Shown here: positions 1 through 64,000 of the stretch, in pieces
Layout: each line of letters begins with the position of its first letter
Numbering within the stretch: the first letter of the stretch is position 1
Source of the DNA: Mycobacterium sp.
Lineage (GTDB): Bacteria; Actinomycetota; Actinomycetes; Mycobacteriales; Mycobacteriaceae
NCBI GenBank assembly: GCA_044370595.1
Contig: JBILVF010000001.1
DNA length: 64,000 bases
Reading direction: 5' to 3' (one strand)
Program-made: the position numbers and the translations under genes
The notes under the pieces: generated by a model
Told to the model about the DNA's origin: nothing
Seen by the model: the letters and a program-made list of their open reading frames with translations, nothing else
The model's database searches: none

Positions 1-284
1 GTGGCACAGTCTTTTTTGCCGGTCAGTCGCTGATCGAACTCGCCGGTCACGGACGGCCCGACGATGCCGAGGGGCCCTTTCCGGGCGCGTTGTGGTTGCA
101 GGTCCGCGATATCGAAGCCGCCCAGCAGGAATTGCGCGGCCGCGGGGTCGCGATCGCACGCGAGGCCCGCCAGGAACCGTGGGGCTTGTTCGAAATGCAT
201 GTCGAGGACCCCGACGGAATCACCCTGATTTTCGTGCAGGTGCCCGAGTACCACCCGTTGCGCGGTGCGATGCCCCGCCCCTAG
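1..284 (+). CDS. VOC/glyoxalase family protein (Rv0546c-like), 5' truncated by window edge
   Basis: Frame open from position 3 (GTVFFAGQSLIELAGH...ALWLQVRD...EPWGLFEMHVEDPDG); VOC motif; synteny. Confidence 0.85.
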   Translation, partial: GTVFFAGQSLIELAGHGRPDDAEGPFPGALWLQVRDIEAAQQELRGRGVAIAREARQEPWGLFEMHVEDPDGITLIFVQVPEYHPLRGAMPRP

Positions 285-290
285 CTGAGG

Positions 291-602
291 TCAGCGGCCG
301 TTCTCCAGTGGCCAGCCCACCGAGGCCAGTCGAGCGGCGACCTGATGAACCTCTTCGGGGTTGGGTTCCTTCTCGGTGACCTCGTGGATGGCGTCGCGAA
401 TCTGCTGCTCGCTCACCGGCGTATCGGCATCACCCTGCCGCACGATCGTCCGCGCCGCCTTGACCACTTCCTCCTCGGTGAGCGAGCGCATCAGCAACGC
501 CAGCAGCGGGAAATAATCCTTGGGCGGCACCCCGTGCGGATAGCCCTCATGTAGCCATCCGACGACGTTGTCGACGAAACCGTCCTGGTGTTCCACGGAC
601 AT
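291..602 (-). CDS. DUF3349 domain protein (Rv0543c-like), copy 1
   Basis: WLHEGYPHGVPPKDYFPLLALL...V.ARLASVGWPL signature. Confidence 0.85.
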   Translation of the reverse strand: MSVEHQDGFVDNVVGWLHEGYPHGVPPKDYFPLLALLMRSLTEEEVVKAARTIVRQGDADTPVSEQQIRDAIHEVTEKEPNPEEVHQVAARLASVGWPLENGR

Positions 603-612
603 CTCGGCTACC

Positions 613-897
613 TCACTTCTTCGGGAACATCGGAAACAGGTCCACCCCGAAGTGGTGGTCGATCGTCGATCTGGTGATCCAGGCGACCGCCGTGACGATC
701 ACCAGGGCGACGAACACGAACAGCAGGATCCCGAGGTACTTCAACACCGGGTTTGGCTTGTGGATGAGGTGATCGGCCTCCTCGCCGCCGGCGCCGAAGG
801 AGTAGGCCAGCATCCCGGTGGCGAACAGCGCAGGCAGTCCGGCCCCGAGAACCAATCCCACCACCAGCACGTTGAGAATCGACTCCAGATAACGCAT
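613..897 (-). CDS. Small membrane protein (Rv0544c-like)
   Basis: Two hydrophobic helices, GAGLPALFA motif, directly downstream of pitA. Confidence 0.8.
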   Translation of the reverse strand: MRYLESILNVLVVGLVLGAGLPALFATGMLAYSFGAGGEEADHLIHKPNPVLKYLGILLFVFVALVIVTAVAWITRSTIDHHFGVDLFPMFPKK

Positions 898-911
898 CAG
901 CTAATCCCCTC

Positions 912-2195
912 CTAGACCGGCGTCTTTGGTTGAGCAACCTCGGACGACTTCACAGTGACCTTGGCGCTGCTGGCCTCGCGAACATCTGCGGGCACAACGG
1001 AATTCGTTGTCTCGTCCCAATCGGCGTTGACGTTGCTGTGATCGACCTTCTGCTGCTGCGCCCGCCACCACATGTAGAAGGACAATCCCACCAGGATCAG
1101 GAAGATCAGACCGTCGCCGGCCAGCGCCGACCCGGTGGCCGACTTCACGAAGTAGGACAGCCAGTACGACAGTGCACCGACCAGCGCGGCGGCCGGCAGG
1201 GTCACCAGCCAGGCCACCGCCATCCGGCCGGCAACGGCCCAACGCACCTGCGCACCGGGCTTTCCGACACCGCTGCCCAGGATCGAGCCGGTCGCAACGT
1301 GGGTAGTGGACAACGCCATCCCGGCCGCGCTCGAGCTGAGGATGATCGCCGCCGAGGAGGCTTCCGCGGCCAGGCCCTGCGGCGACTCGATTTCGACCAG
1401 ACCCTTGCCCAGTGTCCGGATCACCCGCCAGCCACCGAGGTAGGTGCCCAAGCCGATGGCGACGGCGCAGCTAGCGATGATCCAGAACGGCAGGCCGTCA
1501 TTCTTGACGTCGCCGGTGAGATGACCGGTGGTGATCAGCGCAAGGGCGATCACCCCCATTGTTTTCTGCGCGTCGTTGGTGCCGTGCGCAAGGGCCACCA
1601 GCGAGGCCGTCGCGATCTGCCCCCAGCGGAAACCCGCTTCGCGACGCCGGTGCAGCACCTTGCGGGTGATGCGGTAGACCAGCCAGGTTCCGCATGCGGC
1701 GACCAGGCCCGCGATCACCGGTGCAGCCACGGCGGGGATGAGCACCTTCTGCGTCACGCCGGGCCAGTTCACCCCGCCCAGGCCGAGGGCCGCCAAGCCG
1801 GCGCCGATCAGACCACCGAACAGGGCGTGCGAGGAACTCGAGGGGATGCCGAACAGCCAGGTGAGCAGATTCCAGAGAATCCCGCCGATCAGGCCCGCGA
1901 AGATGATCGTCAACCCCATCGAGGCATCGATGTCCGGCAGTAGCTGCCCGGTTTTACTGTCTTGAACCTTCAGTACCGACGTCGTCACCGTGATGGCGAC
2001 CTCGACCGAGAGGAATGCGCCGATCAGGTTCAGGAAGCCGGCGAGTATCACGGCGGTTTTGGGCTTCAGGGCGCCGGTGGCAATCGAGGTCGCCATCGCG
2101 TTGCCGGTGTCGTGAAACCCGTTGGTGAAGTCGAACGCCAGCGCGGTGGCGATGAGCAACACCAGGATGATCATCTCTGTCCCCATGTCGGTCAT
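912..2195 (-). CDS. pitA: Low-affinity inorganic phosphate transporter (PiT family)
   Basis: FDFTNGFHDTGNAMATS and HGTNDAQKTMG PiT signature motifs. Confidence 0.95.
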   Translation of the reverse strand: MTDMGTEMIILVLLIATALAFDFTNGFHDTGNAMATSIATGALKPKTAVILAGFLNLIGAFLSVEVAITVTTSVLKVQDSKTGQLLPDIDASMGLTIIFAGLIGGILWNLLTWLFGIPSSSSHALFGGLIGAGLAALGLGGVNWPGVTQKVLIPAVAAPVIAGLVAACGTWLVYRITRKVLHRRREAGFRWGQIATASLVALAHGTNDAQKTMGVIALALITTGHLTGDVKNDGLPFWIIASCAVAIGLGTYLGGWRVIRTLGKGLVEIESPQGLAAEASSAAIILSSSAAGMALSTTHVATGSILGSGVGKPGAQVRWAVAGRMAVAWLVTLPAAALVGALSYWLSYFVKSATGSALAGDGLIFLILVGLSFYMWWRAQQQKVDHSNVNADWDETTNSVVPADVREASSAKVTVKSSEVAQPKTPV

Positions 2196-2280
2196 TGTGG
2201 GCCTTGCCGAAGAATTTTGGCCAATTACCGCCAGAGTCGGGACCTTGGTCCACCTGCGGCTTTACCCGGGGGGATCAGGA

Positions 2281-2297
2281 GTTCATCAGCAGTTCAC
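2281..2297. promoter_or_regulatory. Candidate PHO/RegX3-type box upstream of pitA
   Basis: GTTCAT (2281) and GTTCAC (2292), 11-bp period. Confidence 0.5.
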
Positions 2298-2423
2298 TGC
2301 GCGTACGTCGAGGCTTTGCTGAATCGCGGGAACGGACGGAAGGGACGGGCAGCGCTGAGCAACAACAGACCCTAAAATCGGGACGAGTGATTTCGGCGCG
2401 TCCAGCTTTGAGGAGTGACACCG

Positions 2424-2750
2424 GTGAACCGATTCCTCGGAAACATCGTCTCCTGGCTGCGGGCCGGCTACCCCAACGGCGTTCCGCGCAATGACTACCT
2501 GCCGATCCTGGCGTTGTTGTCCCGGCGCCTGACCGCCGACGAGATCATCGAGGTGGCCGGCCAACTCCGCCATCTTCCTCAGCTTGGCTTCATCGACATC
2601 GGTGCGGAGATTCTGCGGATCACCGACCAACTGCCCCAACCGTCGGAGGTCGAGCGGGTGCGGGCCAAACTCGCCGCTTACGGCTGGCCCCTCGATGACG
2701 AACGCAGTGACGAACGCAGTGACGAACGCGGCACCGAGGAGTTCGGATAG
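2424..2750 (+). CDS. DUF3349 domain protein, copy 2
   Basis: WLRAGYPNGVPRNDYLPILALL...AKLAAYGWPL; GAGGAG RBS at 2410-2415 favours GTG 2424 over 2415. Confidence 0.85.
   Translation: MNRFLGNIVSWLRAGYPNGVPRNDYLPILALLSRRLTADEIIEVAGQLRHLPQLGFIDIGAEILRITDQLPQPSEVERVRAKLAAYGWPLDDERSDERSDERGTEEFG
2696..2729 (+). repeat. 12-bp tandem repeat TGACGAACGCAG x2.8 (DERS repeat)
   Basis: Units at 2696, 2708, partial at 2720. Confidence 0.9.
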
Positions 2751-2764
2751 CTACCCTTCGGGCG

Positions 2765-3916
2765 TTGATCGTTCCGCCCGGTCCTTCGGCATTGTCGCTG
2801 ATGACCGCCCTGCTGGGAGTCCTTGACGGTCGCGATTCCCCCCTGGTTCCGGTTCCGGCCTGCGATCTAAGAGTGAGCGAATCGCTGGCGGCAGCACTGC
2901 GGATCGGCGCCGAGATCGCCGATGACATCGCCCTGGTGATTCCCACCTCCGGCACCACCGGCACCCCGAAGGGCTCGATGCTGACTGCGGCGGCATTGAT
3001 CGCCAGCGCCTCGGCCACCCATGACCGCCTCGGCGGCCCGGGGACCTGGCTGCTGGCCCTGCCGACGCACCACATCGCCGGCGTTCAGGTTCTCGTGCGC
3101 AGCCTGCTGGCCGGAACGGTTCCGGCCGAGTTGGACGTCTCCGGCGGTTTCGACCCGGCCGAACTGCCGAGGGCGGTATCCGAACTCGGCTCCGGCCGCC
3201 GCTACACCGCACTGGTGGCCAACCAACTGGCCAACGCGCTGACCGACCCTGACGCGACCGCAGCGCTGGCCGACTTGGACGCCGTTCTGCTCGGCGGCGG
3301 GCCGGCCCCGGCTCCGGTGCTCGACGGTGCCGCCGAAGCCGGGATCACCGTGGTACGAACCTACGGTTCCAGCGAGACGGCCGGCGGGTGCGTCTACGAC
3401 GGGGTCCCCCTGGCCGGTGTGCAGGTGCACATCGACGACCCCGATCCGGCCGGGGAGGGACGCATCGTCATCGGGGGCGCCACCCTGGCATCGGGGTACC
3501 GCAATCCCCCGCATCCCGACCCGTTCGGCGAGCCGGGGTGGTTCCACACCGACGACCGGGGATGCTTCGACGCGTCCGGCCGGCTGTCGGTGCTCGGCCG
3601 CACCGATGACGCGGTCAACACCGGCGGGCTGACGATTCTGCCCGGCCCGGTCGAAGCGGTCTTGAATCGGCACCCGGGGGTGGCCGAATGCGCGGTGTTC
3701 GCCGTACCTGACGATCGACTCGGCCAGCGAATGGCCGTGGCGGTAGTGCCGGCCGCGGCTGCGGCGAGCCCCACCCTGGCCGAACTGCGCAAGTTTGTGG
3801 CCCGGTCACTGGACGCCAAAGCGGCGCCGCGGGAACTGCACTTCGTCGAGGAGCTCCCTCGCCTCGGCATCGGCAAACTGGACCGGCGGGCGTTGCGCCA
3901 ACGGTTCTCACCGTGA
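2765..3916 (+). CDS. menE: o-succinylbenzoate-CoA ligase
   Basis: TSGTTGTPKG AMP-binding loop, TYGSSETAGG; strong resemblance to mycobacterial MenE; start uncertain. Confidence 0.92.
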   Translation: MIVPPGPSALSLMTALLGVLDGRDSPLVPVPACDLRVSESLAAALRIGAEIADDIALVIPTSGTTGTPKGSMLTAAALIASASATHDRLGGPGTWLLALPTHHIAGVQVLVRSLLAGTVPAELDVSGGFDPAELPRAVSELGSGRRYTALVANQLANALTDPDATAALADLDAVLLGGGPAPAPVLDGAAEAGITVVRTYGSSETAGGCVYDGVPLAGVQVHIDDPDPAGEGRIVIGGATLASGYRNPPHPDPFGEPGWFHTDDRGCFDASGRLSVLGRTDDAVNTGGLTILPGPVEAVLNRHPGVAECAVFAVPDDRLGQRMAVAVVPAAAAASPTLAELRKFVARSLDAKAAPRELHFVEELPRLGIGKLDRRALRQRFSP

Positions 3917-3930
3917 CGAAAGCGTGACGA
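3912..3930 (+). promoter_or_regulatory. Direct repeat CGTGACGA-n3-CGTGACGA, candidate OmpR-type operator
   Basis: Identical octamers at 3912 and 3923 (11-bp period); -10 TAGGCT at 3958-3963, 7 nt before ATG 3971 (leaderless). Confidence 0.5.
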
Positions 3931-3970
3931 TAGAACCGGTTGCGTTGCCGCCACGGTTAGGCTCGAAATT

Positions 3971-4675
3971 ATGACCGCCCGCGTTCTGATCGCCGACGAC
4001 GACGCCGTGGTGCGCGACGTCGTCCGGCGCTACCTGGAACGCGACGGGCTCGAAGTGCGGGTGGCCGGCGACGGCAGCGAAGCTTTGCGGGTGCTGGGCA
4101 CCGAACGGATCGACGTGGCCGTCCTGGACGTGATGATGCCCGGCCCCAGCGGGTTGTCACTGTGCCGGACCCTGCGCCAAGGCGGCGACTACACCGTGCC
4201 GGTGATCCTGCTCACCGCCCTCGGCGAGGAGGACGACCGGATCGCAGGCCTGGAGGCCGGCGCCGATGACTACCTGACCAAGCCCTTCAGCCCACGGGAA
4301 CTCGCGCTGCGGGTGCGCTCTGTGCTGCGCCGCACCCCGGCGCCGCCGTCGACGGTGCCACTGGAGATCACGGTGGGCCAACTGACCGTCTCCACCGCGT
4401 CCCGATCGGTGACCATCGCCGGTGAACCGGTCGGCCTGACCAACCGGGAATTCGATCTGCTGTTGTTCTTCTTGACCCACACCGACACCGTGTTCTCCCG
4501 GGAGGAACTGCTCAAGCGGGTGTGGAACTGGGATTTCGGAGACTTGTCGACGGTTACCGTCCACGTCAAGCGGCTGCGCTCCAAACTGGGCGACCACCAT
4601 CGCGTCCAGACCATCTGGGGGCGCGGTTACCTTTGGCGGGGCGAAGCCGGCGGCGGTGACCGTGCCTCTGCCTGA
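3971..4675 (+). CDS. OmpR/PhoB-family response regulator
   Basis: Receiver (ADDD, VLDVMMPG, DDYLTKPF) plus winged helix ([21 protein letters not shown]). Confidence 0.95.
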   Translation: MTARVLIADDDAVVRDVVRRYLERDGLEVRVAGDGSEALRVLGTERIDVAVLDVMMPGPSGLSLCRTLRQGGDYTVPVILLTALGEEDDRIAGLEAGADDYLTKPFSPRELALRVRSVLRRTPAPPSTVPLEITVGQLTVSTASRSVTIAGEPVGLTNREFDLLLFFLTHTDTVFSREELLKRVWNWDFGDLSTVTVHVKRLRSKLGDHHRVQTIWGRGYLWRGEAGGGDRASA

Positions 4676-5687
4676 GTTGTTCGGGGATGCACTGCTCGCG
4701 CTGGGCTGCTCACTGCCGGTGGTGCTCTTCGGTGCGCTGATCATCAGGCTGGCCCGGTCGTGGTCGCTGTTGGTCAGCATGGTTGTCCTGGTGCTCATTC
4801 CGACGCTGGCTACGCTCGCCGGAGCGTTCTGCGCCAGCCGGTTCATGGCTCAACCGAGTTTCCGTGCGCTTGCGCTCGTGCTGCTGGTCGTCGCGGTCGT
4901 CACCGTGCCCTCCGCGGTGATGATGGCACGCTACCTCGCCCGAAGGACCGTGTGGGAACAGGAGATTCAAGACGCGGAGGCCGCCGCAGAGCAGTCCCGA
5001 CGCCAACTGGTCGCCTTCGTCAGTCACGACCTGCGCACCCCACTGGCAGGGATCCGGGCGCTGTCTGAGGCGATCGCCGACGGTGTGGTCAGCGACGACG
5101 AGGTACGAGTTCAGGCCAAGCGGATCGAGGGCGAGAGCATCCGCCTGCAGGAGATGGTCGACGACCTCTTCGAGATGGCCAAGATCAACGCCGGCGCGGT
5201 CAACGCGCCCTACGAACGGGTGGCGCTCGACGAGGTGGTCGACGATGTGATGTCCGCGCACGGAATCGCCGCCGAACGCGCCGGGGTGGCACTGCAAGCC
5301 GAGTTGCCGGCACATCCGGTCCGGGTGATCGGCAGCGATCGCGCCCTGGTGCGCGTGTTGTCCAACCTGGTCGCGAACGCGATCGCGCACACACCCGCCG
5401 GCGGCACCGTCACCCTGGCCGTGGGCGTCGATCAGGAGGGCGCCTGGGCCCGGGTGGACGACACCGGGGTGGGGATCGACGCCGCTGACCTGCCTCGAGT
5501 GTTCGACGTCGCCTACCGCGGCTCCAATGACCGCGTGCCGCGATCGGATTCGTCACTGCCCAGCGGATCGGGACTGGGCCTGGCGATCGCGGCAGGCCTG
5601 GTTCGGGCACACCGGGGTTCGCTGTCGGCGCGCAACCTGGCACGTGGTGCCCGGTTTGAAGTGCGACTGCCACTGGCGGCCGAGTAG
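4656..5687 (+). CDS. Sensor histidine kinase
   Basis: Two TM helices, H-box SHDLRTPL, N-box NLVANA, DTGVGI and GSGLGL; overlaps regulator stop. Confidence 0.95.
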   Translation: MTVPLPELFGDALLALGCSLPVVLFGALIIRLARSWSLLVSMVVLVLIPTLATLAGAFCASRFMAQPSFRALALVLLVVAVVTVPSAVMMARYLARRTVWEQEIQDAEAAAEQSRRQLVAFVSHDLRTPLAGIRALSEAIADGVVSDDEVRVQAKRIEGESIRLQEMVDDLFEMAKINAGAVNAPYERVALDEVVDDVMSAHGIAAERAGVALQAELPAHPVRVIGSDRALVRVLSNLVANAIAHTPAGGTVTLAVGVDQEGAWARVDDTGVGIDAADLPRVFDVAYRGSNDRVPRSDSSLPSGSGLGLAIAAGLVRAHRGSLSARNLARGARFEVRLPLAAE

Positions 5688-5706
5688 CCTTCTGCCGGCG
5701 TTCGGT

Positions 5707-6567
5707 TCAGTCTGAGTGGGAGACCGCACGCCCGACGATCAGCGGGTCGGGCTGACCAACCGCCTCATAGTCCTTGTCGGCATAGTCGAACTTACTCAGG
5801 ACATGGCGCATGGCGTTGACGCGAGCACGCTTCTTGTCGTTGCTCTTGACGACCGTCCACGGTGCGACCTCGGTGTCGGTCCAGGTGAACATGTCGACCT
5901 TGGCGGCGGTGTAGTCGTCCCACTTGTCCAGCGAGGCAAGGTCAGTCGGTGAAAGTTTCCATTGCCGGACCGGATCAACGTGCCGGATGGTGAACCGGGT
6001 CCGCTGTTCGGACGGGGACACCGAGAACCACAGCTTGGTCAGGCTGATTCCGTCGTTGACGAGCATCTGTTCGAACAGCGGCACCTGCCTGACGAATTCA
6101 GCGTGTTGCTTGGGCGTGCAGTAGCCCATGACGCGCTCGACCCCGGCGCGGTTGTACCAGGACCGATCGAAGAGCACGATCTCTCCGGCCGACGGCAGGT
6201 GTTTGACGTAGCGCTGGAAATACCACTGCGTGCTTTCCCTTTCGGTCGGCTTCTCCAGTGCCACGACGCGCGCTCCGCGCGGATTGAGGTGCTCCATGAA
6301 CCGCTTAATGGTGCCGCCTTTCCCGGCGGCGTCGCGGCCCTCGAACACGATCACATGCCGCAGTCCGTTGGCCTTGGTCCAGTTCTGCAACTTCAGCAGT
6401 TCGACCTGGAGGATGTGTTTCTGCTCTTCGTAGTCAGGTCGGGACATTCGATGGTCATAGGGATAGTTCTCCCGCCAGGTATCCACCGCGACGCCGCTGG
6501 GATCGAGCAGGATCGGATCGTCGTCCTCGTCGTCGACAACGGTGTAGCCATCCAGGTGTATCTGCAC
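5707..6567 (-). CDS. ppk2: Polyphosphate kinase 2 (class I-like)
   Basis: FEGRDAAGKGG Walker A, FDRSWYNRAGVERVMG; -10 TAGGGT 6 nt before GTG (leaderless). Confidence 0.95.
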   Translation of the reverse strand: MQIHLDGYTVVDDEDDDPILLDPSGVAVDTWRENYPYDHRMSRPDYEEQKHILQVELLKLQNWTKANGLRHVIVFEGRDAAGKGGTIKRFMEHLNPRGARVVALEKPTERESTQWYFQRYVKHLPSAGEIVLFDRSWYNRAGVERVMGYCTPKQHAEFVRQVPLFEQMLVNDGISLTKLWFSVSPSEQRTRFTIRHVDPVRQWKLSPTDLASLDKWDDYTAAKVDMFTWTDTEVAPWTVVKSNDKKRARVNAMRHVLSKFDYADKDYEAVGQPDPLIVGRAVSHSD

Positions 6568-6600
6568 GCGCGCACCCTAACGCTCGTCGACGGCCCTGGG

Positions 6601-6617
6601 GTTACCGACAGGTGAAC
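6601..6617 (-). promoter_or_regulatory. Candidate PHO box at -35 to -50 of ppk2
   Basis: Sense strand GTTCACCTGTC-GGTAACCCCAG, 11-bp period. Confidence 0.55.
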
Positions 6618-6632
6618 GCTTGGCGGCCCCGG

Positions 6633-7748
6633 TCAGCCGATGCTGGTGACCGCACTGGCGACCCGGGTCTGAAGTTCGGGCGGCAACGGGATGTAGCCGA
6701 CCTTGTTGAGATCGGTCTGGCCGACGGTCACCGCCGATTGCAGGAAGGCTTGCACGGCCTCGCCGGTTTGTTTGTCCGGGTAGCGGGAACAGACGATCGC
6801 ATAACCGGCCAGCAGCAGTGGATATCCGAACTTCTCGGTCGGCTGGTAGGCCGGGGTCATATCGAGGACCAGGTTGTTGCCCTGCCCGGTGATGGTGACC
6901 GGCGCGATGGACGTGCCGACCCAGTCGGTACCGATGTGGGTGACACCTGCGGGGGTCTTGATGTCGGCGGTCGGCAGACCCTGGTCGATGGCGAAGGACC
7001 ACTCGTTGTAGGAAATCGCGCCGGGTGTGTTCTTGACCTTCTCGGCAGCGCCCTGGTTCCCGGTGGCTCCCTGGCCGACCTTGCCGTTGAAGGTTTTACC
7101 GGCACCGGCCTTCCACGCCCCATCCGATGCAGCCTGCAGGTATTGCTGGAAGTTGTCGGTCGTACCGGACTGATCGCTGCGGTGGACGACCTTGATGTCC
7201 ATCGCCGGCATCGAGGTGCGCGGGGTGGGGTGCGCTCGGCCGGACGGCAGGTTGAGGGCGGAGATGGCTGGATCGTCCCAGCGGGTGATCGCCCCCGAGA
7301 AGATGCCCGCCAGCGTCGGTCCGTCGAGGATCAACACGTCGGCCCCGGGCAGGTTGTAGGTGATCGCGATCGGCCCGAAGACGATCGGGATGTTGAGGGC
7401 ATCAGCGCCATCGCACCGCTTCTTGGCCGCCTCGTACTCACCGCCTTGAAGGGGTGAGTCCGAGTTGCCGAAGTCGGTCTTCCCGCTGATGAATTCCTGG
7501 ACTCCCGCACCGGAGCCGTTGGCTGTGTAGTCAAGTCCCTTGTCCGGGCAGGCGCTCTGGTACGCCTTGACGAAGTGGGTGATGGCGTTGGCCTGAGCGG
7601 TCGAACCGCTGGCAGTCAGCGACTGTTTGCCGGCACAGACCACCCGGACGTCCTGGGCGTAGGGCTGCACCGGTCCGGTCTGCGAGCAACCTGCGGCCAG
7701 GAACGCGGCCACGGCGACGACAGCGGCAGGGTTCCGTCTGGATCTCAT
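6633..7748 (-). CDS. pstS: Phosphate-binding lipoprotein PstS (no pstCAB adjacent)
   Basis: Lipobox FLAAGC; ASGSTAQANA, DFGNSD, RSDQSGTTDNF motifs. Confidence 0.92.
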   Translation of the reverse strand: MRSRRNPAAVVAVAAFLAAGCSQTGPVQPYAQDVRVVCAGKQSLTASGSTAQANAITHFVKAYQSACPDKGLDYTANGSGAGVQEFISGKTDFGNSDSPLQGGEYEAAKKRCDGADALNIPIVFGPIAITYNLPGADVLILDGPTLAGIFSGAITRWDDPAISALNLPSGRAHPTPRTSMPAMDIKVVHRSDQSGTTDNFQQYLQAASDGAWKAGAGKTFNGKVGQGATGNQGAAEKVKNTPGAISYNEWSFAIDQGLPTADIKTPAGVTHIGTDWVGTSIAPVTITGQGNNLVLDMTPAYQPTEKFGYPLLLAGYAIVCSRYPDKQTGEAVQAFLQSAVTVGQTDLNKVGYIPLPPELQTRVASAVTSIG

Positions 7749-7854
7749 CTCGGTTGCCTCCAGGGGACGTGGCGCATCGGGGGTTCAGTCGCGCCGGTCG
7801 GCCGACGATGCACCGGGTCGAAGCGGAACCCTAGGCCCGCGAGGCGACGCAGCG

Positions 7855-7922
7855 GTGAAGTCTGATTGAACACCGGGTGCACGGTAGGGTCGGACGAACT
7901 GCCGTTCACGCGCCGTTCACGC
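7855..7922. promoter_or_regulatory. Two back-to-back PHO-like repeat arrays in the divergent pstS/phoU promoter
   Basis: GTGAAG 7855, TTGAAC 7866, GTGCAC 7877 (11-bp period); perfect tandem GCCGTTCACGC x2 at 7901-7922. Confidence 0.7.
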
Positions 7923-7964
7923 GCTGTCGGCGATTGATTCTCCTCCGACCTCTACCCTCGCCAC

Positions 7965-8699
7965 ATGCGGTCCGCGTACGGTGCCCAACTTCAGGCCCTG
8001 ACCGATCAGCTGGCGCACATTTGCCAGTTAACCGGTAGCGCAATGGAAAACGCGACTCACGCTGTTCTCCAAGCCGATCTGCTTCTTGCGGAGCAGGTTA
8101 TCGGAAGTCACGAGACCATCACGTTCCTCAGCTGCAAGGCTGAGGAGGCCGGTTTCCAACTGCTCGCCCTCCAGTCGCCGATGGGCCGTGATCTGCGGGC
8201 GGCGGTCAGCTCGCTACAAATCGTCGCCGACCTTGAACGTATGGCGGCACTGGCTGTCCACGTGGCCGAGATCGCCCGACTCCGCCATCCACAACACGCC
8301 CTGCCCGAAGACGTCAATGGCTACTTCGCCGAAATGGGCCGTATCGCTGTTGATTTGGCAGGGAGCGCGTACCAAGTCATCCAATCGTGCGACCTCGGCA
8401 GGGCCCGTTACATACGGGACGCCGATGATGCGATGGACGACCTGCACCGGCACTTGTTCACGGTATTGCTGGACCGAGAGTGGCGACACGGCACAACCGC
8501 CGCAGTAGACACGACTCTGCTGAGCCGTTATTACGAGCGGTTCGCCGACCACGCGGTGGAAATCTCGCGGCGGATCATTTTCCAGGCGACCGGGCAGATT
8601 CCCGCCGCGACCAGATCCGCCGCCGTCACACCCCGTTCACCGATTGCCGGTGTACGGCTCCGTGGCACAGCGCCGACAGTCCCCCACGGCCGTCCCTAG
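7965..8699 (+). CDS. phoU: Phosphate signalling protein PhoU (PhoY2-like)
   Basis: [39 protein letters not shown]; -10 TACCCT 6 nt before ATG. Confidence 0.93.
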
Positions 8700-9438
8700 G
8701 CAGGTGCAGTGGGAGCACCTGGACGTGAACGGTGGTACCACGCGCCCGGACGATGCGCCGTATCGACGCCCACAGGGAATCCTCTCCGAGGAAAGCAGTC
8801 GCGGTGGACGGACTGCCGTCCCGGTGGTGGTAGCTCAGACGCAGGGGTTGTACCGGTCGGACCGCGTCGATGGCGGCCTGGAACAGCGCGGGTCTGAAGT
8901 CACCGTGATCGGTGCCGCAATAGGTGGTGCCTTCCGGAAAGGCGACCACGGTGTGCCCGTTGCGCAGTCGGTCGACCACGGTGTCGACAACGGCGGGAAG
9001 CTGACGAAGGCTGGCCCGGTCGATGGGAATGACGCTGGCCATTCGCGCCGCGATGCCAACCGCCGGCCAGTCGAAGACATCGGCACGCGCCACGAAAGAG
9101 CCCGGTAGTACTGCTCCGATCGCGAAGATGTCGACCCAGGACACGTGGTTGCTGACGACCAGCATGCCCCGAAGATTGCGGATGGGGTCCCCGGAGAGGG
9201 TGAATCGGATGCCCAGGCATCCCAGCAGGGTCCGGCAGTAGAACCGCTGCGCGTGAGGCCGCCACGGCAGCGGGAGGGCGAGCACGGGCAGCGTCGTCAC
9301 AATCAGCCCGGCGGCGACGATCCGCCGGGCGGCCCGGATCGCGGCCACCAGGCGATGGTCGGGCTCACCGAGCCCGGCACGCACACATTCCGGTGTGCAC
9401 GACGTCTTCGGCAGCCAGGCATGCTCGGTCGCGGTCAC
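8626..9438 (-). CDS. Lysophospholipid acyltransferase, OlsA-like (Rv3026c-like)
   Basis: SNHVSWVD (HX4D) and FPEGTT motifs; start overlaps upstream GNAT stop. Confidence 0.85.
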
Positions 9439-10274
9439 CAGCGGTGCGTTCCCTGAGCGATCGCGGCGGCATGCTGACCTGCCGCAGCAGCAGACCGCAG
9501 CCGGGTGAGGAATCGCAGATCGACTCTGCGCTTGTCCAGAAGTGCGAGGAAGTCACCGACTCCGAACTGGGGATCGTGGGCGGGTTCACCGCAGATCTGT
9601 GCACCAAGCCGAAGGTAGCCACGCATCAGGGCGGGGATGGTCGTGCGTGCAGGCGGGTCGATGCTGTCAAGGGGGCGGCCTTCGAGTTGCACCGGCCGGT
9701 AGGGACGCACGGTGAACTCCGGGGCGGCCCCATGCCGCTGCAGGACCGCATCCCGGATTCCCCGAAGCTGACTCCCCGGCGGCCCCTCGGTGTGGGTGGG
9801 GACGGAGACGCAGCCGATGACGTAGTCGTAGCCGCAACGATCCAGGTAGGCCAGGATTCCGGTCCACATCATCAGAATCACCGCACCGTTGCGATGATCT
9901 GCACGCACCACGGCACGCCCCATCTCGACCGTGAAGGGCCGGAGCGCGTCCAGTGCGGAAATGTCGAATTCCCGCGCCGAGTAGAGTCCGCCTGCGGCGA
10001 TGGCGCCGGGCGGGGGCAGCATTCGATAGCAGCCCACAAGTTCACCGGTGTGGTCTTCGCGGACGATGAGGTGGTCGCAGTAGTCGTCGAAACAGTCGAT
10101 GTCGAGTTGGTCCTCATTGCGAAGCGTGAAGCCCGACTCGGTCGAGAACACTTCGTAACGGAGTCGCTGGGCGGCCAGGATGTGGCCGGGCTCGGACGTC
10201 AAGAGCAGGGTGTAGCGGGGATCGCGGTCGAATCTCGTTTGTTGCGGGGCGATGAGTACTGACGTTGCGCTCAC
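9435..10274 (-). CDS. GNAT N-acyltransferase, OlsB-like (Rv3027c-like)
   Basis: AAQRLRYEVF, D.FDDYCDHL, VGCYRML, EMGRAVV, LMRGYLRLGAQICGEPAHDPQFGVGD. Confidence 0.85.
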   Translation of the reverse strand: MSATSVLIAPQQTRFDRDPRYTLLLTSEPGHILAAQRLRYEVFSTESGFTLRNEDQLDIDCFDDYCDHLIVREDHTGELVGCYRMLPPPGAIAAGGLYSAREFDISALDALRPFTVEMGRAVVRADHRNGAVILMMWTGILAYLDRCGYDYVIGCVSVPTHTEGPPGSQLRGIRDAVLQRHGAAPEFTVRPYRPVQLEGRPLDSIDPPARTTIPALMRGYLRLGAQICGEPAHDPQFGVGDFLALLDKRRVDLRFLTRLRSAAAAGQHAAAIAQGTHRW

Positions 10275-10389
10275 AACCCGAACGATGTTCGGGTCAAATG
10301 TCTGTATCGAAACCGAACGATGTTGTGTCGGTGTACATAACGTTAATCATCGGAGCATCGCGCCCGCTTCGATGTCGGGCGGCGGAGCG

Positions 10390-11298
10390 TCAGGCCAACA
10401 GCGGGTAAACAAGACCGTCCACAGGCACCCCGGATAACGCGATCAGAACCAGTCGGCCCGAGTCGCCGGCCCGCCAGGGACCTTCGGTGCTGATGGTTCG
10501 CCGGGTGGCAACCCGATGGACCACCGTGCGTCGATCGGGCGACTCCTTCAGCTGGACAATGCCTTTCACGCGCAGCACCCCCTCCGGAAGCCCGTCCAGG
10601 AATCGTTCGAGCCGCGGCCGGTCGATGGGCTGTTCCAGCGGGACACTCACGGTGAGGTAGTCGTGGCCATGGTCGTGGGCGGTCGGTTCGATGCCCGGCA
10701 GGCCATCGTGGGCGAAGCCGGCCAGTGCCGACACCGGAACGTCGCCGTCGCGGGCATGAAGCACCGGCACACCCGGCGCGGACCGGGCCAGCCACTCATC
10801 GAGTTCAGCGAGTTGGGCGGCCGAGACCAGATCGGTCTTGTTGAGCACCAACACATCCGCAGCAGCGAGCTGGCGGCGGATGGTGCGGCCGACCACCGGA
10901 TGGCGCTCCCGGCGGCGCACCGTCTCGGCGTCCAGCAGCACCACGATCCCGTCCAGATCGAATCCGGGTGTCAGTGCGTGGTGGGAGATCGGGGCCGGGT
11001 CGGCGATACCGCTGGCTTCGATGACGACGTGATCCGGGGGGTCCTCGCGGTCGCGGACCGACCACAGTGCCGTCATGAGGTCACTGCCGATCATGCAACA
11101 CACGCACCCGTTGGTCAGCGTGATGGTGTCACCGTCGGCCGCGGCGATGAGGTCGCCGTCAATGCCGATGTTGCCGAAGTCGTTGACCAGCACGGCGATC
11201 CGGCGCCCTACCGTCTGACGAAGCACCCGGTTGAGCAATGTCGTCTTTCCCGAACCGAGGTATCCGCCGATCACCGTGACGGGGATCGACGGCTTCAC
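10390..11298 (-). CDS. COG0523/CobW family metallochaperone GTPase
   Basis: GGYLGSGKTT, VNDFG, GCVCC, EASG, NKTD, RVKG C-terminal domain; GTG 11298 overlaps upstream TGA (GTGA). Confidence 0.9.
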   Translation of the reverse strand: MKPSIPVTVIGGYLGSGKTTLLNRVLRQTVGRRIAVLVNDFGNIGIDGDLIAAADGDTITLTNGCVCCMIGSDLMTALWSVRDREDPPDHVVIEASGIADPAPISHHALTPGFDLDGIVVLLDAETVRRRERHPVVGRTIRRQLAAADVLVLNKTDLVSAAQLAELDEWLARSAPGVPVLHARDGDVPVSALAGFAHDGLPGIEPTAHDHGHDYLTVSVPLEQPIDRPRLERFLDGLPEGVLRVKGIVQLKESPDRRTVVHRVATRRTISTEGPWRAGDSGRLVLIALSGVPVDGLVYPLLA

Positions 11299-12944
11299 CG
11301 GCGTGCGGCCTGAAACACCTCGCCGCCCACCACGGTGCCCCACACCTCGATGTCGCGGATCCCCATCGGTTCGACGTCGAGTGGGGAGTCTTTGAGCGCT
11401 GCGAAATCGGCATACTTGCCAGCCTCGATGGAACCGATCTCGTGATCCATGTGCAACTGGAAGGCAGCACCGAGGGTGGCCGCGTGCAGCGCCTCGTACG
11501 GGGTGATCTTCTCGTACTCGCCGAGCACCCGGCCGCTGGGAGTGATGCGGTTGACCGCGCACCACATCGTCATCAGGTGGCCCACCGGGGTGACACCGGA
11601 GTCGGTGTGGAACGACAACGGCACGCCCGAGTTCAACGCCGTGCGGCACGCCCACATCCCACGGGTCCGCTCGGGGCCCATGGTGAGTTCATAGTGCTGG
11701 TCACCCCAATACCAGATGTGGTTGGTGAAGATGTTGGCGCAGATACCCAGCCGACCCATCCGGCGGTACTGGGCGGCGGTGGTCATCTGGGAGTGCTGCA
11801 CGACGTGGCGGTGATCCAGCCAGGCATCGGTGCGCAGCACCTCCTCGACGGCGTCGATGAAGATCTGCCCGGCGCCGTTGCCGTTGCAGTGGCAGTGCAC
11901 ATTGAGCTTGCGGGCATGAAACGCCCGAACGGCGGCCAACATGTCCTCCGGGGAGAACATCAGCAGCCCGTGGTCCTCGCCGGTGAAGTAGCCGGGCTCG
12001 TTGACCACCGCGGTCCAGCCCTGGATCGAACCGTCGGCGACCAGTTTGATACCGGGGGCACGCAGTTTGTCGGATTCGATCTCACGCAACCTCAGCGCGG
12101 CGTCGGCCACCGCGTTGTAGTCCACGGTGCTGCCCGGCATCACCGGCAGGTTGTAGAGCACCATTCGAGCCGGGAACGTCGGCGCGTTGACCGTGTCCTG
12201 CCAGACCTTCACCTGATCCGGCGCGATCAGGAGCATTCCGATGAGTTCGGTGGACGTCGTCACCCCGGCATTGCGGCACATCGCCGCATGGATCTCGATC
12301 GGCCTCGGTCCGAGGCTGGCGGCCATCAGCTTGTCGAACGCCGACTTGGCCAGGGTCATGGCCGGAGCCTCCTGAAGCTCGCCGTTGAGTTCACCGTCGG
12401 CGTCGCGGCCGATGCCCGGCGTCGGCGAATCTTTGGTGATGCCCTCCGCCTGCAGCAGCGCGGTGTTCACCGTCGCCAGATGTCCGCTGGCGTGCCGGAC
12501 GAAAACCGGCCGGACAGTGGAGACCTGATCCAGTTCGCGCCTGGACAGCCGCGGCAGATGCGGGAAGTAAATCGGGTCGAATCCGTTGGCCACCAGAGGT
12601 TCTCCCGGCGGCAGGACGGAGTCTTGAGCCTTCAGACGTTCGATGAGGTCCTCATAGCTGCGGATGGGTGTGGTGGCCCGGCCGTCCGACAGCGGGTAAG
12701 GGTGGTAGCCGACGTAGGGCATGAGTTCGCTGGCACTGTCAGCGGTATGGCCGTGGGCTTCGACGAAGCCGGGGATCAGGACGTGGTCGGCGAAGCGGTC
12801 GTCGACCTCCGCCGGTCCCCAGGACTGGCATTCCGCCAGGCTGCCAGCACATACGATCCGGCCCTCTCGCACCGCGACCGCCTGAACCTCCGGGTTGGCC
12901 GGATTCATGGTGACGACTTTGCGGGCCGTGAAAATCGTGGTCAC
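11295..12944 (-). CDS. Metal-dependent amidohydrolase (Amidohydro_3/YtcJ-like)
   Basis: PGFVEAHGH, KLVADGSIQG, HCNGN, QHSQ, GSIEAGKYADF. Confidence 0.9.
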   Translation of the reverse strand: MTTIFTARKVVTMNPANPEVQAVAVREGRIVCAGSLAECQSWGPAEVDDRFADHVLIPGFVEAHGHTADSASELMPYVGYHPYPLSDGRATTPIRSYEDLIERLKAQDSVLPPGEPLVANGFDPIYFPHLPRLSRRELDQVSTVRPVFVRHASGHLATVNTALLQAEGITKDSPTPGIGRDADGELNGELQEAPAMTLAKSAFDKLMAASLGPRPIEIHAAMCRNAGVTTSTELIGMLLIAPDQVKVWQDTVNAPTFPARMVLYNLPVMPGSTVDYNAVADAALRLREIESDKLRAPGIKLVADGSIQGWTAVVNEPGYFTGEDHGLLMFSPEDMLAAVRAFHARKLNVHCHCNGNGAGQIFIDAVEEVLRTDAWLDHRHVVQHSQMTTAAQYRRMGRLGICANIFTNHIWYWGDQHYELTMGPERTRGMWACRTALNSGVPLSFHTDSGVTPVGHLMTMWCAVNRITPSGRVLGEYEKITPYEALHAATLGAAFQLHMDHEIGSIEAGKYADFAALKDSPLDVEPMGIRDIEVWGTVVGGEVFQAARR

Positions 12945-12966
12945 GGCTCCCGAATCTAGGCCAGAG

Positions 12967-14097
12967 TCAGTCGTCGAGGGTGCGGAACAGCCGCTCGGCG
13001 GCGTTGACGTAGTCCTCGATGAACTCCAGGACCACCTCCCGGGCGGGTTTGATCTTGTTCATCAGACCGACACCCTGACCGACCCAGTAGGTGGACAGCG
13101 CCTGGGCGCCGGGGTGCCCGCCCTCGGCGAGCTTGTCGATGCGGCGCAACGCCGGTTCGGCGATCATCGCCTGCAGCGGCAGTGGCAACGGTTGGCGGCC
13201 TTTCGGACTGGGCGCCCAGGCGTCGGTCCAGTCCGACCGCAACTGCCGCGACGGCTTTCCGGTTCGGCCGGCCGAGCGGACGGTGTCCCGCGAGGACGCC
13301 GCGAGCATCTTCTGCTTGGTGAACGGAGCGGTCTCAGCCTCGTCGGTGGTCAACCACACCGAACCGGTCCACGCTCCCGCGGCGCCCATCGCCACACAGG
13401 CCGCCATCTGCCGGCCGGTGACGATGCCACCGGCGGCGAGCACCGGCACGTCCTTACCGCCGGGGATCTCGGCGATGGCGTCGAGCACCTCCGGGATGAG
13501 CACCAGCGTCGTCACCTCGCCGCAGTGCCCGCCGGCCTCGGTGCCCTGGACCACGATGAGGTCGACACCCGCCTGAACCTGCTTGATGGCATGTTCCTTG
13601 GCGCCGACCAGAGCAGCGACCGGAATCCCGCGTTCCTTGCCGGCCTCGATCATGTAATCCGGCGGCACGCCCAGCGCATTGGCCATCATCGCGATCGGAT
13701 GGTTGAGCGCAACGTCGAGTAATCCCTTGCCGGTGTCTCCACCGAGTGCGGAGGAACCCACTCGCAGTTCCTCGGCCTCGATGTCGTGTGCCTGGAGAAG
13801 TTCGTTGATGAAGTCCCGGTACTCCGCCGGGATACGTTCGGCCAACTGGTCGCGCGTGAGATTTTCGCCCTTGCCCTCGTACTTGGCCGGAACGATGATG
13901 TCCACGCCGTAGGGCTTGCCGTTGACGTGCTCGTCGATCCAGGTCAGTTCCTGCTCGAGTTGGTCGGGCCGAAACGCCACGCCGCCCAGAACGCCGAACC
14001 CGCCCGCGTTGGTCACCGCGGCAACCACGTCGCGGCAGTGACTGAAGGCGAACAGCGGGAACTCGATGCCGAACCGGTCACAAATCTCTGTCTTCAC
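12967..14097 (-). CDS. Nitronate monooxygenase-family FMN oxidoreductase (Rv1894c-like)
   Basis: FAFSHCRDVVAAV, QGTEAGGHCG, AAGGI; GTG 14097 chosen. Confidence 0.85.
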   Translation of the reverse strand: MKTEICDRFGIEFPLFAFSHCRDVVAAVTNAGGFGVLGGVAFRPDQLEQELTWIDEHVNGKPYGVDIIVPAKYEGKGENLTRDQLAERIPAEYRDFINELLQAHDIEAEELRVGSSALGGDTGKGLLDVALNHPIAMMANALGVPPDYMIEAGKERGIPVAALVGAKEHAIKQVQAGVDLIVVQGTEAGGHCGEVTTLVLIPEVLDAIAEIPGGKDVPVLAAGGIVTGRQMAACVAMGAAGAWTGSVWLTTDEAETAPFTKQKMLAASSRDTVRSAGRTGKPSRQLRSDWTDAWAPSPKGRQPLPLPLQAMIAEPALRRIDKLAEGGHPGAQALSTYWVGQGVGLMNKIKPAREVVLEFIEDYVNAAERLFRTLDD

Positions 14098-14130
14098 GCA
14101 GTCCAGTATGGACACGGGCGTGACCAGTCG

Positions 14131-14907
14131 TTACGGCAGGTCGAAGGGAAGCTCCACACCCTCATGGGCCAGGCAGTGCGTGCAGACGCGTTCGGCTCTC
14201 ACCCCGTCGATGGCGCGGTGCACCAACTCCTTGAACGGGCCGATGTTGCGCTCGAACTCCCCGAAAACGTCGACGGCGCGAACCCCCGCCCCGACCGTCA
14301 CCCCGGCGTCGATATCGGTCACCAAGGCGATTGCGGCGTAACACATTTCCAGTTCCCGGGCCAGCACAGCCTCGGGATATCCGGTCATGTTCACCAGCGT
14401 GAAACCCTGCCGGGCGAACCACTGACTTTCCGCGCGAGTGGAGAACCGCGGCCCCTGCACCACCACCATGGTGCCGCCGTCGACCACCCCGGGCTGGGCT
14501 GCGGCGACCGCGCGCAGCGTCGGGCAGTACGGGTCGGCGAATTCGACGTGGATGCCGCCGGAATCGAAGTAGGTGTCGGGGCGGCCGCGGGTGCGGTCCA
14601 CGAGTTGGTCGGGGACCACGACCGCGCCGGGGCCCAACTCGGCGGTGAGGCTGCCGACCGCGCACGGCCCGAACACTCTGCGCACCCCCAGCGCCCGTAG
14701 CGCCCACATGTTGGGGCGGTACGGCACGGTGTGCGGGGAGAACTCGTGGCTGCGACCGTGCCGGGGCAGGAAGGCGACCTCGTGGCAGCCCACCCGCCCG
14801 ACCGTGATCGGTGCGCTCGGCGGCCCGTAGGGCGTATCCACGGTGACGCTGCGCGCATCCCTGCCGAAGAAGGAGTAGAAGCCGCTTCCGCCGATCACGC
14901 CGATCAT
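14131..14907 (-). CDS. mtaP: S-methyl-5'-thioadenosine phosphorylase (Rv0535-like)
   Basis: IGVIGGSG, FLPRHG, GPRFSTRAES, VNMTGYPE; alternative start 14925. Confidence 0.92.
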   Translation of the reverse strand: MIGVIGGSGFYSFFGRDARSVTVDTPYGPPSAPITVGRVGCHEVAFLPRHGRSHEFSPHTVPYRPNMWALRALGVRRVFGPCAVGSLTAELGPGAVVVPDQLVDRTRGRPDTYFDSGGIHVEFADPYCPTLRAVAAAQPGVVDGGTMVVVQGPRFSTRAESQWFARQGFTLVNMTGYPEAVLARELEMCYAAIALVTDIDAGVTVGAGVRAVDVFGEFERNIGPFKELVHRAIDGVRAERVCTHCLAHEGVELPFDLP

Positions 14908-15063
14908 CCCTGCATTGTCGGGCACTAGGCTCCTTCGAATGTTCCGGATCGGCACGGCGATTGTCCTGGGCCTCTGCGCCGCAGTGGCGGTCGGGGTGAC
15001 CCGCAACCTGACCACCCGGCGGATGGCCAGCACCATCAACCTCGTCCTGGAACTGGCCGTCTG

Positions 15064-15936
15064 ATGGCAACCATCGCCCAGTGGGTCGAGGGGGCACGGC
15101 CGCGGACCCTGCCCAACGCCGTCGCCCCGGTCATCGCAGGCACCGGCGCCGCGGCATGGCTCGGGTCGGCGGTGTGGTGGAAAGCGTCACTGGCGCTGGC
15201 GGTTTCGCTGGCGTTGATCGTCGGTGTGAACTACGCCAACGACTACTCCGACGGGATCCGCGGCACCGACGACGAGCGGGCCGGTCCGCTGCGACTGGTG
15301 GGCTCGAAACTGGCCGCACCCCGGGCTGTGCTGACCGCCGCGCTGGTGAGCCTGGGCGTCGCGGCGGTGGCCGGCGTCGCGCTGGCACTGCTCACCGCGC
15401 CGTGGCTGATCGGCGTGGGGCTGCTGTGCATCGCGGGGGCATGGCTGTACACCGGGGGATCACGACCCTACGGATACGCCGGTTTCGGCGAGATCGCCGT
15501 CTTCGTGTTCTTCGGTCTGGTGGCGGTGTTGGGCACCCAGTACGCCCAGGCGTTGCGGGCAGACTGGGTGGGGGTGGCCGCCGCGGTCGCCGTCGGGGCG
15601 ATGTCCTCGGCGGTGCTGGTGGCCAACAATCTTCGGGACATCCCGACCGACCGGGTGGCCGGCAAGATGACGCTGGCGGTGCGCCTCGGCGATACGCGGA
15701 CCCGGATGCTCTACCTGTCGCTGCTCGGGGTCGCCGCGGTGATGACGGTGGTTTTGATGCGGGCCACCCCGTGGTGCGGGCTGGGCTTCCTGTCGTTGCC
15801 ACTGGCGGTGCGGGCCGCCAGGCCGATCCGCACCGGAAAGGGTGGACGTGAGCTGATCCCGGTACTGCGCGACACCGGCCTGACCATGCTCGTGTGGTCG
15901 ATCGCGGTGGCCGCCGCTCTGGCGGCTGCCGGCTGA
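15064..15936 (+). CDS. menA: 1,4-dihydroxy-2-naphthoate polyprenyltransferase
   Basis: [29 protein letters not shown]. Confidence 0.95.
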
Positions 15937-15952
15937 CCAAGGCCGCGCAGCC

Positions 15953-16261
15953 TTACTCCGGTTTCTCGCCGCGCAGCCTGGCTTCCAACTGCTCGCGGTC
16001 GCGGCGGCGGCGCTCGTCCACCTCGGCGATACCCTCGGTGGCCCGCCGCCGCAGCGGAGCCAGCACCCAGATACCCAGCGGCAGCGCGATCACGATCGCG
16101 AACAGCACCGCCACCGCGAGCGGGACCTGGACGCCGATCAGCTGCGCCACGAAGTAGATCCCCGCGGTGAGGATGGCGACGAGGCCCAGCCGGGCCAGCG
16201 TGTAGACGACGATGTCGCGCACCATGCGGCCGGTGCTGCCGCCTGCCTGATTTTCCGTCAC
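15953..16261 (-). CDS. DUF4229 membrane protein (Rv0531-like)
   Basis: YTLARLGL...PLRRRATEGIAEVDERRR...ARLRGE; start trimmed from ORF track. Confidence 0.8.
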   Translation of the reverse strand: MTENQAGGSTGRMVRDIVVYTLARLGLVAILTAGIYFVAQLIGVQVPLAVAVLFAIVIALPLGIWVLAPLRRRATEGIAEVDERRRRDREQLEARLRGEKPE

Positions 16262-16312
16262 GGCGGGAAGCCTACCGACGCGCGTATATTCGCAACCAAG
16301 GAGGTTTTCTGC

Positions 16313-16474
16313 GTGGTCTACCTGCTGCTCATCCTCGTCGCCGCCGCACTGGCTTATGTCGCCCTGCGGGCGATCCGCGCCCGGGCCAATCGGCCCACGC
16401 CGCGTGTCATCGGACCCGATGACGACCCGGACTTCCTGTGGCGGCTCAGCCACGGGGACAACAATCCGGGCTGA
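16313..16474 (+). CDS. 53-aa membrane protein (Rv0530A-like), absent from ORF track
   Basis: AAGGAGG RBS at 16298-16304; MVYLLLILVAAALAYVALR...RVIGPDDDPDFLWRLSHGDNNPG. Confidence 0.85.
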   Translation: MVYLLLILVAAALAYVALRAIRARANRPTPRVIGPDDDPDFLWRLSHGDNNPG

Positions 16475-16502
16475 ACGCGTCCGCCGCCAGGCGCGGCAGC
16501 GG

Positions 16503-17516
16503 TCAGCTCACTCCCGCGTAGGAGTGCAGACCGACGGTCACCAGGTTGATGAAGAACAGGTTGAACACCATTGCGGCGAACCCGGCGATGTTGATCCACG
16601 CCGCTTTTTTGTCCCGCCAACCCGCCGTCGAGCGGGCATGCAGGTACGCCGCGTAGATCACCCAGGCGATGAACGACACCGTCTCCTTGGGGTCCCAACC
16701 CCAGTAGCGGCCCCATGCCTCCTCGGCCCAGATGGCCCCGAAGATGACGCCGAACCCGAAGACCGGGAAGGCGAAGATGGTGGTGCGGTAGGCGATGCGA
16801 TCCAGCGTCTGGGCGTCGGGCAACTTGGCCACGATGCCGGCCCAGGCGCCGTGCGCATCCGGCGCGGCGAACCGCGACATCTTGAGCAGGAACAGGATGC
16901 TGGCCACGCCGGCGACGAGGAACACTCCAGAGCCCAGGCTGACCACCGAGACGTGGATCGGCAGCCAGTAGGACTGCAGCGCGGGCATCACCGGTGCAGC
17001 GTGGGTGTAGAGCCACTTACCGGAAACCGTCAGCAGGACCAACACCGGCACCAGGACGAAGACCCACAGCGCCCGGTACTGCGGTTTACGCAAGACCACT
17101 GCCGCGGCAACCAGACCGCAGAAGCAGGTCAGGTTGATGAACTCGTACATGTTGCCCCACGGCGCCCGATGGGTGGCCAAGCCGCGCAGCACGATGCAGG
17201 CCAGCAGCAGCAGGACGCCGAGGTAGACCAGACTGAGTCCGGCCTTGCCGACCCGTTCGGACAACGGCGGCGCGGGGGTTTCGGCGACCACGCCGGGGCC
17301 CTCGTCCGTCGTTTTTTGGTCGGCCAGGTCCACGCCGCCGGTGGTGCCCGACACCGGAGCCGTGGCGGCAACCAGTTCACGCTCGTGGACCCGGCGGGAG
17401 CGACTGGAGGCGAGTTCGACCGCCAGCAGCAGCAGGGCCAGAACCAGGACGACGACTGATGCGGTGAAGGCCCAGTCCGAGAACCGGGCCAGACCGAGGT
17501 CGATATCGGTATTCAT
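16503..17516 (-). CDS. ccsA: Cytochrome c biogenesis protein CcsA/CcsB (system II)
   Basis: WWD domain GAIWAEEAWGRYWGWDPKET. Confidence 0.95.
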   Translation of the reverse strand: MNTDIDLGLARFSDWAFTASVVVLVLALLLLAVELASSRSRRVHERELVAATAPVSGTTGGVDLADQKTTDEGPGVVAETPAPPLSERVGKAGLSLVYLGVLLLLACIVLRGLATHRAPWGNMYEFINLTCFCGLVAAAVVLRKPQYRALWVFVLVPVLVLLTVSGKWLYTHAAPVMPALQSYWLPIHVSVVSLGSGVFLVAGVASILFLLKMSRFAAPDAHGAWAGIVAKLPDAQTLDRIAYRTTIFAFPVFGFGVIFGAIWAEEAWGRYWGWDPKETVSFIAWVIYAAYLHARSTAGWRDKKAAWINIAGFAAMVFNLFFINLVTVGLHSYAGVS

Positions 17517-17532
17517 GCGCGATCCGCCTTCG

Positions 17533-19182
17533 CTACTCGCTGCGCCTCATGGGCGATCCGCTGTCGCCATTCGCAGGCCCCGATGCGCGATCCGCTGCCG
17601 CCACTCGCTGAGCCAGCTTGTCCAACTCCTCACCCCACCCCGAATTATCGGTGCGGGCAAGGCCTCCCAACTCGACTTTCACCGTACCGGGTCCTACCTG
17701 ATGAATGCGCGCCCACACCCGCCGGCGGCGCACCACCAGCGACACCAGCAGACCACCCATCATGGTCATCGAGAACACCAGCACCCATACCTGGCCGGGG
17801 TCGTGGGAGACCTGCAGATTGACGAACTCGGTGGCACCGTCGAATCGCACCGTGGTGCCGTCACCGAGATCGACCTGCTGACCGGCGGTGAGGTTGACCC
17901 GCTTGAGCTTGTTCAGCCGCCCCTGCTCGACGAGCCGGGTGTCCAGACTGAACAGGGACTGAGGGCGGCCGCTGTCCAGGCCGGTGTCGCCGCGATAGAT
18001 GTCGACGGCGACCGCCGGATCCCGCATTTCGGGAAAGCTCGATGACAGCAGTTTGCCGTCCATCTGCTGGGTCGGGGCGAACAGCCCGGTGATGGCGATC
18101 TGGTTCTTGCGCCGCTCATCGGCGGCATACAGCCCGGCCGGCGGATCGATGCGCATCGTGCCCGACGAGAGCAGGCTCTGCAGATCATTGGGTAGGAATT
18201 GCACAGTCTGGGTGCGCTGCTGGCCATTGGGGAACGTGACGGTGAAAGTCGGGGCGTAACCGTGCCCCTGTAGGTAGACCCGGTCCCCGCCGACCCGCAA
18301 CGGGTGGTTGACCTGCAGCCGGTAGGACCGCCACGTGCCGGTGTTCAGATCGTTTCCGGCTTGATAGTCGATGTTGGAGGCGAAGGAGACGGCCTGCCCG
18401 GTCGGCAGGTAGCGGGCTTGGAAATCGTTGACCCGGATACACATCGGGTACAGCGAGGTGCCATCGACGTTGTTGCCGGCCCGGAAGGAGTCGAACGCCG
18501 CCGGGGATGCCGAACAGAATCCCGGACCGCCGTTGGCGAGCACGATCACGTTGCCCTCGTAGCCGAACAACTTGCCGACGGCGACGGCGGCGAGCAGACC
18601 GATCAGGGAGAAGTGGAAGACGATGTTGCCGAACTCTCGCAGGTAACCCTTCTCGGCGGAGATCTCGACGACGTCGTCGCCGGCGCGGGTGACGCGCCGC
18701 CAACCCCGCAATTGCGCGCCGATGCCGGTGGCGATCTCTGCAGGGTTCCCGCTGAGGGTCATGGTGGTGTGCCGGGGCAGTCGGCTCAGATTTCGGGGCG
18801 CCGGCACCGGTGTGGCGCGAAGGCCACGGAAGTGCTCGACGGTGCGCGGCGTCAGACATCCCACCAGCGAGATGAACAGCAGCGCGTAGATGGCCGTGAA
18901 CCAGAAACTGGAGAACACGTCGAACAGTTGCAGCCGATCGAACCATGGGCCGATCACCGGGTGCTGGTCGAGGTACTGCTGAACCTTGGACGCGTTGAGA
19001 CTGCGCTGGGGAAACAGCGCTCCGGGAACCGCGCCGAGCGCGAGCAGGAAGAGCAACACCAGGGCAGTGCCCATGGAGGTCAATGCCCGCCACGGTCGCA
19101 GCGCGAGCAGACGTAAACGTCCCGCCAGCGGCGGCCTATCGGGAACGCCTATGTCTGTCTGCTCCAGGGAATGAGAAGTCAA
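17533..19182 (-). CDS. resB: Cytochrome c biogenesis protein Ccs1/ResB
   Basis: LTSMGTALVLLFLL, EKGYLREFGNIVFH, VNHPL; TTG 19182 overlaps ccdA stop. Confidence 0.92.
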   Translation of the reverse strand: MTSHSLEQTDIGVPDRPPLAGRLRLLALRPWRALTSMGTALVLLFLLALGAVPGALFPQRSLNASKVQQYLDQHPVIGPWFDRLQLFDVFSSFWFTAIYALLFISLVGCLTPRTVEHFRGLRATPVPAPRNLSRLPRHTTMTLSGNPAEIATGIGAQLRGWRRVTRAGDDVVEISAEKGYLREFGNIVFHFSLIGLLAAVAVGKLFGYEGNVIVLANGGPGFCSASPAAFDSFRAGNNVDGTSLYPMCIRVNDFQARYLPTGQAVSFASNIDYQAGNDLNTGTWRSYRLQVNHPLRVGGDRVYLQGHGYAPTFTVTFPNGQQRTQTVQFLPNDLQSLLSSGTMRIDPPAGLYAADERRKNQIAITGLFAPTQQMDGKLLSSSFPEMRDPAVAVDIYRGDTGLDSGRPQSLFSLDTRLVEQGRLNKLKRVNLTAGQQVDLGDGTTVRFDGATEFVNLQVSHDPGQVWVLVFSMTMMGGLLVSLVVRRRRVWARIHQVGPGTVKVELGGLARTDNSGWGEELDKLAQRVAAADRASGPANGDSGSPMRRSE

Positions 19183-19988
19183 ATCGGCAGCCTCACATCG
19201 CTGACGAAGGCGTCGCGAACCCAGGAGGTGAAGTCGTTCCACAGCCCGGTCACCAGGGCGACGCCGACGGCGACCAGGAGCAGTCCGCCGAATACCTGGA
19301 TAGCGCGGCTATGCCGGCGCAGCCAGCCGAAGGCATTCAGCGCCCAACCGGATCCCAGCGCCAGGAGCACGAACGGGATTCCCAGGCCCAGGCAGTAGGC
19401 GATGACCAAAACCACCCCACGGGCCACGCTCGCGCCGTCGGTGGCCGACGCGACCGCGATCACCCCGGTCAACGTGGGCCCCAGACACGGGGTCCACCCC
19501 AAACCGAACACCGCCCCGAGCAGCGGCGCCCCCGCCAGACCGGCCCACCTCCGCGGAGTGAACCGGGCCTGGCGTTGCAGCGCGGGGATGAAGCCGATGA
19601 AGACCAGACCCATGATGATGGTCACGACACCGCCGATGCGCTGCAGCACAATCTGATTGGTGATCAGTGTCGTCGTCATGCCCAATACCGCCACGGTGCC
19701 GAGCACGAACACGGCGGTGAACCCGGCGACGAACAACAGCGCCGACCCCGCCACCCGCCAGCGGGTCCGGGTGCCGGAGCCGGACTCGGGCGCAGCACCG
19801 GCGGCACCGGGGGCACCGGGGGCACCGGGGGCACCGGGAGCACCGACGACCGCGGCTAGGTAGGACAGGTAGCCCGGCACCAGGGGCACCACACACGGGG
19901 ACGCGAAGGACACCAGGCCGGCCAGAACACACAGCCCCAGGGCCAGCGCGAGGGGGCCAGCGGCAGCGGTCTCCGCCAGACCGGTCAC
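19179..19988 (-). CDS. ccdA: Cytochrome c biogenesis disulfide transporter CcdA
   Basis: SFASPCVVPLVPGY and WTPCLGP cysteine motifs. Confidence 0.93.
   Translation of the reverse strand: MTGLAETAAAGPLALALGLCVLAGLVSFASPCVVPLVPGYLSYLAAVVGAPGAPGAPGAPGAAGAAPESGSGTRTRWRVAGSALLFVAGFTAVFVLGTVAVLGMTTTLITNQIVLQRIGGVVTIIMGLVFIGFIPALQRQARFTPRRWAGLAGAPLLGAVFGLGWTPCLGPTLTGVIAVASATDGASVARGVVLVIAYCLGLGIPFVLLALGSGWALNAFGWLRRHSRAIQVFGGLLLVAVGVALVTGLWNDFTSWVRDAFVSDVRLPI
19794..19845. repeat. 9-bp tandem repeat GGCACCGGG x4 plus degenerate flanks (GAP repeats in CcdA)
   Basis: Perfect units at 19803, 19812, 19821, 19830. Confidence 0.9.
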
Positions 19989-20590
19989 GAGGATTCCGGC
20001 GCTGGTTCGGCCGCCAACCGTCTCACAAGCGCAAGCAGATCATCGTCGAGCAACTCCCGAAGGAACACCGCGGCCACCCGGTGTTCCCGGTCGAGCACCA
20101 CAGTCGACGGGATCACCGTGGTCGGGTATTTGCCGCCGAAGGCGATCATGGTGCGCATCGCCGGGTCGTAGATCGACGGAAAGCTGACCTTGCGGTCGAT
20201 CACGAAGTCCCGCGGAGCTTGGATGTCGTTGTCGCGCACGTCGATACCCAGCACTGCCACACCATCGGCGCGGGTCGCGTCATAGAGCTTCTGCAGCTCG
20301 GAGATCTCCGCGCGGCACGGTCCGCACCACTGACCCCAAACATTGATGACCACGACCTGACCGGCAAAGTCCTCGAGCGAGATGGTCTTGCCGGTGTCCA
20401 TCAGGTCCGGACCGGACAACGGCCCGGGCCTGCCGCGGGCGGACGGCGGATCGTAGAAGATATCGGTCTTGCCGCCGGGAGCCACGAACTGGAAGGTGCC
20501 GCCTTGGGCGACCGCGTCGTCACCGGTGGCGCAGCCTGTCACGCCACCCGTCATCAGGACCGCTGCCAGGACTGCCACCAACAACTTCAC
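19985..20590 (-). CDS. TlpA/ResA thioredoxin-like lipoprotein (Rv0526-like)
   Basis: WGQWCGPCRAE; lipobox VTGC; GTG 20590 overlaps upstream stop. Confidence 0.9.
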   Translation of the reverse strand: MKLLVAVLAAVLMTGGVTGCATGDDAVAQGGTFQFVAPGGKTDIFYDPPSARGRPGPLSGPDLMDTGKTISLEDFAGQVVVINVWGQWCGPCRAEISELQKLYDATRADGVAVLGIDVRDNDIQAPRDFVIDRKVSFPSIYDPAMRTMIAFGGKYPTTVIPSTVVLDREHRVAAVFLRELLDDDLLALVRRLAAEPAPESS

Positions 20591-21228
20591 CGGCCGGCAA
20601 GCTCCGAGTATCCCCACCCGACATAGTCGTCTCCGTCGAAGTAGAACGACGTCACCGAGGCCAGATTGCACATCCGCTTGGTCGGGAAGTGATGCAGCGG
20701 TTCGTCGTTCATCGCCCTGCGCAAGGTCTCGACGGGTAGTTGGTGGCTGACCGCGACAGCTTCGTGGCCCGCGCCCTTGACTCGGGCCCGGTGCAGCGCA
20801 GAACTCATCCGGTCGGCGATCTCGTGGTAGGGCTCACCCCAGGACGGCGAGCGAGGGTTGCGCAGGTGCCACCAATTGCGTGGATCACGCAACGCGCCGT
20901 CGCCGGGTGAAACCCGCTGACCCTGAAAGACGTTGTGCGACTCGATCAGCGACTCGTCGACGTCAACCGTCAGGTCGTGGTGAGCGGCGATCGGAGCGGC
21001 CGTCTCCTGGGCGCGCTCCAACGGCGAGGCGACGACGTAGATGATGTCGCGCTTGGCCAGCCACGCGGCGACCGCCTCGGCCTGGGCGCGGCCGCGTTCG
21101 GAGAGGTGGTAGTCGGGAAGGCGGCCGTAGAGAATCTTCTCCGGGTTGTGCACCTCGCCGTGGCGCATCACATGAACGATGGTCCGGCCTCCGCTGGCCG
21201 GCCCGCCCGATTGGGTGAGTTCGCTCAT
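20587..21228 (-). CDS. Histidine phosphatase family protein (Rv0525-like)
   Basis: MRHGE motif, [15 protein letters not shown]. Confidence 0.9.
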
Positions 21229-22559
21229 GACGGTCTCGCTTCCGCGGCGGCCCGGGATGCGACAGGAAGGGCGGCCGCGATCCGCTCGAAGGCGGTGTCG
21301 TCGAGTGCTGCTGAGACGAACCAGGTTTCGAAGGCGCTCGGCGGCGCGTAGACACCGGCGTCGAGCAGTGCGTGGAAGAACGGCGGAAACCGGAAGGTGT
21401 CACTGGCCCGCGCCGAGGCGAAATCGGTCACCGGGTCCTCGGTGAAGAACACCGAAAGGAAGTTACCGGCGCGCGCGACGCGATGGGCGACGCCGGCATT
21501 CGACAGTGCCTCGCCCAGCATTGCGGCCAACCTGTCGGCGTTGACATCCAGGGCGGCGTACACCGCGTCGTCGGCGTGCTGAAGGGTGGCCAAGCCCGCT
21601 GCTACCGCGACCGGGTTCCCCGAGAGGGTGCCGGCCTGGTATACCGGCCCGAGTGGGGCCAGTCGTTCCATCACCTCGGTTCGTCCGCCGAAGGCCGCCG
21701 CCGGCAGTCCGCCACTCATCACCTTGCCGAAGGTGAACAGGTCGGCGTCGACCGGGTCAATGCCGTACCAGCCCGATCTGCTGATCCGGAAACCGGTCAT
21801 GACCTCGTCGACGATCAGCAGGGCACCGTGCTCGGCGGTGATGCGGCGCAGGGCGGCGTTGTAGCCCGGCAGCGGGGCCACCGCTCCCATATTGCCCGCG
21901 GCGGCCTCGGTGATGACCGCGGCGATGGTGTTGCCGAAGGCCGCGAACGCCGCCTCGACGGCGTCGATGTCGTTGTAGGGCAGCACAATCGTGTCGGCGG
22001 CGGTGGCACCGGTGACCCCGGGCGAGGACGGCAGACCGAGGGTTGCCACCCCCGAGCCGGCGTCGGCGAGCAAGGCATCCACGTGGCCGTGGTAGCAGCC
22101 GGAGAACTTGACGACCTTGGACCGGCCGGTGAAACCGCGCGCCAGTCTTACCGCGCTCATAGTGGCCTCGGTGCCGGAATTGACCAGACGAACCCGATGC
22201 ACCGGCGCGACGCGGGCGATGATCTCGGCCGCGAGGTCGGTCTCACCCGGGGTGGGCGCCCCGAACGACAGTCCGTTGGCGGCCGCTCGGCCGACCGCCT
22301 CCACGACCGCCGGATGGGCGTGGCCCAGGATCATCGGGCCCCAGGAGCACACCAGGTCCACATACCGGTTGCCGTCGGCGTCGGTGAGCCAACACCCCGT
22401 CGCCGAGGTGATGTAACGGGGTGTGCCGCCGACGGCGCTGAACGCCCGGACCGGCGAGTTCACCCCGCCGGGGATCACCGCGCAGGCCTGTTCGAACAGC
22501 TTCGCCGAGGCGGTCACCGAGTGGTCGCACAGCACTCCGGAGCCCGACTGCTCACTCAT
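21225..22559 (-). CDS. hemL: Glutamate-1-semialdehyde 2,1-aminomutase
   Basis: [36 protein letters not shown]; ATG 22559 chosen. Confidence 0.96.
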
Positions 22560-22591
22560 GAGGACCAGTGTCCCAGCCGCGGGTGAACGAA

Positions 22592-22610
22592 CAACTACAG
22601 GGTGTAGTTG
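22592..22610. promoter_or_regulatory. Perfect inverted repeat CAACTACA-GGG-TGTAGTTG
   Basis: 8-bp arms with 3-nt spacer in the divergent hemL/feoA region. Confidence 0.55.
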
Positions 22611-22636
22611 GGGCCTTTTGACCCTGTCCCGCATTG

Positions 22637-22655
22637 CGAGGTAACGCTACCCTAA
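22637..22655 (+). promoter_or_regulatory. IdeR/DtxR iron box
   Basis: CGAGGTAACGCTACCCTAA vs consensus TWAGGTWAGSCTWACCTWA; overlaps -10 TACCCT (22648-22653), 6 nt before feoA ATG. Confidence 0.8.
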
Positions 22656-22659
22656 CTTT

Positions 22660-22953
22660 ATGTCCCCGGTTTCTGAGATGATGCGGAAACGCACGCTGGC
22701 CGGTGCGGATTCACACACCTCACCAACGCTCGCCGACCTTCGACGCGGCGAGCGCGCAGCCGTGGTCGGGTACGGCGACACTGAACCGGCCGTGGCCCGT
22801 CGACTCTTCGACCTCGGACTGGTACCCGGGGTGCAGATCACCATGGTGCGCCGTGCGCCCCTCGGTGACCCGGTGATCTACCGGGTCGGCGACTACGAGA
22901 TCGCGCTGCGGGGCAGTCAGACCCGCTGCATCGCCGTCGTACCGGTTCGGTGA
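22660..22953 (+). CDS. feoA: Ferrous iron transport protein A
   Basis: RRLFDLGLVPG...RRAPLGDPVIYRV..YEIALR SH3-like signature. Confidence 0.92.
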   Translation: MSPVSEMMRKRTLAGADSHTSPTLADLRRGERAAVVGYGDTEPAVARRLFDLGLVPGVQITMVRRAPLGDPVIYRVGDYEIALRGSQTRCIAVVPVR

Positions 22954-24935
22954 GCCTGGAATCTGTGAGCGGCGCACACTGCGGAACCGGTGGCGCCTCG
23001 GCGACCGCTACCCCGGGCCTGACCCGGTTCGCTCTGGTCGGCAGCCCCAACTCGGGCAAGACCACGCTGTTCAACGCGCTGACCGGGTTGCACGCCAAGA
23101 CCGGTAACTATCCGGGTGTCACCGTCGCCAAGTATGAGGGCAAGGCGCGCCTCGATGACACCCACACGGTGGTGATCGAGGATCTGCCCGGTACCTACAG
23201 CCTGGATCCGATCAGCCCGGATGAAGCCATCGTGGTGGAGGTGCTCGACACCGGGCACCAGCACCTCGACGCCCCCGACGCCATGCTGGTGCTACTCAAT
23301 GCCACCACGCTACGGCGTGCGCTCGGCCTGCTGGCCCAGGTACAGCAAACCGGCCTGCCGACGTGTGTCGTGCTCACCTTCACCGATGACCTCACTCGTC
23401 GTAACGGCCGAATCGACGCACCGGCACTGAGCAGGGCCCTGGGCGTACCGGTGGTCGCGGTGGCCGGCGGCAGGCGGGAAGCCGTCGCCGAGCTGCGCCG
23501 CGTGATGGCCGCCCACCTGTCCTGGATGCAGCCGGTCGTGCCGCCACCCACCGACCCCGCCGAGGTGCCGGGGTGGACCGAATCAGTCCTGGAGTCCTCC
23601 GGCTACCGGTTGCCCGACGTCGATCCGCGCACCCAGCGCATCGACGCGGTGCTGCTGCACCCGGTGATCGGCACGCTGGTCTTTCTGCTGACGATGTTCG
23701 TCTTCTTCCAGACGATCTTCACCGTAGCGGCGCCACTGCAGGGCTACGTCGAGGGGTTCTTCGGCTGGCTCGGCGACCTGGTGGGTTCCCATCTACGGGC
23801 GGGGTGGCTGTCGGCGTTCCTGTCCCAGGCAGTTATCGGGGGGATCGGTGGGGTGCTGGTGTTTTTACCCCAGATTGTTCTGCTGTTCGTCCTCATCGCC
23901 GTACTGGAGGGGACCGGCTATCTGGCCAGGGCGGCGTTCCTGATGGATCGGGTGATGGCGCGCGCCGGCCTGGAGGGCCGCGCCTTCGTCGCCCTGCTGT
24001 CGTCATTCGCCTGCGCGATCCCCGGGATCATGGCCACCCGATCGCTGCCGTCGGCGCGTGACCGACTGGCCACCATGATGGGCGCACCGCTGATGACCTG
24101 CTCGGCGCGCCTTCCGGTGTACATCCTGCTGGTAAGTCTGCTCTTCACTGCCGATGCCAAGGTCGGGGGGTTCAACGCCCGCGGGGTGGTGATGTTCGCG
24201 CTGTACTTTTTCGGCGCGATCTCGGCGATGCTGGTGGCGGCCGTGTTCAAGAAGCTGTCATCACGCAGTGGCTCGCTGCTGCCGTTCTACATGGAGATGC
24301 CGCCGTATCAGATTCCGCGGCTGAAAAGCGTTGCCGCCGAGGTGTGGACGGCGGCGGCGGCGTTCCTGCGCAAGGTCACCACGATCATCCTGGCGACCAC
24401 GATGGTGTTGTGGGCGTTGCTGAATCTGCCAATGCGCGATGCGACCGCCATCGCCGCGGCGGGGGTGGACACCACCGACGCGGCCGCCGTCGAAGCCTAC
24501 GTCGTGAACAATTCCTACGCGGCGGCGATCGGCCGGGCGGTCGAGCCGGTGTTCGCACCGCTCGGCTTCGATTGGCGCATCAACATCGGCATCGTGTCCT
24601 CGCTGGCCGCCCGCGAGGTGTTCGTGGCCACCCTGGGTCAGGTCGCCGCGGCCGAGAATCCCGAGGAACCGGCCCAGGCGCTGCGCCAGATGCGGGTGCA
24701 GCAGGAGCCCGGGTCCGATCCGGGGGCCACGCGGGCGTTGTTCGACGCCCCGACCATCGCCGCCCTGCTGGTGTTCTTCATGTATGCGCTGCAATGTGTG
24801 TCCACCGTCGGCGTGATGCGGCGGGAGAGCGGATCGTGGAAATGGCCGGCGCTGGCGTTCGGCTACATGTTCGTCCTGGCGTGGGTGATGGCACTGGCGG
24901 CCCGCACTGTCGTGGCAGCGCTCCAGTCGACATGA
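22950..24935 (+). CDS. feoB: Ferrous iron transporter B
   Basis: G1 GSPNSGKT, G2 NYPGVTV, G3 DLPGTYSL; SFACAIPGIMATR, PLMTCSARLPVY, QCVST; GTGA coupling to feoA. Confidence 0.96.
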   Translation: MSLESVSGAHCGTGGASATATPGLTRFALVGSPNSGKTTLFNALTGLHAKTGNYPGVTVAKYEGKARLDDTHTVVIEDLPGTYSLDPISPDEAIVVEVLDTGHQHLDAPDAMLVLLNATTLRRALGLLAQVQQTGLPTCVVLTFTDDLTRRNGRIDAPALSRALGVPVVAVAGGRREAVAELRRVMAAHLSWMQPVVPPPTDPAEVPGWTESVLESSGYRLPDVDPRTQRIDAVLLHPVIGTLVFLLTMFVFFQTIFTVAAPLQGYVEGFFGWLGDLVGSHLRAGWLSAFLSQAVIGGIGGVLVFLPQIVLLFVLIAVLEGTGYLARAAFLMDRVMARAGLEGRAFVALLSSFACAIPGIMATRSLPSARDRLATMMGAPLMTCSARLPVYILLVSLLFTADAKVGGFNARGVVMFALYFFGAISAMLVAAVFKKLSSRSGSLLPFYMEMPPYQIPRLKSVAAEVWTAAAAFLRKVTTIILATTMVLWALLNLPMRDATAIAAAGVDTTDAAAVEAYVVNNSYAAAIGRAVEPVFAPLGFDWRINIGIVSSLAAREVFVATLGQVAAAENPEEPAQALRQMRVQQEPGSDPGATRALFDAPTIAALLVFFMYALQCVSTVGVMRRESGSWKWPALAFGYMFVLAWVMALAARTVVAALQST

Positions 24936-25471
24936 TCGGCATCCACGCCGAGCGGGTCGGCGGTGACGACCGCGCGGTGCGCTGGGTGACGACCGGGGCG
25001 GTGTTGCCCGTCGGCCGAGTAACCCGGGCGCCTGGCCGACTGGGTGAAATGCTCTACCACGGAACCTTTTCCGGTGCCCTCACCGAACGCTCGGCGGTCT
25101 GGCTGTGGCTGGGCGAAGGCCTGTCGTGGTCGACGTGCGGCAGCGAGGTGCGGACCGCACTGCGCGATGCGTTGGAGGATCCGACCGGCTGGGTGGTTGC
25201 GCCCGCCCCCGGGGAGGTGCTCGACCTCGTCACCGCTGATCTGTTGGCCGGCTCGATCGGGGACTTCATCGGCTCGCACGGCGGCACGGTGCAGTCGCAG
25301 CGATACGGCGACGAGGTGGCGGTGCGTCTGGGCGGCGCCTGCGAGCACTGCCCAGCCGCCGAGTACACGCTGCGACTTCGCCTGCTGGAGGCGTTACGCG
25401 GCCGCTGCCCGGATCTGGTCGAGACCGGGAGCGGCCAGGGGCAGTTGCGGTTGCGGATCGGCGGTCGGTAA
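24932..25471 (+). CDS. Protein with C-terminal NifU/Nfu-like domain (CxxC)
   Basis: ATGA overlap with feoB stop; HGGTV...VAVRLGGACEHCPAAEYTL Nfu motif. Confidence 0.8.
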   Translation: MIGIHAERVGGDDRAVRWVTTGAVLPVGRVTRAPGRLGEMLYHGTFSGALTERSAVWLWLGEGLSWSTCGSEVRTALRDALEDPTGWVVAPAPGEVLDLVTADLLAGSIGDFIGSHGGTVQSQRYGDEVAVRLGGACEHCPAAEYTLRLRLLEALRGRCPDLVETGSGQGQLRLRIGGR

Positions 25472-25473
25472 AG

Positions 25474-26401
25474 CTAGCGCCTTGACCGCCGGCTCGTGCG
25501 GTCGTCCTCGCGCGGCCGAAGCCGCAACCCGTCCGCCATCCAGCCGATGCCGCCATCAGCGTTGCGCACGAACGGGATCCGCACTCCGCCGGCCACCGCG
25601 AGGTCCGGTGCGATGAAACTCACCGGCATCGGGTCGGCGGGCGGCGAGGAGAAGGCCGGCCGCCACGCACCCGGTTCAGGGGTCAGCTCGGAAACCTTCT
25701 CCAGCCGCTGCCCCGCGATCCGGAACGTAGAGACCTGGCCTGGGTCGATGTAGCGGCCCGCATAGGCCTGCAACTGTTCGGCGGCCACCTCGATGGTGTC
25801 CAGATCCGCAGGAGCCAGCAGCGCCCGCATCAATCCGACCCGCCCCGCCATCGCAGCCATTGCGGGATAGCCGGCCAGCGCGGTATCCAGGGCGGCCAAT
25901 GCCGCGGCGGCTCCGGGCTGACCGTTGAGCAGCAGGACGAAGGCAAACCGGCGTTCGGGCACCGCGAGCAGGACGGCGTGCTGGCCGGAGGTGTCGCCGT
26001 TGTGCGAGATGACCCGCAGGCCGTCCACCTCTTGGACGAACCAGCTGCGCCCCATGTGCAGACCGAGCCCCGGAACCGCAACGGCCGGCCGCTGCATCGC
26101 CTGGCGGCTGGCCGCGCTCAACAACGCGTCCTCTCCGGCAGGATCACCCAGATGCATTCTGGCGTAACGCAATACATCCCGCGTGGTCGACCAGATGCCG
26201 CCGGCGGGGTCCACACAGCGCGGCAACCACACCGGCGTCTGCACCAGCACGGCGTCCTGGCCGTTGACCGGCATCGCCGTATGTCCATCGGCGTATTGCC
26301 GATTGAGCACAGCCGAGCGCGCGAGCGTCGTGTCCTGCACGCCAAGGGGGTTGATGGAACTGCCGCGACGCGTCCTCTGCGAGGTTAGTGACGATGTCCA
26401 T
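25474..26401 (-). pseudogene. Beta-lactamase-family serine hydrolase remnant
   Basis: Retains INPLGVQDT, PAGGIWST, HNGDTSGQ; no SxxK or YxN upstream; ATG 26401 (TGATG coupled to TetR) is out of frame with the body. Confidence 0.7.
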
Positions 26402-27024
26402 CAGACCGGCACCGTCCGCAACGCCGCCGGCAGGCTGGGCAGGAAATGATTCGTGGCGAAAGACCGGACTTCGTCAACGGTTTGGACTGGCTCGGCGCTG
26501 GGCAAGAGCAGCAGCAGCATGGCGTAGCGCCAGGTGTTGTCGGCGAGTTCGTGAACCGTCCGAGAGCCGATCCGATCCGCGAAGCCCGGCGGAAAGATCA
26601 CGTGCAACGCCATCTCGATACGACCGACGGCGGCGTGATAATGGCGACGGGCCAACTCCAGGCTCAGCGCGGGTTCCTCGGCGATCATCCGGTTCAGCAC
26701 CCGATGCCGACGGGTCCGCAGAATCGCGGCGGTGAACGCCTCGACATAGATATTGGACTGCGGACGCGCGCCTTTGAGTTCTTCGGCGATGTCAGCGAAC
26801 AACCGGGCGTTCTCTCTTTCCATCACGGCGGCGACGAGGTCGTCCCGGTTGGCGAAGCGCCGGTAGATGGTGGTGCGACTGACCCCTGCTCGGCGTGCGA
26901 CGTCGTCGAGGGCCACTTTGCGGATGCCGTGCCGATCGAACTCGTCGAGAGCCGCGTCGAGGATCGCTTCGGTCGCGGCGCCGTCAGGCATACCGGGCGA
27001 AACCTTCTCTGGCGTAGGGGACAT
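26401..27024 (-). CDS. TetR/AcrR family regulator
   Basis: [13 protein letters not shown]...[21 protein letters not shown]. Confidence 0.92.
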
Positions 27025-27871
27025 AGCGCAACTTCATCGGCACCCGCTGCCATGCCCAGTTCACCGCCCGGGACCGGCAGAACGCGGCGAAACGCTGATA
27101 GCGGCGCTCCTTCTGGTCGTCCCAGGGAAGGCCGAGAATCTCACGGGTGCGCGGCGGCATACCACCGGTGGTGAGGAAGGCCGCCAGCGGATTGAACACC
27201 GGGGCAACGATTTTCCACACCGTCGGCGAGACCCCTTTGGGTTTGGGGAATCCTTTGGTGACGTAGCCGATGCCGTACCTGGCGGTGCGGTGCGCCACCA
27301 GCACGTCGTTGATCATGTGGTCCCAGTACTTCTCGAAGGCGGCGTAGTCGGCGGGCATCGGACGGTCACTGACGCCGTAGCGGCGGTACCACGTCTTGGA
27401 CTCGAGGTACATCTGTTCCTTCTCGGCACGCGAGAGCGTCTTGACGAAGGTGTCGGTGAAGTAGAGGGCCTGGTCGAAGAAGGTGGCGTGCGCCCAGAAG
27501 TAGGTGTCCGGATCCAGGGCGTGATACCGGCCTCCCCCGAACTCCGCCGGCATCTCGCCCTTGATGTTGGTGTGGAACTCACGGACCATCGGCCCGGCGT
27601 TGTCCTCGTCGCTGCCGTAGACGGTGCGGTAGATCGGCGGCAGCGATCGCTTGATCCGGGCGGCGGTGTCGGCGAAGAACACCGAGTGGTCGACAACGCC
27701 CTGACCGAGTTCGGCCAACATGTTCTGCAGCACGGCGGGTCGGGGGCCGATCAGCGCGATGCGGCGGTCACCGAAGTACTTCCACACCAGCGAGTCCGGC
27801 CCCAGCGGACGCGAGTCATCGGCGGCCTCGGCGGCCTGCGTGGTCTCCGGGTTCTGCACGAGCTCGGTCAC
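26984..27871 (-). CDS. DUF2236/MpaB-like oxygenase family protein
   Basis: [29 protein letters not shown]; start GTG 27871 (or TTG 27907). Confidence 0.85.
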
Positions 27872-27949
27872 AGGAGACAGTGTTACAGATTTCGTCTTTT
27901 GTACCAACCGCGGCGGACGCGACCACCGCGGCCGAGGCCACAGGACTTC

Positions 27950-30067
27950 TTAGCGGAAGCGCTTCAGCCGCAGGCTGTTGGTCACCACCAGTACCGACGA
28001 CAGCGCCATCGCCGCACCCGCAATCATCGGGTTGAGCAGGCCCAACGCCGCGAGCGGAATGGCGGCGACGTTGTAGCCGAAGGCCCAGAAGAGGTTCTGC
28101 TTGATGGTCCGCAGGGTGCGGCCGGACAATCGCAGCGCGGTTCCGACCGTGCGAAGGTCGCCACGGACCAGCGTGATGTCACCGGCTTCGATGGCGGCAT
28201 CGGTGCCGGTGCCCATCGCCATGCCGATATCGGCGGTGGCCAGGGCAACCGAGTCATTGACACCGTCGCCCACCATCGCGACCCGCCGTCCGGCGGCCTG
28301 CAGTCGGGAGATCGCATCGGCCTTCTGTGACGGCAGCACGCCGGCGAGGACGTCGTCGGCCCCGATTCCGACCTCGGCGGCAACCCGGCTGGCGACTGCG
28401 GCGTTATCGCCGGTCAGCAACATAGGGGTGATGCCCATCGACTTCAGTTCCGCGATCGCCGGCGCGCTGGTCGGCTTGACCGAGTCGGCGAGCCGGATGA
28501 CCCCCCGCCGCTGACCGTCCCAACTCACCGACACGCTGGTTCGTCCATCGCTGTCCGCCGCACGGACCACCTGGACCTGCAGGCCGTCGACCACGCCCCG
28601 GACGCCGGTGCCGGGATCGTTGACGAAGTCGGAGACGGCGGGGATGGGTAACCCCCGCTCGCGGGCGAAAGCCACAATGGCGGCGGCTACCGGATGTTCG
28701 GAGGCCGACTCCACCGCGGCCGCGCGGGTCAGCACGGTGTCAGCATTCTCACCCGCCTCCTCGTCGACGGACTCCACGCTCATCTCCCCGGTGGTGACCG
28801 TGCCGGTCTTGTCCAGGACGACGGTGTCGATGCCGCTGACCGTCTCCAGTACCTGCGGCTCCTTGATCAGCACGCCGAGTTGAGCACCCCGGCCGGTGCC
28901 GACGAGGATGGCGGTCGGGGTGGCCAGGCCCAGCGCGCACGGGCAGGCGATGATCAACACCGCCACCGCCGCTGTGAACGCCGCCGCGACGGAGTGCCCG
29001 GTCAGCAGCCATGCCGCCAGCGTGACCGCAGCGATCACCAGCACCGCCGGAACGAACACCGCCGAGACCCGATCGGCGAGCCGCTGGATGGAAGCCTTGC
29101 CGCTCTGGGCCTCGGCGACCATCCGGGCCATCCGCGCCAGCTGGGTATCGGACCCGACCTGCTTGGCGCGCAGCATGATTCGTCCGTATGTGTTGACCGA
29201 ACCACCGAGAACATCGTCGCCGGGGCGCACGTCGACGGGAACCGACTCGCCCGTCATCACCGAAGTGTCCAGTGCCGAGACGCCGTCTACCACCACACCG
29301 TCGGTGGCCACCCGTTCACCCGGGCGCACCACGATCACGTCACCGACCAGCAACGCATCAGCGGCGACCCGGACCTCGGCGCCGTCGCGCACCACGGTGG
29401 CCTCTTTGGCGCCGAGTGACAGCAGTGCGCGCAGCGCCGAACCAGCGGCACGTTTGGCCTTTGCCTCCGCGTACCGGCCGGCCAGCAGGAAGACCGTCAC
29501 TGCGGCGGCCACTTCGAAGTACACATGCTCCCCGCCATGACCCCGCCCGTGTCCGGCGCCGGTGAGCAGGACGACCACCGACCACAAGTAGGCGGCCAGC
29601 GTGCCCAGCGACACCAGGGTGTCCATGGTGGAGGTGCCGTGCCGCGCACTGGTGAGCGCGGCCCTGTGGAACGCATAACCGCCCCACCACACGATGGGAG
29701 TGGTCAGCGCCAGCGCCACCCACTGCCATCCGGGGAATTGCCACGGCATCACCATCGACAGCGCCAGCACCGGCATCGCCAGCACAGCCGAACCGATCAA
29801 CCGCGAGCGCAACTGCTGTTGGGGCACCTCGTGGCTCATGTGGTCGTCATGGCCCGGCCGATGCATCACCGCGGCGTGATAGCCGGTGGACTCGACGGCT
29901 CGCACCAGGTCCTCGACGGTCACCTGGGGGCCATGTTCGACGTGGGCCTGTTCCACCGCGAAGTTCACCGAGGCCTGCACACCGTCAAGATGGTTGAGGC
30001 TGCGTTCCACGCGCGCCGCACACGAAGCACAACTCATTCCGGACAGTCGCAGTTCGGTGGTGGTCAC
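27950..30067 (-). CDS. Cu+-translocating P1B-type ATPase
   Basis: HMA GMSCASC, YFE, CPC, DKTGT, SEHP, GDGVND, YN and MALSS residues typical of P1B-1. Confidence 0.93.
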   Translation of the reverse strand: MTTTELRLSGMSCASCAARVERSLNHLDGVQASVNFAVEQAHVEHGPQVTVEDLVRAVESTGYHAAVMHRPGHDDHMSHEVPQQQLRSRLIGSAVLAMPVLALSMVMPWQFPGWQWVALALTTPIVWWGGYAFHRAALTSARHGTSTMDTLVSLGTLAAYLWSVVVLLTGAGHGRGHGGEHVYFEVAAAVTVFLLAGRYAEAKAKRAAGSALRALLSLGAKEATVVRDGAEVRVAADALLVGDVIVVRPGERVATDGVVVDGVSALDTSVMTGESVPVDVRPGDDVLGGSVNTYGRIMLRAKQVGSDTQLARMARMVAEAQSGKASIQRLADRVSAVFVPAVLVIAAVTLAAWLLTGHSVAAAFTAAVAVLIIACPCALGLATPTAILVGTGRGAQLGVLIKEPQVLETVSGIDTVVLDKTGTVTTGEMSVESVDEEAGENADTVLTRAAAVESASEHPVAAAIVAFARERGLPIPAVSDFVNDPGTGVRGVVDGLQVQVVRAADSDGRTSVSVSWDGQRRGVIRLADSVKPTSAPAIAELKSMGITPMLLTGDNAAVASRVAAEVGIGADDVLAGVLPSQKADAISRLQAAGRRVAMVGDGVNDSVALATADIGMAMGTGTDAAIEAGDITLVRGDLRTVGTALRLSGRTLRTIKQNLFWAFGYNVAAIPLAALGLLNPMIAGAAMALSSVLVVTNSLRLKRFR

Positions 30068-30076
30068 ACGTCGAAT

Positions 30077-30093
30077 ATACCCCAGGGGGGTAT
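30077..30093. promoter_or_regulatory. CsoR/RicR-type operator
   Basis: ATACCC-CAGGG-GGGTAT fits TACCC-N5-RGGTA, 10 bp upstream of the ATPase start. Confidence 0.8.
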
Positions 30094-30449
30094 CACCGCG
30101 CCACCAGGTACGCCAACGCTCCGCAGTATCCGGCCTTGAGCCACAGCAGTCCGGGGAACGCCAACCCAGCCACCCCCAGCCCTGCGACCAGAACGCCGCA
30201 GGCCAAAACGATCGCGGCCGCCGAGATCCCGTAACGCAGCCCGTACCCGACCCCACGCCGGGCGAACACCGCGACCAGCACGCACATGATCACCGAGGTG
30301 ATCGCCAGATTCACCAGAACCGCCGAAAGCGGTTGGAAGCCGCCGGGATTGAGGAATTTCTCGATCAGCGGGTTGAGCACCGCGTTGATCACAGCCGCGA
30401 CGACAGCCGAGCCGCGAGCTGAGACGTGCGGCGTGGGCATATCAGCCAT
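30093..30449 (-). CDS. Small hypothetical multi-pass membrane protein
   Basis: About four hydrophobic segments; ATG 30449 just after the upstream stop; no family recognised. Confidence 0.55.
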   Translation of the reverse strand: MADMPTPHVSARGSAVVAAVINAVLNPLIEKFLNPGGFQPLSAVLVNLAITSVIMCVLVAVFARRGVGYGLRYGISAAAIVLACGVLVAGLGVAGLAFPGLLWLKAGYCGALAYLVAR

Positions 30450-30450
30450 A

Positions 30451-30696
30451 TCAGCGCCCGGGCGCGCGTTTCCGATTGCGCCGCAGGCCGGCCATGCCGA
30501 GCACGGCAAGCACTCCCCCAACGGTGACCAACACCCAGCTGAGCATCATCAGCGGCGGGTCATAGACCACCGAGACGGTGGCGGGCTCGCCTTCCCTGAC
30601 GGGCGGGACATCAACCAGGCTGGTGACCTGCAGCCAACACAGTGCCGCCGCGACGATGGCGGCGCCGGCCAGCAGCAGCTGCACGATGTGCTTCAC
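30451..30696 (-). CDS. Membrane protein (Rv0514-like)
   Basis: VPPVREGEPATVSVVYDPPL motif; synteny. Confidence 0.8.
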   Translation of the reverse strand: MKHIVQLLLAGAAIVAAALCWLQVTSLVDVPPVREGEPATVSVVYDPPLMMLSWVLVTVGGVLAVLGMAGLRRNRKRAPGR

Positions 30697-30704
30697 GGCG
30701 GGCG

Positions 30705-31229
30705 TCACCCCACCAGCCGGTTCAGCTCTGCGCGCAACGCATCGGCGTCTCGGGCCCATGCCTGGACCAGCCGCCCCCCGGCCAGTTTCAGCCCCACCCC
30801 GGTGCGGCCGCGGGGCACCCCGGACAGCTCGCCGAGCGCCCGGGCCCGCTGCCAGGGTTCCGGCATCTCGACGGGTTTGACCCGCCAGCTGCTGACCGGC
30901 CCCTTGGATCTCGCCGGCTCTGGCGGCTCGGGGAACACCGAGACGATCTCCTTGATGTCGATGAGTTCGGTGCCTTCCCGCAAGGTGTCGGCAGTCAGTT
31001 CGACGCTGGTGTGGATACGGGCGGCCTTGACCTGCAGCGCCAGGAACCCCGTGACCAGGATCAGGAACATCAGCGGGACGGCCAACCGAAACCCCAGACC
31101 GGCCCGATACTGCACGAAGATCATCGCCAGCGCGGCCAGCGGGCCAGCCAGCAACCACAGCCAACTGGCCCCGCATTCGAACAACAACGGTTCTTGTCTG
31201 CCGGAATCCTGCGCCTTATTCACCGGCAT
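30705..31229 (-). CDS. Membrane protein (Rv0513-like)
   Basis: KAARIHTSVELT, ARALGELSGVPRGRTGVGLKL. Confidence 0.85.
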   Translation of the reverse strand: MPVNKAQDSGRQEPLLFECGASWLWLLAGPLAALAMIFVQYRAGLGFRLAVPLMFLILVTGFLALQVKAARIHTSVELTADTLREGTELIDIKEIVSVFPEPPEPARSKGPVSSWRVKPVEMPEPWQRARALGELSGVPRGRTGVGLKLAGGRLVQAWARDADALRAELNRLVG

Positions 31230-31638
31230 ACCACTCCACGACAGCAGGCCGGCTCAGCAGCAGTGTGCCGACGATGATCGGAAGGATGCTGAGCAGCGCC
31301 AGGATATGGGTTCCGGAGAGCACCGCCGCCACCGCGACGAGCACGACGATGGCGAGACTCAGCGCCATCGCCGCGCGGCGGGAACGCAGGTCGCGGCGTC
31401 GAGCACGTCCGGCGAACCACACCAGCGCGAGGCCGGCGAAGCCGAACAACAACCCCGCGCCCCGGTACAGCCGGGCGTAGGCACGGACCGCGTCGTCGGT
31501 GACCGACGGCGGGCTGGTCTGGCGCAGTGAGTCGAAACTCACCAGACCGGCGAGTAGCCCGCCGGCCATCAACAGAACCGCGCCGAGCACCAGCAGCCAG
31601 CAGGCGGTGGTCACCGCGCTGGGTCGGGTCTCGCTCAT
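31216..31638 (-). CDS. Hypothetical membrane protein
   Basis: Four TM segments, operonic with hemB. Confidence 0.7.
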   Translation of the reverse strand: MSETRPSAVTTACWLLVLGAVLLMAGGLLAGLVSFDSLRQTSPPSVTDDAVRAYARLYRGAGLLFGFAGLALVWFAGRARRRDLRSRRAAMALSLAIVVLVAVAAVLSGTHILALLSILPIIVGTLLLSRPAVVEWYAGE

Positions 31639-31663
31639 AGTTCGGCAAGCCTAACTCTGCCGG

Positions 31664-32092
31664 TCAGCGGGTGAAGAACCGGTGAGAGTCCGCTCGGTGC
31701 AGCAGATAGATCCCGCCCGCAATGAAAACCGAACCGAAGATGCCGGTGACGGCGTAGATCACCGCGGGCAGCGGCGGTCTGGGCGGGCCGAACAGCCCTG
31801 CGACCGTGACGAAGATGGTGACCAGTCCGCCGCTGGTGAGCAGCGTTCGGGCCCACCGGTAGCCCGACCGCAGCAGGGCCAGAAAACCCACCACCACCCC
31901 GCCGAGAATGGCGACGACGAATGCGGTGGTGACGAACACGAACGGCGATCCGGCATCCTTGGCGGCCACGTAGGCGTCGGCGAGTTGACCGATGACCATC
32001 AGCAGGACGGCGACCAACCAGAGCCAGAAACCGGTGTCGACGTCGGGCGGGCGCCCATCACCGGTCTGCTGCTGATCGGTCACGCCAGCCAA
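31664..32092 (-). CDS. Hypothetical membrane protein
   Basis: PPDVDTGFWLW, LRSGYRWARTLLT; overlaps hemB stop. Confidence 0.7.
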   Translation of the reverse strand: MAGVTDQQQTGDGRPPDVDTGFWLWLVAVLLMVIGQLADAYVAAKDAGSPFVFVTTAFVVAILGGVVVGFLALLRSGYRWARTLLTSGGLVTIFVTVAGLFGPPRPPLPAVIYAVTGIFGSVFIAGGIYLLHRADSHRFFTR

Positions 32093-33060
32093 CCCGCGGC
32101 CTCAGCCGCCCAGTAGCTCAGCACGATGTCGGCGCCGGCCCGGCGGATACAGGTCAAGGACTCCAGCGCAGCGGCACGCCCGTCCACCCAGCCGTTGGCC
32201 GCAGCCGCGCTGATCATCGCGTACTCCCCGGAGACCTGATAGGCCGCGACCGGCACGGGGGAGACCGCGGCGGCCGCCGCGACGACATCGAGGTAAGCCA
32301 TCGCCGGCTTGACCATGACGATGTCGGCACCCTCCCCGACGTCGAGTAGTACCTCACGGACGGCCTCGCGGCCGTTGCCGCTGTCCTGCTGGTAGGAGCG
32401 GCGGTCGCCGGTCAGGCTGGAGGCCACGGCGTCCCGGAACGGGCCGTAGAACGCCGAGGCGAACTTGGCGGCGTAGGCGAGGATGGCCACGTCGGAGAAA
32501 CCGGCAGCGTCCAGGCCGTCCCGGATGGCAGCCACCTGACCGTCCATCATTCCGCTCGGACCGACTACGTGCGCACCCGATTCGGCCTGGGCCACGGCAA
32601 GTTTGACGTAGGCAGCATTGGTCGCGTCGTTGTCGACCCGGCCACGTGCGTCCAGAACACCGCAGTGCCCATGGTCGGTGAATTCGTCCAGACAGGTATC
32701 TGCCATCAGGACGGTGGCGTCCCCGAGATCCTCGGCGAGGTCGCGCAGTGCGACGTTGAGAATCCCGTCCGGGCGGATCCCGCAGGAGCCGACGGCGTCC
32801 TTGTCCGCCTCGCGCGGCACCCCGAACAGCATCAATCCGCCGACCCCCGCCTCGACCGCGGCGGCTGCCGCCCGGCGAAGCGAGTCGCGGGTGTGCTGGA
32901 GGACACCGGGCATGGACGCGATCGGCTGCGCTTCCTCGAGGCCATCGGCCACGAACATCGGCAGCACCAGGTGCCGGGGTTCCAGGGACGTCTGAGCCAC
33001 CAAACGGCGCAGGGCCGGGGTGGACCGCAGCCGTCGGGGGCGCTGCCGGGGGTATGTCAT
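32080..33060 (-). CDS. hemB: Porphobilinogen synthase
   Basis: CLDEFTDHGHCG Zn motif, SGMMDG, MVKPA, AYQVSGEY. Confidence 0.96.
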   Translation of the reverse strand: MTYPRQRPRRLRSTPALRRLVAQTSLEPRHLVLPMFVADGLEEAQPIASMPGVLQHTRDSLRRAAAAAVEAGVGGLMLFGVPREADKDAVGSCGIRPDGILNVALRDLAEDLGDATVLMADTCLDEFTDHGHCGVLDARGRVDNDATNAAYVKLAVAQAESGAHVVGPSGMMDGQVAAIRDGLDAAGFSDVAILAYAAKFASAFYGPFRDAVASSLTGDRRSYQQDSGNGREAVREVLLDVGEGADIVMVKPAMAYLDVVAAAAAVSPVPVAAYQVSGEYAMISAAAANGWVDGRAAALESLTCIRRAGADIVLSYWAAEAAGWLA

Positions 33061-33062
33061 CG

Positions 33063-33089
33063 CTGTGCCGACTGTGCCGACTGGGCCGA
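33063..33089. repeat. 9-bp intergenic tandem repeat CTGTGCCGA x2 plus CTGGGCCGA
   Basis: Fills most of the gap between hemD stop and hemB start. Confidence 0.8.
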
Positions 33090-33090
33090 C

Positions 33091-34722
33091 CTAGCGGCGG
33101 CGGCTCTTCTTGCGCGGCGGCGGCAACGCGCCCTCGGACCGCAACCGGGCGGCATGCTCAGCCAGCGCTTCGACCAAAGGACCCACCGCCGCGGTTTCGG
33201 GCTGGACGTCCACCCGGAGGCCGAATTCCACCGCGGTCTCGGCGGTTTTGGGCCCGATGCAGGCGACGATGGTTCGGGCGTGCGGCTTGCCGGCGATGCC
33301 GACCAGGTTGCGCACCGTGGAACTGGACGTGAAGCAGACCGCGTCGAACCCACCGGTCTTGATCATCTCCCGGGTCTCCGCCGGCGGCGGGGCCGCGCGC
33401 ACGGTGCGGTAGGCGGTGACATCCTCGATCTCCCAACCACGTTCCCGCAGACCCTCGGCCAAGGTTTCGGTGGCGATGTCTGCTCGCGGCAGCAGCACCC
33501 GGTTGACCGGGTCGAAAATGCTGTCGTACTCCGGGAATTCATCGAGCAGACCCAGGGAGGACTGCTCACCGGAGGGCACCAGTTCAGGGCTGATCCCGAA
33601 CGCGCGAACCCGGTCGGCGGTCGACTCACCGACGCAGGCGATCTTGACCCCGGAGAAGGCCCGGGCATCCAGACCGAATTCGCCGAACTTCTCCCACACC
33701 GCACGTACCGCGTTGGTGGAGGTGAACACCACCCACTGGTAGCGGCCGTCGACGAGGCCCTTGACGGCGCGCTCCATCTGCGCCGGACTGCGTGGGGGTT
33801 CGACGGCGATGGTGGGCACCTCGATCGGCAGGGCGCCGTGCGCGATGAGCCGATCACTCATCTCACCGGCCTGCTCCTTGGTACGCGGCACCAGCACGGT
33901 CCAGCCGTACAGCGCACGACTCTCCCACCAGTTGAGTTTGGCGCGCGCGGTCACGGCCCGGCCGATGGTCACCACCAGCGGTCCGGCCAGCGGTCCGGCG
34001 GAGTCCCCGGCTCCCAGAGCCCGGTCGGTGAGGCCGTGCAGGGTCGATTCCACCGAACGCTGCCCGCAGGTGGTGCCCTGGGCACTCACCACGCACGGGG
34101 TGCTCTCGGCAAGGCCGTACTCGATGAGCGAACGCGCCGCATCGGGCAGATGCGAGGACGTCGCAGTCAGGATCAGCGGACCGGGGGCGGCGGCCAGCGC
34201 AGCCCAGTCAACCTCACCGCGCACATCGGCGACGGTGTGGGTGGACCCCAGCGGCAACCCCGCGTAGGTGGGCACCGCGACGGTGGCCGGAAGGCCGGGC
34301 ACGATCTCGAACGGCAGATGGGTCTTGGACACCGCGGTCACCTCGGCGCCGACCGCGTCCACCGACAGTGGGTCTCCGGCGACCAGCCGGACCACATCGA
34401 CACCGGTTTTGGCCTCGGCCACCAGGGTCTTGGCCACTTCGGCCGGCTCACCGAGTGCCGGGCGGATATCCGGCCCGGCGCTGACCACCGGCGAATCCCC
34501 ACCGGCGCCGTCGGGCGCCGGTCCGGCAGCGGGCGGCAGGTCGGTACCGACGAGTCGGAGCACCGCCTCCGGCACGTCGGGGTCGGTGAATACGCATGCG
34601 GCGTTGGCCAGGACGGTGCGCGCCCGCGTCGTCAGCAGACCCGGGTCACCGGGGCCGGAGCCGACGAACGTGATGCGTCCCGGCTTCGCCTTGCGCCCTC
34701 TCGGGGTCACGTGACCAGTCAT
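33091..34722 (-). CDS. hemD: Bifunctional uroporphyrinogen-III C-methyltransferase/synthase (Rv0511-like)
   Basis: FVGSGPGDPGLLT plus HemD domain (FTSTNAV, FTSSSTV); ATG 34722. Confidence 0.92.
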   Translation of the reverse strand: MTGHVTPRGRKAKPGRITFVGSGPGDPGLLTTRARTVLANAACVFTDPDVPEAVLRLVGTDLPPAAGPAPDGAGGDSPVVSAGPDIRPALGEPAEVAKTLVAEAKTGVDVVRLVAGDPLSVDAVGAEVTAVSKTHLPFEIVPGLPATVAVPTYAGLPLGSTHTVADVRGEVDWAALAAAPGPLILTATSSHLPDAARSLIEYGLAESTPCVVSAQGTTCGQRSVESTLHGLTDRALGAGDSAGPLAGPLVVTIGRAVTARAKLNWWESRALYGWTVLVPRTKEQAGEMSDRLIAHGALPIEVPTIAVEPPRSPAQMERAVKGLVDGRYQWVVFTSTNAVRAVWEKFGEFGLDARAFSGVKIACVGESTADRVRAFGISPELVPSGEQSSLGLLDEFPEYDSIFDPVNRVLLPRADIATETLAEGLRERGWEIEDVTAYRTVRAAPPPAETREMIKTGGFDAVCFTSSSTVRNLVGIAGKPHARTIVACIGPKTAETAVEFGLRVDVQPETAAVGPLVEALAEHAARLRSEGALPPPRKKSRRR

Positions 34723-34744
34723 AGCCTCTCCTGATCCACCGTTG

Positions 34745-35680
34745 TCACGGCAGTTCCCGCTCGTGCGACATGACCTCCCGCGCGCCCAGTTCGACCAACT
34801 CCGCGGCGACCGAGAGCCCCAGCTCTGCGGCCCGGCCGGGAGTGCCGATGCCAGACGCACGGATCACGTCGGATCCGTCTACTGCCGCCACGCAAGCGCG
34901 TAGCGACAGTTCCTCGAAGACACGGTCGTCATCATCGATGGACTCGACCACCTCAGCGATCGCGCCCACCGGTGCGGAACAACCCGCCTCCAAGTCGGCC
35001 AGCAGGACTCGCTCGGCGGTGACCGCGGCGCGGGTGTCGGGGTCATCCAACTCCGCCAACAGCGCCGCAAGCCCGGTGTCGCCGGATCGGCATTCCACCG
35101 CCAGCGCTCCCTGAGCAGGTGCTGGCAACATCTGCACCGGCTCCAGCGTCTCAGTGACATCGCCGAGTCGACCGAGTCTGGCCAGACCCGCCCGAGCGAC
35201 CACGATGGCATCGAAATCACCGCTGCTTACCCTGTTCAACCTGGTATCCAGGTTGCCTCTTAGGGGGCGGATTTCCAAACCGAGACCCAGTGCTCTAAGC
35301 TGCGCCGCCCGCCGGATCGACGAGGTCCCGATCACCGATCCGACCGGCAACTCCCCGAGCACCAGACCGTCCCGGGCTACCAGGGCGTCGCGGGGGTCCT
35401 CCCGAGGCGGAACTGCGGCGATGACGAACCGTTCGTCGGCGGCGGTGGGCAGATCCTTGTAGGAGTGCACCGCCATGTCGACCCGACCCTCGGCGATCGC
35501 CTCCCGGAGTGCGGCGGTGAACACCCCGACGCCGATCTCGACGACAGGCGCCGAGGACCGGTCACCGGCGGTGCTGACGATCACCAGTTCGGCGTCATGA
35601 CCGCGCGCGACGAGTTGGTCCCGGATCGCCCCGGCCTGGGTGGTGGCCAGTAGGCTGCCGCGGGTACCGATCCGGATCAA
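34745..35680 (-). CDS. hemC: Hydroxymethylbilane synthase
   Basis: [32 protein letters not shown]. Confidence 0.96.
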
Positions 35681-37050
35681 GCGTCGGAATCCGTTGGGCG
35701 CAGCACCATTTCACCGGCGGCCACGGCATCGACCGCCTGCGGATCGAGTTCGAACAGCTCCCGTAGCGCCTCGGCATAGGTGTCGGCGCCCGGGGCCCCG
35801 GCCAGTTGTTTGACCCGCACGGTCGGGGCGTGCAGCAGCTTGTCGACCACCCGGCGCACGGTGCTGGCGACCTCCTGGCGCTGGTCGTCGTCCAAGCTGG
35901 GCAGCCGGCTCTCCAGCCGCAGCAACTCGGCCTCCACCAGATCGGCGGCACGTTGGCGCAGCGCGGTGACGGTTGGGGTGACCTCGGCCATCCGCTGGCT
36001 GGCCAGATAGCTGGCGACCTCGGCGGCGACGATCCGGCGGGCGGCCTCGGCGTCGTCGGCGGCAGCCCGGGCCGACGGTTCACGCTGAACCCGGTCCATG
36101 TCGACCACCCAGACGCCGGGCAGTCCGGCGACGGCGGGGTCGACGTCGCGGGGCATGCCCAGATCACACAGCACCAGCGGTGTGGTCAGTTCATCGCGCT
36201 GCGAGGCGGCCAGTGCGTGGTGCACATCGGCCAACGACACCACCGGCCGCACCGCTCCGGTGCAGCTGACCACCACGTCGGCGTCGACCAGGGCGGCGGG
36301 CAGCTGGTCCAACGTCCAGGCGTGGGCGGTGACGCCCTGCTCGGTGAGGCCGGCCGCCAGACGTTGAGCGCGCGGCAATGACCGGTTGACCACGTTGATG
36401 TGACCCACCCCGGCGCGGACCAGATGCGCCGCGGTGAGGCTGCCCATGGAGCCGGCACCGATCACGGTGGCGGTCCGCCCGGCCAGCGCGGTGTAGGACG
36501 GTCCCAGTTCAGGCCGGTAGAGCCGCTCGGCCGCGACGTGCAGGGCCACCGAGACCACGCTGCCCCCGGCAGCGTCGATGGAGGTCTCTGAGTGCACCCG
36601 CTTGCCCACCGACAGTGCCCGCTGCGACAGATCGTGCAGGACCCGCCCCACGGTCCGGTTGGCTTCGGCGGTGGCGTAGGCCCGGCGGACCTGGCCGAGC
36701 ACCTGCTGCTCGCCGACCACCGCGCTGTCCAGGCCGCTGGCGACGGCAAAAAGATGCTCGACGGCCGCTTCGCTGTAGCGCACGTAGGCGTGTTTGGTCA
36801 GATCACCCATCGACAGACCCGAGCGCTCGGCGAGGACCTGCCCGATCGCGGAAAGTCCGCCGTGGAATGCCTCCACGACCGCGTAGACCTCGACCCGGTT
36901 GCAGGTGGACAGCAACATGGCCTCGGTCACCAACGGGGACTGCAGCACCTGCTGGATCAGCTTGGCCTGGTCGGACTCGTCGGCGGAGAGCTGCTCGAGG
37001 ACCGACACCGGAGCGCTGCGGTGAGACACCCCGAACAACAGGACGCTCAC
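35677..37050 (-). CDS. hemA: Glutamyl-tRNA reductase
   Basis: [33 protein letters not shown]. Confidence 0.96.
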
Positions 37051-37155
37051 GGCACGATCACCTGGCTTGCTCCCTCGAGGCGGCGGAATGGCTCCCGGCT
37101 GGTGTTTCTGGGGAGAGAAACTACTCGCAACGGTAATCCGCGCGCAGCGGCCCGA

Positions 37156-37419
37156 TCAAATTCGCTTCGTGACGTCGGCGCGCAATCGGGGCTCGTCGAC
37201 ATCCCAGTAGCTGTGCTCACGGCCGTCGAGCAGGATCACCGGCAGCCGGTCGCCGAACTCCGCCCGCAGCGCCGGTTCGCCGGCCGCCGCCGCGGCGTCG
37301 ACGTCGGTGCTGGACAACTCGAAGTCCAGTTCGGCGGCCAGCTCGGCCAATCGGCGGTATGCCCGCTCGCACAGCCCGCAGCCGGACCGGGTGAGCAGTT
37401 CAACATGTGCGCGGCTCAT
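37156..37419 (-). CDS. Glutaredoxin-like protein (Rv0508-like)
   Basis: [21 protein letters not shown]. Confidence 0.88.
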
Positions 37420-37457
37420 CACCGGCCAGTCTGGCATCCACCGATAGGGTGAACAGC

Positions 37458-38348
37458 ATGGGATCCGGGGACGAGCAGCCTCGCGCCGCGGAGGCCAGCG
37501 CCCAGCGGGCGGTCGAGGGACTGGTGACCGAGGCCCGGCTGGACAGCCTGTCCGCTGATCCGATCCCGCCACAGCGTGATCTGACCGCAGCGGCGTTCTT
37601 CGACGTCGACAACACCCTGGTTCAGGGGTCGTCGCTGGTGCACTTCGGCCGCGGCCTGGCCGCTCGCAAATACTTCCGGTACGGCGAGGTGTGGAAGTTC
37701 ATCTATGCGCAGGCCAAGTTCCAGCTGACCGGCCGGGAGAACAGCGAGGACGTCGCCGAGGGCCGACGCAAGGCGCTGGCGTTCATCGAGGGCCGCACCA
37801 CCACGGAGTTGAGCGTGCTCGGCGAGGAGATCTACGACGAGATCATCGCCGACAAAATCTGGCCGGGCACCCGGGCGCTGGCGAGGGCGCACCTCGACGC
37901 CGGTCAGCAGGTGTGGCTGGTCACCGCGACCCCTTACGAGCTGGCCGAGGTCATCGCTAGGAGGCTGGGGCTGACCGGGGCGATGGGAACGGTGGCCGAA
38001 TCGGTGGACGGGGTGTTCACCGGACGACTGGTCGGCGACATCCTGCACGGGCTGGGCAAGGCCCACGCGGTGCGGGCGCTGGCGATCCGCGAGGGGCTGA
38101 ACCTCAAACGCTGCACCGCCTACTCCGACAGTTTTAACGACGTTCCGATGCTCTCGCTGGTGGGTACCGCGGTGGCGGTCAACCCCGACGCCGACCTTCG
38201 CGAACTGGCACGGGAAAAGGGTTGGGAGATCAGGGATTTCCGTACCGCTCGTAAAGCAGCGAAGATCGGGGTGCCCTCCGCGCTGGCCCTCGGCGCAGTC
38301 GGTGGCGCCGTCGCCGCGGCTGTGTCGCGCCGCCACGAGAACGACTGA
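37458..38348 (+). CDS. HAD-IB family hydrolase (Rv0505c/SerB1-like)
   Basis: [24 protein letters not shown]; start approximate. Confidence 0.9.
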
Positions 38349-38403
38349 AGCCCCGAACTCAAGGCCGACGTCGGCCGGCAGCACGACGCGATAAACTCGC
38401 CCA

Positions 38404-38910
38404 ATGTCCTTTGCCAGCGACATCATCGGCACCCACTACCGCTACCCGGACTACTACCTGGTGGGCCGCGAGAAGATCCGCGAGTACTGCAACGCGGTCC
38501 AGTGCAAGGATCCGATCAGCCTGGACGGGGAGGCGGCTCGCGCCGCCGGCTACCCCGATGTGGTGGCCCCGCTGACCTTCATCGCGATCCCCGGACGCCA
38601 AGTCCAGCTGGACATCTTCCGCAACTTCGACGTCGGCATCAACATCGCCCGGGTGATCCACCGCGACCAGAAGATCACTTATCACCGTGCAATCTGTGCC
38701 GGGGACAAGCTGTACTTCGACTCCTGGCTGGAATCGGTGGTCGAGTCCTTCGGTGCCGTCATCAGCACGCTGCGAACCGAGGTGACCGACGCCGAGGGCA
38801 AGCCGGTGATGACGACCTTGGTCACGATGTTCGGTGAATCCGCAGGGTCCGAGGAGGACAACGCGCAGGTGGCGGCGATCGCCGCGGCGGCGCTGGGCCG
38901 AAAGAACTGA
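38404..38910 (+). CDS. HadA-like hotdog dehydratase subunit (Rv0504c-like)
   Basis: [22 protein letters not shown]. Confidence 0.85.
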
Positions 38911-39909
38911 TCAGCCCAGGAAGGTATTGCGCCGCTGACTGAGCAGGCCGAACAGCGTCTGCTGGATGGTCTCGCGCACCTGATCGGTGATCTCGAAGGT
39001 GACCATCGGGTCGTCGGCGGCATGCTCGTCGTAGCCGCTGGTGTCGATCGGGTCGCCGAAGGCGATGTGCCACTTCGACGGTAACGGCATCAAACCGGCC
39101 GGCCCCGCCAGCGGGAACAGCGGAGTGATCGGGAAGTAGGGCACCCCGAGCACCCGGGCGAGCAACTTGACGTCGGCCAGCATCGGGTAGATCTCCTCGG
39201 AGCCGACGATGGAGCACGGGATGATCGGAGCCTTGGCGCGCAGTGCCGCCGACACGAAGCCGCCGCGGCCGAACCGCTGCAGTTTGTAGCGGTCCCGGAA
39301 CGGCTTGCCCAGGCCCTTGTAGCCCTCCGGGAACACCGCGGTGAGTTCCCCGTTGCCCAGGAGCCGATTGGCGTCGGTGTTGCAGGCCATGGTGTGCCCA
39401 GCCTTGCGGGCGACCGGGCCCAGCACCGGCAAGTCGAAGAGCATGTCGGCGGCCAGCAGTCGCAGAGTGCGGTGCGCCGAGTGGTGGTCGTGGACCGCGA
39501 CAGCCAGCATCGGTCCGTCGAAGGGCAGGGTGCCGGCGTGGTTGGCCACCACCAGGCCCGGCCCGGTGCTGGGCAGGTTCTCGATCCCGCTGACCTCGAC
39601 GCGGAACCACGTGTCGTAGAAGAACCGCAGCGTCGGCAAAACCACCGCATCGTTGTAGTCAGGATCGAAACCGAACTCATCGACGATGTAGTCGCCGGTG
39701 AGCCGTTTGCGCAGGAACTCGGCAAGACCGGCGATGCGGGTGATGAGATCGCTGTGGTCGGACTCGCTGCCGCGCTGCCCGATCTCCCGGATGACGGCAT
39801 CGAGGTTCTCGTCGACACCCGGCGACGGCGCCGCCGGCGAACCCTTCCGAGCACCGGATCGGGACGAATCACCGTGCAGCGGAATGACTTTTGCTTTCTC
39901 ACCGGACAC
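38911..39909 (-). CDS. Lysophospholipid acyltransferase (Rv0502-like)
   Basis: ANHAGTLPFD, VFPEGYKG, QRFGRGGF. Confidence 0.9.
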   Translation of the reverse strand: MSGEKAKVIPLHGDSSRSGARKGSPAAPSPGVDENLDAVIREIGQRGSESDHSDLITRIAGLAEFLRKRLTGDYIVDEFGFDPDYNDAVVLPTLRFFYDTWFRVEVSGIENLPSTGPGLVVANHAGTLPFDGPMLAVAVHDHHSAHRTLRLLAADMLFDLPVLGPVARKAGHTMACNTDANRLLGNGELTAVFPEGYKGLGKPFRDRYKLQRFGRGGFVSAALRAKAPIIPCSIVGSEEIYPMLADVKLLARVLGVPYFPITPLFPLAGPAGLMPLPSKWHIAFGDPIDTSGYDEHAADDPMVTFEITDQVRETIQQTLFGLLSQRRNTFLG

Positions 39910-39911
39910 AG

Positions 39912-41009
39912 CTACACCCCCCGACTCTCACTTGCTTGGCTTCCCAGTCGCTGCACCAAGTCCAGCGCGCGGCCCTCCAGAGAGCGTACCCACTCGGTGT
40001 CGACGATAGGCGTAAGGCCCCGCCCTCGGACGAAGTCGTCAAATGCTTCCATCGTGGTCCACTTCGGTTGGAAGCCCAGTTCGGCGCGCATCCGGGTGGT
40101 GTCCATCACACGGCCGTAGCTCAGATAGTCGAGTTGATCCCGATTGAGCTCACTGTTCATCGTCGCTTTGCGTACCGAGTCGGCCAGACGCACCGCGAAG
40201 GTGGGCACCGCCAGGGGCAACCGGCCGGCCCGCCGGATGGCCTGCGACATCATGATTATGCCGTCAGCACCGATGTTGAAGGTTCCGGCCCGGCCCGCCA
40301 TGGTGGCGCGTTCCAGGGCCCCCAACGCATCCTGCTCGTGCAGCAACTGCAGTCGTGCGTCGTGGCCGAACACCGTCGGCACCACCGGTCCGGTCAGGTA
40401 ACGGGCCAGCGCGGTGTCCATCGCCGGGCCGATCATGTTGGCCAACCGGAGGATGGTCACGGCGATGTCCGGCCGGCGCCGGGCCAGCCCACGGGCATAG
40501 CCCTCGATGTCGAGGCTGTCATGCGCGAAGCCCTCACCGAGTGGGCGACGGCTGCTGCTGTCCTCGGTGTGCACCACCGGGTCGTAGGGGTGCGACCCGT
40601 AGACCTCCGAGGTGGACTTCAAGATGACCCGGCGCACCGTCGGCGCTTTCTGGCAGGCCGCGAACAGCTGCATGGCCCCCATCACATTGAGCTCTTTGAG
40701 GGTCGCTCTTCCCCCGGACCGCGGGGCGTAGGAGGCGGCCGCCGCGTGGACGACGGTGTCGACGTCGCTGTTGCGGATCACTTTGGCGATGAACGGATTG
40801 CGGATGTCGGCGCGGACGAACTCCGCGCGCCCCATCCGACGTTGCAGATCCTTGCTGGGGGCGATCGCATCGACCGCGATGACTTTGTTGATCAGCGGGT
40901 TCTGCGCCAACCGCGCGGTGAGGTAGCCGCCGAGGAACCGACAGGCACCGGTCACCAGCACCACGTTGGGGTAGTGCGGCGCGTCAACACCGGGGCGGCC
41001 GGAATCCAT
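39912..41009 (-). CDS. NAD-dependent epimerase/dehydratase (Rv0501-like)
   Basis: VTGACRFLGG, KSTSEVYG; synteny. Confidence 0.88.
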   Translation of the reverse strand: MDSGRPGVDAPHYPNVVLVTGACRFLGGYLTARLAQNPLINKVIAVDAIAPSKDLQRRMGRAEFVRADIRNPFIAKVIRNSDVDTVVHAAAASYAPRSGGRATLKELNVMGAMQLFAACQKAPTVRRVILKSTSEVYGSHPYDPVVHTEDSSSRRPLGEGFAHDSLDIEGYARGLARRRPDIAVTILRLANMIGPAMDTALARYLTGPVVPTVFGHDARLQLLHEQDALGALERATMAGRAGTFNIGADGIIMMSQAIRRAGRLPLAVPTFAVRLADSVRKATMNSELNRDQLDYLSYGRVMDTTRMRAELGFQPKWTTMEAFDDFVRGRGLTPIVDTEWVRSLEGRALDLVQRLGSQASESRGV

Positions 41010-41084
41010 GCGCTAAAGCCTATCGGTCGAGAGCCCGACCGGCATGCATGGCGCCGGCCGCGGCAGCCAGTGCTGGTGCGGGGG

Positions 41085-41186
41085 TTACTTACCGAGTTTT
41101 CTGCGCTGGACCCGGGTGCGACGCAGCAGCTTGCGGTGCTTCTTCTTGGACATGCGCTTGCGCCGCTTTTTGATGACTGAACCCAT
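41085..41186 (-). CDS. 30S ribosomal protein bS22 (Rv0500B-like), absent from ORF track
   Basis: [33 protein letters not shown], 33 aa. Confidence 0.95.
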
Positions 41187-41345
41187 GAACTCCGCTACCT
41201 CAGTGCCAAAACGCCCCGTTGGGGCGTGCCTCCGTCGATGGCCCATCGAGGACCCTGTGTCGGGCTCACACCTTACCCATGCAAACCGCGGGGCCGTTAG
41301 TCGGCTGTCCCCCGCGCTCCTCCCCGTGCCCCGGGGGGCGAATCG

Positions 41346-41603
41346 TCACCCGGCGTCGAAGTAGGAGGTCTCGAGCAGATCGTGGACGGCTTTGGCGTGA
41401 ACCCGAAAGGACCGACCCACCCGCACCGCGGGCAACTCGCCGTTGTGGACCAGCCGGTAGACCGTCATCTTGCTGACGCGCATGAGGGCGGCAACTTCAG
41501 CGACGGTCAGAAACTGTGTCCTCGTCACCGGCTGCCCCTCGGCCGCACCGGCGTCGCGCGCCGACTTTCCGCCAGCGGAATCCCGCCCATTCATAGACGT
41601 CAT
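41346..41603 (-). CDS. Excisionase-like HTH DNA-binding protein (Rv0500A-like)
   Basis: FLTVAEVAALMRVSKMTVYRLVHNGELPAVRVGRSFRV. Confidence 0.92.
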   Translation of the reverse strand: MTSMNGRDSAGGKSARDAGAAEGQPVTRTQFLTVAEVAALMRVSKMTVYRLVHNGELPAVRVGRSFRVHAKAVHDLLETSYFDAG

Positions 41604-41741
41604 CGCAACCCAATCGGTCAGGCGCGGACAGTTCCAGCGGCTTCCCCACCGCTGGCACCAACCCGTGCGTTAGAAGGAGAATAGCGTGGCCAATGGTGTT
41701 ACTGCGACGGGTGTTTGTTAATCCGCCAGAGAATTCTCAAA

Positions 41742-42602
41742 CTACTCAGATGTAATTCCAAGCTGCTCAGAGCGGGTTTTCGCGGCCTCCACCGCGGCGG
41801 CGACGGCGGCCCGCAAACCACCCCGCTCGAGTTCACGCAGGCCAGCAGCGGTTGTACCGCCCGGGGAGGTCACCAGCGCACGCAATTCCGCTGCCGAGGT
41901 ATCCGGCCGACCGGATCGGTCCCGCTGGGCGGCCTCGGTGCGATCCAGCAGCATCGCCGCCGATCCGGCCAGCGTCTGAACCGCAAGGTCGGTGGCCACC
42001 GTCCTGGCCAGGCCGCTGGCCACCGCCGCGTCGACTAACGCTTCGATGAACAGGAACACGTACGCCGGACCGGACCCGGAGACCGCGGTGACGGCGTCCA
42101 TCTGGCCTTCGGAAACGGTCAGCACCGCGCCGACACATTCGAAGAGTTCGGCCGCCGCACCCAACTGCTCTGCGGTGGCGAATCGGCCGGCGGCCAGCGC
42201 GCTGACTCCTGCCCCGACCAAGGCGGGGGTGTTGGGCATCACCCGGATGACCGGAGAGCCGGCCGGCAGTCGGGATTCGTAAAATCCGGTCGTCACTCCG
42301 GCGATCACACTGACGAGCACCTGCTCGACGGTGTTGCCTTCGGCTTTTGTTGCCGCATCGGCGATCTCGGCGATCACCGATTCGGCGTCACCCGGCTTGA
42401 CCGCCAGGATCACGAACGCGGCGTTCTCTACCGCGTCGGCCAAGTCGGTCACCCGCACGGCATAGGTCTGCGACAGGTGGGCGGCCCGGCCGGACGATTT
42501 CTCTGCAACGACCAGGTCGCGGGTCGGGCGGCCGGCTTTGAGCAGCCCTGCCAGCAACGCCTCGCCCATGTTGCCGCCACCGATGATCGCAATCCTGGCC
42601 AT
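41742..42602 (-). CDS. proC: Pyrroline-5-carboxylate reductase
   Basis: IIGGGNMGE, RVMPNTP, SGSGPAY, VTSPGGTT; ATG 42602. Confidence 0.95.
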   Translation of the reverse strand: MARIAIIGGGNMGEALLAGLLKAGRPTRDLVVAEKSSGRAAHLSQTYAVRVTDLADAVENAAFVILAVKPGDAESVIAEIADAATKAEGNTVEQVLVSVIAGVTTGFYESRLPAGSPVIRVMPNTPALVGAGVSALAAGRFATAEQLGAAAELFECVGAVLTVSEGQMDAVTAVSGSGPAYVFLFIEALVDAAVASGLARTVATDLAVQTLAGSAAMLLDRTEAAQRDRSGRPDTSAAELRALVTSPGGTTAAGLRELERGGLRAAVAAAVEAAKTRSEQLGITSE

Positions 42603-42613
42603 AGCGCAGCACC

Positions 42614-43459
42614 CTACCGACCTGGCACCAACGCAAGCTGGCGGGTTTGCACGACTATGCGCCCCGTGCTGTCGACGACGGTGTGGTCCGCGTCGAACCA
42701 GTCCTGGCCGATCTGGGTGGCGGTGCAGAGCACCCGCAGCCACCCGTCGGCGGGTAGCGCCCGCAGATAGGCGGTCAGTTGGACGGTCGGAGCCCAACCG
42801 CGACGGCCGACTGCGTACGACACCGGCAACGAGATATCTCCGCACATGAGGGCGAAGAACTCGTCGACCGCACCCTCTTTGGGGCGCACCCAGAAGGTGA
42901 ACATCAACGGTTGGTCGCTGCCGAGTTCCTCGATAACCCTCGGGTGGATGGCACAACCACGCGCCAGGTTGTTGATCGCGGCACCTGGGTGGCCCGGACC
43001 GATCACCGGCACGTCCGCCGGCGGTTCGGCAGGAACCTGGGCACACAGCGGCGCGTCGAACCACAGGGGCTGCGCGTCGTGTTCGGGCTCCCCGAGGGTG
43101 ACCGCCGCATGCACGCACGAGCGGTCGCCCTGAAGCAGTTCGACATCCACGAGTCCAATGCGACGGCCCCGCTTGCGCACCGCGGTGACCAGACGCACGG
43201 CGCCGGGATCGGGCGCGGACAGAAAGTTCACCGAGACGGCCACCGGGTGGGCCCCCTCGTCGGTTGCCCTGTCGCCGGGTCCCCGGTTGTAGGCGACCCG
43301 CGCGGCCTTGGCGCACAACGCAACCATCACCCCGCCGTGCACCTTAGGCCCGATGGTCCAATTCTCGTTGAGATCGGCCCCGAACTCAGCCCCGGCGTGC
43401 GGTCCGCTGACCGGGCGCAACGCCATCGCATCGGAGAACCGCGGGATCGCCGTCTTCAT
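42614..43459 (-). CDS. Thioesterase family protein (Rv0499-like)
   Basis: WTIGPKVHGG, WAPTVQLT double hotdog motifs. Confidence 0.88.
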   Translation of the reverse strand: MKTAIPRFSDAMALRPVSGPHAGAEFGADLNENWTIGPKVHGGVMVALCAKAARVAYNRGPGDRATDEGAHPVAVSVNFLSAPDPGAVRLVTAVRKRGRRIGLVDVELLQGDRSCVHAAVTLGEPEHDAQPLWFDAPLCAQVPAEPPADVPVIGPGHPGAAINNLARGCAIHPRVIEELGSDQPLMFTFWVRPKEGAVDEFFALMCGDISLPVSYAVGRRGWAPTVQLTAYLRALPADGWLRVLCTATQIGQDWFDADHTVVDSTGRIVVQTRQLALVPGR

Positions 43460-43475
43460 CCAGAGTGCCCTTTCC

Positions 43476-44321
43476 TCACCGGAGCAGGTGGGTGCGGGCG
43501 AACTCTAGCGACTCGGTGAGCAGGACCTCGCGTTCGGCTTTGGACCGTGCGCCGGAGGTGGTGACCTCCAGAACGACGTGACCGGCGAAGTCGCTGCCCG
43601 CCAGCATCTGGCAGACCTCGTGGGTGGGTTGGGTGCCGCGGCCGGGCACCAGGTGTTCGTCGGTGGAGGCGCCGTTGCCGTCGCAGAGGTGCAGATGTAC
43701 CAGGCCCTCACCCATTCGGCGGGCCATGTCCAAGGCATCGGTTCCGGCCGTCGCGGTGTGCGAGAGATCCAGCGTGTAATGGGCGTGGTTACCGTCCAGC
43801 GGGTCATAGGACGGGGCGAACGCCGACACCGCCGCCCCGGGGCGCCCGCCGCGGCGACGCATCCGTTCGATGGAGGACTGCCCGGATCCGAAAAACCGGT
43901 CGGCCCGGAACGGGAACATGTTCTCCACCGCGACCATGACGTCGCTGCGTTCCTCCAGCCAGGCCACCTGCTCGCTGAAGCCTTCGGCGTAGCGGCGCTG
44001 CCAGCGAAACGGCGGATGCACCACGACTGTCTGCGCGCCGAGTCGCTCGGCCGCCTGCACGCTGCGGTCGAGTTTGGAAATCGGATCCGAACCCCATACC
44101 CGCTGCGAGATCAACAGGCAGGGGGCGTGCACCGACAGCACGGGAACACCGTAGCGGCGAGACATCTGTGAGATGGCGCCGATGTCCTGGCTGACCGGCT
44201 CGGCCCAGACCATCAACTCGACGCCGTCGTAGCCCAATTCTGCGGCGTACTCGAAGGCGGCCTCGGTTTTGAGTGGATAGACCGATGCCGTCGACAGGCC
44301 GACTTTGATGGCTGGGCGCAC
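43476..44321 (-). CDS. Sugar phosphate isomerase/epimerase TIM barrel (Rv0498-like)
   Basis: LSTASVYP, VENMFP, TLDLSH, DEHLVPG. Confidence 0.88.
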   Translation of the reverse strand: MRPAIKVGLSTASVYPLKTEAAFEYAAELGYDGVELMVWAEPVSQDIGAISQMSRRYGVPVLSVHAPCLLISQRVWGSDPISKLDRSVQAAERLGAQTVVVHPPFRWQRRYAEGFSEQVAWLEERSDVMVAVENMFPFRADRFFGSGQSSIERMRRRGGRPGAAVSAFAPSYDPLDGNHAHYTLDLSHTATAGTDALDMARRMGEGLVHLHLCDGNGASTDEHLVPGRGTQPTHEVCQMLAGSDFAGHVVLEVTTSGARSKAEREVLLTESLEFARTHLLR

Positions 44322-44358
44322 TGTTTCAGTGGGGTCGCATGGTCAGTAGGTCGCAGGG

Positions 44359-45402
44359 TCAGGTGGACTGCAGCGCCAGGGGACCCAATGTCACCAGCAA
44401 GCCCACGGCTACCGCGGTCAGGGTGCTGACGATGTCCTCGGTCTTGCGCACGAACCGGACAGCGGCAGCCAGCGTCAACACCACCAAAACCGAAAGAACC
44501 AGCGCAGCAAGGTTATTCCACCGCCACAGCTGATCGAAACCGATGAACAACCCGGCGCCGAACACCACGGCGACCAGTGACTGAAGCACTGCCACCACGC
44601 TGCCCCACAGCGTGCCGACAACCCCGCGCGGCCGCACCGCGACCGCAGTCGAGACTGCTGCCTCGGGACCACTCTCGTCGAACTCCTCATCGGACTCGGC
44701 GGTGATACCGCGCCGGGCCAGGTCGTCGGCGACAGTCCCGCCGGAGAACAGCGTGTCCGTCGATGCGCGCAAATAGGAGCGCGACTCCTCGACATCACCG
44801 GCAGGCTCATCGACGAGGTCGGCGAGATTCACCGATTCGTCCACGGGGTCGTAGGCCATCTGCTCGGCACCGGAGGATCGGCGCAGCGGGCGGGGGTCGC
44901 GGCTGAGTTCGGGTCCACCGGAGCGACGAGGCACGGGGACACTGGACAGCGGCGGGGGCGTGGCACGGGTCGGCGCCGACTCGACAGCCGCGGGGTCCGC
45001 GTAGACCACGGCGGCATCTGGGTATTCGCTGCCGTCTGTCGCCGGCTGCTCGTAGGCGGTTCCGGCGGACACCGACTCGTAGACGGCCTCCTGGTAAGCA
45101 GGCTCCTCGTAGACCGGCTCCGCGTGAACCCTCTCCTCGTAAACCGGCCCAACGTAGACCGGCTCCGCGGAATCCGCCTCCTCGTACACCACACCCGCGG
45201 AATCCGAGTCCTCGGCCGGAACCACCGGAATCTCGCCAGTTCGGATCACCGGAATCTCGCCGGTCAGTTCCGCGACGGACAGCCCGTCGCTGTTCCTGCG
45301 CGCCCGCCGCCGGCGCCGGCCGCCAACCGGCGGCGACCCGATGGTGCCGTTGCGGGCCAGTAACTCCGCGACCGAGACCGGCCGTTCATCTGGTGCGCTC
45401 AT
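44359..45402 (-). CDS. Membrane protein (Rv0497-like) with acidic disordered N-region
   Basis: SVAELLARNG, SVAELTGEIPV, three C-terminal TMs (KTEDIVST). Confidence 0.85.
   Translation of the reverse strand: MSAPDERPVSVAELLARNGTIGSPPVGGRRRRRARRNSDGLSVAELTGEIPVIRTGEIPVVPAEDSDSAGVVYEEADSAEPVYVGPVYEERVHAEPVYEEPAYQEAVYESVSAGTAYEQPATDGSEYPDAAVVYADPAAVESAPTRATPPPLSSVPVPRRSGGPELSRDPRPLRRSSGAEQMAYDPVDESVNLADLVDEPAGDVEESRSYLRASTDTLFSGGTVADDLARRGITAESDEEFDESGPEAAVSTAVAVRPRGVVGTLWGSVVAVLQSLVAVVFGAGLFIGFDQLWRWNNLAALVLSVLVVLTLAAAVRFVRKTEDIVSTLTAVAVGLLVTLGPLALQST
45076..45195 (-). repeat. Degenerate 15-bp tandem array x8 (xVYEE-like pentapeptides)
   Basis: Units such as CTCGTAGACGGCCTC and CTCGTAGACCGGCTC every 15 bp. 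Confidence 0.75.
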
Positions 45403-45414
45403 CTGTCCCTCCTC

Positions 45415-46377
45415 TCAATCGGCCCGCGCCGCCTGTACCAACGCGGACCCGTCGGCCTCACTGTCCAATCGGCGCAGAATGATGCCCTCGCGCAGCGCCC
45501 ACGGACAGATCTGCACCGCGTCCAACGCCAGTGCTCGCATACTCGCCTCCGCCACCAGGGCACCGGCCACGATCTGGGGGGCCCGCTCAGCACTGACCCC
45601 TTCCAGATCGGCACGGTCTGCAGTGGTCATCCTAGAGATGAACGCAATGAGCTGCCGAAGGCCGTTGGCGGTCAGCACCCTGTTGACCCGGGGTCCGGCC
45701 GCCGAGGGGGCCGCCCCGGTCAGCCGGGCCAGCGAACGAAACGTTTTGGAGGTCCCCACGGCAAGGTCGGGCGGACCTGCATCGACCAGGGTTTGGGCGG
45801 CTTCGGCCAGCTCACTGTCAAGCCAGTCCCGAAGCATCGCCACCCGCCGTCTGCCCGGGGGATCGTCGGGCAGCCACTCGCGGGTCAGCCGGCCGGCACC
45901 CAACGGAAGCGTCAGCGCGACGTCGGGCTCCTCATCGACGCCCGAGGACAACTCCAGGGACCCGCCGCCGATGTCCAGGTCGATGATTCGGCCGGCGCTC
46001 CAGCCGAACCAGCGGCGCACCGCCAGAAAGGTCAGCCGCGCTTCGTCGACGCCACCGAGAACCTGGACGTCGACCCCGGTCTCGGCGCGTACCCGCGCCA
46101 ACAGGTCGTCGCAGTTCGCGGCGTCACGCACGGCGGAGGTTGCGAACGCCATCACGTCCGCGCACCCGGAGCTACGGGCGATTTTGGCGAATTCGCCGAC
46201 GGTTGAGACCAGCATGTCCGCGCCCCGGCGGGTCAGCCTGCCGGAGTTGTCGATCGATTCGGCGAGGCGCAGGGGCTCCTTGGTCGAACTCATCGGAGTG
46301 GGGTGCCCGCCCCGGTGCGCATCTACCACCAACAGATGCACCGTGTTGCTGCCCACATCGAGCACGCCCAATCGCAC
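45415..46377 (-). CDS. ppx: Exopolyphosphatase Ppx/GppA (Rv0496-like)
   Basis: [30 protein letters not shown]. Confidence 0.93.
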
Positions 46378-46419
46378 GAGCTACAACCTAGCGGGCGGGG
46401 TGGTCTACCGTTGGACTCC

Positions 46420-47202
46420 GTGACACGCAGGCACCCTGGCGAGGTCGATCTGGACTTTCCCCGCGAGTGGGTGGAGTTCTACGACCCGGCCAACCCGGAG
46501 CATCTGATCGCCGCGGATCTGACCTGGCTGCTGTCGAGTTGGACGTGTGTCTTCGGTACGCCCGCCTGCCAGGGAACCGTCGAAGGCCGGCCCGACGACG
46601 GGTGCTGTTCGCACGGGGCGTTTCTATCCGACGACGACGACCGGGCCAACCTCGACGATGCCGCCGCGAAACTGACGGACTCCGACTGGCAGTTCCGCGA
46701 CAAAGGCCTGGGACGCAAGGGTTACCTGGAGATGGACGCCTATGAGGGCAAACCGAATCTGCGGACCCGCAAATACAAGGGCGCCTGCATCTTTCTGAAC
46801 CGCCCCGGCTTCCCTGGCGGGATCGGCTGCGCACTGCACAGCAAGGCACTCAAACTCGGCGTCGAGCCGATGACGATGAAACCTGAGGTGTGCTGGCAGC
46901 TTCCGATCAGGCGCACCCAGGAGTGGGTGACCCGGCCCGACGGCAGCGAGATCCTCAAGACCACGCTCACCGAATACGACCGGCGCGGCTGGGGTGAGGG
47001 CGGAGTGGACCTGCACTGGTACTGCACCGGAGACCCTGCTGCGCACGTGGGAAAGAAGCAGGTGTGGCAGACCTATGCACCTGAACTCACCGAACTGCTC
47101 GGCGAGAAGGCTTATGCGGAACTGGCCGGAATGTGCAAGCGACGCCGCGGATTCCCGCTGATCGCGGTTCATCCGGCGACCCAGGCCGCCGGTCGCGGCT
47201 AG
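46420..47202 (+). CDS. Conserved Cys-rich protein (Rv0495c-like)
   Basis: [34 protein letters not shown]; -10 TACCGT 7 nt before GTG 46420. Confidence 0.88.
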
Positions 47203-47876
47203 CCTTCCAGCTTGTAACCCAGCCCGCGGACGGTCACCAGACGCACCGGGTTGGCCGGATCGACCTCGATTTTGGACCGCAGGCGTTTGACGTGGACGTC
47301 GAGGGTTTTGGTGTCCCCGACGTAGTCCGCGCCCCACACCCGGTCAATCAGCTGACCGCGGGTCAGCACCCGGCCCTTGTTGCGCATCAGGAAGGCGAGA
47401 AGCTCGAATTCCTTGAGCGGCATCGGTATCGGCTTGCCCTCGACACTGACTATATGGCGCTCGATATCCATCCGCACCGGCCCCGCCTCCAGCACCACAT
47501 CGCCCGCATCGGATTCACTGCCGCGCCGCAGCACCGCCCGGATACGGGCGATGAGTTCACGCGCCGAATACGGCTTGGTGACGTAGTCGTCAGCCCCCAG
47601 TTCCAGGCCGAGCACCTTGTCGATTTCGCTGTCCCGGGCGGTCACCATGATCACCGGGACGCTGGATCGGGCCCGCAGATGCTTGCAGACCTCCGTCCCG
47701 CTCATACCGGGCAGCATCAGGTCGAGCAACACGATGTCGGCGCCGGAACGGTCGAACTCGGCCAGCGCCGCGGGCCCGTCGGCCACCACGGTCGCCTCGA
47801 ATCCCTCCTTGCGCAGCAGATAGGCAAGCGGTTCGGCCAGCGACTCCTCGTCCTCGACGATCAACACCTGAATCAC
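47199..47876 (-). CDS. regX3: Phosphate-sensing response regulator RegX3
   Basis: [37 protein letters not shown]; synteny with gpmA. Confidence 0.95.
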
Positions 47877-49045
47877 TGCTCCTCCTGATCTCCATTGTCG
47901 TCGGCGTCTTGGCCGCCGTAGGCGGGAATTGACAAGGTGAACGTCGAACCGGTTCCACGCCTGCTCCAGAGCCGGATATTGCCGTTGTGGTTGGCGGCGA
48001 CGTGCTTGACGATGGCCAATCCCAGTCCGGTCCCACCGGTGGCGCGCGACCGTGCCTTGTCGACGCGGAAGAACCGCTCGAACACCCTCTCCTGATCTTC
48101 GAGGGCAATTCCGATGCCACGATCGGTCACGGCGATCTCGACCATATCGCCGTGCCGACGGCGGCTGATCGACACCGTCGAACCCCTCGGCGAATATGCA
48201 ATCGCATTGGAGATGAGGTTGGCGATCGCAGTGACCAGCAGGGCTTCGTCGCCCAGCACCTGCAGCCCGGTCTCATCGTCGATCTTGACGGTGATGTTTT
48301 CCTTCTCCGCGACTACCTTGTGGCGGGAAATCGCCTCCTGTACAACAGTATCGACATCGACGGCCACCAAATCCGGCAGTCGTTCGGCGCCCTGCAGCCG
48401 GGACAGCTCGATCAGCTCACCGACCATATTGGCCAGCCGCTGCGACTCGGTGTAGATCTTGCCGCCGAACCGCTGCACGGTGTCCGGATCGTCGGTGGAC
48501 TCCAGCAGCGCCTCGGACAGCACTGCCATCGCAGCAACCGGGGTCTTGAGTTCGTGACTCACGTTAGCGACGAAGTCCCGCCGGCTGGCCTCCATACGGA
48601 CCTGCTCGGACTGGTCATCGAGGTAGACGACCGCCATTCGCGGAGACTGATCACTGAGCAGACGGATCGTGCCGTGCACCGCCAGACCAGCGCGCCGTCC
48701 CGAGAGTCCCCGCGGGGCAGACAGATCCACCTCGGTGTCCTGACCGGTGGCCAGGGTTCGCTGCACGACTTTCCACAACCGCTCGTCGAGCACACCGTCG
48801 CGCATCACACCCATTTCGGAGACCCGACTGTTCATGACCGGCACCCCCCGGGTGGAGTCGACCACCAGGACGCCGACCGGAGCGTTGGAGACCGTGCGCT
48901 GCAGGATCTCCGCCACCGTGCGCCCGGCCTCAGTATCGGCGGACCGACGTCGCCGGGCCGAGGACATCGCGCGGGTCGCAATCGAGCCGAGCGCGAGGCC
49001 CACCAGTCCGGTGAGGACCGCGAGCGCGACCGCGCTAACACTCAC
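47873..49045 (-). CDS. senX3: Sensor histidine kinase SenX3
   Basis: [30 protein letters not shown]; GTGA overlap with regX3. Confidence 0.95.
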
Positions 49046-49105
49046 GCGGCAAAGCGTACGCATCCACCGACGCCCGGCAAATTCGGTAGGCCCGCCGAAC
49101 TGCGA

Positions 49106-49133
49106 GTTCAGTGGGTGTTAACCCGCCGTTCCA
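49106..49133. promoter_or_regulatory. Candidate RegX3 autoregulatory boxes
   Basis: GTTCAG 49106, GTTAAC 49117, GTTCCA 49128 (11-bp period). Confidence 0.55.
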
Positions 49134-49143
49134 CTGGCGGGTT

Positions 49144-49896
49144 CTACTTCGAGCCCTGGTTGGCGACGGCCGCGGCGCCGGCGGCTGCGGCTTCCGGATC
49201 CAGATACGTACCGCCCGCCACAACAGGTTTGAGGTCGCTGTCAAGGTCATAACGCAGCGGGATTCCGGTCGGGATGTTGAGGCCGATGACGGCTTCGTCG
49301 GACATCCCGTCGAGGTATTTCACCAGTGCCCGAAGGGAATTCCCATGCGCGGCGATCAGTACGGTTTTACCGGCCCGTAGGTCGGGGGCGATGGCGTTCT
49401 CGAAGTAGGGGACGAAACGGGCGACCACGTCGGCCAGGCACTCCGTCAGCGGTCCGCCGTCCACATCGGCGTAGCGCGGGTCGGCGTCCTGGCTGAATTT
49501 GCTGCCCCGTTCGATCGGCGGCGGCGGGGTGTCGTAGCTGCGCCGCCAGGCCATGAACTGCTCCTCGCCGTACTTGGCTTTGGTTTCGGCCTTGTCCAGG
49601 CCCTGCAGCGCACCGTAATGCCGCTCGTTGAGCCGCCAGTTGCGGTGCACCGGAATCCAGTGTCGGTCGGCTTTGTCCAGGGCGATGTTCGCGGTGCTGA
49701 TCGCCCGGCGCAGCAGCGAGGTGTATAGCACGTCGGGCAACCGGTCGAGAGCCCCGATGAGTTCACCGGCCCGGGCGGCTTCGGCCCGGCCTTTGTCGGT
49801 GAGGTCGACGTCCACCCAGCCGGTGAACAGGTTGAGCGCATTCCACTGGCTCTCGCCGTGGCGCAGCAGGATCAGGGTGCAGTCACCGTCAGCCAT
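49144..49896 (-). CDS. gpmA: 2,3-BPG-dependent phosphoglycerate mutase
   Basis: [25 protein letters not shown]. Confidence 0.96.
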
Positions 49897-49974
49897 AGCC
49901 GGAAGTGTCTCACGGCAACGGGCACTGTTTGTCAGGTTCGCATCGTCGTCTTTTGCGGCTTTGCCGTCTTGGGG

Positions 49975-50541
49975 CTAGTTGCCCGACTCGCCTTCTCCGG
50001 GTCCGCGGCCGGCATCGTCGTCGTCGATCAGATGCTCGAAGGCTTTGAGATTCTTCAGCGACTCCCCACGGGCCAACCGCCAGGCCCACTCTTTGCGGAT
50101 CGAGGAGGCGAAGCCGAGTTCGAGCAGCGTATTGAAGTCGTTGTTGACCGCCTCGACCACTTGGCCCAGCACCCGGTCGATCTCGTCGGCGTTGATGACG
50201 TCCAAGGCGATGCGGCCGATCAAGTAGATGTCGCCGATGTTGTCCAGGGTGTAGGCAACCCCGTAAAGGCGACGGTTCCGCTTGAGGATGAACCGGTAGA
50301 CGCCCTCGTGGTTCTCATCGGGCCGGCGGCAGACGAACGCCTCCACCCGCACCGAGTGCTCCCCGATGGACAGCAGGGTATTAGTGATCAGCTTGCGCTC
50401 ACCGGGCAGTTCCACGATGAGTCCCGGCAGGCCGCCGTGGGCACCTTCATAGCGGGTGAAACTCAACCCGTGCTCGGCCAGTGTCTGCTCGATCTCCTCC
50501 TGCACACGCCGCTCGGTCTCGCGCGGGTCGGCGGCCGTCAC
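49975..50541 (-). CDS. YbjN-domain protein (Rv0487-like)
   Basis: [23 protein letters not shown]; GTGA overlap with mshA. Confidence 0.88.
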
Positions 50542-51878
50542 GCGCGTACCCCTCGGCGCCTCGTCCAGCGGCGCACCGGCCGCCGACCGCTCTGCTCCCG
50601 CACCGAACGGTGGGTTCGACGGTAGTCGGCGAGGGCGCGGCCGTAACTGGCCAACAGGGCGTCGACGGTGTGGTCCCAGGAGAACCGGGCCGCATGGGCG
50701 ACCGCCGCCATGCGCAGGGCGTCTGCGTCGGCATCGAGCAGCCCGGAGATCGCCTCGGCCCACTGGCGCGGGTCATGTCCGGCGACCAGGGTGCCGCTGC
50801 GGCCGTCATCCACCGCGACCGGCAGCCCACCCACCGCGGCCGCGACCACCGGCGTCCCGCAGGCCTGCGCTTCGACGGCGACCAGGCCGAAGGACTCCGA
50901 GTAGCTGGGCACGGCTACCAGGTCCGCGGCCCGGTAGACGTTGACCAGGTGCTCGCGGGCCTGCGGCGGCAGGAACGTCACCCGATCGGCGATACCGAGT
51001 TCGGCGGCCAGCCTCCGGAGGCTGTCCGGGGCGGCCAGTCCGTTGCCGGAGGCACCGCCGGCAACCACGACCCGCGCCGGGCCGGCCGGCGTCGTGGGCA
51101 GCAGCGCCGCCGCCCGAAGCAGGACATCGGGGGCCTTCAGCGGCTGTATCCGGCCGACGAATGCCACGACCGGTTCATCGGCCGGCAGCCCCAGGGCGGC
51201 ACGGGCAGCCGCCCGGTCACCCGGGGTGAACATCTGCAGATCCACTCCCGGATGGACCACGTCGATCCGGGTGGGATCAGCGCCGTGCAGCGAGACTAAT
51301 TGCCGCGCTTCGTCTTCGGTGTTGACGATGAGTCGGTCGGCTTCATCGACCACCTGTTGTTCACCGACGGAGCGCAGCGGCGGTTCAGGGGCGTCACCGT
51401 CGGCCAGTGCCGCGTTCTTCACCGCTGCAAGGGTGTGGGCGGTGTGCACCAGGGGAACGGCCCAGCGGTCGCGGGCCAGCCAGCCGACCTGACCAGAGAG
51501 CCAGTAATGCGAATGAACGATGTCGTAGTGGCCTGGTTCGTGGTTGGCCTCGGCACGCAGAACGCCGGCGGTGAAGGCGCACAACTGCGTCGGCAGGTCG
51601 TATTTGTGCAGACCTTCGAAGGGCCCGGCCACCACGTTGCGCACCAGCACCCCCGGCGCAACCCGGACCGTCGGCGGGTCGGCCGAGGACGTGGCCCGGG
51701 TGAAGATCTCCACGTCCACGCCGCGGGCGGCCATATGCAACGCGGTCTGCAGGACGTAGACGTTCATCCCACCGGCATCGCCGGTTCCGGGTTGGGCCAA
51801 GGGCGAAGTGTGCACCGACAACACCGCAACCCGACGCGGTAACGCACCGACATCGGCCAGGTCCCGGGGTTCCCGCAC
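50538..51878 (-). CDS. mshA: D-inositol-3-phosphate glycosyltransferase
   Basis: [42 protein letters not shown]; start approximate. Confidence 0.95.
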
Positions 51879-51936
51879 CCCACCATCATGCCCGACGTCG
51901 GCACCGGCCAGTGTCGCTGTGGCTAGAGTCGATGCG

Positions 51937-52689
51937 ATGACCGCACTGCCAGACGCCCACTCGCGCGTCGCCGTGGTGACCGGTGCCAGTTCGGGCATTG
52001 GTGAGGCGACAGCGAGAACGCTTGCCGCCCAGGGTTTTCACGTCGTCGCGGTGGCCCGTCGCGCCGACCGGATCAAACGGCTTGCAGCCGAAATCGGCGG
52101 CACCGCCGTACCCGGGGACGTGACGGACGAGGCATCCGTGCAGTCCCTGGCACGACAACTGGAACGGGTCGATGTCCTGGTGAACAACGCCGGCGGCGCC
52201 AAGGGCCTGCAGTCGGTCGCCGAGGCGGACCTGGACGACTGGCGCTGGATGTGGGACACCAACGTCCTCGGCACGTTGCGGGTCACCCGAGCGCTGCTAC
52301 CGGCCCTGATCGCTTCCGGAGACGGCCTGATCGTCACCGTCACCTCGATCGCCGCCTTGGAGGTGTACGACGGCGGCGCCGGCTACACCGCGGCCAAACA
52401 CGCTCAGGGTGCGGTGCATCGGACGCTGCGCGGTGAACTGCTCGGAAAGCCCGTCCGACTCACCGAGATCGCCCCGGGTGCGGTGCAGACCGAGTTCTCC
52501 CTGGTCCGCTTCGGGGGGGACACCCAACGCGCCGATGCCGTCTACGCCGGTATCACTCCTCTGACGGCCGAAGACGTCGCCGAGGTGATCGGGTTCGTCG
52601 CCGCTCGCCCGCCGCACGTCAACATCGATCAGATCGTCATCCGACCCCGCGACCAGGCCAGCGCCAGTCGGTACCACCGACGGACTTAA
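51937..52689 (+). CDS. Short-chain dehydrogenase (Rv0484c-like)
   Basis: [18 protein letters not shown]. Confidence 0.92.
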
Positions 52690-52698
52690 CCGCCGGTC

Positions 52699-53757
52699 CT
52701 ACAGCGCGCAACCCACCAGCACCGGTTCGGGTGTCAGCGTCACCCCGAACGCCGCCCGCACGCCGTCTCGGACGGTGCGCGCCAACTCCAACACGTCGGC
52801 GGTGCTGGCTCCGCCACGATTGGTCAGGGCGAGGGCGTGTTTGGTGGACAACCGGCACGAGCCGGAACCGGGATAGCCCTTGCCGAACCCGGCCTGTTCC
52901 ACCAGCCAGCCAGCCGCCAGCTTGACTCCGCCGTCGGCCGGGTAGTGCGGGACGGCCACCGCCGACTGATCGCGGATCGAGGCGAACTGTTGGTCGGACA
53001 CCACCGGGTTGGTGAAAAAGGAACCGACACTCCAGGTGTCGTGATCCCCCGGGTCGAGCACCATGCCTTTAGCGCCGCGCAGCGACAGCACCGTCGCACG
53101 CACCCGCGCGGGGTCACTGCGGTCGCCGACCGCGACGCCGAGTGCGGAGGCGAGTTCGCCGTAGCGCACCGGGGCGGAGCGCCCGTGCGGGTCGAGGGTG
53201 AACTCCACCTCCAGCACGGTGGCATCAGCAGAGTTCTTCAGCACGCTGTGCCGGTAACCGAAACCCAACTCATCGGCGGGCACCCATTCCGCCTCGCCGC
53301 TGCGCCGATCAAGCAGCAAGACCCGAGTGATGCAGTCGGCCACCTCGACGCCGTAGGCGCCGACGTTCTGCACCGGGGTGGCCCCGGCCGAGCCGGGGAT
53401 TCCAGCGAGGCATTCCAGCCCGCCAAGGCCGGCCCGCACCGCCTGGTCCACGACTGCGTCCCAGTCGGCCCCGGCCTCGGCCCGCAGCCTCGCGCCCTCG
53501 ATGGTGACTCCGGCACTGGCCAGGCGCACCACGGTGAGATCGGTCAAATCGTCGGCCACCACCACGTTGGAGCCGCCACCGAGCACCAGAGCGGGCTGAC
53601 CGCCGGAGTCCAGCGTGCGCAGCGTTGCGACGATCTGATCGGTACTGGCACAGGTGATCACACGACGGGCGACGGGGCCCACACGCAGCGTTGTCAACGA
53701 CGCCAGGGCCACGTTGGTGGTGACCTGCGCTCCGCCGAAGTCCTCCTGTAGGGCCAC
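52699..53757 (-). CDS. murB: UDP-N-acetylmuramate dehydrogenase
   Basis: [36 protein letters not shown]. Confidence 0.95.
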
Positions 53758-53783
53758 GCCGGGTAACGGTAGCCTCAACCGCT

Positions 53784-54290
53784 ATGCCGCGTTCGTTCGA
53801 CATGGCCACCGAGTACGAGGGGACGGTGGAGCAGGTTCATGACGCCTTTCGCGATCAGCAGTACTGGATGGCTCGACTGGCCGCCTCCGGTGCCGACGAC
53901 TGGACGCTGAACGCGTTTCACCTCGGCGGCGACGGCGGCGTTGACGTGGTAACCACGCAGGTGCTTCGCGCCGAACGGCTGCCGGGCGTGGTGCACCAGT
54001 TCCACAAAGGCGACCTAGAGATCCGGCGGGCCGAGACCTGGACCGGCTTGTCCGACGGCGCCGCCGAAGCCTCGGTGGCCAGCTCTATCGTGCGGGCACC
54101 GGTAAGCCTCAACGGCGACGCCAGCCTTTCGGCTTTCGGCGCAGGGGCGCGGCTGGTCATCCAAGCCGTCGTCGACGTCCGCATCCCGCTGGTCGGCCGC
54201 AAAATGGAGAAGTTCATCGGCACCCAGCTCATCAACCTGCTCAACACCGAGCAGGAGTTCACCACGAGGTGGATCGTCGAGAATCACTGA
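53784..54290 (+). CDS. DUF2505 protein (Rv0481c-like), copy 1
   Basis: MPRSFDM, VRIPLVGRKME; synteny. Confidence 0.85.
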   Translation: MPRSFDMATEYEGTVEQVHDAFRDQQYWMARLAASGADDWTLNAFHLGGDGGVDVVTTQVLRAERLPGVVHQFHKGDLEIRRAETWTGLSDGAAEASVASSIVRAPVSLNGDASLSAFGAGARLVIQAVVDVRIPLVGRKMEKFIGTQLINLLNTEQEFTTRWIVENH

Positions 54291-54333
54291 TGGCACCGGC
54301 ATCCTGAGCCACGGTTGATGCAATGCTGATTGA

Positions 54334-54846
54334 ATGCCCCGCAGCATGACCTTCGACATCGACGTGGACCTGCCGGCCGCCAAGATGTACAGCCTGTTCA
54401 CCAAGGTGGACTACTGGCAGGATCTCGTCGAGTACTACCGGGAGAACGCCGGACGCACCGAGATAGCGCACTTCTCCTCCGACGACACCGGGACCCACGT
54501 GTCATTCAGTCACATCATGACCTCGGAGGATTTGCCGCCGATCGCCCGGCCGGTGTTGCCGGGTACCTTCGTGGTCACCCGGGAGCAGCACTTCGAGCCG
54601 TTCGACGCACCGTCCAATAGTGCGCTGGGCCGTTACCTCGCGCACATTCCCGCCCCGGTCGAACTCACCGGCGACTACGTGATCACCGACACCGAACGCG
54701 GCAGCCGGATGCGACTGGAGAGCGTGTGTCGGGTGCGGGCGCCACTCATCGGCGGACAGATCGAGGGTTTGGTCATGGGCGGTCTGAAGATGCTCTTCAA
54801 AAAAGAAGGTGAATTCACCGCGGACTGGATTGTCGGCCATCGCTAG
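54334..54846 (+). CDS. DUF2505 protein, copy 2 (diverged)
   Basis: MPRSMTFD, VRAPLIGGQIE, EGEFTADWI parallels copy 1. Confidence 0.78.
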   Translation: MPRSMTFDIDVDLPAAKMYSLFTKVDYWQDLVEYYRENAGRTEIAHFSSDDTGTHVSFSHIMTSEDLPPIARPVLPGTFVVTREQHFEPFDAPSNSALGRYLAHIPAPVELTGDYVITDTERGSRMRLESVCRVRAPLIGGQIEGLVMGGLKMLFKKEGEFTADWIVGHR

Positions 54847-55675
54847 GACGCACCGGCCGGTCGGCATTCCGACCCGCGGTACCACCGGCACCAACCGGCT
54901 GCGGCGAGCCGACCGGTGGTTGGTGCACTCCCCCCGGGTGCTGGCGGCGTTGATCGCCGCCGAGACGCCGGTGGTGATCGACCTCGGCTACGGACGGTTG
55001 CCGGTCACCACCCTGGAGTTGGCGGACCGGTTGCGGTCGGTGCGGCCCGACGTGCGGGTGGTCGGCCTGGAGATCGACCCGGAGCGCGTTGCCGCGGCAC
55101 ATGATTACGCCGCTGCGGGCACCGAATTCCGGCTCGGCGGTTTCGAACTCGCCGGGTTGCACCCGGTTCTGCTGCGGGCGTTCAACGTGCTGCGCCAGTA
55201 CCCCGAGGAGGCGGTGGCGGCCGCCTGGCGCACCATGCTGGACAACCTGGCACCCGGCGGGCTGCTGGTGGACGGCACCTGCGATGAGGTGGGCCGGCGC
55301 GGCTGTTGGGTGCTGCTGGACCGCGACGGCCCGCTGAGTTTGACGCTGGCCTGCGACCCGAAGGCCATCGAGCGGCCGTCGGACCTCGCCGAACGCTTGC
55401 CGAAGGCGCTTATCCACCACAACATTCCCGGCCAACCGATCCACGCTCTGCTCGATGCGGCCGACCGCGCATGGGCGGCGGCAGCAGGGCAGTCGGTATT
55501 CGGGCCGCGGGCCCGGTGGCGGGCGATGCTGGCGGGGCTGCGGGCGGAGGGGATTCCGGTCGAGGCCCAGCGGGGCAATCCCCGGGACGGGGTGCTGACT
55601 GTGCCGTGGGCGAGCGTCGCCCCACCCCCCACTGCCCCACCCCCCACTGCCCCACCCCCCACTGCCCCTCTGTGA
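54809..55675 (+). CDS. Class I SAM-dependent methyltransferase-like protein
   Basis: TRGTTGTNRLRR, DLGYG, GLEID, RAFNVLRQY; start uncertain. Confidence 0.8.
   Translation: MNSPRTGLSAIARTHRPVGIPTRGTTGTNRLRRADRWLVHSPRVLAALIAAETPVVIDLGYGRLPVTTLELADRLRSVRPDVRVVGLEIDPERVAAAHDYAAAGTEFRLGGFELAGLHPVLLRAFNVLRQYPEEAVAAAWRTMLDNLAPGGLLVDGTCDEVGRRGCWVLLDRDGPLSLTLACDPKAIERPSDLAERLPKALIHHNIPGQPIHALLDAADRAWAAAAGQSVFGPRARWRAMLAGLRAEGIPVEAQRGNPRDGVLTVPWASVAPPPTAPPPTAPPPTAPL
55621..55665. repeat. 15-bp tandem repeat CCCACCCCCCACTGC x3 (PPPTA), G-quadruplex-prone on minus strand
   Basis: Three perfect units at 55621, 55636, 55651. Confidence 0.9.
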
Positions 55676-55724
55676 CCCCGGCGTCACGCTCGGCGCCGAG
55701 TGAGGGCGACTAGCCTAGGCAGCC

Positions 55725-56516
55725 ATGCGAATCGCGCTGGCGCAGATTCAGGCCGGGACCGACCCGGCCGCCAACCTTTCGATCGTCGCCGACTACACCC
55801 GCCGCGCTGCTGAGGCCGGTGCTCGGCTGGTGGTGTTTCCGGAGGCGACCATGTGCCGGTTTGGCGTGGCCCTGGGCGAGGTCGCCGAACCGATCGACGG
55901 ACGCTGGGCCGATGCCGTGCGTGGGATAGCCGGCGACGCCGGGATCACCGTCTTCGCCGGGATGTTCACCCCGACGCCCGATGGTCGGGTCACCAACACC
56001 CTGCTGGCGACCGGCGCCGGCGTTGAGGCCCGCTACGACAAGATCCACCTGTACGACGCGTTCGGGTTCGCCGAGTCCCAGACCGTCGCCCCCGGACGCG
56101 AATCGGTGGTCGTCGACGTCGGCGGTACCGGTGTCGGGGTGACCCTGTGCTACGACATCCGCTTCCCGTACCTCTACACCGAACTCGCCGACCGCGGCGC
56201 CGAGGTCATCACCGTCAGCGCATCCTGGGGGGACGGCCCCGGGAAGCTCGATCAGTGGACGCTGCTGGCCCGGGCCCGGGCGCTGGACTCCGGCTGTTTC
56301 GTAGCGGGGGCCGGACAGGCCTATCCCGGCTCGCAGGTGGCGGCCCAAGCTCCCACCGGAGTCGGCGGCAGCCTCGTGGCCTCTCCGCTGGGAGAGATAC
56401 TCGCCGCAGCGGGCCCCGACCCGCAACTGGTGGTGTGCGATCTGGATCTGGGCGGCCTCCCGGCAATCCGCGAGACGGTTGGCGTGCTGCGCAATCGCCT
56501 CAGCCGCGATTCGTAA
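55725..56516 (+). CDS. Carbon-nitrogen hydrolase (Nit family, Rv0480c-like)
   Basis: VFPEA, YDKIHLYD, LCYDIRFP catalytic E-K-C triad. Confidence 0.92.
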   Translation: MRIALAQIQAGTDPAANLSIVADYTRRAAEAGARLVVFPEATMCRFGVALGEVAEPIDGRWADAVRGIAGDAGITVFAGMFTPTPDGRVTNTLLATGAGVEARYDKIHLYDAFGFAESQTVAPGRESVVVDVGGTGVGVTLCYDIRFPYLYTELADRGAEVITVSASWGDGPGKLDQWTLLARARALDSGCFVAGAGQAYPGSQVAAQAPTGVGGSLVASPLGEILAAAGPDPQLVVCDLDLGGLPAIRETVGVLRNRLSRDS

Positions 56517-56531
56517 GGCACAATCGGCCGA

Positions 56532-57488
56532 GTGACGATCCCGCCCCCGGGTCAACCCCCAGGTCCCCAGTACCCGGGCCCGCCCCAGTACCCGGGCCCG
56601 CCCCAGTACCCGGGACAGAGTTTGCCGCCTCACCCATCGCCACCACCGGCCGCAGTCCCGGCACAGGGACCACCGACACAGGGACCACCGACACAGGGTT
56701 ACGACGAACCGCCCACCCAGTACATCCCGCGCCCGGTCGAACCAGAGGAACCTCGCCGCGGACTATTCGGTGACCCGCTGTCGGTGGCACTGGCGCTGGT
56801 CATCGTGGTGGCGCTGGCGTTGGCGGCCTTATTGGGCGGGGAGTTCTACGCGCGGCACCGCGCCAACTCGATCGTCGCCAAAGCGGTCAGTTGTGTGGTG
56901 CAGGACAGCGCGACCGCATCGTTCGGGGTGCGGCCGTTCCTGCTGCAACATTTCACCCACCACTACCGGGATATGCGCGTGGAAACCGCGGGCAACCAGA
57001 TCCGGGAAGCCAAGGGGATGAAATTGCAGCTGCGCCTCGATGATGTCCGGATGAACCAGAGCGCGGACTCAGCGGGCACCCTCGGCGCGCTGGACGCCGA
57101 CATCACCTGGTCGTCGGAGGGAATTCAGCAGACAGTCTCCGGCATGATCCCGCTGATCGGCGGTCTGGTCAGCGGTGTCACCCCCGACCCGGCTGCGGGC
57201 ACGCTGGAGGTGGTGGGGCCACTGGGAACCGTCACGATCAAGCCGGAGGTGGCCGCCGACGGCTTGGCCTTGCAGGTGCTGCAAGTGACCGGCCTCGGCT
57301 TCACCCTGCCCCGCGAGACGGTGCAGCCCGCGCTGGACGCGTTCACCGACCAGCTGACCAAGAATCTGCCAATGGGAATCCGAGCCGAAAGCGTGGGAGT
57401 CACCGACAGCGGGGTGACGGCGCGCTTCATCACGCGTGACGCGACGATCCCCAACGCCGCGCAGGATCCCTGCTTCGCAGGGCTCTAG
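56532..57488 (+). CDS. LmeA/DUF2993 family protein (Rv0479c-like), Pro-rich N-terminus
   Basis: Pro/Gln-rich leader, single TM, GGEFYARHRA, PFLLQH. Confidence 0.82.
   Translation: MTIPPPGQPPGPQYPGPPQYPGPPQYPGQSLPPHPSPPPAAVPAQGPPTQGPPTQGYDEPPTQYIPRPVEPEEPRRGLFGDPLSVALALVIVVALALAALLGGEFYARHRANSIVAKAVSCVVQDSATASFGVRPFLLQHFTHHYRDMRVETAGNQIREAKGMKLQLRLDDVRMNQSADSAGTLGALDADITWSSEGIQQTVSGMIPLIGGLVSGVTPDPAAGTLEVVGPLGTVTIKPEVAADGLALQVLQVTGLGFTLPRETVQPALDAFTDQLTKNLPMGIRAESVGVTDSGVTARFITRDATIPNAAQDPCFAGL
56565..56698 (+). repeat. Two in-frame tandem repeats: 18-bp x2.8 (PQYPGP) and 15-bp x2.5 (QGPPT)
   Basis: CCCCAGTACCCGGGCCCG at 56565 and 56583; CACAGGGACCACCGA at 56662 and 56677. Confidence 0.88.
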
Positions 57489-57502
57489 CCAGCGCTCTCC
57501 AG

Positions 57503-57916
57503 TCAGCCCTTCTCCGCGCCGCCCGGGTTGCAGCCGGCCAGCACCATGGCGCTCTCATCAACTGCCGGACGCCACGCTTCAAGGTCCCAACTGGACTTGC
57601 CCGGCTCGGCGAACTCGGCGAAGCGCCAATGGCACAGGAACTGGGAGCGCATGCTCGCGGTATCGGCGTCCGGGGCCAGTGCCAGGACCTCAGCCCACGC
57701 CTCATTCGTCTGCGCTCCGGTCTTGCCGAAGTCACCGGCGACGTCCCGGCCGGCCGAGGTGGGATAGACCCGTAGCGTGGGCAGGCCGTCGTAGCTGACC
57801 CACCGAACGGAATCGATGTAGGGCGGCGGCGTTCCGGCATCCGCCGACGCGGCGGCCGGATACGTCATGCAGCAGGCCGCTGCCGCGGCGAGTGCCGCGA
57901 TCGGCTTCCCGATCAG
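57503..57916 (-). CDS. Secreted DUF2599 protein (Rv0477-like)
   Basis: [33 protein letters not shown]; start ambiguous (CTG 57916 or ATG 57868). Confidence 0.85.
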
Positions 57917-58194
57917 CGGGACTTGCCCTGAACGTCGAGGAGTTTGGGCCGCACGTCGGCCAGGTAGACACCGGCCGCGACCGCGGCGATCACCGACCCC
58001 GTCACACCGAGAACCAGTGACAGCAGGCCCGACACGCCGAGGATGCCCAGCCACACCGGCTTGGTGAGCTTGTCGACGGCAGTGTAGGCATCCGGGCGCT
58101 GCATCGCGGCGTGCACGAATGCGTACACGACGGCCGCCAGCACCACCCAGGACAGGACAGAAAGAACGAGACCCGCCACACCTTGAAGCATCAC
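57913..58194 (-). CDS. DUF2516 membrane protein (Rv0476-like)
   Basis: [31 protein letters not shown]. Confidence 0.9.
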
Positions 58195-58239
58195 GGCTCC
58201 AAGGGTAGGCGGGTCTCGTCCTAGCGTCGAACTAGAGGC

Positions 58240-58878
58240 TTACTTCTGGGTGACCTTCTTGGCCGGAGCCTTCTTGGCCGGAGCCTTCTTGGCGACCTTC
58301 TTGGCAGCAGCCTTGGCCGGAGCGGCCTTCTTGGCAGCAGCCTTCTTGGCCGGAGCGGCCTTCTTGGCGACGGCCTTCTTGGCCGGGGCATCCTTGGCCG
58401 GCAAATCGACGCCGACCAGCTTGGCGGCGCGCTCGCCGACAGCGCGGGTCTGCGCCGAGACGTTGCCCAGGGCTTCCTGGGTCAGCTCGACGGCCTGGTC
58501 GACGTAACCCTCGACGCGGTCGGCAGCCTCCTTGAACTCCGGCTGACCCTTGAGCCGCTCAAGAGCGGCCTCGCCGCGGGCGATCAGGCTGGTGTAGGTC
58601 TCGGTGGCGTCGACGAGGAACTCGTCGGCCGCCTTGCGCAGCTCGTCAGTGGTGAGCCGACCGCGCAGCTCCTCGGTCCGCTTGGGCAGCTCTTCCTGCA
58701 GACGGGTCAGCGCAGCACGCCGATCGTCCATGCGGTCGCCGGCGACCTCAGCGCGCTCGCGCAGCGTGATAACGATCTCATTGACGGTGGCCAGCGCCAG
58801 GTCAGCAGCACCGACCGCAGCTAGCAGCGGAGCCTTGAGATCTTCGATGGTGTTCTCGTTCTTGTTCTTCTTAGCCAT
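58240..58878 (-). CDS. hbhA: Heparin-binding hemagglutinin
   Basis: [17 protein letters not shown], coiled coil, C-terminal KKAAPAKK repeats; GAAAGGA RBS. Confidence 0.93.
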
Positions 58879-58947
58879 GGGGCCGTTTTCCTTTCGGTGT
58901 TCTCGTGGAGCTTTCGGTTTTTCAGTCATGCCGCAAAGATGTCCGCG

Positions 58948-59391
58948 TTACTCAGCCGGCGGCTCCCCTGCGTTATCGGCAAGCGGGTCTACCTGGTTCT
59001 GTTGACAGAACGATGTGTAGATGTCGAGCAGGACGCGCTTCTGCCGTTCGCTGATCGCGGCGTCACCGATGATGGCGTCGTGCACCTGGCTCGGCTGCCC
59101 GGGCTCGAGAATCCCAGCCCGCACATAGAGGACTTCCGCCGACAGCCGAAGCGCCTTGGCGATCTGGCTCAGCACTTCCGCAGACGGCTTGCGCAGCCCC
59201 CGCTCGATTTGGCTGAGGTAGGGGTTGCTCACTCCGGCCCGCTCGGCGAGTTGGCGTACCGAGACCTGGGCGGCCTCCCGCTGGGTGCGGATGAAGCTGC
59301 CGATGTCCTGGGCGGCGTTACTCACCACGGCGGCGAGGTCTGACTCTTGAGCCGTCATTCGCCTCCTCGCGGGAACGGTTGTCGTTTGCAT
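58948..59391 (-). CDS. XRE-family HTH regulator (Rv0474-like)
   Basis: QLAERAGVSNPYLSQIERGLRKPSAEVL; alternative ATG 59358. Confidence 0.93.
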   Translation of the reverse strand: MQTTTVPARRRMTAQESDLAAVVSNAAQDIGSFIRTQREAAQVSVRQLAERAGVSNPYLSQIERGLRKPSAEVLSQIAKALRLSAEVLYVRAGILEPGQPSQVHDAIIGDAAISERQKRVLLDIYTSFCQQNQVDPLADNAGEPPAE

Positions 59392-59410
59392 ATGAGATAA
59401 CCGTACCCGT

Positions 59411-59434
59411 TAGTGCTAACAATTGCAAGCACTA
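59411..59434. promoter_or_regulatory. 24-bp imperfect palindrome TAGTGCT-AACAATTGCA-AGCACTA
   Basis: Perfect 7-bp outer arms, directly upstream of the XRE gene. Confidence 0.6.
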
Positions 59435-59445
59435 GCTAGCGCAGG

Positions 59446-60777
59446 TCAGAAGAGGATTTGCGCCACGGTATAGATCACCAGGCCGGCCAGCGCGCCGACG
59501 ACGGTCCCGTTGATGCGGATGAATTGAAGGTCGCGACCGACATGCAACTCGATGCGTCGGCTGGCCTCCTCGGCGTCCCATCGTTCGATGGTCTCGGTGA
59601 TGATCGTGGTGGCCTCGCTGCCGTACTGGGTCACCAGATGCTGAGCTCCGCGCAGGATCCAGTCGTCGACCTTGTCGCGCAGTTCGGCGTCATCGCGCAG
59701 CGACTCCCCGATCCGGACCACCGAGTCCGCGATCCGTCCGCGCAGCGCACTCGAGGGGTCGTTGACACCGTCGAGCATCAGTCGCTTGAGGGTCTTCCAG
59801 GCAGTTTCCGCGGCGCGGGTCACCTCGTCGCGCTCCATGAGTTGTTCTTTGACCGTCTCGGCCTTGGAGATGGTGGACGGATCGTTCTGCAGGTCATTGG
59901 CGAACTCGAACAGAAAGCGGGTGGCCGACTGGCGCAACTCGTGGTTGGGGTTGCGGCGCACCTTGTCGGTGAAGTCCATCAGCTCGCGGTGAATGCGGTC
60001 CCCGACGAGATGGTCGACGAACTTCGGAGACCAACTGGGCGAATCACGCAGCACCACCCGCTCGATGGTCGGCCCGGCGTTGAGCGCCCATTCGAAGGCC
60101 CGATCGGCCAGCAGCTGGATCAGCGCCTCCTGGCGGTGCTCCACCAGTAGCTGGTTGAGCACCCGGCCGACCGGCGGACCCCATTGCGGCTCGGCGAGCC
60201 TCTTGACGATGGTGCGGTCGATGGCTTGCTGAATGTCCTCGTCGTTGAGTAGTTCCACGCCGACCCTCAGCACCGTCGCGGCCTCCTCGGCCACCCGCGC
60301 CGCATGGTCGGGCTCGGCCAGCCACTTCCCCAGCCGGCTGGCGATCTCGGCATCCCGCAGCTTGGTCTCGACCACCTCCGGGGACAGGAAGTTTTCCCGC
60401 ACGAAGGTTCCGAGCCCTTCGCCGAGCTGGTCCTTCTTGCGTTTGATGATGGCCGTGTGCGGGATTTTCAGACCCAGCGGATGCCGGAACAGAGCGGTGA
60501 CGGCGAACCAGTCGGCCAGCGCGCCGATCATGCCGGCTTCGGCGGCGGCGCCGACGTAGCCGAGCCAGCTGGGGCCCCCCTGGGACATTCCCCATCGGCA
60601 GGCCAGGAAGATGACGGTGGCGCCGATGAGGAATCCCAGCGCCACCGCTTTCATCTGACGCAGGCTGCGCGCGCGCTCGGCATCCGCCTCCGGGTCGGCG
60701 CCGACGAAGGATTCAGCAAACGAACCGCGCGCCGCGGGAGGATGCGGATGGGTTGCAAGCCGGTGTTGGGCAGCCAC
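59446..60777 (-). CDS. DUF445 membrane-anchored protein (Rv0473-like)
   Basis: ALADWFAVTALFRHPLG, GRDLQFIRINGT. Confidence 0.92.
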   Translation of the reverse strand: MAAQHRLATHPHPPAARGSFAESFVGADPEADAERARSLRQMKAVALGFLIGATVIFLACRWGMSQGGPSWLGYVGAAAEAGMIGALADWFAVTALFRHPLGLKIPHTAIIKRKKDQLGEGLGTFVRENFLSPEVVETKLRDAEIASRLGKWLAEPDHAARVAEEAATVLRVGVELLNDEDIQQAIDRTIVKRLAEPQWGPPVGRVLNQLLVEHRQEALIQLLADRAFEWALNAGPTIERVVLRDSPSWSPKFVDHLVGDRIHRELMDFTDKVRRNPNHELRQSATRFLFEFANDLQNDPSTISKAETVKEQLMERDEVTRAAETAWKTLKRLMLDGVNDPSSALRGRIADSVVRIGESLRDDAELRDKVDDWILRGAQHLVTQYGSEATTIITETIERWDAEEASRRIELHVGRDLQFIRINGTVVGALAGLVIYTVAQILF

Positions 60778-60905
60778 GTCACCATCATCCGCTATTTCGG
60801 CTCGACGGCTGTCCCCTATTCGCCAGCAGCAGAGCGCTGATTAGTGTGACCGGCCGTCACAACTTTCCGGCACATCGCCGGTAGACTCCAGCCGAGGAGA
60901 TCGGG

Positions 60906-61676
60906 ATGGAGCCGGCAAAAGTGACTCAGTCAGGACTCGGGGCACCGGAGATGGTGCACACCATCAAACCCGGCATCGCACCCAAAACCCCGAAGACAGA
61001 CGGGCGCAAACGACGCTGGCACCAGCACAAGGTGGAACGGCGAACCGAGCTGGTCGACGGCGCACTGGACGCCATCCGCCGGCAGGGACGTGATGTCAGC
61101 ATGGACGAGATCGCCACCGAGATCGGCGTGTCCAAAACCGTGCTGTATCGCTATTTCGTCGATAAGAACGATCTCACCACCGCGGTGATGATGCGCTTCG
61201 CGCAGACCACGCTGATCCCGAATATGGCTGCCGCGCTGTCGTCGAACCTGGACGGTTACGACCTCACCCGGGAGATCATCCGGGTCTACGTCGACACCGT
61301 GGCAGCCGAACCCGAGCCGTACCGCTTCGTGATGGCCAATTCCTCGGCGAGCAAGAACAAGGTGATCGCCGACTCCGAGCAGATCATCGCCCGGATGTTG
61401 GCGGTCATGCTGCGCCGCCGGATGCAGGTCGCGGGCATGGACACCCGCGGCGTGGAACCGTGGGCGTTCCTGATTGTCGGCGGTGTCCAACAAGCCACCC
61501 ACTCATGGATGTCCAACCCTCGGATGAGCACCGATGATCTGATCGACTATCTGACAATGCTGTGCTGGAGCGCGCTGTGCGGCATCGTCGAAGTGGGCGG
61601 TTCGCTGGACCGGTTTCGGTCCGATCCGCACCCTTCACCTGAGGTCCCCGCATTGCGGCCCGCAACGACGCTTTAG
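60906..61676 (+). CDS. TetR family regulator (Rv0472c-like)
   Basis: SMDEIATEIGVSKTVLYRYFVDK. Confidence 0.92.
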   Translation: MEPAKVTQSGLGAPEMVHTIKPGIAPKTPKTDGRKRRWHQHKVERRTELVDGALDAIRRQGRDVSMDEIATEIGVSKTVLYRYFVDKNDLTTAVMMRFAQTTLIPNMAAALSSNLDGYDLTREIIRVYVDTVAAEPEPYRFVMANSSASKNKVIADSEQIIARMLAVMLRRRMQVAGMDTRGVEPWAFLIVGGVQQATHSWMSNPRMSTDDLIDYLTMLCWSALCGIVEVGGSLDRFRSDPHPSPEVPALRPATTL

Positions 61677-61692
61677 TCTCTAGTCTTCGGCC

Positions 61693-62580
61693 ATGGCCGA
61701 GAAGAATTCGCGCGAGAAGTCCGCACTGCGAGAGAAATCCCTGTGGACCCACCACCCCTCGGAGGCGCTGCGTTTCCGCCCGGGGAACAAGGTCAGCGAG
61801 ATCGAAACCAACACCAGCCCTGGTTTCACCGGCAACCGCGACGACGCCGAGGCTGTCACCGCTGAGCGTGGTGAGCACTTCGCCGAGTTGCAGGAGATGC
61901 TCTACGCCAACGGCCGGGAAGGTGACCACCGCTCGGTGCTGCTCGTGCTGCAAGGCATGGACACCGCGGGCAAGGGCGGCATCGTCACCCACGTGGTCGG
62001 TGCCGGGAACCCGATGGGCATCGACTACCACAGCTTCGGCAAGCCCACCCCGGAGGAGCGCGCACACCATTTCCTCTGGCGGATCAACAAGGCACTCCCC
62101 CGGGCCGGGCACATCGGCGTGTTCGACCGCTCGCACTATGAGGACGTCCTGGTGGTCCGGGTGCACGAGTTGGTGCCGCCCGATGAACTGGAGGGGCGCT
62201 ACGACGAGATCAACACCTTTGAGTCCGAACTCGTCGAGGCGGGCACCAGCATCGTCAAGGTGGCTATGTTCGTCTCACTCGAGGAGCAGAAGGCGCGGCT
62301 CACCGAGCGCCTCCAGCGGCCGGACAAGTTCTGGAAGTACAACCCTGGAGATCTCGACGAGCGCAAGCTGTGGCCGGGCTACCAGGAGGCCTACCAGGTC
62401 ATGCTGGACCGGACAAACACCGATCACGCGCCGTGGTTCGTGCTGCCGTGCGACAAGAAGTGGTATGCCCGACTGGCGGTCACCGAACTGCTCATCGAGG
62501 CCCTGACGGCCATGGATTTGTCCTGGCCGCCAGCGGATTTCGACGTCGAACTGGAGCGAAAGCGGGTGGCTGAAGCCTGA
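61693..62580 (+). CDS. PPK2-family polyphosphate:nucleotide phosphotransferase (class III-like)
   Basis: LQGMDTAGKGG, FDRSHYEDVL, WKYNPGDLDER. Confidence 0.9.
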   Translation: MAEKNSREKSALREKSLWTHHPSEALRFRPGNKVSEIETNTSPGFTGNRDDAEAVTAERGEHFAELQEMLYANGREGDHRSVLLVLQGMDTAGKGGIVTHVVGAGNPMGIDYHSFGKPTPEERAHHFLWRINKALPRAGHIGVFDRSHYEDVLVVRVHELVPPDELEGRYDEINTFESELVEAGTSIVKVAMFVSLEEQKARLTERLQRPDKFWKYNPGDLDERKLWPGYQEAYQVMLDRTNTDHAPWFVLPCDKKWYARLAVTELLIEALTAMDLSWPPADFDVELERKRVAEA

Positions 62581-62587
62581 CCGGGGC

Positions 62588-63505
<918 letters not shown>

Positions 63506-63581
63506 TCACCCGTCCAAGCGCACCCGTTAGGGTAGCCCAACTGGCCTGACGATTGCACATTCCAAGCGGTCAGCAGGCACA

Positions 63582-64000
63582 TCAGTACGTGTAGAAGCCC
63601 TGCCCGGATTTCTTGCCCAACCGTCCGGCTTCCACCATCCGCAACAACAGGGGGGGCGGGCCGTAGTGGGGCTCTTTGAACTCATCGAACATCTTGTCGG
63701 CGATCAACTTCAAGGTGTCCAGGCCGATCAGATCGGACAGCCGCAGCGGGCCCATCGGGTGCGACAACCCGGCAACCACCGCCTTGTCGACATCCTCGAC
63801 GGTGGCCACCCCGGACTCGACCATCCGGATCGCAGACAGCAAGTAGGGCACCAGCAGGAAGTTGACCACGAACCCCGACCGGTCCGAGCAGCGGACGACC
63901 TGCTTACCCAGCACCGACTCGGCGAATTGCTCGGTTCGGGCCGCGGCCTGTGGGCTGGTGGCCAACGTGGTGACCAGTTCAACCAGCGGCAGCACCGGCA
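63582..64000 (-). CDS. fadB2: 3-hydroxybutyryl-CoA dehydrogenase, 5' end outside window
   Basis: DRSGFVVNFLLVPY, HPMGPLRLSDLIGLD, GKKSGQGFY. Confidence 0.92.
   Translation of the reverse strand, partial: PVLPLVELVTTLATSPQAAARTEQFAESVLGKQVVRCSDRSGFVVNFLLVPYLLSAIRMVESGVATVEDVDKAVVAGLSHPMGPLRLSDLIGLDTLKLIADKMFDEFKEPHYGPPPLLLRMVEAGRLGKKSGQGFYTY

Follow-up and report, generated by a model that had tools for sequence, protein, structure and literature searches.

Rare co-location of ordinary Pho-regulon genes in a small-genome Mycobacterium lineage, probably under RegX3 control

Five genes (ppk2, pstS, phoU and an olsBA-like pair) lie together in an inserted block in the window, the 64,000-nucleotide stretch of Mycobacterium DNA that was analysed. 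The block is best explained as a set of ordinary Pho-regulon genes that came together in this particular lineage and is controlled by RegX3~P under low phosphate, a reading to which we assign a probability of roughly 0.7. With three of its promoters carrying ordinary mycobacterial RegX3-type boxes, the locus represents a known regulon in a new, tidy layout rather than a new system. Because the genes of the block form four or more distinct transcription units, "module" here means co-location and a common regulon, not an operon.

The 7.2-kb block (5707-12944) lies in the menE-mtaP interval, flanked by a resident two-component system on one side and an NMO gene on the other (Table 1). The order in five complete relatives of the genus is menA-mtaP-NMO-HK-RR-(about 6 kb)-menE, where HK and NMO are direct neighbours, and the block is therefore an insertion. 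This confirmed the non-core block of the preliminary description, which had omitted a cobW-like GTPase gene and an amidohydrolase gene. Both lie inside the block in the source genome, L011 and L016 and are absent from the L012 block. The source genome is 3.75 Mb in size and has lost the stretch of about 6 kb that separates menE from the regulator in those relatives.

Table 1. Features of the block, the adjacent two-component system and the senX3-regX3 locus (positions in the window).
Feature	Position	Strand	Evidence or details
CGTGACGA x2 direct repeat, 11-bp period, upstream of response regulator	3912-3930	+	exact repeat; sole window match
OmpR-family response regulator, resident, flanks insertion	3971-4675	+	Pfam; 39% identical to RegX3
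Short histidine kinase without PAS, resident, flanks insertion	4656-5687	+	Pfam; 32% identical to SenX3
ppk2, single-domain (class I type) polyphosphate kinase 2	5707-6567	-	TIGR03707 382 bits, cut-off 302
ppk2 promoter	6574-6617	-	Pho box GTTCACctgtcGGTAAC 6617-6601; 21 nt; -10 TAGGGT 6579-6574; 6 nt to GTG
pstS paralog, lipoprotein phosphate-binding protein	6633-7748	-	TIGR00975 297 bits, cut-off 205
pstS promoter	7828-7882	-	three-unit array GTGCACccggtGTTCAAtcagaCTTCAC 7882-7855; 21 nt; -10 TAGGGT 7833-7828
phoU promoter	7904-7958	+	GTTCACgcgccGTTCAC 7904-7920; weak third unit GTCGGC 7926-7931; 21 nt; -10 TACCCT 7953-7958
phoU paralog	7965-8699	+	TIGR02135 164 bits, cut-off 130
olsA-like PlsC-type acyltransferase	8626-9438	-	best NCBIfam match OlsA, 108 bits, below cut-off 300-350
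olsB-like GNAT/Acetyltransf_5	9435-10274	-	best NCBIfam match OlsB, 119 bits, below cut-off 300-350
Conserved element upstream of olsB	10320-10345	-	ATTAACGTTAT GTACAC cgaca CAACAT
cobW-like (COG0523) GTPase	about 10390-11292	-	profile match
Amidohydrolase	11295-12944	-	profile match
regX3	47199-47876	-	415 bits vs M. tuberculosis RegX3 (PDB 2OQR)
senX3	47873-49063	-	proposed trans-acting partner of RegX3
Three-unit array upstream of senX3	49106-49133	+	GTGAAC-like units on senX3 sense strand

A synteny survey of the genus, which bears on whether the block is ordinary and widespread, showed that it is rare. The full five-gene set was found in the source genome and three related MAGs, with a different gene order in one of them (L012), and parts of the set were scattered in 24 other genus members. 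The clade with the block comprises small-genome Mycobacterium MAGs, mostly from lakes. Adjacency of ppk2 and pstS occurred in six genomes, in both orders, and L014 has a ppk2 remnant; L018 has the pair as pstS-ppk2.

The ppk2 gene is apparently leaderless, with its GTG codon 6 nt past the -10 element. Its orthologs are 93-97% identical within the clade, while those of typical relatives are 84-85% identical and located about 100 kb off. The box and -10 element of ppk2 were kept in L011, L016, L018, L066 and L012, and also in typical relatives (L096-L100, L103 and L104); G018 is among the typical relatives with the ppk2 box. As read from this comparison of sequences, ppk2 was relocated with its ancestral box from its original site.

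The pstS paralog has a lipoprotein signal ending in LAAGC and is 54% identical to the canonical pstS (contig C37). It falls in a clade of 16 orphan copies in the tree (support 100), most of which stand alone, and pstCAB was never found beside pstS in any orphan-clade locus. The tree marks the block gene as an old orphan paralog. Its leader is about 70 nt long with a GGAGG ribosome-binding site, and its promoter forms a conserved island when aligned with L011 and L016. The block PhoU carries the RxxERxxDH motif (motif taken from PMC12301784) and a non-conserved C-terminal tail, and is sister to the canonical PhoU of the source genome (support 97/94). By this placement, the block phoU is a recent lineage-specific duplicate of canonical phoU. 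Its ATG lies 6 nt past the -10 element, and the box and leaderless-start layout are common to both copies. The hexamers of the phoU promoter were kept in L011 and L016 with variable spacers, and the rearranged L012 likewise keeps a box before phoU.

The olsBA-like pair is present in one copy in the source genome, and the olsB-like stop overlaps the olsA-like start. The OlsA-like protein has the HX4D and FPEGT motifs, and the model cut-offs (300-350 bits) under which both proteins fall are proteobacterial. A role in ornithine-lipid synthesis is plausible but putative. The olsBA operon of S. coelicolor was shown experimentally and was equated by its authors with Rv3027-Rv3026; the suggested tie of olsBA to low phosphate rests on this Streptomyces precedent (PMC4686642). 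The orthologs of typical relatives lie elsewhere, megabases away in complete relatives. The weaker hexamer pair previously described before the GNAT gene is present with an 11-bp period (GTACAC 10336-10331 and CAACAT 10325-10320, minus strand), but it scored -2 bits with the Pho-box matrix (threshold 12 bits), which is chance level. The element is positionally homologous to a CGTCAT/GTGCAC/CGTCAC three-unit array in typical relatives, which scored 9.5 bits, and olsBA was relocated along with this ancestral upstream element.

We scanned the window for GTTCACN5GTTCAC (up to two mismatches) and found 13 matches against 5.1 ± 2.4 expected; no shuffle gave as many. The promoter regions of ppk2 and pstS/phoU account for four of these matches, at 6601-6617(-), 7855-7871(-), 7866-7882(-) and 7904-7920(+), the last being a perfect match. 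The GTTCAC-like hexamers of 11-bp period proposed earlier before these three genes were thus confirmed by the scan, and they are conserved in orthologous loci; the proposal that such boxes are common to the whole module held for ppk2, pstS and phoU but not for olsBA, which has no scoring box. The geometry is identical at the three genes, with the last hexamer followed by 21 nt and a -10 element of TAGGGT or TACCCT, while a consensus scan for -35/-10 promoters found none at the module genes. Footprints in L011, L016, L018, L066 and the rearranged L012 showed that hexamers and -10 elements were kept while spacers and flanks varied.

In the whole-genome matrix scan, six of eight sites of at least 18 bits were intergenic, compared with about 11% intergenic sequence. 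The matrix training included the module's own sites, so the ranks of the module sites are circular and only the matches outside the training set are independent; these precede senX3, the PHO4-family gene pit and a gene for a two-domain PPK2. The canonical pstSCAB and canonical phoU of the source genome carry the same box. Its occurrence at all these genes makes it the genome's general Pho box, and the boxes are not module-specific because ppk2 brought its ancestral box and phoU shares its layout with canonical phoU.

The preliminary description had placed RegX3 40 kb away in the window, and both regX3 and senX3 are encoded there. Upstream lies a gpm-like histidine-phosphatase-family gene, an order that presumably matches gpm1-senX3-regX3 of M. 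tuberculosis. Between this RegX3 and that of M. tuberculosis, the winged-helix region differs at only two surface positions (V/A and R/H), both past the recognition helix, which makes RegX3 the best candidate binder. Several relatives also have GTGAAC-like repeats upstream of senX3. The earlier statement that mycobacterial RegX3 sites contain GTGAAC agrees with the reported RegX3 motif, which is described as an inverted repeat (PMC7525159, citing Glover 2007). At esx-5, the single mapped RegX3 site of M. tuberculosis reads GGTGCcaactGGTGA and has a period of 10 bp (bioRxiv 10.1101/400960), and in M. smegmatis phoU1 depends on SenX3-RegX3 (PMC12301784). The 11-bp direct repeats here match neither the esx-5 site nor the Glover inverted repeat exactly.

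We infer RegX3 binding, low-phosphate induction of the block genes and the physiological role of each block protein as follows. In the assembly of the block, ppk2 would have moved about 70 kb with its own promoter, the old orphan pstS paralog and the recent phoU duplicate would have been joined, and the olsBA pair would have moved in from elsewhere in the genome. Under low phosphate, SenX3 would phosphorylate RegX3, and RegX3~P would bind two or three head-to-tail 11-bp units (core GTTCAC), the last of which ends 21 nt before the -10 element, and recruit RNA polymerase as PhoB-type activators do. This would switch on the lipoprotein PstS, feeding the single PstCAB transporter; PPK2, making NTPs from stored polyphosphate; and the extra PhoU, exerting negative feedback on SenX3. 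The olsBA products would probably swap phospholipid for phosphorus-free ornithine lipid.

A point against co-regulation is that the co-location could be neutral. Rearrangement during genome reduction may have juxtaposed independently regulated genes that have only Pho-regulon membership in common, which we consider unlikely. This would fit the small genome with its lost regulator-menE stretch, the separate promoter at each gene, the ancestral elements that came along with ppk2 and olsBA, the apparently unrelated cobW-amidohydrolase pair in the same insertion and the solitary state of most pstS orthologs of the clade. However, the same five genes lie together in L012 in another order and context, which requires at least two rearrangements with linkage preserved, the ppk2-pstS adjacency recurs in both orders, and deletion alone cannot bring in olsBA from megabases away.

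Control by the adjacent two-component system instead of RegX3, perhaps as a second phosphate-sensing circuit with the orphan PstS and extra PhoU, is very improbable. The system adjoins the insertion in the source genome, L011 and L016, its response regulator shares the recognition helix VHVKRLRSK with RegX3, and its kinase has almost no extracytoplasmic domain and so would need an accessory sensor. Yet it occupies the same site in five complete relatives without adjacent Pho genes, it was absent from the contig or within 10 kb in L012 (five genes) and L018 (pstS-ppk2), and a protein search of G018, which has the ppk2 box, found no ortholog of the kinase. The kinase also lacks PAS, the domain that SenX3 was shown to need for sensing phosphate (PMC12301784). 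The system had no close DNA match in 10 other genus members; at the protein level, the best match of the kinase was 36-40% over the catalytic core in five of these 10. The CGTGACGA repeat, kept in L011 and L016, is a candidate autoregulatory site of the resident response regulator, not a Pho box, and was not found in the module or at other Pho genes; the system was tested as regulator and was unsupported.

Still less probable is that another OmpR-family regulator (PhoP-like or MtrA-like) reads the repeats. TCAC-core repeats are also read by other mycobacterial OmpR-family regulators, and several paralogous response regulators are encoded in the source genome. The repeats are closer to Streptomyces PhoP GTTCACC and Microlunatus PolR GTTCACnnnnnGTTCaC than to the esx-5 RegX3 site (PMC4415409, PMC6754071, bioRxiv 10.1101/400960). 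Against this, boxes are present at pstSCAB, phoU and senX3, with an array in the senX3 promoter itself, the senX3 region is reported to be RegX3-bound (PMC7525159, citing Glover 2007), and phoU1 induction in M. smegmatis requires senX3 (PMC12301784). SenX3-RegX3 is the only mycobacterial phosphate-starvation regulator described in the cited literature.

The proposed RegX3 control most resembles the SenX3-RegX3 Pho regulon of M. smegmatis and M. tuberculosis (pstSCAB, phoA, phoU1 and senX3), with the same regulator pair, a near-identical DNA-binding domain, the same hexamer (motif GTGAAC) and boxes before pstS, phoU and senX3 (PMC7525159). PhoU is a negative-feedback component there, as proposed here (PMC12301784, PMC7525159). 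In contrast, an orphan second pstS, a duplicated phoU and ppk2 are among the targets here, in one locus, and the boxes are direct 11-bp repeats, unlike the described inverted repeat and the esx-5 site with its 10-bp period. The second phoU of M. smegmatis (phoU2) is SigF-driven, whereas the extra phoU here has a Pho box.

The PHO boxes of Streptomyces PhoR-PhoP are similar 11-nt direct units (GTTCACC) in two- to three-unit arrays at the -35 place (PMC4415409), and that regulon includes pstS and phoU, with olsBA induced by phosphate limitation (PMC4415409, PMC4686642); here the proposed regulator is RegX3 and olsBA lacks a scoring box. The S. coelicolor olsB-olsA genes (SCO0921-SCO0920) are likewise an overlapping pair of a GNAT N-acyltransferase followed by a PlsC-type O-acyltransferase, but the pair here is putative, below the proteobacterial OlsA/OlsB model cut-offs, and in this clade has moved beside Pho genes. 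In Microlunatus phosphovorus, PolS-PolR has the identical consensus GTTCACnnnnnGTTCaC upstream of ppk, ppgk, pit and pstS (PMC6754071); PolR, however, is of DevR/NarL type and thought to be oxygen-responsive, and there is no hint of such a regulator here.

The block lies on contig C38 of the assembly (3.75 Mb in 268 contigs, 99% complete), in an interval bounded by menE and a PNP/MTAP-family phosphorylase gene that adjoins menA. Gene calls and HMM scores confirmed the clustering of phosphate genes between menE and mtaP reported in the preliminary description, and the identities it had assigned to ppk2, pstS and phoU all scored above the curated NCBIfam cut-offs. The ppk2 product reached 382 bits against the whole-protein model TIGR03707 (cut-off 301.8), with a single PF03976 domain (residues 41-266) and the Walker A motif GRDAAGKGG; it is a putative single-domain polyphosphate kinase 2, predicted to phosphorylate NDPs from polyphosphate. 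The pstS product (TIGR00975, 296.9 bits; cut-off 205) showed a PBP_like_2 domain and a signal peptide ending in the lipobox LAAGC. The phoU product (TIGR02135, 164 bits; cut-off 130.25) showed two PF01895 stretches and the sequence RYYERFADH, which matches the motif RxxERxxD(R/H).

Genes of the block and its flanks, and elements of the three promoters with Pho-type arrays (window coordinates)
Feature	Position	Strand	Details
menE	2765-3916
OmpR-family response regulator	3971-4675
Histidine kinase	4656-5687		343 aa
ppk2	5707-6567	minus
pstS	6633-7748	minus
phoU	7965-8699	plus
PlsC-type acyltransferase (olsA-like)	8626-9438	minus
GNAT/Acetyltransf_5 protein (olsB-like)	9435-10274	minus
cobW-like GTPase	about 10390-11292	minus
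Amidohydrolase	11295-12944	minus
Nitronate-monooxygenase-family (NMO) gene	12967-14115	minus
PNP/MTAP-family phosphorylase	14131-15039
ppk2 promoter	array 6617-6601; -10 6579-6574		array GTTCACctgtcGGTAAC; gap 21 nt; -10 TAGGGT; GTG after 6 nt
pstS promoter	array 7882-7855; -10 7833-7828		array GTGCAC/GTTCAA/CTTCAC; gap 21 nt; -10 TAGGGT; about 70-nt leader, GGAGG
phoU promoter	array 7904-7920; weak unit 7926-7931; -10 7953-7958		array GTTCACgcgccGTTCAC + weak unit GTCGGC; gap 21 nt; -10 TACCCT; ATG after 6 nt

The phoU and olsA frames converge with a 74-bp overlap (8626-8699). The C-terminal tail of PhoU (residues about 213-244) was unconserved, with orthologs aligning only to residues 217-229, and a Pho-like sequence within the overlap (CGTCACaccccGTTCAC, 8624-8640) is probably due to chance. 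Third-codon-position GC was 0.71 for phoU and 0.75 for olsB, compared with 0.80-0.88 for the neighbours, and because of this low value phoU was overlooked by a simple GC3-based gene caller. The genome encodes five PPK2-family genes in all; one further member in the window (61693-62580) is a distant paralog with 31% identity to the module ppk2.

The GTTCAC-like hexamers at 11-bp period that had been described before ppk2, pstS and phoU were borne out by a motif scan with shuffled controls. The pattern GTTCACN5GTTCAC, with up to 2 mismatches, had 13 occurrences in the window where 5.1 were expected, a count reached by no shuffle, and 4 of the 13 fell in these three promoters. The module repeats are direct units of 6-7 bp, and the geometry from array to -10 was identical at all three genes. 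Recurrence of the GTGAAC/GTTCAC hexamer at roughly one helical turn, before genes for phosphate acquisition, is the layout of a RegX3-type Pho box. A promoter and terminator scan found neither consensus -35/-10 sigma-70 promoters nor intrinsic terminators at the module genes; the former result fits promoters that would depend on an activator. Rfam gave no match in the block at E <= 0.1, either to riboswitches or to other known RNAs.

Alignment with the two relatives' loci of the same arrangement (L011 and L016) showed the hexamers, the -10s and the ribosome-binding site as conserved islands amid variable, indel-bearing sequence, and the spacers of the phoU array differed among all three loci. 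The ppk2 box and -10 were kept in these two loci, in L018 and L066, and also in L012 despite a different upstream gene. Before its phoU, L012 likewise retained a box (ATTCACctgggGTTCAA). In typical relatives, which lack the block, ppk2 was preceded by GTTCACc-N4-gTCACC followed by TAATTT or ATATTT; the ppk2 promoter is therefore older than the block. Relatives' phoU was preceded by ATTCACc-N4-GTTCAC, and the canonical pstS and phoU of this genome, on contig C37, had boxes of their own (GTTCACcctccGTTAAC and TTTCACcgtccGTTCAG, respectively). The Pho box is thus not specific to the module.

The whole genome was scanned with a Pho-box matrix of 7 columns built from 11 training units, so that the ranks of the module sites, which belong to the training set, are circular, while matches outside it are independent. 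Six of the 8 sites scoring at least 18 bits were intergenic, compared with about 11% intergenic sequence in the genome. Outside the training set, high-scoring intergenic matches preceded a pit gene of the PHO4 family, the gene of a two-domain PPK2, and senX3; others outside it lay before a signal-peptide protein on contig C168 and, with no clear downstream gene, on contig C148. The C168 site (4246-4274) ranks second among the matches of the genome and consists of three units, GTTGAC/GTTCAC/GTTCAC; the ORF it precedes (MKHSLKPTLLAALVALGPVIAAA..., start near 4332) is cut by the contig end; its product could be a candidate phosphate-starvation-induced envelope protein. On contig C227, a three-unit Pho-like array (27338-27366) immediately precedes the gene of a 179-aa protein whose C-terminal domain is of the GreA/GreB type; this protein may be a regulator tied to nucleotide or polyphosphate metabolism. 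A Pho-like box of 16.5 bits on contig C142 (12051-12068) lies upstream of the genome's second cobW-like GTPase gene, the other being in the block, and a link of COG0523 proteins with phosphate limitation is possible.

The two acyltransferase genes had OlsB and OlsA models as their best matches, though well under cut-off: 119 and 117 bits for OlsB (cut-offs 320 and 350) and 108 and 106 bits for OlsA (cut-off 300), all with models built on proteobacterial enzymes. The GNAT protein scored 113 bits with PF13444 and the PlsC protein 87 bits with PF01553, and the stop and start of the two genes overlap (9435-9438). The GNAT-then-PlsC operon layout is that of S. coelicolor SCO0921-SCO0920, and the pair was conserved across the genus; PF13444 had no match in the mycobacterial and Streptomyces control genomes. 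Ornithine lipid is the product of olsBA in S. coelicolor, where phosphate limitation induces the genes; the authors of that study equated them with Rv3027-Rv3026 (PMC4686642). The putative tie of the present pair to low phosphate rests on this S. coelicolor system.

The preliminary description had also placed a weaker Pho-type pair (GTACAC, CAACAT) before the GNAT gene. The pair was conserved in L011, L016 and L012, but it scored -2 bits on the matrix, and a Pho box at olsB was rejected on that score. Ten typical relatives (L111-L120) had CGTCAT-N5-GTGCAC-N5-CGTCAC at the homologous position, at 11-bp period and about 50-80 nt upstream of olsB. This array is a candidate regulator site for the ornithine-lipid genes, one that would have decayed in the window's lineage; it scored 9.5 bits, under threshold. 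With scores of -2 and 9.5 bits, the sequence lends no support to the idea that olsBA shares the regulator of the other genes. The reading of the block as a low-phosphate module stood in outline, as a prediction, for ppk2, pstS and phoU, which share a conserved box, and is unproven for olsBA.

In five complete genomes of the genus the genes ran menA-mtaP-NMO-HK-RR-(about 6 kb)-menE, and the kinase gene immediately adjoined the NMO gene. The two-component system is therefore resident, and 5707-12944 was inserted beside it. In the window, the response regulator is now 54 bp from menE, and comparison of 3917-3970 with L091-L095 showed that about 6 kb of genes between the two is gone, which fits genome reduction. 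When 24 genus members were searched with 6.3 kb of DNA, the parts of the block proved to be scattered. Close DNA matches to the two-component system were present in 13 of the 24, ppk2 lay 80-125 kb from that system, olsBA lay on other contigs (or megabases off in complete genomes), and pstS and phoU gave matches at paralog level only.

Close relatives of PstS were sought in one genome per species, and their flanks were then checked. L011 and L016 showed the arrangement in full, two-component system and menE included; in L016, which is otherwise syntenic, an additional stretch of about 560 bp (8480-9046) separates olsA from phoU. L012 had the same five genes in another order (ppk2, pstS, phoU, with olsA and olsB on the opposite strand) and another context. 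L018 and L066 had pstS then ppk2, and in L014 a ppk2 remnant of 41 residues preceded pstS. The remaining clade members had a solitary pstS, though some of their contigs were short. The block is therefore rare, and the linkage has outlived rearrangement.

Orthologs of ppk2 (84-85%) in typical relatives adjoin the ortholog of this genome's C38:85924-86871, so ppk2 has shifted about 70 kb. The module phoU has one paralog (68% identity), beside pstSCAB on C37, and 4 of the 5 complete relatives had a single phoU. In the tree, the module copies of the window, L011, L016 and L012 formed one clade, sister to this genome's canonical phoU (support 97/94) and within the canonical mycobacterial PhoU group. 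This placement indicates a lineage-specific duplication and rules out an ortholog of the PhoU2/PhoY2 type. The module pstS, 54% identical to the canonical copy, fell in a 16-member clade of orphan copies (support 100) from Mycobacterium MAGs, many of them labelled as lake or other aquatic samples, and this clade was nested in a wider mycobacterial orphan-PstS group. No pstCAB was found next to the module pstS or its 16 close orthologs, and the genome yielded a single pstCAB locus, on C37, whose products we infer the module PstS to use. Both olsA and olsB are single-copy. Horizontal transfer or a mobile element was rejected: there were no flanking repeats, no integrase or tRNA gene was among the called genes, PhoU and PstS both fell within mycobacterial clades, and typical relatives carry orthologs of ppk2 and olsBA (65-85%) at other loci.

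The novelty lies in the arrangement and not in the mechanism: Pho-regulon genes have been physically gathered, each with its own promoter intact, in a small-genome clade mostly derived from lakes, where phosphorus is often limiting. No paper treating ppk2, pstS, phoU and olsB together was found in the literature searched. At the sequence level, the Pho box of environmental mycobacteria emerges clearly: GTTCAC units recur every 11 bp, the last one ends 21 nt from the -10, and leaderless genes often follow. The predicted regulon comprises pstSCAB, phoU, pit, two PPK2s and senX3. These results should be of use in annotating these MAGs and in studying regulon consolidation; a freshwater Mycobacterium culture has been reported (PMC12381374), and the complete MiE-22 genome (L024), which may belong to that strain, has a solitary pstS ortholog.

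The response regulator adjacent to the block is 39% identical to RegX3, and the recognition helix VHVKRLRSK is common to both. Upstream of its gene, straddling the menE stop codon, is an exact repeat of CGTGACGA at 11-bp period (3912-3930), conserved in L011 and L016 and a likely autoregulatory site of the resident two-component system. No CGTGACGA box was found in the module, and no two-component system of the resident type was found near the L012 and L018 loci. Protein searches of five further genus members found no ortholog of the adjacent kinase, and one of the five (G018) still has the ppk2 box. On these grounds, and on the relatives' loci, the local system was rejected as the main regulator. 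Among solved M. tuberculosis response regulators there was no ortholog of the resident one (best PrrA, 150 bits). Together with the extra PhoU copy and the orphan PstS, the adjacent PAS-less kinase and response regulator might form a second phosphate-sensing circuit apart from SenX3-RegX3, evolved in phosphorus-starved lake mycobacteria; we consider this very improbable, and if true, the island would be a self-contained sensing-and-response unit.

The candidate favoured by the evidence is RegX3, whose phosphorylated form would bind the boxes and make transcription depend on phosphate and regX3. RegX3 of the window scored 415 bits against M. tuberculosis RegX3 (PDB 2OQR), and the winged-helix regions differed at just two surface residues, which follow the recognition helix. 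Induction of phoU1 in M. smegmatis requires senX3 (PMC12301784). The window's senX3 promoter carries a three-unit array (49106-49133), with GTGAAC-like repeats at the same place in several relatives. The passages of PMC7525159 that cite Glover 2007 give the RegX3 motif as GTGAAC and the site as an inverted repeat with a 5-7 nt spacer, and in the mapped M. tuberculosis esx-5 site direct repeats of 5 bp are separated by 5 bp, a 10-bp period (bioRxiv 10.1101/400960). The module repeats matched neither arrangement. This mismatch weakens the claim that they are identical to the published site, not the claim that they are read by RegX3, for which they are candidate sites. In form, the module repeats resemble the Streptomyces PhoP units (PMC4415409) or the Microlunatus PolR site (PMC6754071) as much as they do the published RegX3 sites.

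Follow-up and report, generated by a model that had tools for sequence, protein, structure and literature searches.

The closest relatives of the locus described here are the naa clusters, of which that of Cupriavidus necator H16 was reportedly described by Denger, Lehmann and Cook in 2011. NaaS is a YtcJ-type amidohydrolase encoded beside NaaT, a COG0523 protein that is annotated as a putative metallochaperone (PMC4334477, citing Denger et al. 2011), and in Ruegeria pomeroyi DSS-3 the genes are arranged as naaST-naaR-naaABB'CC' (SPO0657-0664; PMC4334477). COG0523 subgroups were also listed beside amidohydrolase-superfamily genes by Haas et al. 2009 (BMC Genomics 10:470), with subgroup 4 near AtzB and 'metal-dependent hydrolases', and a separate target was proposed for each COG0523 subgroup. 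CobW and Nha3 are the two accepted cases of a bacterial COG0523 protein with its client, and insight into such clients is limited to them (PMC11672702). Work on ZigA and MigC has been hampered for want of a bona fide client (PMC13001444).

A YtcJ-type amidohydrolase (AH) and a COG0523 GTPase are encoded next to each other in the window, that is, the whole stretch of 64,000 nucleotides of Mycobacterium sp. DNA that was analysed. The features of the locus are as follows.

11295-12944, minus strand: YtcJ-type amidohydrolase (AH) of 549 aa, from the open reading frame and Pfam; the proposed client enzyme
10390-11298, minus strand: COG0523 G3E GTPase of 302 aa, from the open reading frame, Pfam and motifs; the proposed metal insertase for AH
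11298-11295, minus strand: GTGA overlap of the AH stop (TGA) and the GTPase start (GTG), from the window sequence
12958-12953, minus strand: -10-like hexamer TAGATT, 8 nt before the AH GTG start at 12944, from the window sequence; a candidate promoter element
12967-14115: NMO/FMN-type gene (PF03060), whose end lies 22 nt before the AH start

The preliminary description had reported an amidohydrolase and a COG0523 GTPase with a GTGA overlap, a GCVCC motif, an upstream TAGATT and an FMN oxidoreductase gene 22 bp upstream. Each of these statements was checked against the sequence and was correct, including the position of the oxidoreductase gene. By Pfam, the neighbours of the pair in the window are NMO, GNAT5, acyltransferase and PNP_UDP_1.

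AH matched Pfam PF07969 (Amidohydro_3) with 260.9 bits (4.8e-77; cut-off 29.7). Its AF2 model had a pLDDT of 94.4 and the top PDB fold matches were 3IGH and 3ICJ, which are YtcJ-like metal-dependent hydrolases from Pyrococcus. These are the closest solved proteins by sequence (E 1e-15) and by fold (Foldseek 2e-30; TM 0.77 on target), but they are only ~20% identical to AH and their own function is uncharacterised. Alignment to the 3ICJ motifs shows that AH lacks none of the ligands (HxH, bridging Lys, His, His and Asp). These two-metal ligands (H64, H66, K300, H352, H378/H380, and D448) did not vary among 53 orthologues or within the NaaS-like clade. Foldseek searches with the AH model pointed to no specific function, as all matches were generic amidohydrolases or YtcJ-like entries that are themselves uncharacterised, and ESM Atlas returned only 'amidohydrolase' clusters.

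The GTPase matched the Pfam models cobW (165.9 bits; cut-off 20.7) and CobW_C (50.1 bits; cut-off 22). It has every COG0523 family motif that was looked for: the G1 P-loop (GYLGSGKT at 12), CxCC (GCVCC at 64), Walker B/G3 (IEASG at 93), NKxD (NKTD at 153), and RxKG (RVKG at 243), a motif of the C-terminal domain defined in PMC13001444. Among solved structures, YjiA (1NIJ) is its best relative. None of four NCBIfam equivalog cut-offs was reached by the GTPase (CobW, 163.8 vs 332.1; YjiA-type PRK11537, 121.2 vs 361; ZigA, 112.5 vs 600; MRF, 30.3 vs 375). Among the AH-linked GTPases, CxCC was present in 69/69 and RxKG in 68/69. The PETEEY motif was absent from all 69 of them and present in a same-genus paralogue adjoining ZnuA. 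The AH-linked GTPases formed one clade (support 87/95), apart from the same-genus paralogues, which are of the Zur type. Monophyly was not rejected in the AU test (p = 0.78) and the constrained tree scored better. Some same-genus cobW paralogues were located 20-30 kb from distant AH homologues (two cases); they are not adjacent to them and their immediate neighbours are unrelated.

The neighbourhood co-occurrence analysis that had been suggested as a check shows that the pairing recurs across phyla. Orthologues of AH with 52-91% identity were counted in Mycobacteriaceae, Acidimicrobiia, Gamma- and Alphaproteobacteria, Chloroflexota, and Verrucomicrobiota, that is, in at least four phyla. A GTPase gene was present in 74 of the 78 informative AH-orthologue loci, and in 69 it was directly downstream on the same strand. 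This pairing far exceeds chance. Where the GTPase gene was directly downstream on the same strand, a 4-nt NTGA overlap was possible in 46 of 64 loci. The pairwise identities of AH and GTPase correlated with each other (r = 0.91, with 0/999 permutations as high), a co-divergence that may also come from a common species history. The dedicated AH-GTPase unit of the preliminary description is supported by the adjacency kept across phyla, the NTGA overlap, the co-divergence, and the single GTPase clade. The GTPase gene was convergent to AH in three loci and 4.6 kb off in one, and four loci had no GTPase gene within 3-6 kb of AH. Since these cases exist, AH does not strictly need a partner gene next to it.

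No third conserved gene was found by ORF clustering and Pfam tallies of the neighbours: outside Mycobacteriaceae, 93 nearest neighbours were scanned and no Pfam family occurred more than 5 times among them, and these tallies are lower bounds, since the greedy choice of open reading frames sometimes took the wrong strand. A fusion of AH and GTPase (~850 aa) was absent from the best 120 'near'-length matches, and the 'longer' search took only proteins of at least 962 aa. The NMO gene, which had been suggested to share the pathway, was a neighbour only in Mycobacteriaceae, where it was sometimes ~2 kb off or missing, and it was never a neighbour in the other phyla. It is a lineage-specific neighbour, and AH has its own conserved promoter-like element, which argues against the suggestion.

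In the trees, AH was placed outside the NaaS clade and as its sister, with a joint support of 93 and a support of 99 for each clade, where the NaaS-like references were chosen by synteny only and are not verified NaaS sequences. The partner GTPases of the two clades showed the same sister relation. As judged from these trees, the AH-GTPase unit and the published NaaS/NaaT pair are sisters, and thus the unit is a good test case rather than a new kind of system. It had earlier been proposed as a candidate new client class. This proposal does not hold, since its nearest relatives are naa-type clusters that already have a YtcJ-type amidohydrolase beside a COG0523 protein, and amidohydrolase-superfamily genes were also listed as COG0523 neighbours by Haas et al. 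2009.

The two kinds of loci are alike in that an amidohydrolase of ~545-555 aa is followed directly by a COG0523 GTPase of ~300-330 aa, and the NaaT-type GTPases also have CxCC and RxKG and no PETEEY. It is conceivable, but rather doubtful, that the pair is a plain NaaS/NaaT orthologue, in which case AH would split N-acetyltaurine into acetate and taurine, like the enzymes of Cupriavidus, Delftia, and Ruegeria, and its function would hold nothing new. The sister relations of both proteins are in line with this, and so are 101 invariant residues common to the AH clade and the NaaS-like clade, with only 10 fixed differences; every additional His/Asn/Gln motif near the metal site is among the residues in common. 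Carriers of the AH clade are mostly aquatic, and it is often met in metagenome-assembled genomes from freshwater and the sea. N-acetyltaurine is an algal exometabolite in aquatic settings. However, both well-supported clades occur in Proteobacteria, and identities were 41-48% between them and at least 50% in the within-clade pairs compared. Moreover, while naa-type loci have a LysR regulator, an ABC or DUF3311/SSS importer, and tauD or xsc, the layout of naa regulator plus transporter of either type was found in none of 80 AH-clade loci, and neither tauD nor xsc was near them. The host genome, which is 99.3% complete, had no TauD match, and its best match to Xsc scored 312 against a cut-off of 676.

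With the Paracoccus enzyme as the query, no named N-acetyltaurine amidohydrolase was among the matches. A Ruegeria pomeroyi match from the plasmid collection was considered as NaaS and rejected, as it is not SPO0658 but a solo paralogue from the megaplasmid. The sister clade shares 41-48% identity with the AH clade, and its substrate gives a weak hint at what AH might cleave, most likely a small amide or N-acyl amine akin to N-acetyltaurine. The N-formyl substrates suggested in the preliminary description found no support.

We consider it probable that AH and the GTPase form a self-contained module in which the GTPase is a dedicated metal-insertion factor outside Zur control. AH would be a cytoplasmic YtcJ-type hydrolase whose two-metal site is bridged by a carbamylated lysine (K300). 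The GTPase would be translated from the AH message, mostly through the stop/start overlap, and its CxCC loop would bind the metal. Its C-terminal domain might then dock on newly made apo-AH, where the arginine finger of the C-terminal RxKG motif would trigger GTP hydrolysis and the metal would be released into the AH active site. We infer metal transfer and its dependence on GTP, as we do the substrate class and the leaderless start. To our knowledge, no experiment has shown a COG0523 protein to metallate a YtcJ-type amidohydrolase, and the role of NaaT is itself an annotation.

The GTPase might instead be a partner that donates no metal, that is, a regulatory or structural subunit, for instance an activator gated by GTP or a factor for the folding or assembly of AH, with a CxCC motif that is structural or sensing only. 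Adjacency and co-divergence would fit this, since they show partnership and not metal transfer, and metal delivery is undemonstrated for most COG0523 proteins (PMC11672702, PMC13001444). Nevertheless, the CxCC metal site is invariant in the AH-linked GTPases, their partner AH, a metalloenzyme, retains all of its two-metal ligands, and there is precedent for donation in the CobW, Nha3, and ZNG1 systems (PMC11672702). A partner of this kind is improbable, and dedicated metal insertion is the reading we keep.

The dedicated insertion factor would be expected to act in constitutive maturation, like Nha3 or UreG, and outside the zinc-starvation (Zur) response. Within the freshwater lineage of Mycobacteriaceae, AH and the GTPase would be transcribed from a promoter of their own into an mRNA that is leaderless or nearly so. 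All 20 sequences compared (the window and 19 Mycobacteriaceae loci) have at the same place a hexamer whose second letter is A and whose sixth is T, and it was TANNNT in 18 of them. It was kept even at Mycobacteriaceae loci with a different upstream gene. The spacer between the hexamer and the start varied (7 nt in one locus), and the GGGAG that precedes the window GTG by 2 nt was not conserved. The leaderless -10 proposed earlier has thus gained comparative support, which is its only support, since a scan of 8500-15300 for consensus promoters and terminators found nothing. For a leaderless start, the 8 nt from the hexamer to the GTG are on the long side, which counts against it, as does the GGGAG before the GTG.

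The absence of a riboswitch and of a Zur-like palindrome, as noted in the preliminary description, was confirmed. No Rfam family was above the gathering threshold anywhere in the window, and no actinobacterial Zur box (at most 2 mismatches to the consensus TGAAAATGATTTTCA, from PMC2823685) was present at the locus. The same genome has such boxes elsewhere, which served as a positive control, and they were found only on two contigs, both with other cobW-domain genes. The only nearby Zur-like match was 12/15, inside AH codons 1-5, and reached 13/15 in some relatives. We rejected it as a coding coincidence, since it overlaps the conserved codons N/T-T-I-F-T, whose residues are kept in other phyla, and since the ATT/ATC codon split is 10:10 among the relatives, so that ATC breaks the match in half of them. 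That the GTPase is a general zinc-allocation or buffering factor of the ZigA/YciC/ZagA type, which serves many clients under zinc limitation and lies beside AH by chance, is very unlikely: COG0523 proteins are mostly tied to Zur regulons (PMC2770081, PMC11672702) and the 12/15 match would suit such a factor, but this match is explained by the codons, the Zur boxes lie only on contigs with the other cobW-domain genes, the PETEEY motif of the ZigA/Nha3/ZagA cluster (SSN cluster 1) is absent from the AH-linked GTPases, the ZigA, YjiA, and CobW cut-offs were not reached, and the tight pairing across phyla points to a single client.

A wider reading is possible, and we offer it tentatively. The AH clade might be a distinct and widespread aquatic amidase for a small amide other than N-acetyltaurine, and, taken with NaaS/NaaT and the Mesorhizobium-type pair, it might reflect an old general rule, by which one COG0523 branch is devoted to assembling the carbamylated-lysine two-metal centre of YtcJ-type amidohydrolases. 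In ecological terms, the AH clade may mark the use of a small dissolved amide. The worth of the unit lies in its testability and in its tie to the neglected NaaS/NaaT precedent. With two genes, a distribution across phyla, no link to zinc starvation, and no other accessory gene, it is perhaps the simplest system for GTP-dependent metal insertion, and it would suit tests of the role of the C-terminal domain in client recognition and of the identity of the delivered metal.

Among the other known systems, Haas subgroup 4 is similar in that its COG0523 genes cluster with amidohydrolase-superfamily hydrolases and are not Zur-linked. It differs in that it is found in Proteobacteria with catabolic genes of the aromatic/purine type (UbiD/X, CoxLSM, UraA), and the likeness is by description only. 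Nha3 (P44K/P47K), the activator of Fe-type nitrile hydratase, is also a COG0523 protein for one co-encoded metalloenzyme outside the Zur regulon, but its client is a nitrile hydratase and it belongs to the PETEEY-bearing cluster (PMC13001444), a motif absent here. Neither the window genes nor the neighbour families listed for the related loci include a nitrile hydratase. In urease, a carbamylated lysine bridges the two metals of the active site. UreG is of a different G3E branch and depends on UreD/F/E, whereas here there is one accessory gene and nickel is not indicated. As an amidohydrolase-superfamily client that is matured by a G3E GTPase, urease is still the best analogy for the proposed mechanism, and if the wider reading is true, the AH-linked GTPase would be a one-protein counterpart of the UreDEFG machinery and would provide research on metallochaperones with a simple client system in bacteria.

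The amidohydrolase and the COG0523 GTPase are adjacent on the minus strand. ORFs, Pfam matches, and motifs confirmed the claimed overlap of a YtcJ-like amidohydrolase with a GCVCC-containing GTPase.

Hydrolase-GTPase pair and motifs of the GTPase
11295-12944, minus strand: amidohydrolase ORF, 549 aa; Pfam Amidohydro_3 (260.9 bits) and Amidohydro_1
10390-11298, minus strand: COG0523 GTPase ORF, 302 aa; cobW (165.9 bits) and CobW_C (50.1 bits)
GTPase residue 12: P-loop GYLGSGKT
GTPase residue 64: GCVCC
GTPase residue 93: IEASG
GTPase residue 153: NKTD
GTPase residue 208: short HDHGH run
GTPase residue 243: RVKG

At the GTGA junction, the GTG start of the GTPase shares two bases with the TGA stop of the hydrolase. 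The longest ORF in the GTPase frame begins deep within the hydrolase gene, but since the P-loop lies 8-17 codons past the overlap start in relatives, the true start is the one at the GTGA. The hydrolase reached no NCBIfam equivalog cut-off, and the GTPase scored under the cut-offs for CobW proper, YjiA-type, ZigA, and MRF proteins. Its RVKG is an instance of the RxKG arginine finger, which a recent study showed to be the only feature that COG0523 C-terminal domains keep invariant (PMC13001444).

Of 24 same-genus genomes, one (G006) had orthologs of both proteins (86% and 76% identity), adjacent to each other, and the others contained hydrolase homologs at 28-36% identity only. A protein search identified hydrolase orthologs at 54-100% identity in assemblies of Mycobacterium, Acidimicrobiia/Ilumatobacteraceae, Alphaproteobacteria, and Pseudomonadales. 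With an alignment of the orthologous proteins, 80 loci were fetched from species-representative genomes and searched with the window's proteins and then with more distant GTPases. Two loci (L033 and L042) end within the hydrolase and are uninformative. The pairing is kept elsewhere and across phyla, with the GTPase found in 74 of the 78 informative loci.

Position of the GTPase relative to the hydrolase
Directly downstream, same strand: 69 loci (cut after 47 residues in L023)
Directly upstream: 1 locus (L006)
Adjacent, convergent: 3 loci (L061, L068, L080)
4.6 kb away: 1 locus (L073)
Not found within 3-6 kb: 4 loci (L026, L038, L040, L044)

Carriers belong to Actinomycetota (Mycobacteriaceae, Acidimicrobiia), Gamma- and Alphaproteobacteria, Chloroflexota (Thermomicrobiales), and Verrucomicrobiota (Limisphaerales). 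The spacing is -4 to +5 nt in 57 of 64 same-strand loci, and 46 of the 64 could use a start codon that is in frame with the P-loop and overlaps the stop by 4 nt (NTGA). Metagenome bins titled 'Bifidobacterium breve' (L028) and 'Bordetella parapertussis' (L031) also carry the pair. In the tree, their GTPases form a tight group with the Actinobacteria bacterium IMCC26256 (L032) GTPase, and all three have an identical motif layout; from these sequences, the organism names on the two records look wrong.

The two proteins have also diverged together. Pairwise identities of hydrolase and GTPase were correlated over 67 loci (r = 0.91; Mantel test, 0 of 999 permutations as high), with r = 0.80 for pairs with hydrolase identity below 70%. 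Of the two proteins, the GTPase changes more quickly, with a mean identity of 44% against 61% for the hydrolase. In GTPase trees, five same-genus paralogs without CxCC are remote, and eleven with CxCC form a clade of their own. A tree constrained to keep the hydrolase-linked GTPases in one clade had a higher likelihood than the one from the unconstrained search (AU p = 0.78), and a careful tree search recovered that clade with support 87/95. No amidohydrolase was adjacent in the five paralog neighborhoods inspected. One same-genus paralog adjoins ZnuA and carries PETEEY, the motif of the ZigA/Nha3/ZagA cluster; none of 69 hydrolase-linked GTPases has this motif. Conserved adjacency, co-divergence, and a single GTPase clade thus lend good comparative support to the proposal that hydrolase and GTPase are a dedicated pair.

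Beyond the pair, the window contains phosphate-related, acyltransferase, and other genes; MenA, DUF4229, and a cytochrome c assembly gene follow the last one listed.

Genes flanking the pair
5707-6567, minus strand: PPK2
6633-7748, minus strand: PstS
7965-8699, plus strand: PhoU
8626-9438, minus strand: PF01553 acyltransferase
9435-10274, minus strand: OlsB-like GNAT N-acyltransferase (Acetyltransf_5)
12967-14115: NMO-type FMN oxidoreductase, ending 22 nt ahead of the hydrolase start
14131-15039, minus strand: PNP_UDP_1 (nucleoside phosphorylase/nucleosidase family), between MenA and NMO

Neither ORF clustering nor a Pfam tally of the related loci revealed a third conserved gene. By ORF clustering, NMO, MenA, GNAT, and acyltransferase neighbors are confined to Mycobacteriaceae, with an acyl-CoA ligase in 15 loci and a short-chain dehydrogenase in 14 as the top cross-phylum neighbors. 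Among the 93 nearest flanking ORFs outside Mycobacteriaceae, every Pfam family occurred in five or fewer, and ten downstream genes inspected closely had ten unrelated functions. None of the 80 related loci has an equivalent of the PNP_UDP_1 gene, and several Mycobacteriaceae relatives have a DUF1345 gene in the MenA-NMO gap instead. The OlsB-like gene overlaps the start of the PF01553 gene, a layout of ornithine/amino-lipid synthesis genes. In the window and eight Mycobacteriaceae loci, these two genes come after the GTPase, and in the window they adjoin the phosphate-regulon genes PhoU, PstS, and PPK2. The arrangement may reflect phosphorus-free membrane lipids under phosphate limitation. In the 1139-aa metagenomic protein P0124, a hydrolase relative (37% identity) is joined to domains of the glycerol-3-phosphate-acyltransferase type (PF19277, PF01553). 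This fusion and the acyltransferase genes beside the window's pair faintly suggest that some relatives may act on a lipid amide.

The candidate leaderless -10 hexamer TAGATT (12958-12953) gained comparative support. The window was compared with 19 Mycobacteriaceae loci, and all 20 sequences have in the same place a hexamer whose second base is A and whose sixth is T; in 18 of them it reads TANNNT. It lies 8 nt upstream of the start codon (7 nt in L008), and the spacer sequence is freely variable; the window's GGGAG is not conserved. Such a pattern is consistent with a promoter of the pair's own and with an mRNA that is leaderless or nearly so. Since 8 nt is at the long end, the transcript may start 1-2 nt ahead of the GTG. 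The hexamer is kept irrespective of the upstream gene (NMO, the GTPase itself in L006, or another), which argues against obligatory co-transcription with NMO. With its own conserved hexamer, and with NMO as a neighbor only in Mycobacteriaceae, the pair does not support the suggestion that the FMN oxidoreductase belongs to its pathway.

In Actinobacteria, the Zur box is a 7-1-7 repeat, TGAAAATGATTTTCA (PMC2823685). Five boxes with at most two mismatches were found in the window's own genome, at C122:5188-5202 and 6389-6403 and at C142:7819-7833, 12009-12023, and 12064-12078, and a control scan with the reversed pattern gave zero matches. The same two contigs carry three of the other cobW-domain genes (C122:4657-5001; C142:5995-6543 and 11451-11825), and the C142 paralog that was extracted is without CxCC. 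These boxes outline the Zur regulon of the genome. At the hydrolase locus, the best match is 12/15 (12929-12943), within hydrolase codons 1-5, in agreement with the preliminary description, in which no Zur-like palindrome was seen. The same match reaches up to 13/15 in several relatives. We take it as a coincidence, with small residual doubt, because the encoded residues (N/T-T-I-F-T) are conserved, Proteobacteria included, and the key codon is split evenly between ATT and ATC (ten sequences each). The match probably reflects, at least in part, coding constraint or AT-richness at a leaderless start. Half of the relatives have ATT, a rare codon at this GC3.

The host assembly (3.75 Mb, 99.3% complete, 268 contigs) has freshwater Mycobacterium/Mycobacteriaceae metagenome assemblies as its nearest relatives. 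This freshwater, small-genome lineage probably took up the pair as a unit, because searches of 24 other genus members failed to find it in 23, its closest relatives outside the mycobacteria come from Acidimicrobiia (72% identity), and it is inserted in differing contexts.

The proposal that the pair is a new client class did not hold, since similar pairs had been described before. In the re-annotation of Ruegeria pomeroyi (PMC4334477, citing Denger, Lehmann & Cook 2011), the naa cluster comprises naaT (SPO0657, 'Metallochaperone, putative'), naaS (SPO0658, 'N-acetyltaurine amidohydrolase'), the LysR family regulator naaR, and the ABC importer naaABB'CC'. A tblastn search of plasmids and chromids turned up 41-44%-identical hydrolases from cultured bacteria. 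Paracoccus aminovorans has a LysR gene, five ABC transporter genes, and then hydrolase and 'GTP-binding protein', the same layout as in R. pomeroyi. Burkholderia multivorans has LysR, DUF3311, a sodium:solute symporter, hydrolase, and GTPase, followed by TauD and an ABC system; Caballeronia has DUF3311, symporter, hydrolase, and GTPase, with xsc 6 kb off. We take these pairs to be NaaS/NaaT-like by synteny. In the hydrolase tree, the window's clade (99) is sister to a NaaS-like clade (99; joint support 93) whose members are assigned by synteny only. Outside both are a Mesorhizobium pair with a different ABC importer and two hydrolases without a GTPase partner. The GTPase tree mostly mirrors this, except that the Paracoccus NaaT-like GTPase joins the Mesorhizobium one. 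The Mesorhizobium pair (L108, sp. WSM4875 plasmid, 5986-8726) is a third pair type: its hydrolase is 34% identical to the window's, lacks the HRH and YWGDxH motifs common to the two clades, and is preceded by a branched-chain-amino-acid-type ABC importer. The two sister clades share 101 invariant positions and have only 10 fixed differences, so their chemistry is probably close. However, the window's clade is everywhere without the naa importer and regulator, and N-acetyltaurine itself seems a rather unlikely substrate of the window's enzyme. In the host genome, Xsc scored at best 312 against a 676-bit cut-off, and no TauD was found. In Haas et al. (2009), the neighbors listed for COG0523 subgroup 4 are AtzB and 'metal-dependent hydrolases', and those for subgroup 7 are amidases and a cyclic imide hydrolase. 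A 2024 Chem Rev review named CobW and Nha3 as the sole bacterial clients with mechanistic insight (PMC11672702). Therefore, the pairing is published as annotation and is biochemically unexplored. The pair would serve mainly as a clean experimental system.

The AF2 model of the hydrolase is confident (pLDDT 94.4, pTM 0.93) and best matched the uncharacterized Pyrococcus YtcJ-like hydrolases 3IGH and 3ICJ (20% identity); generic amidohydrolases came next. H64, H66, K300, H352, H378, H380, H384, H446, and D448 are invariant, and in the 3ICJ alignment HxH, Lys, His, His, and Asp are at the positions of a two-metal site. In this superfamily, the bridging lysine of such a site is normally carbamylated. 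Most likely, the private COG0523 GTPase would use GTP to drive insertion of the catalytic metal(s) into this carbamylated-lysine site. Such maturation would be analogous to that of nitrile hydratase with Nha3, and its chemistry to that of urease with UreG.
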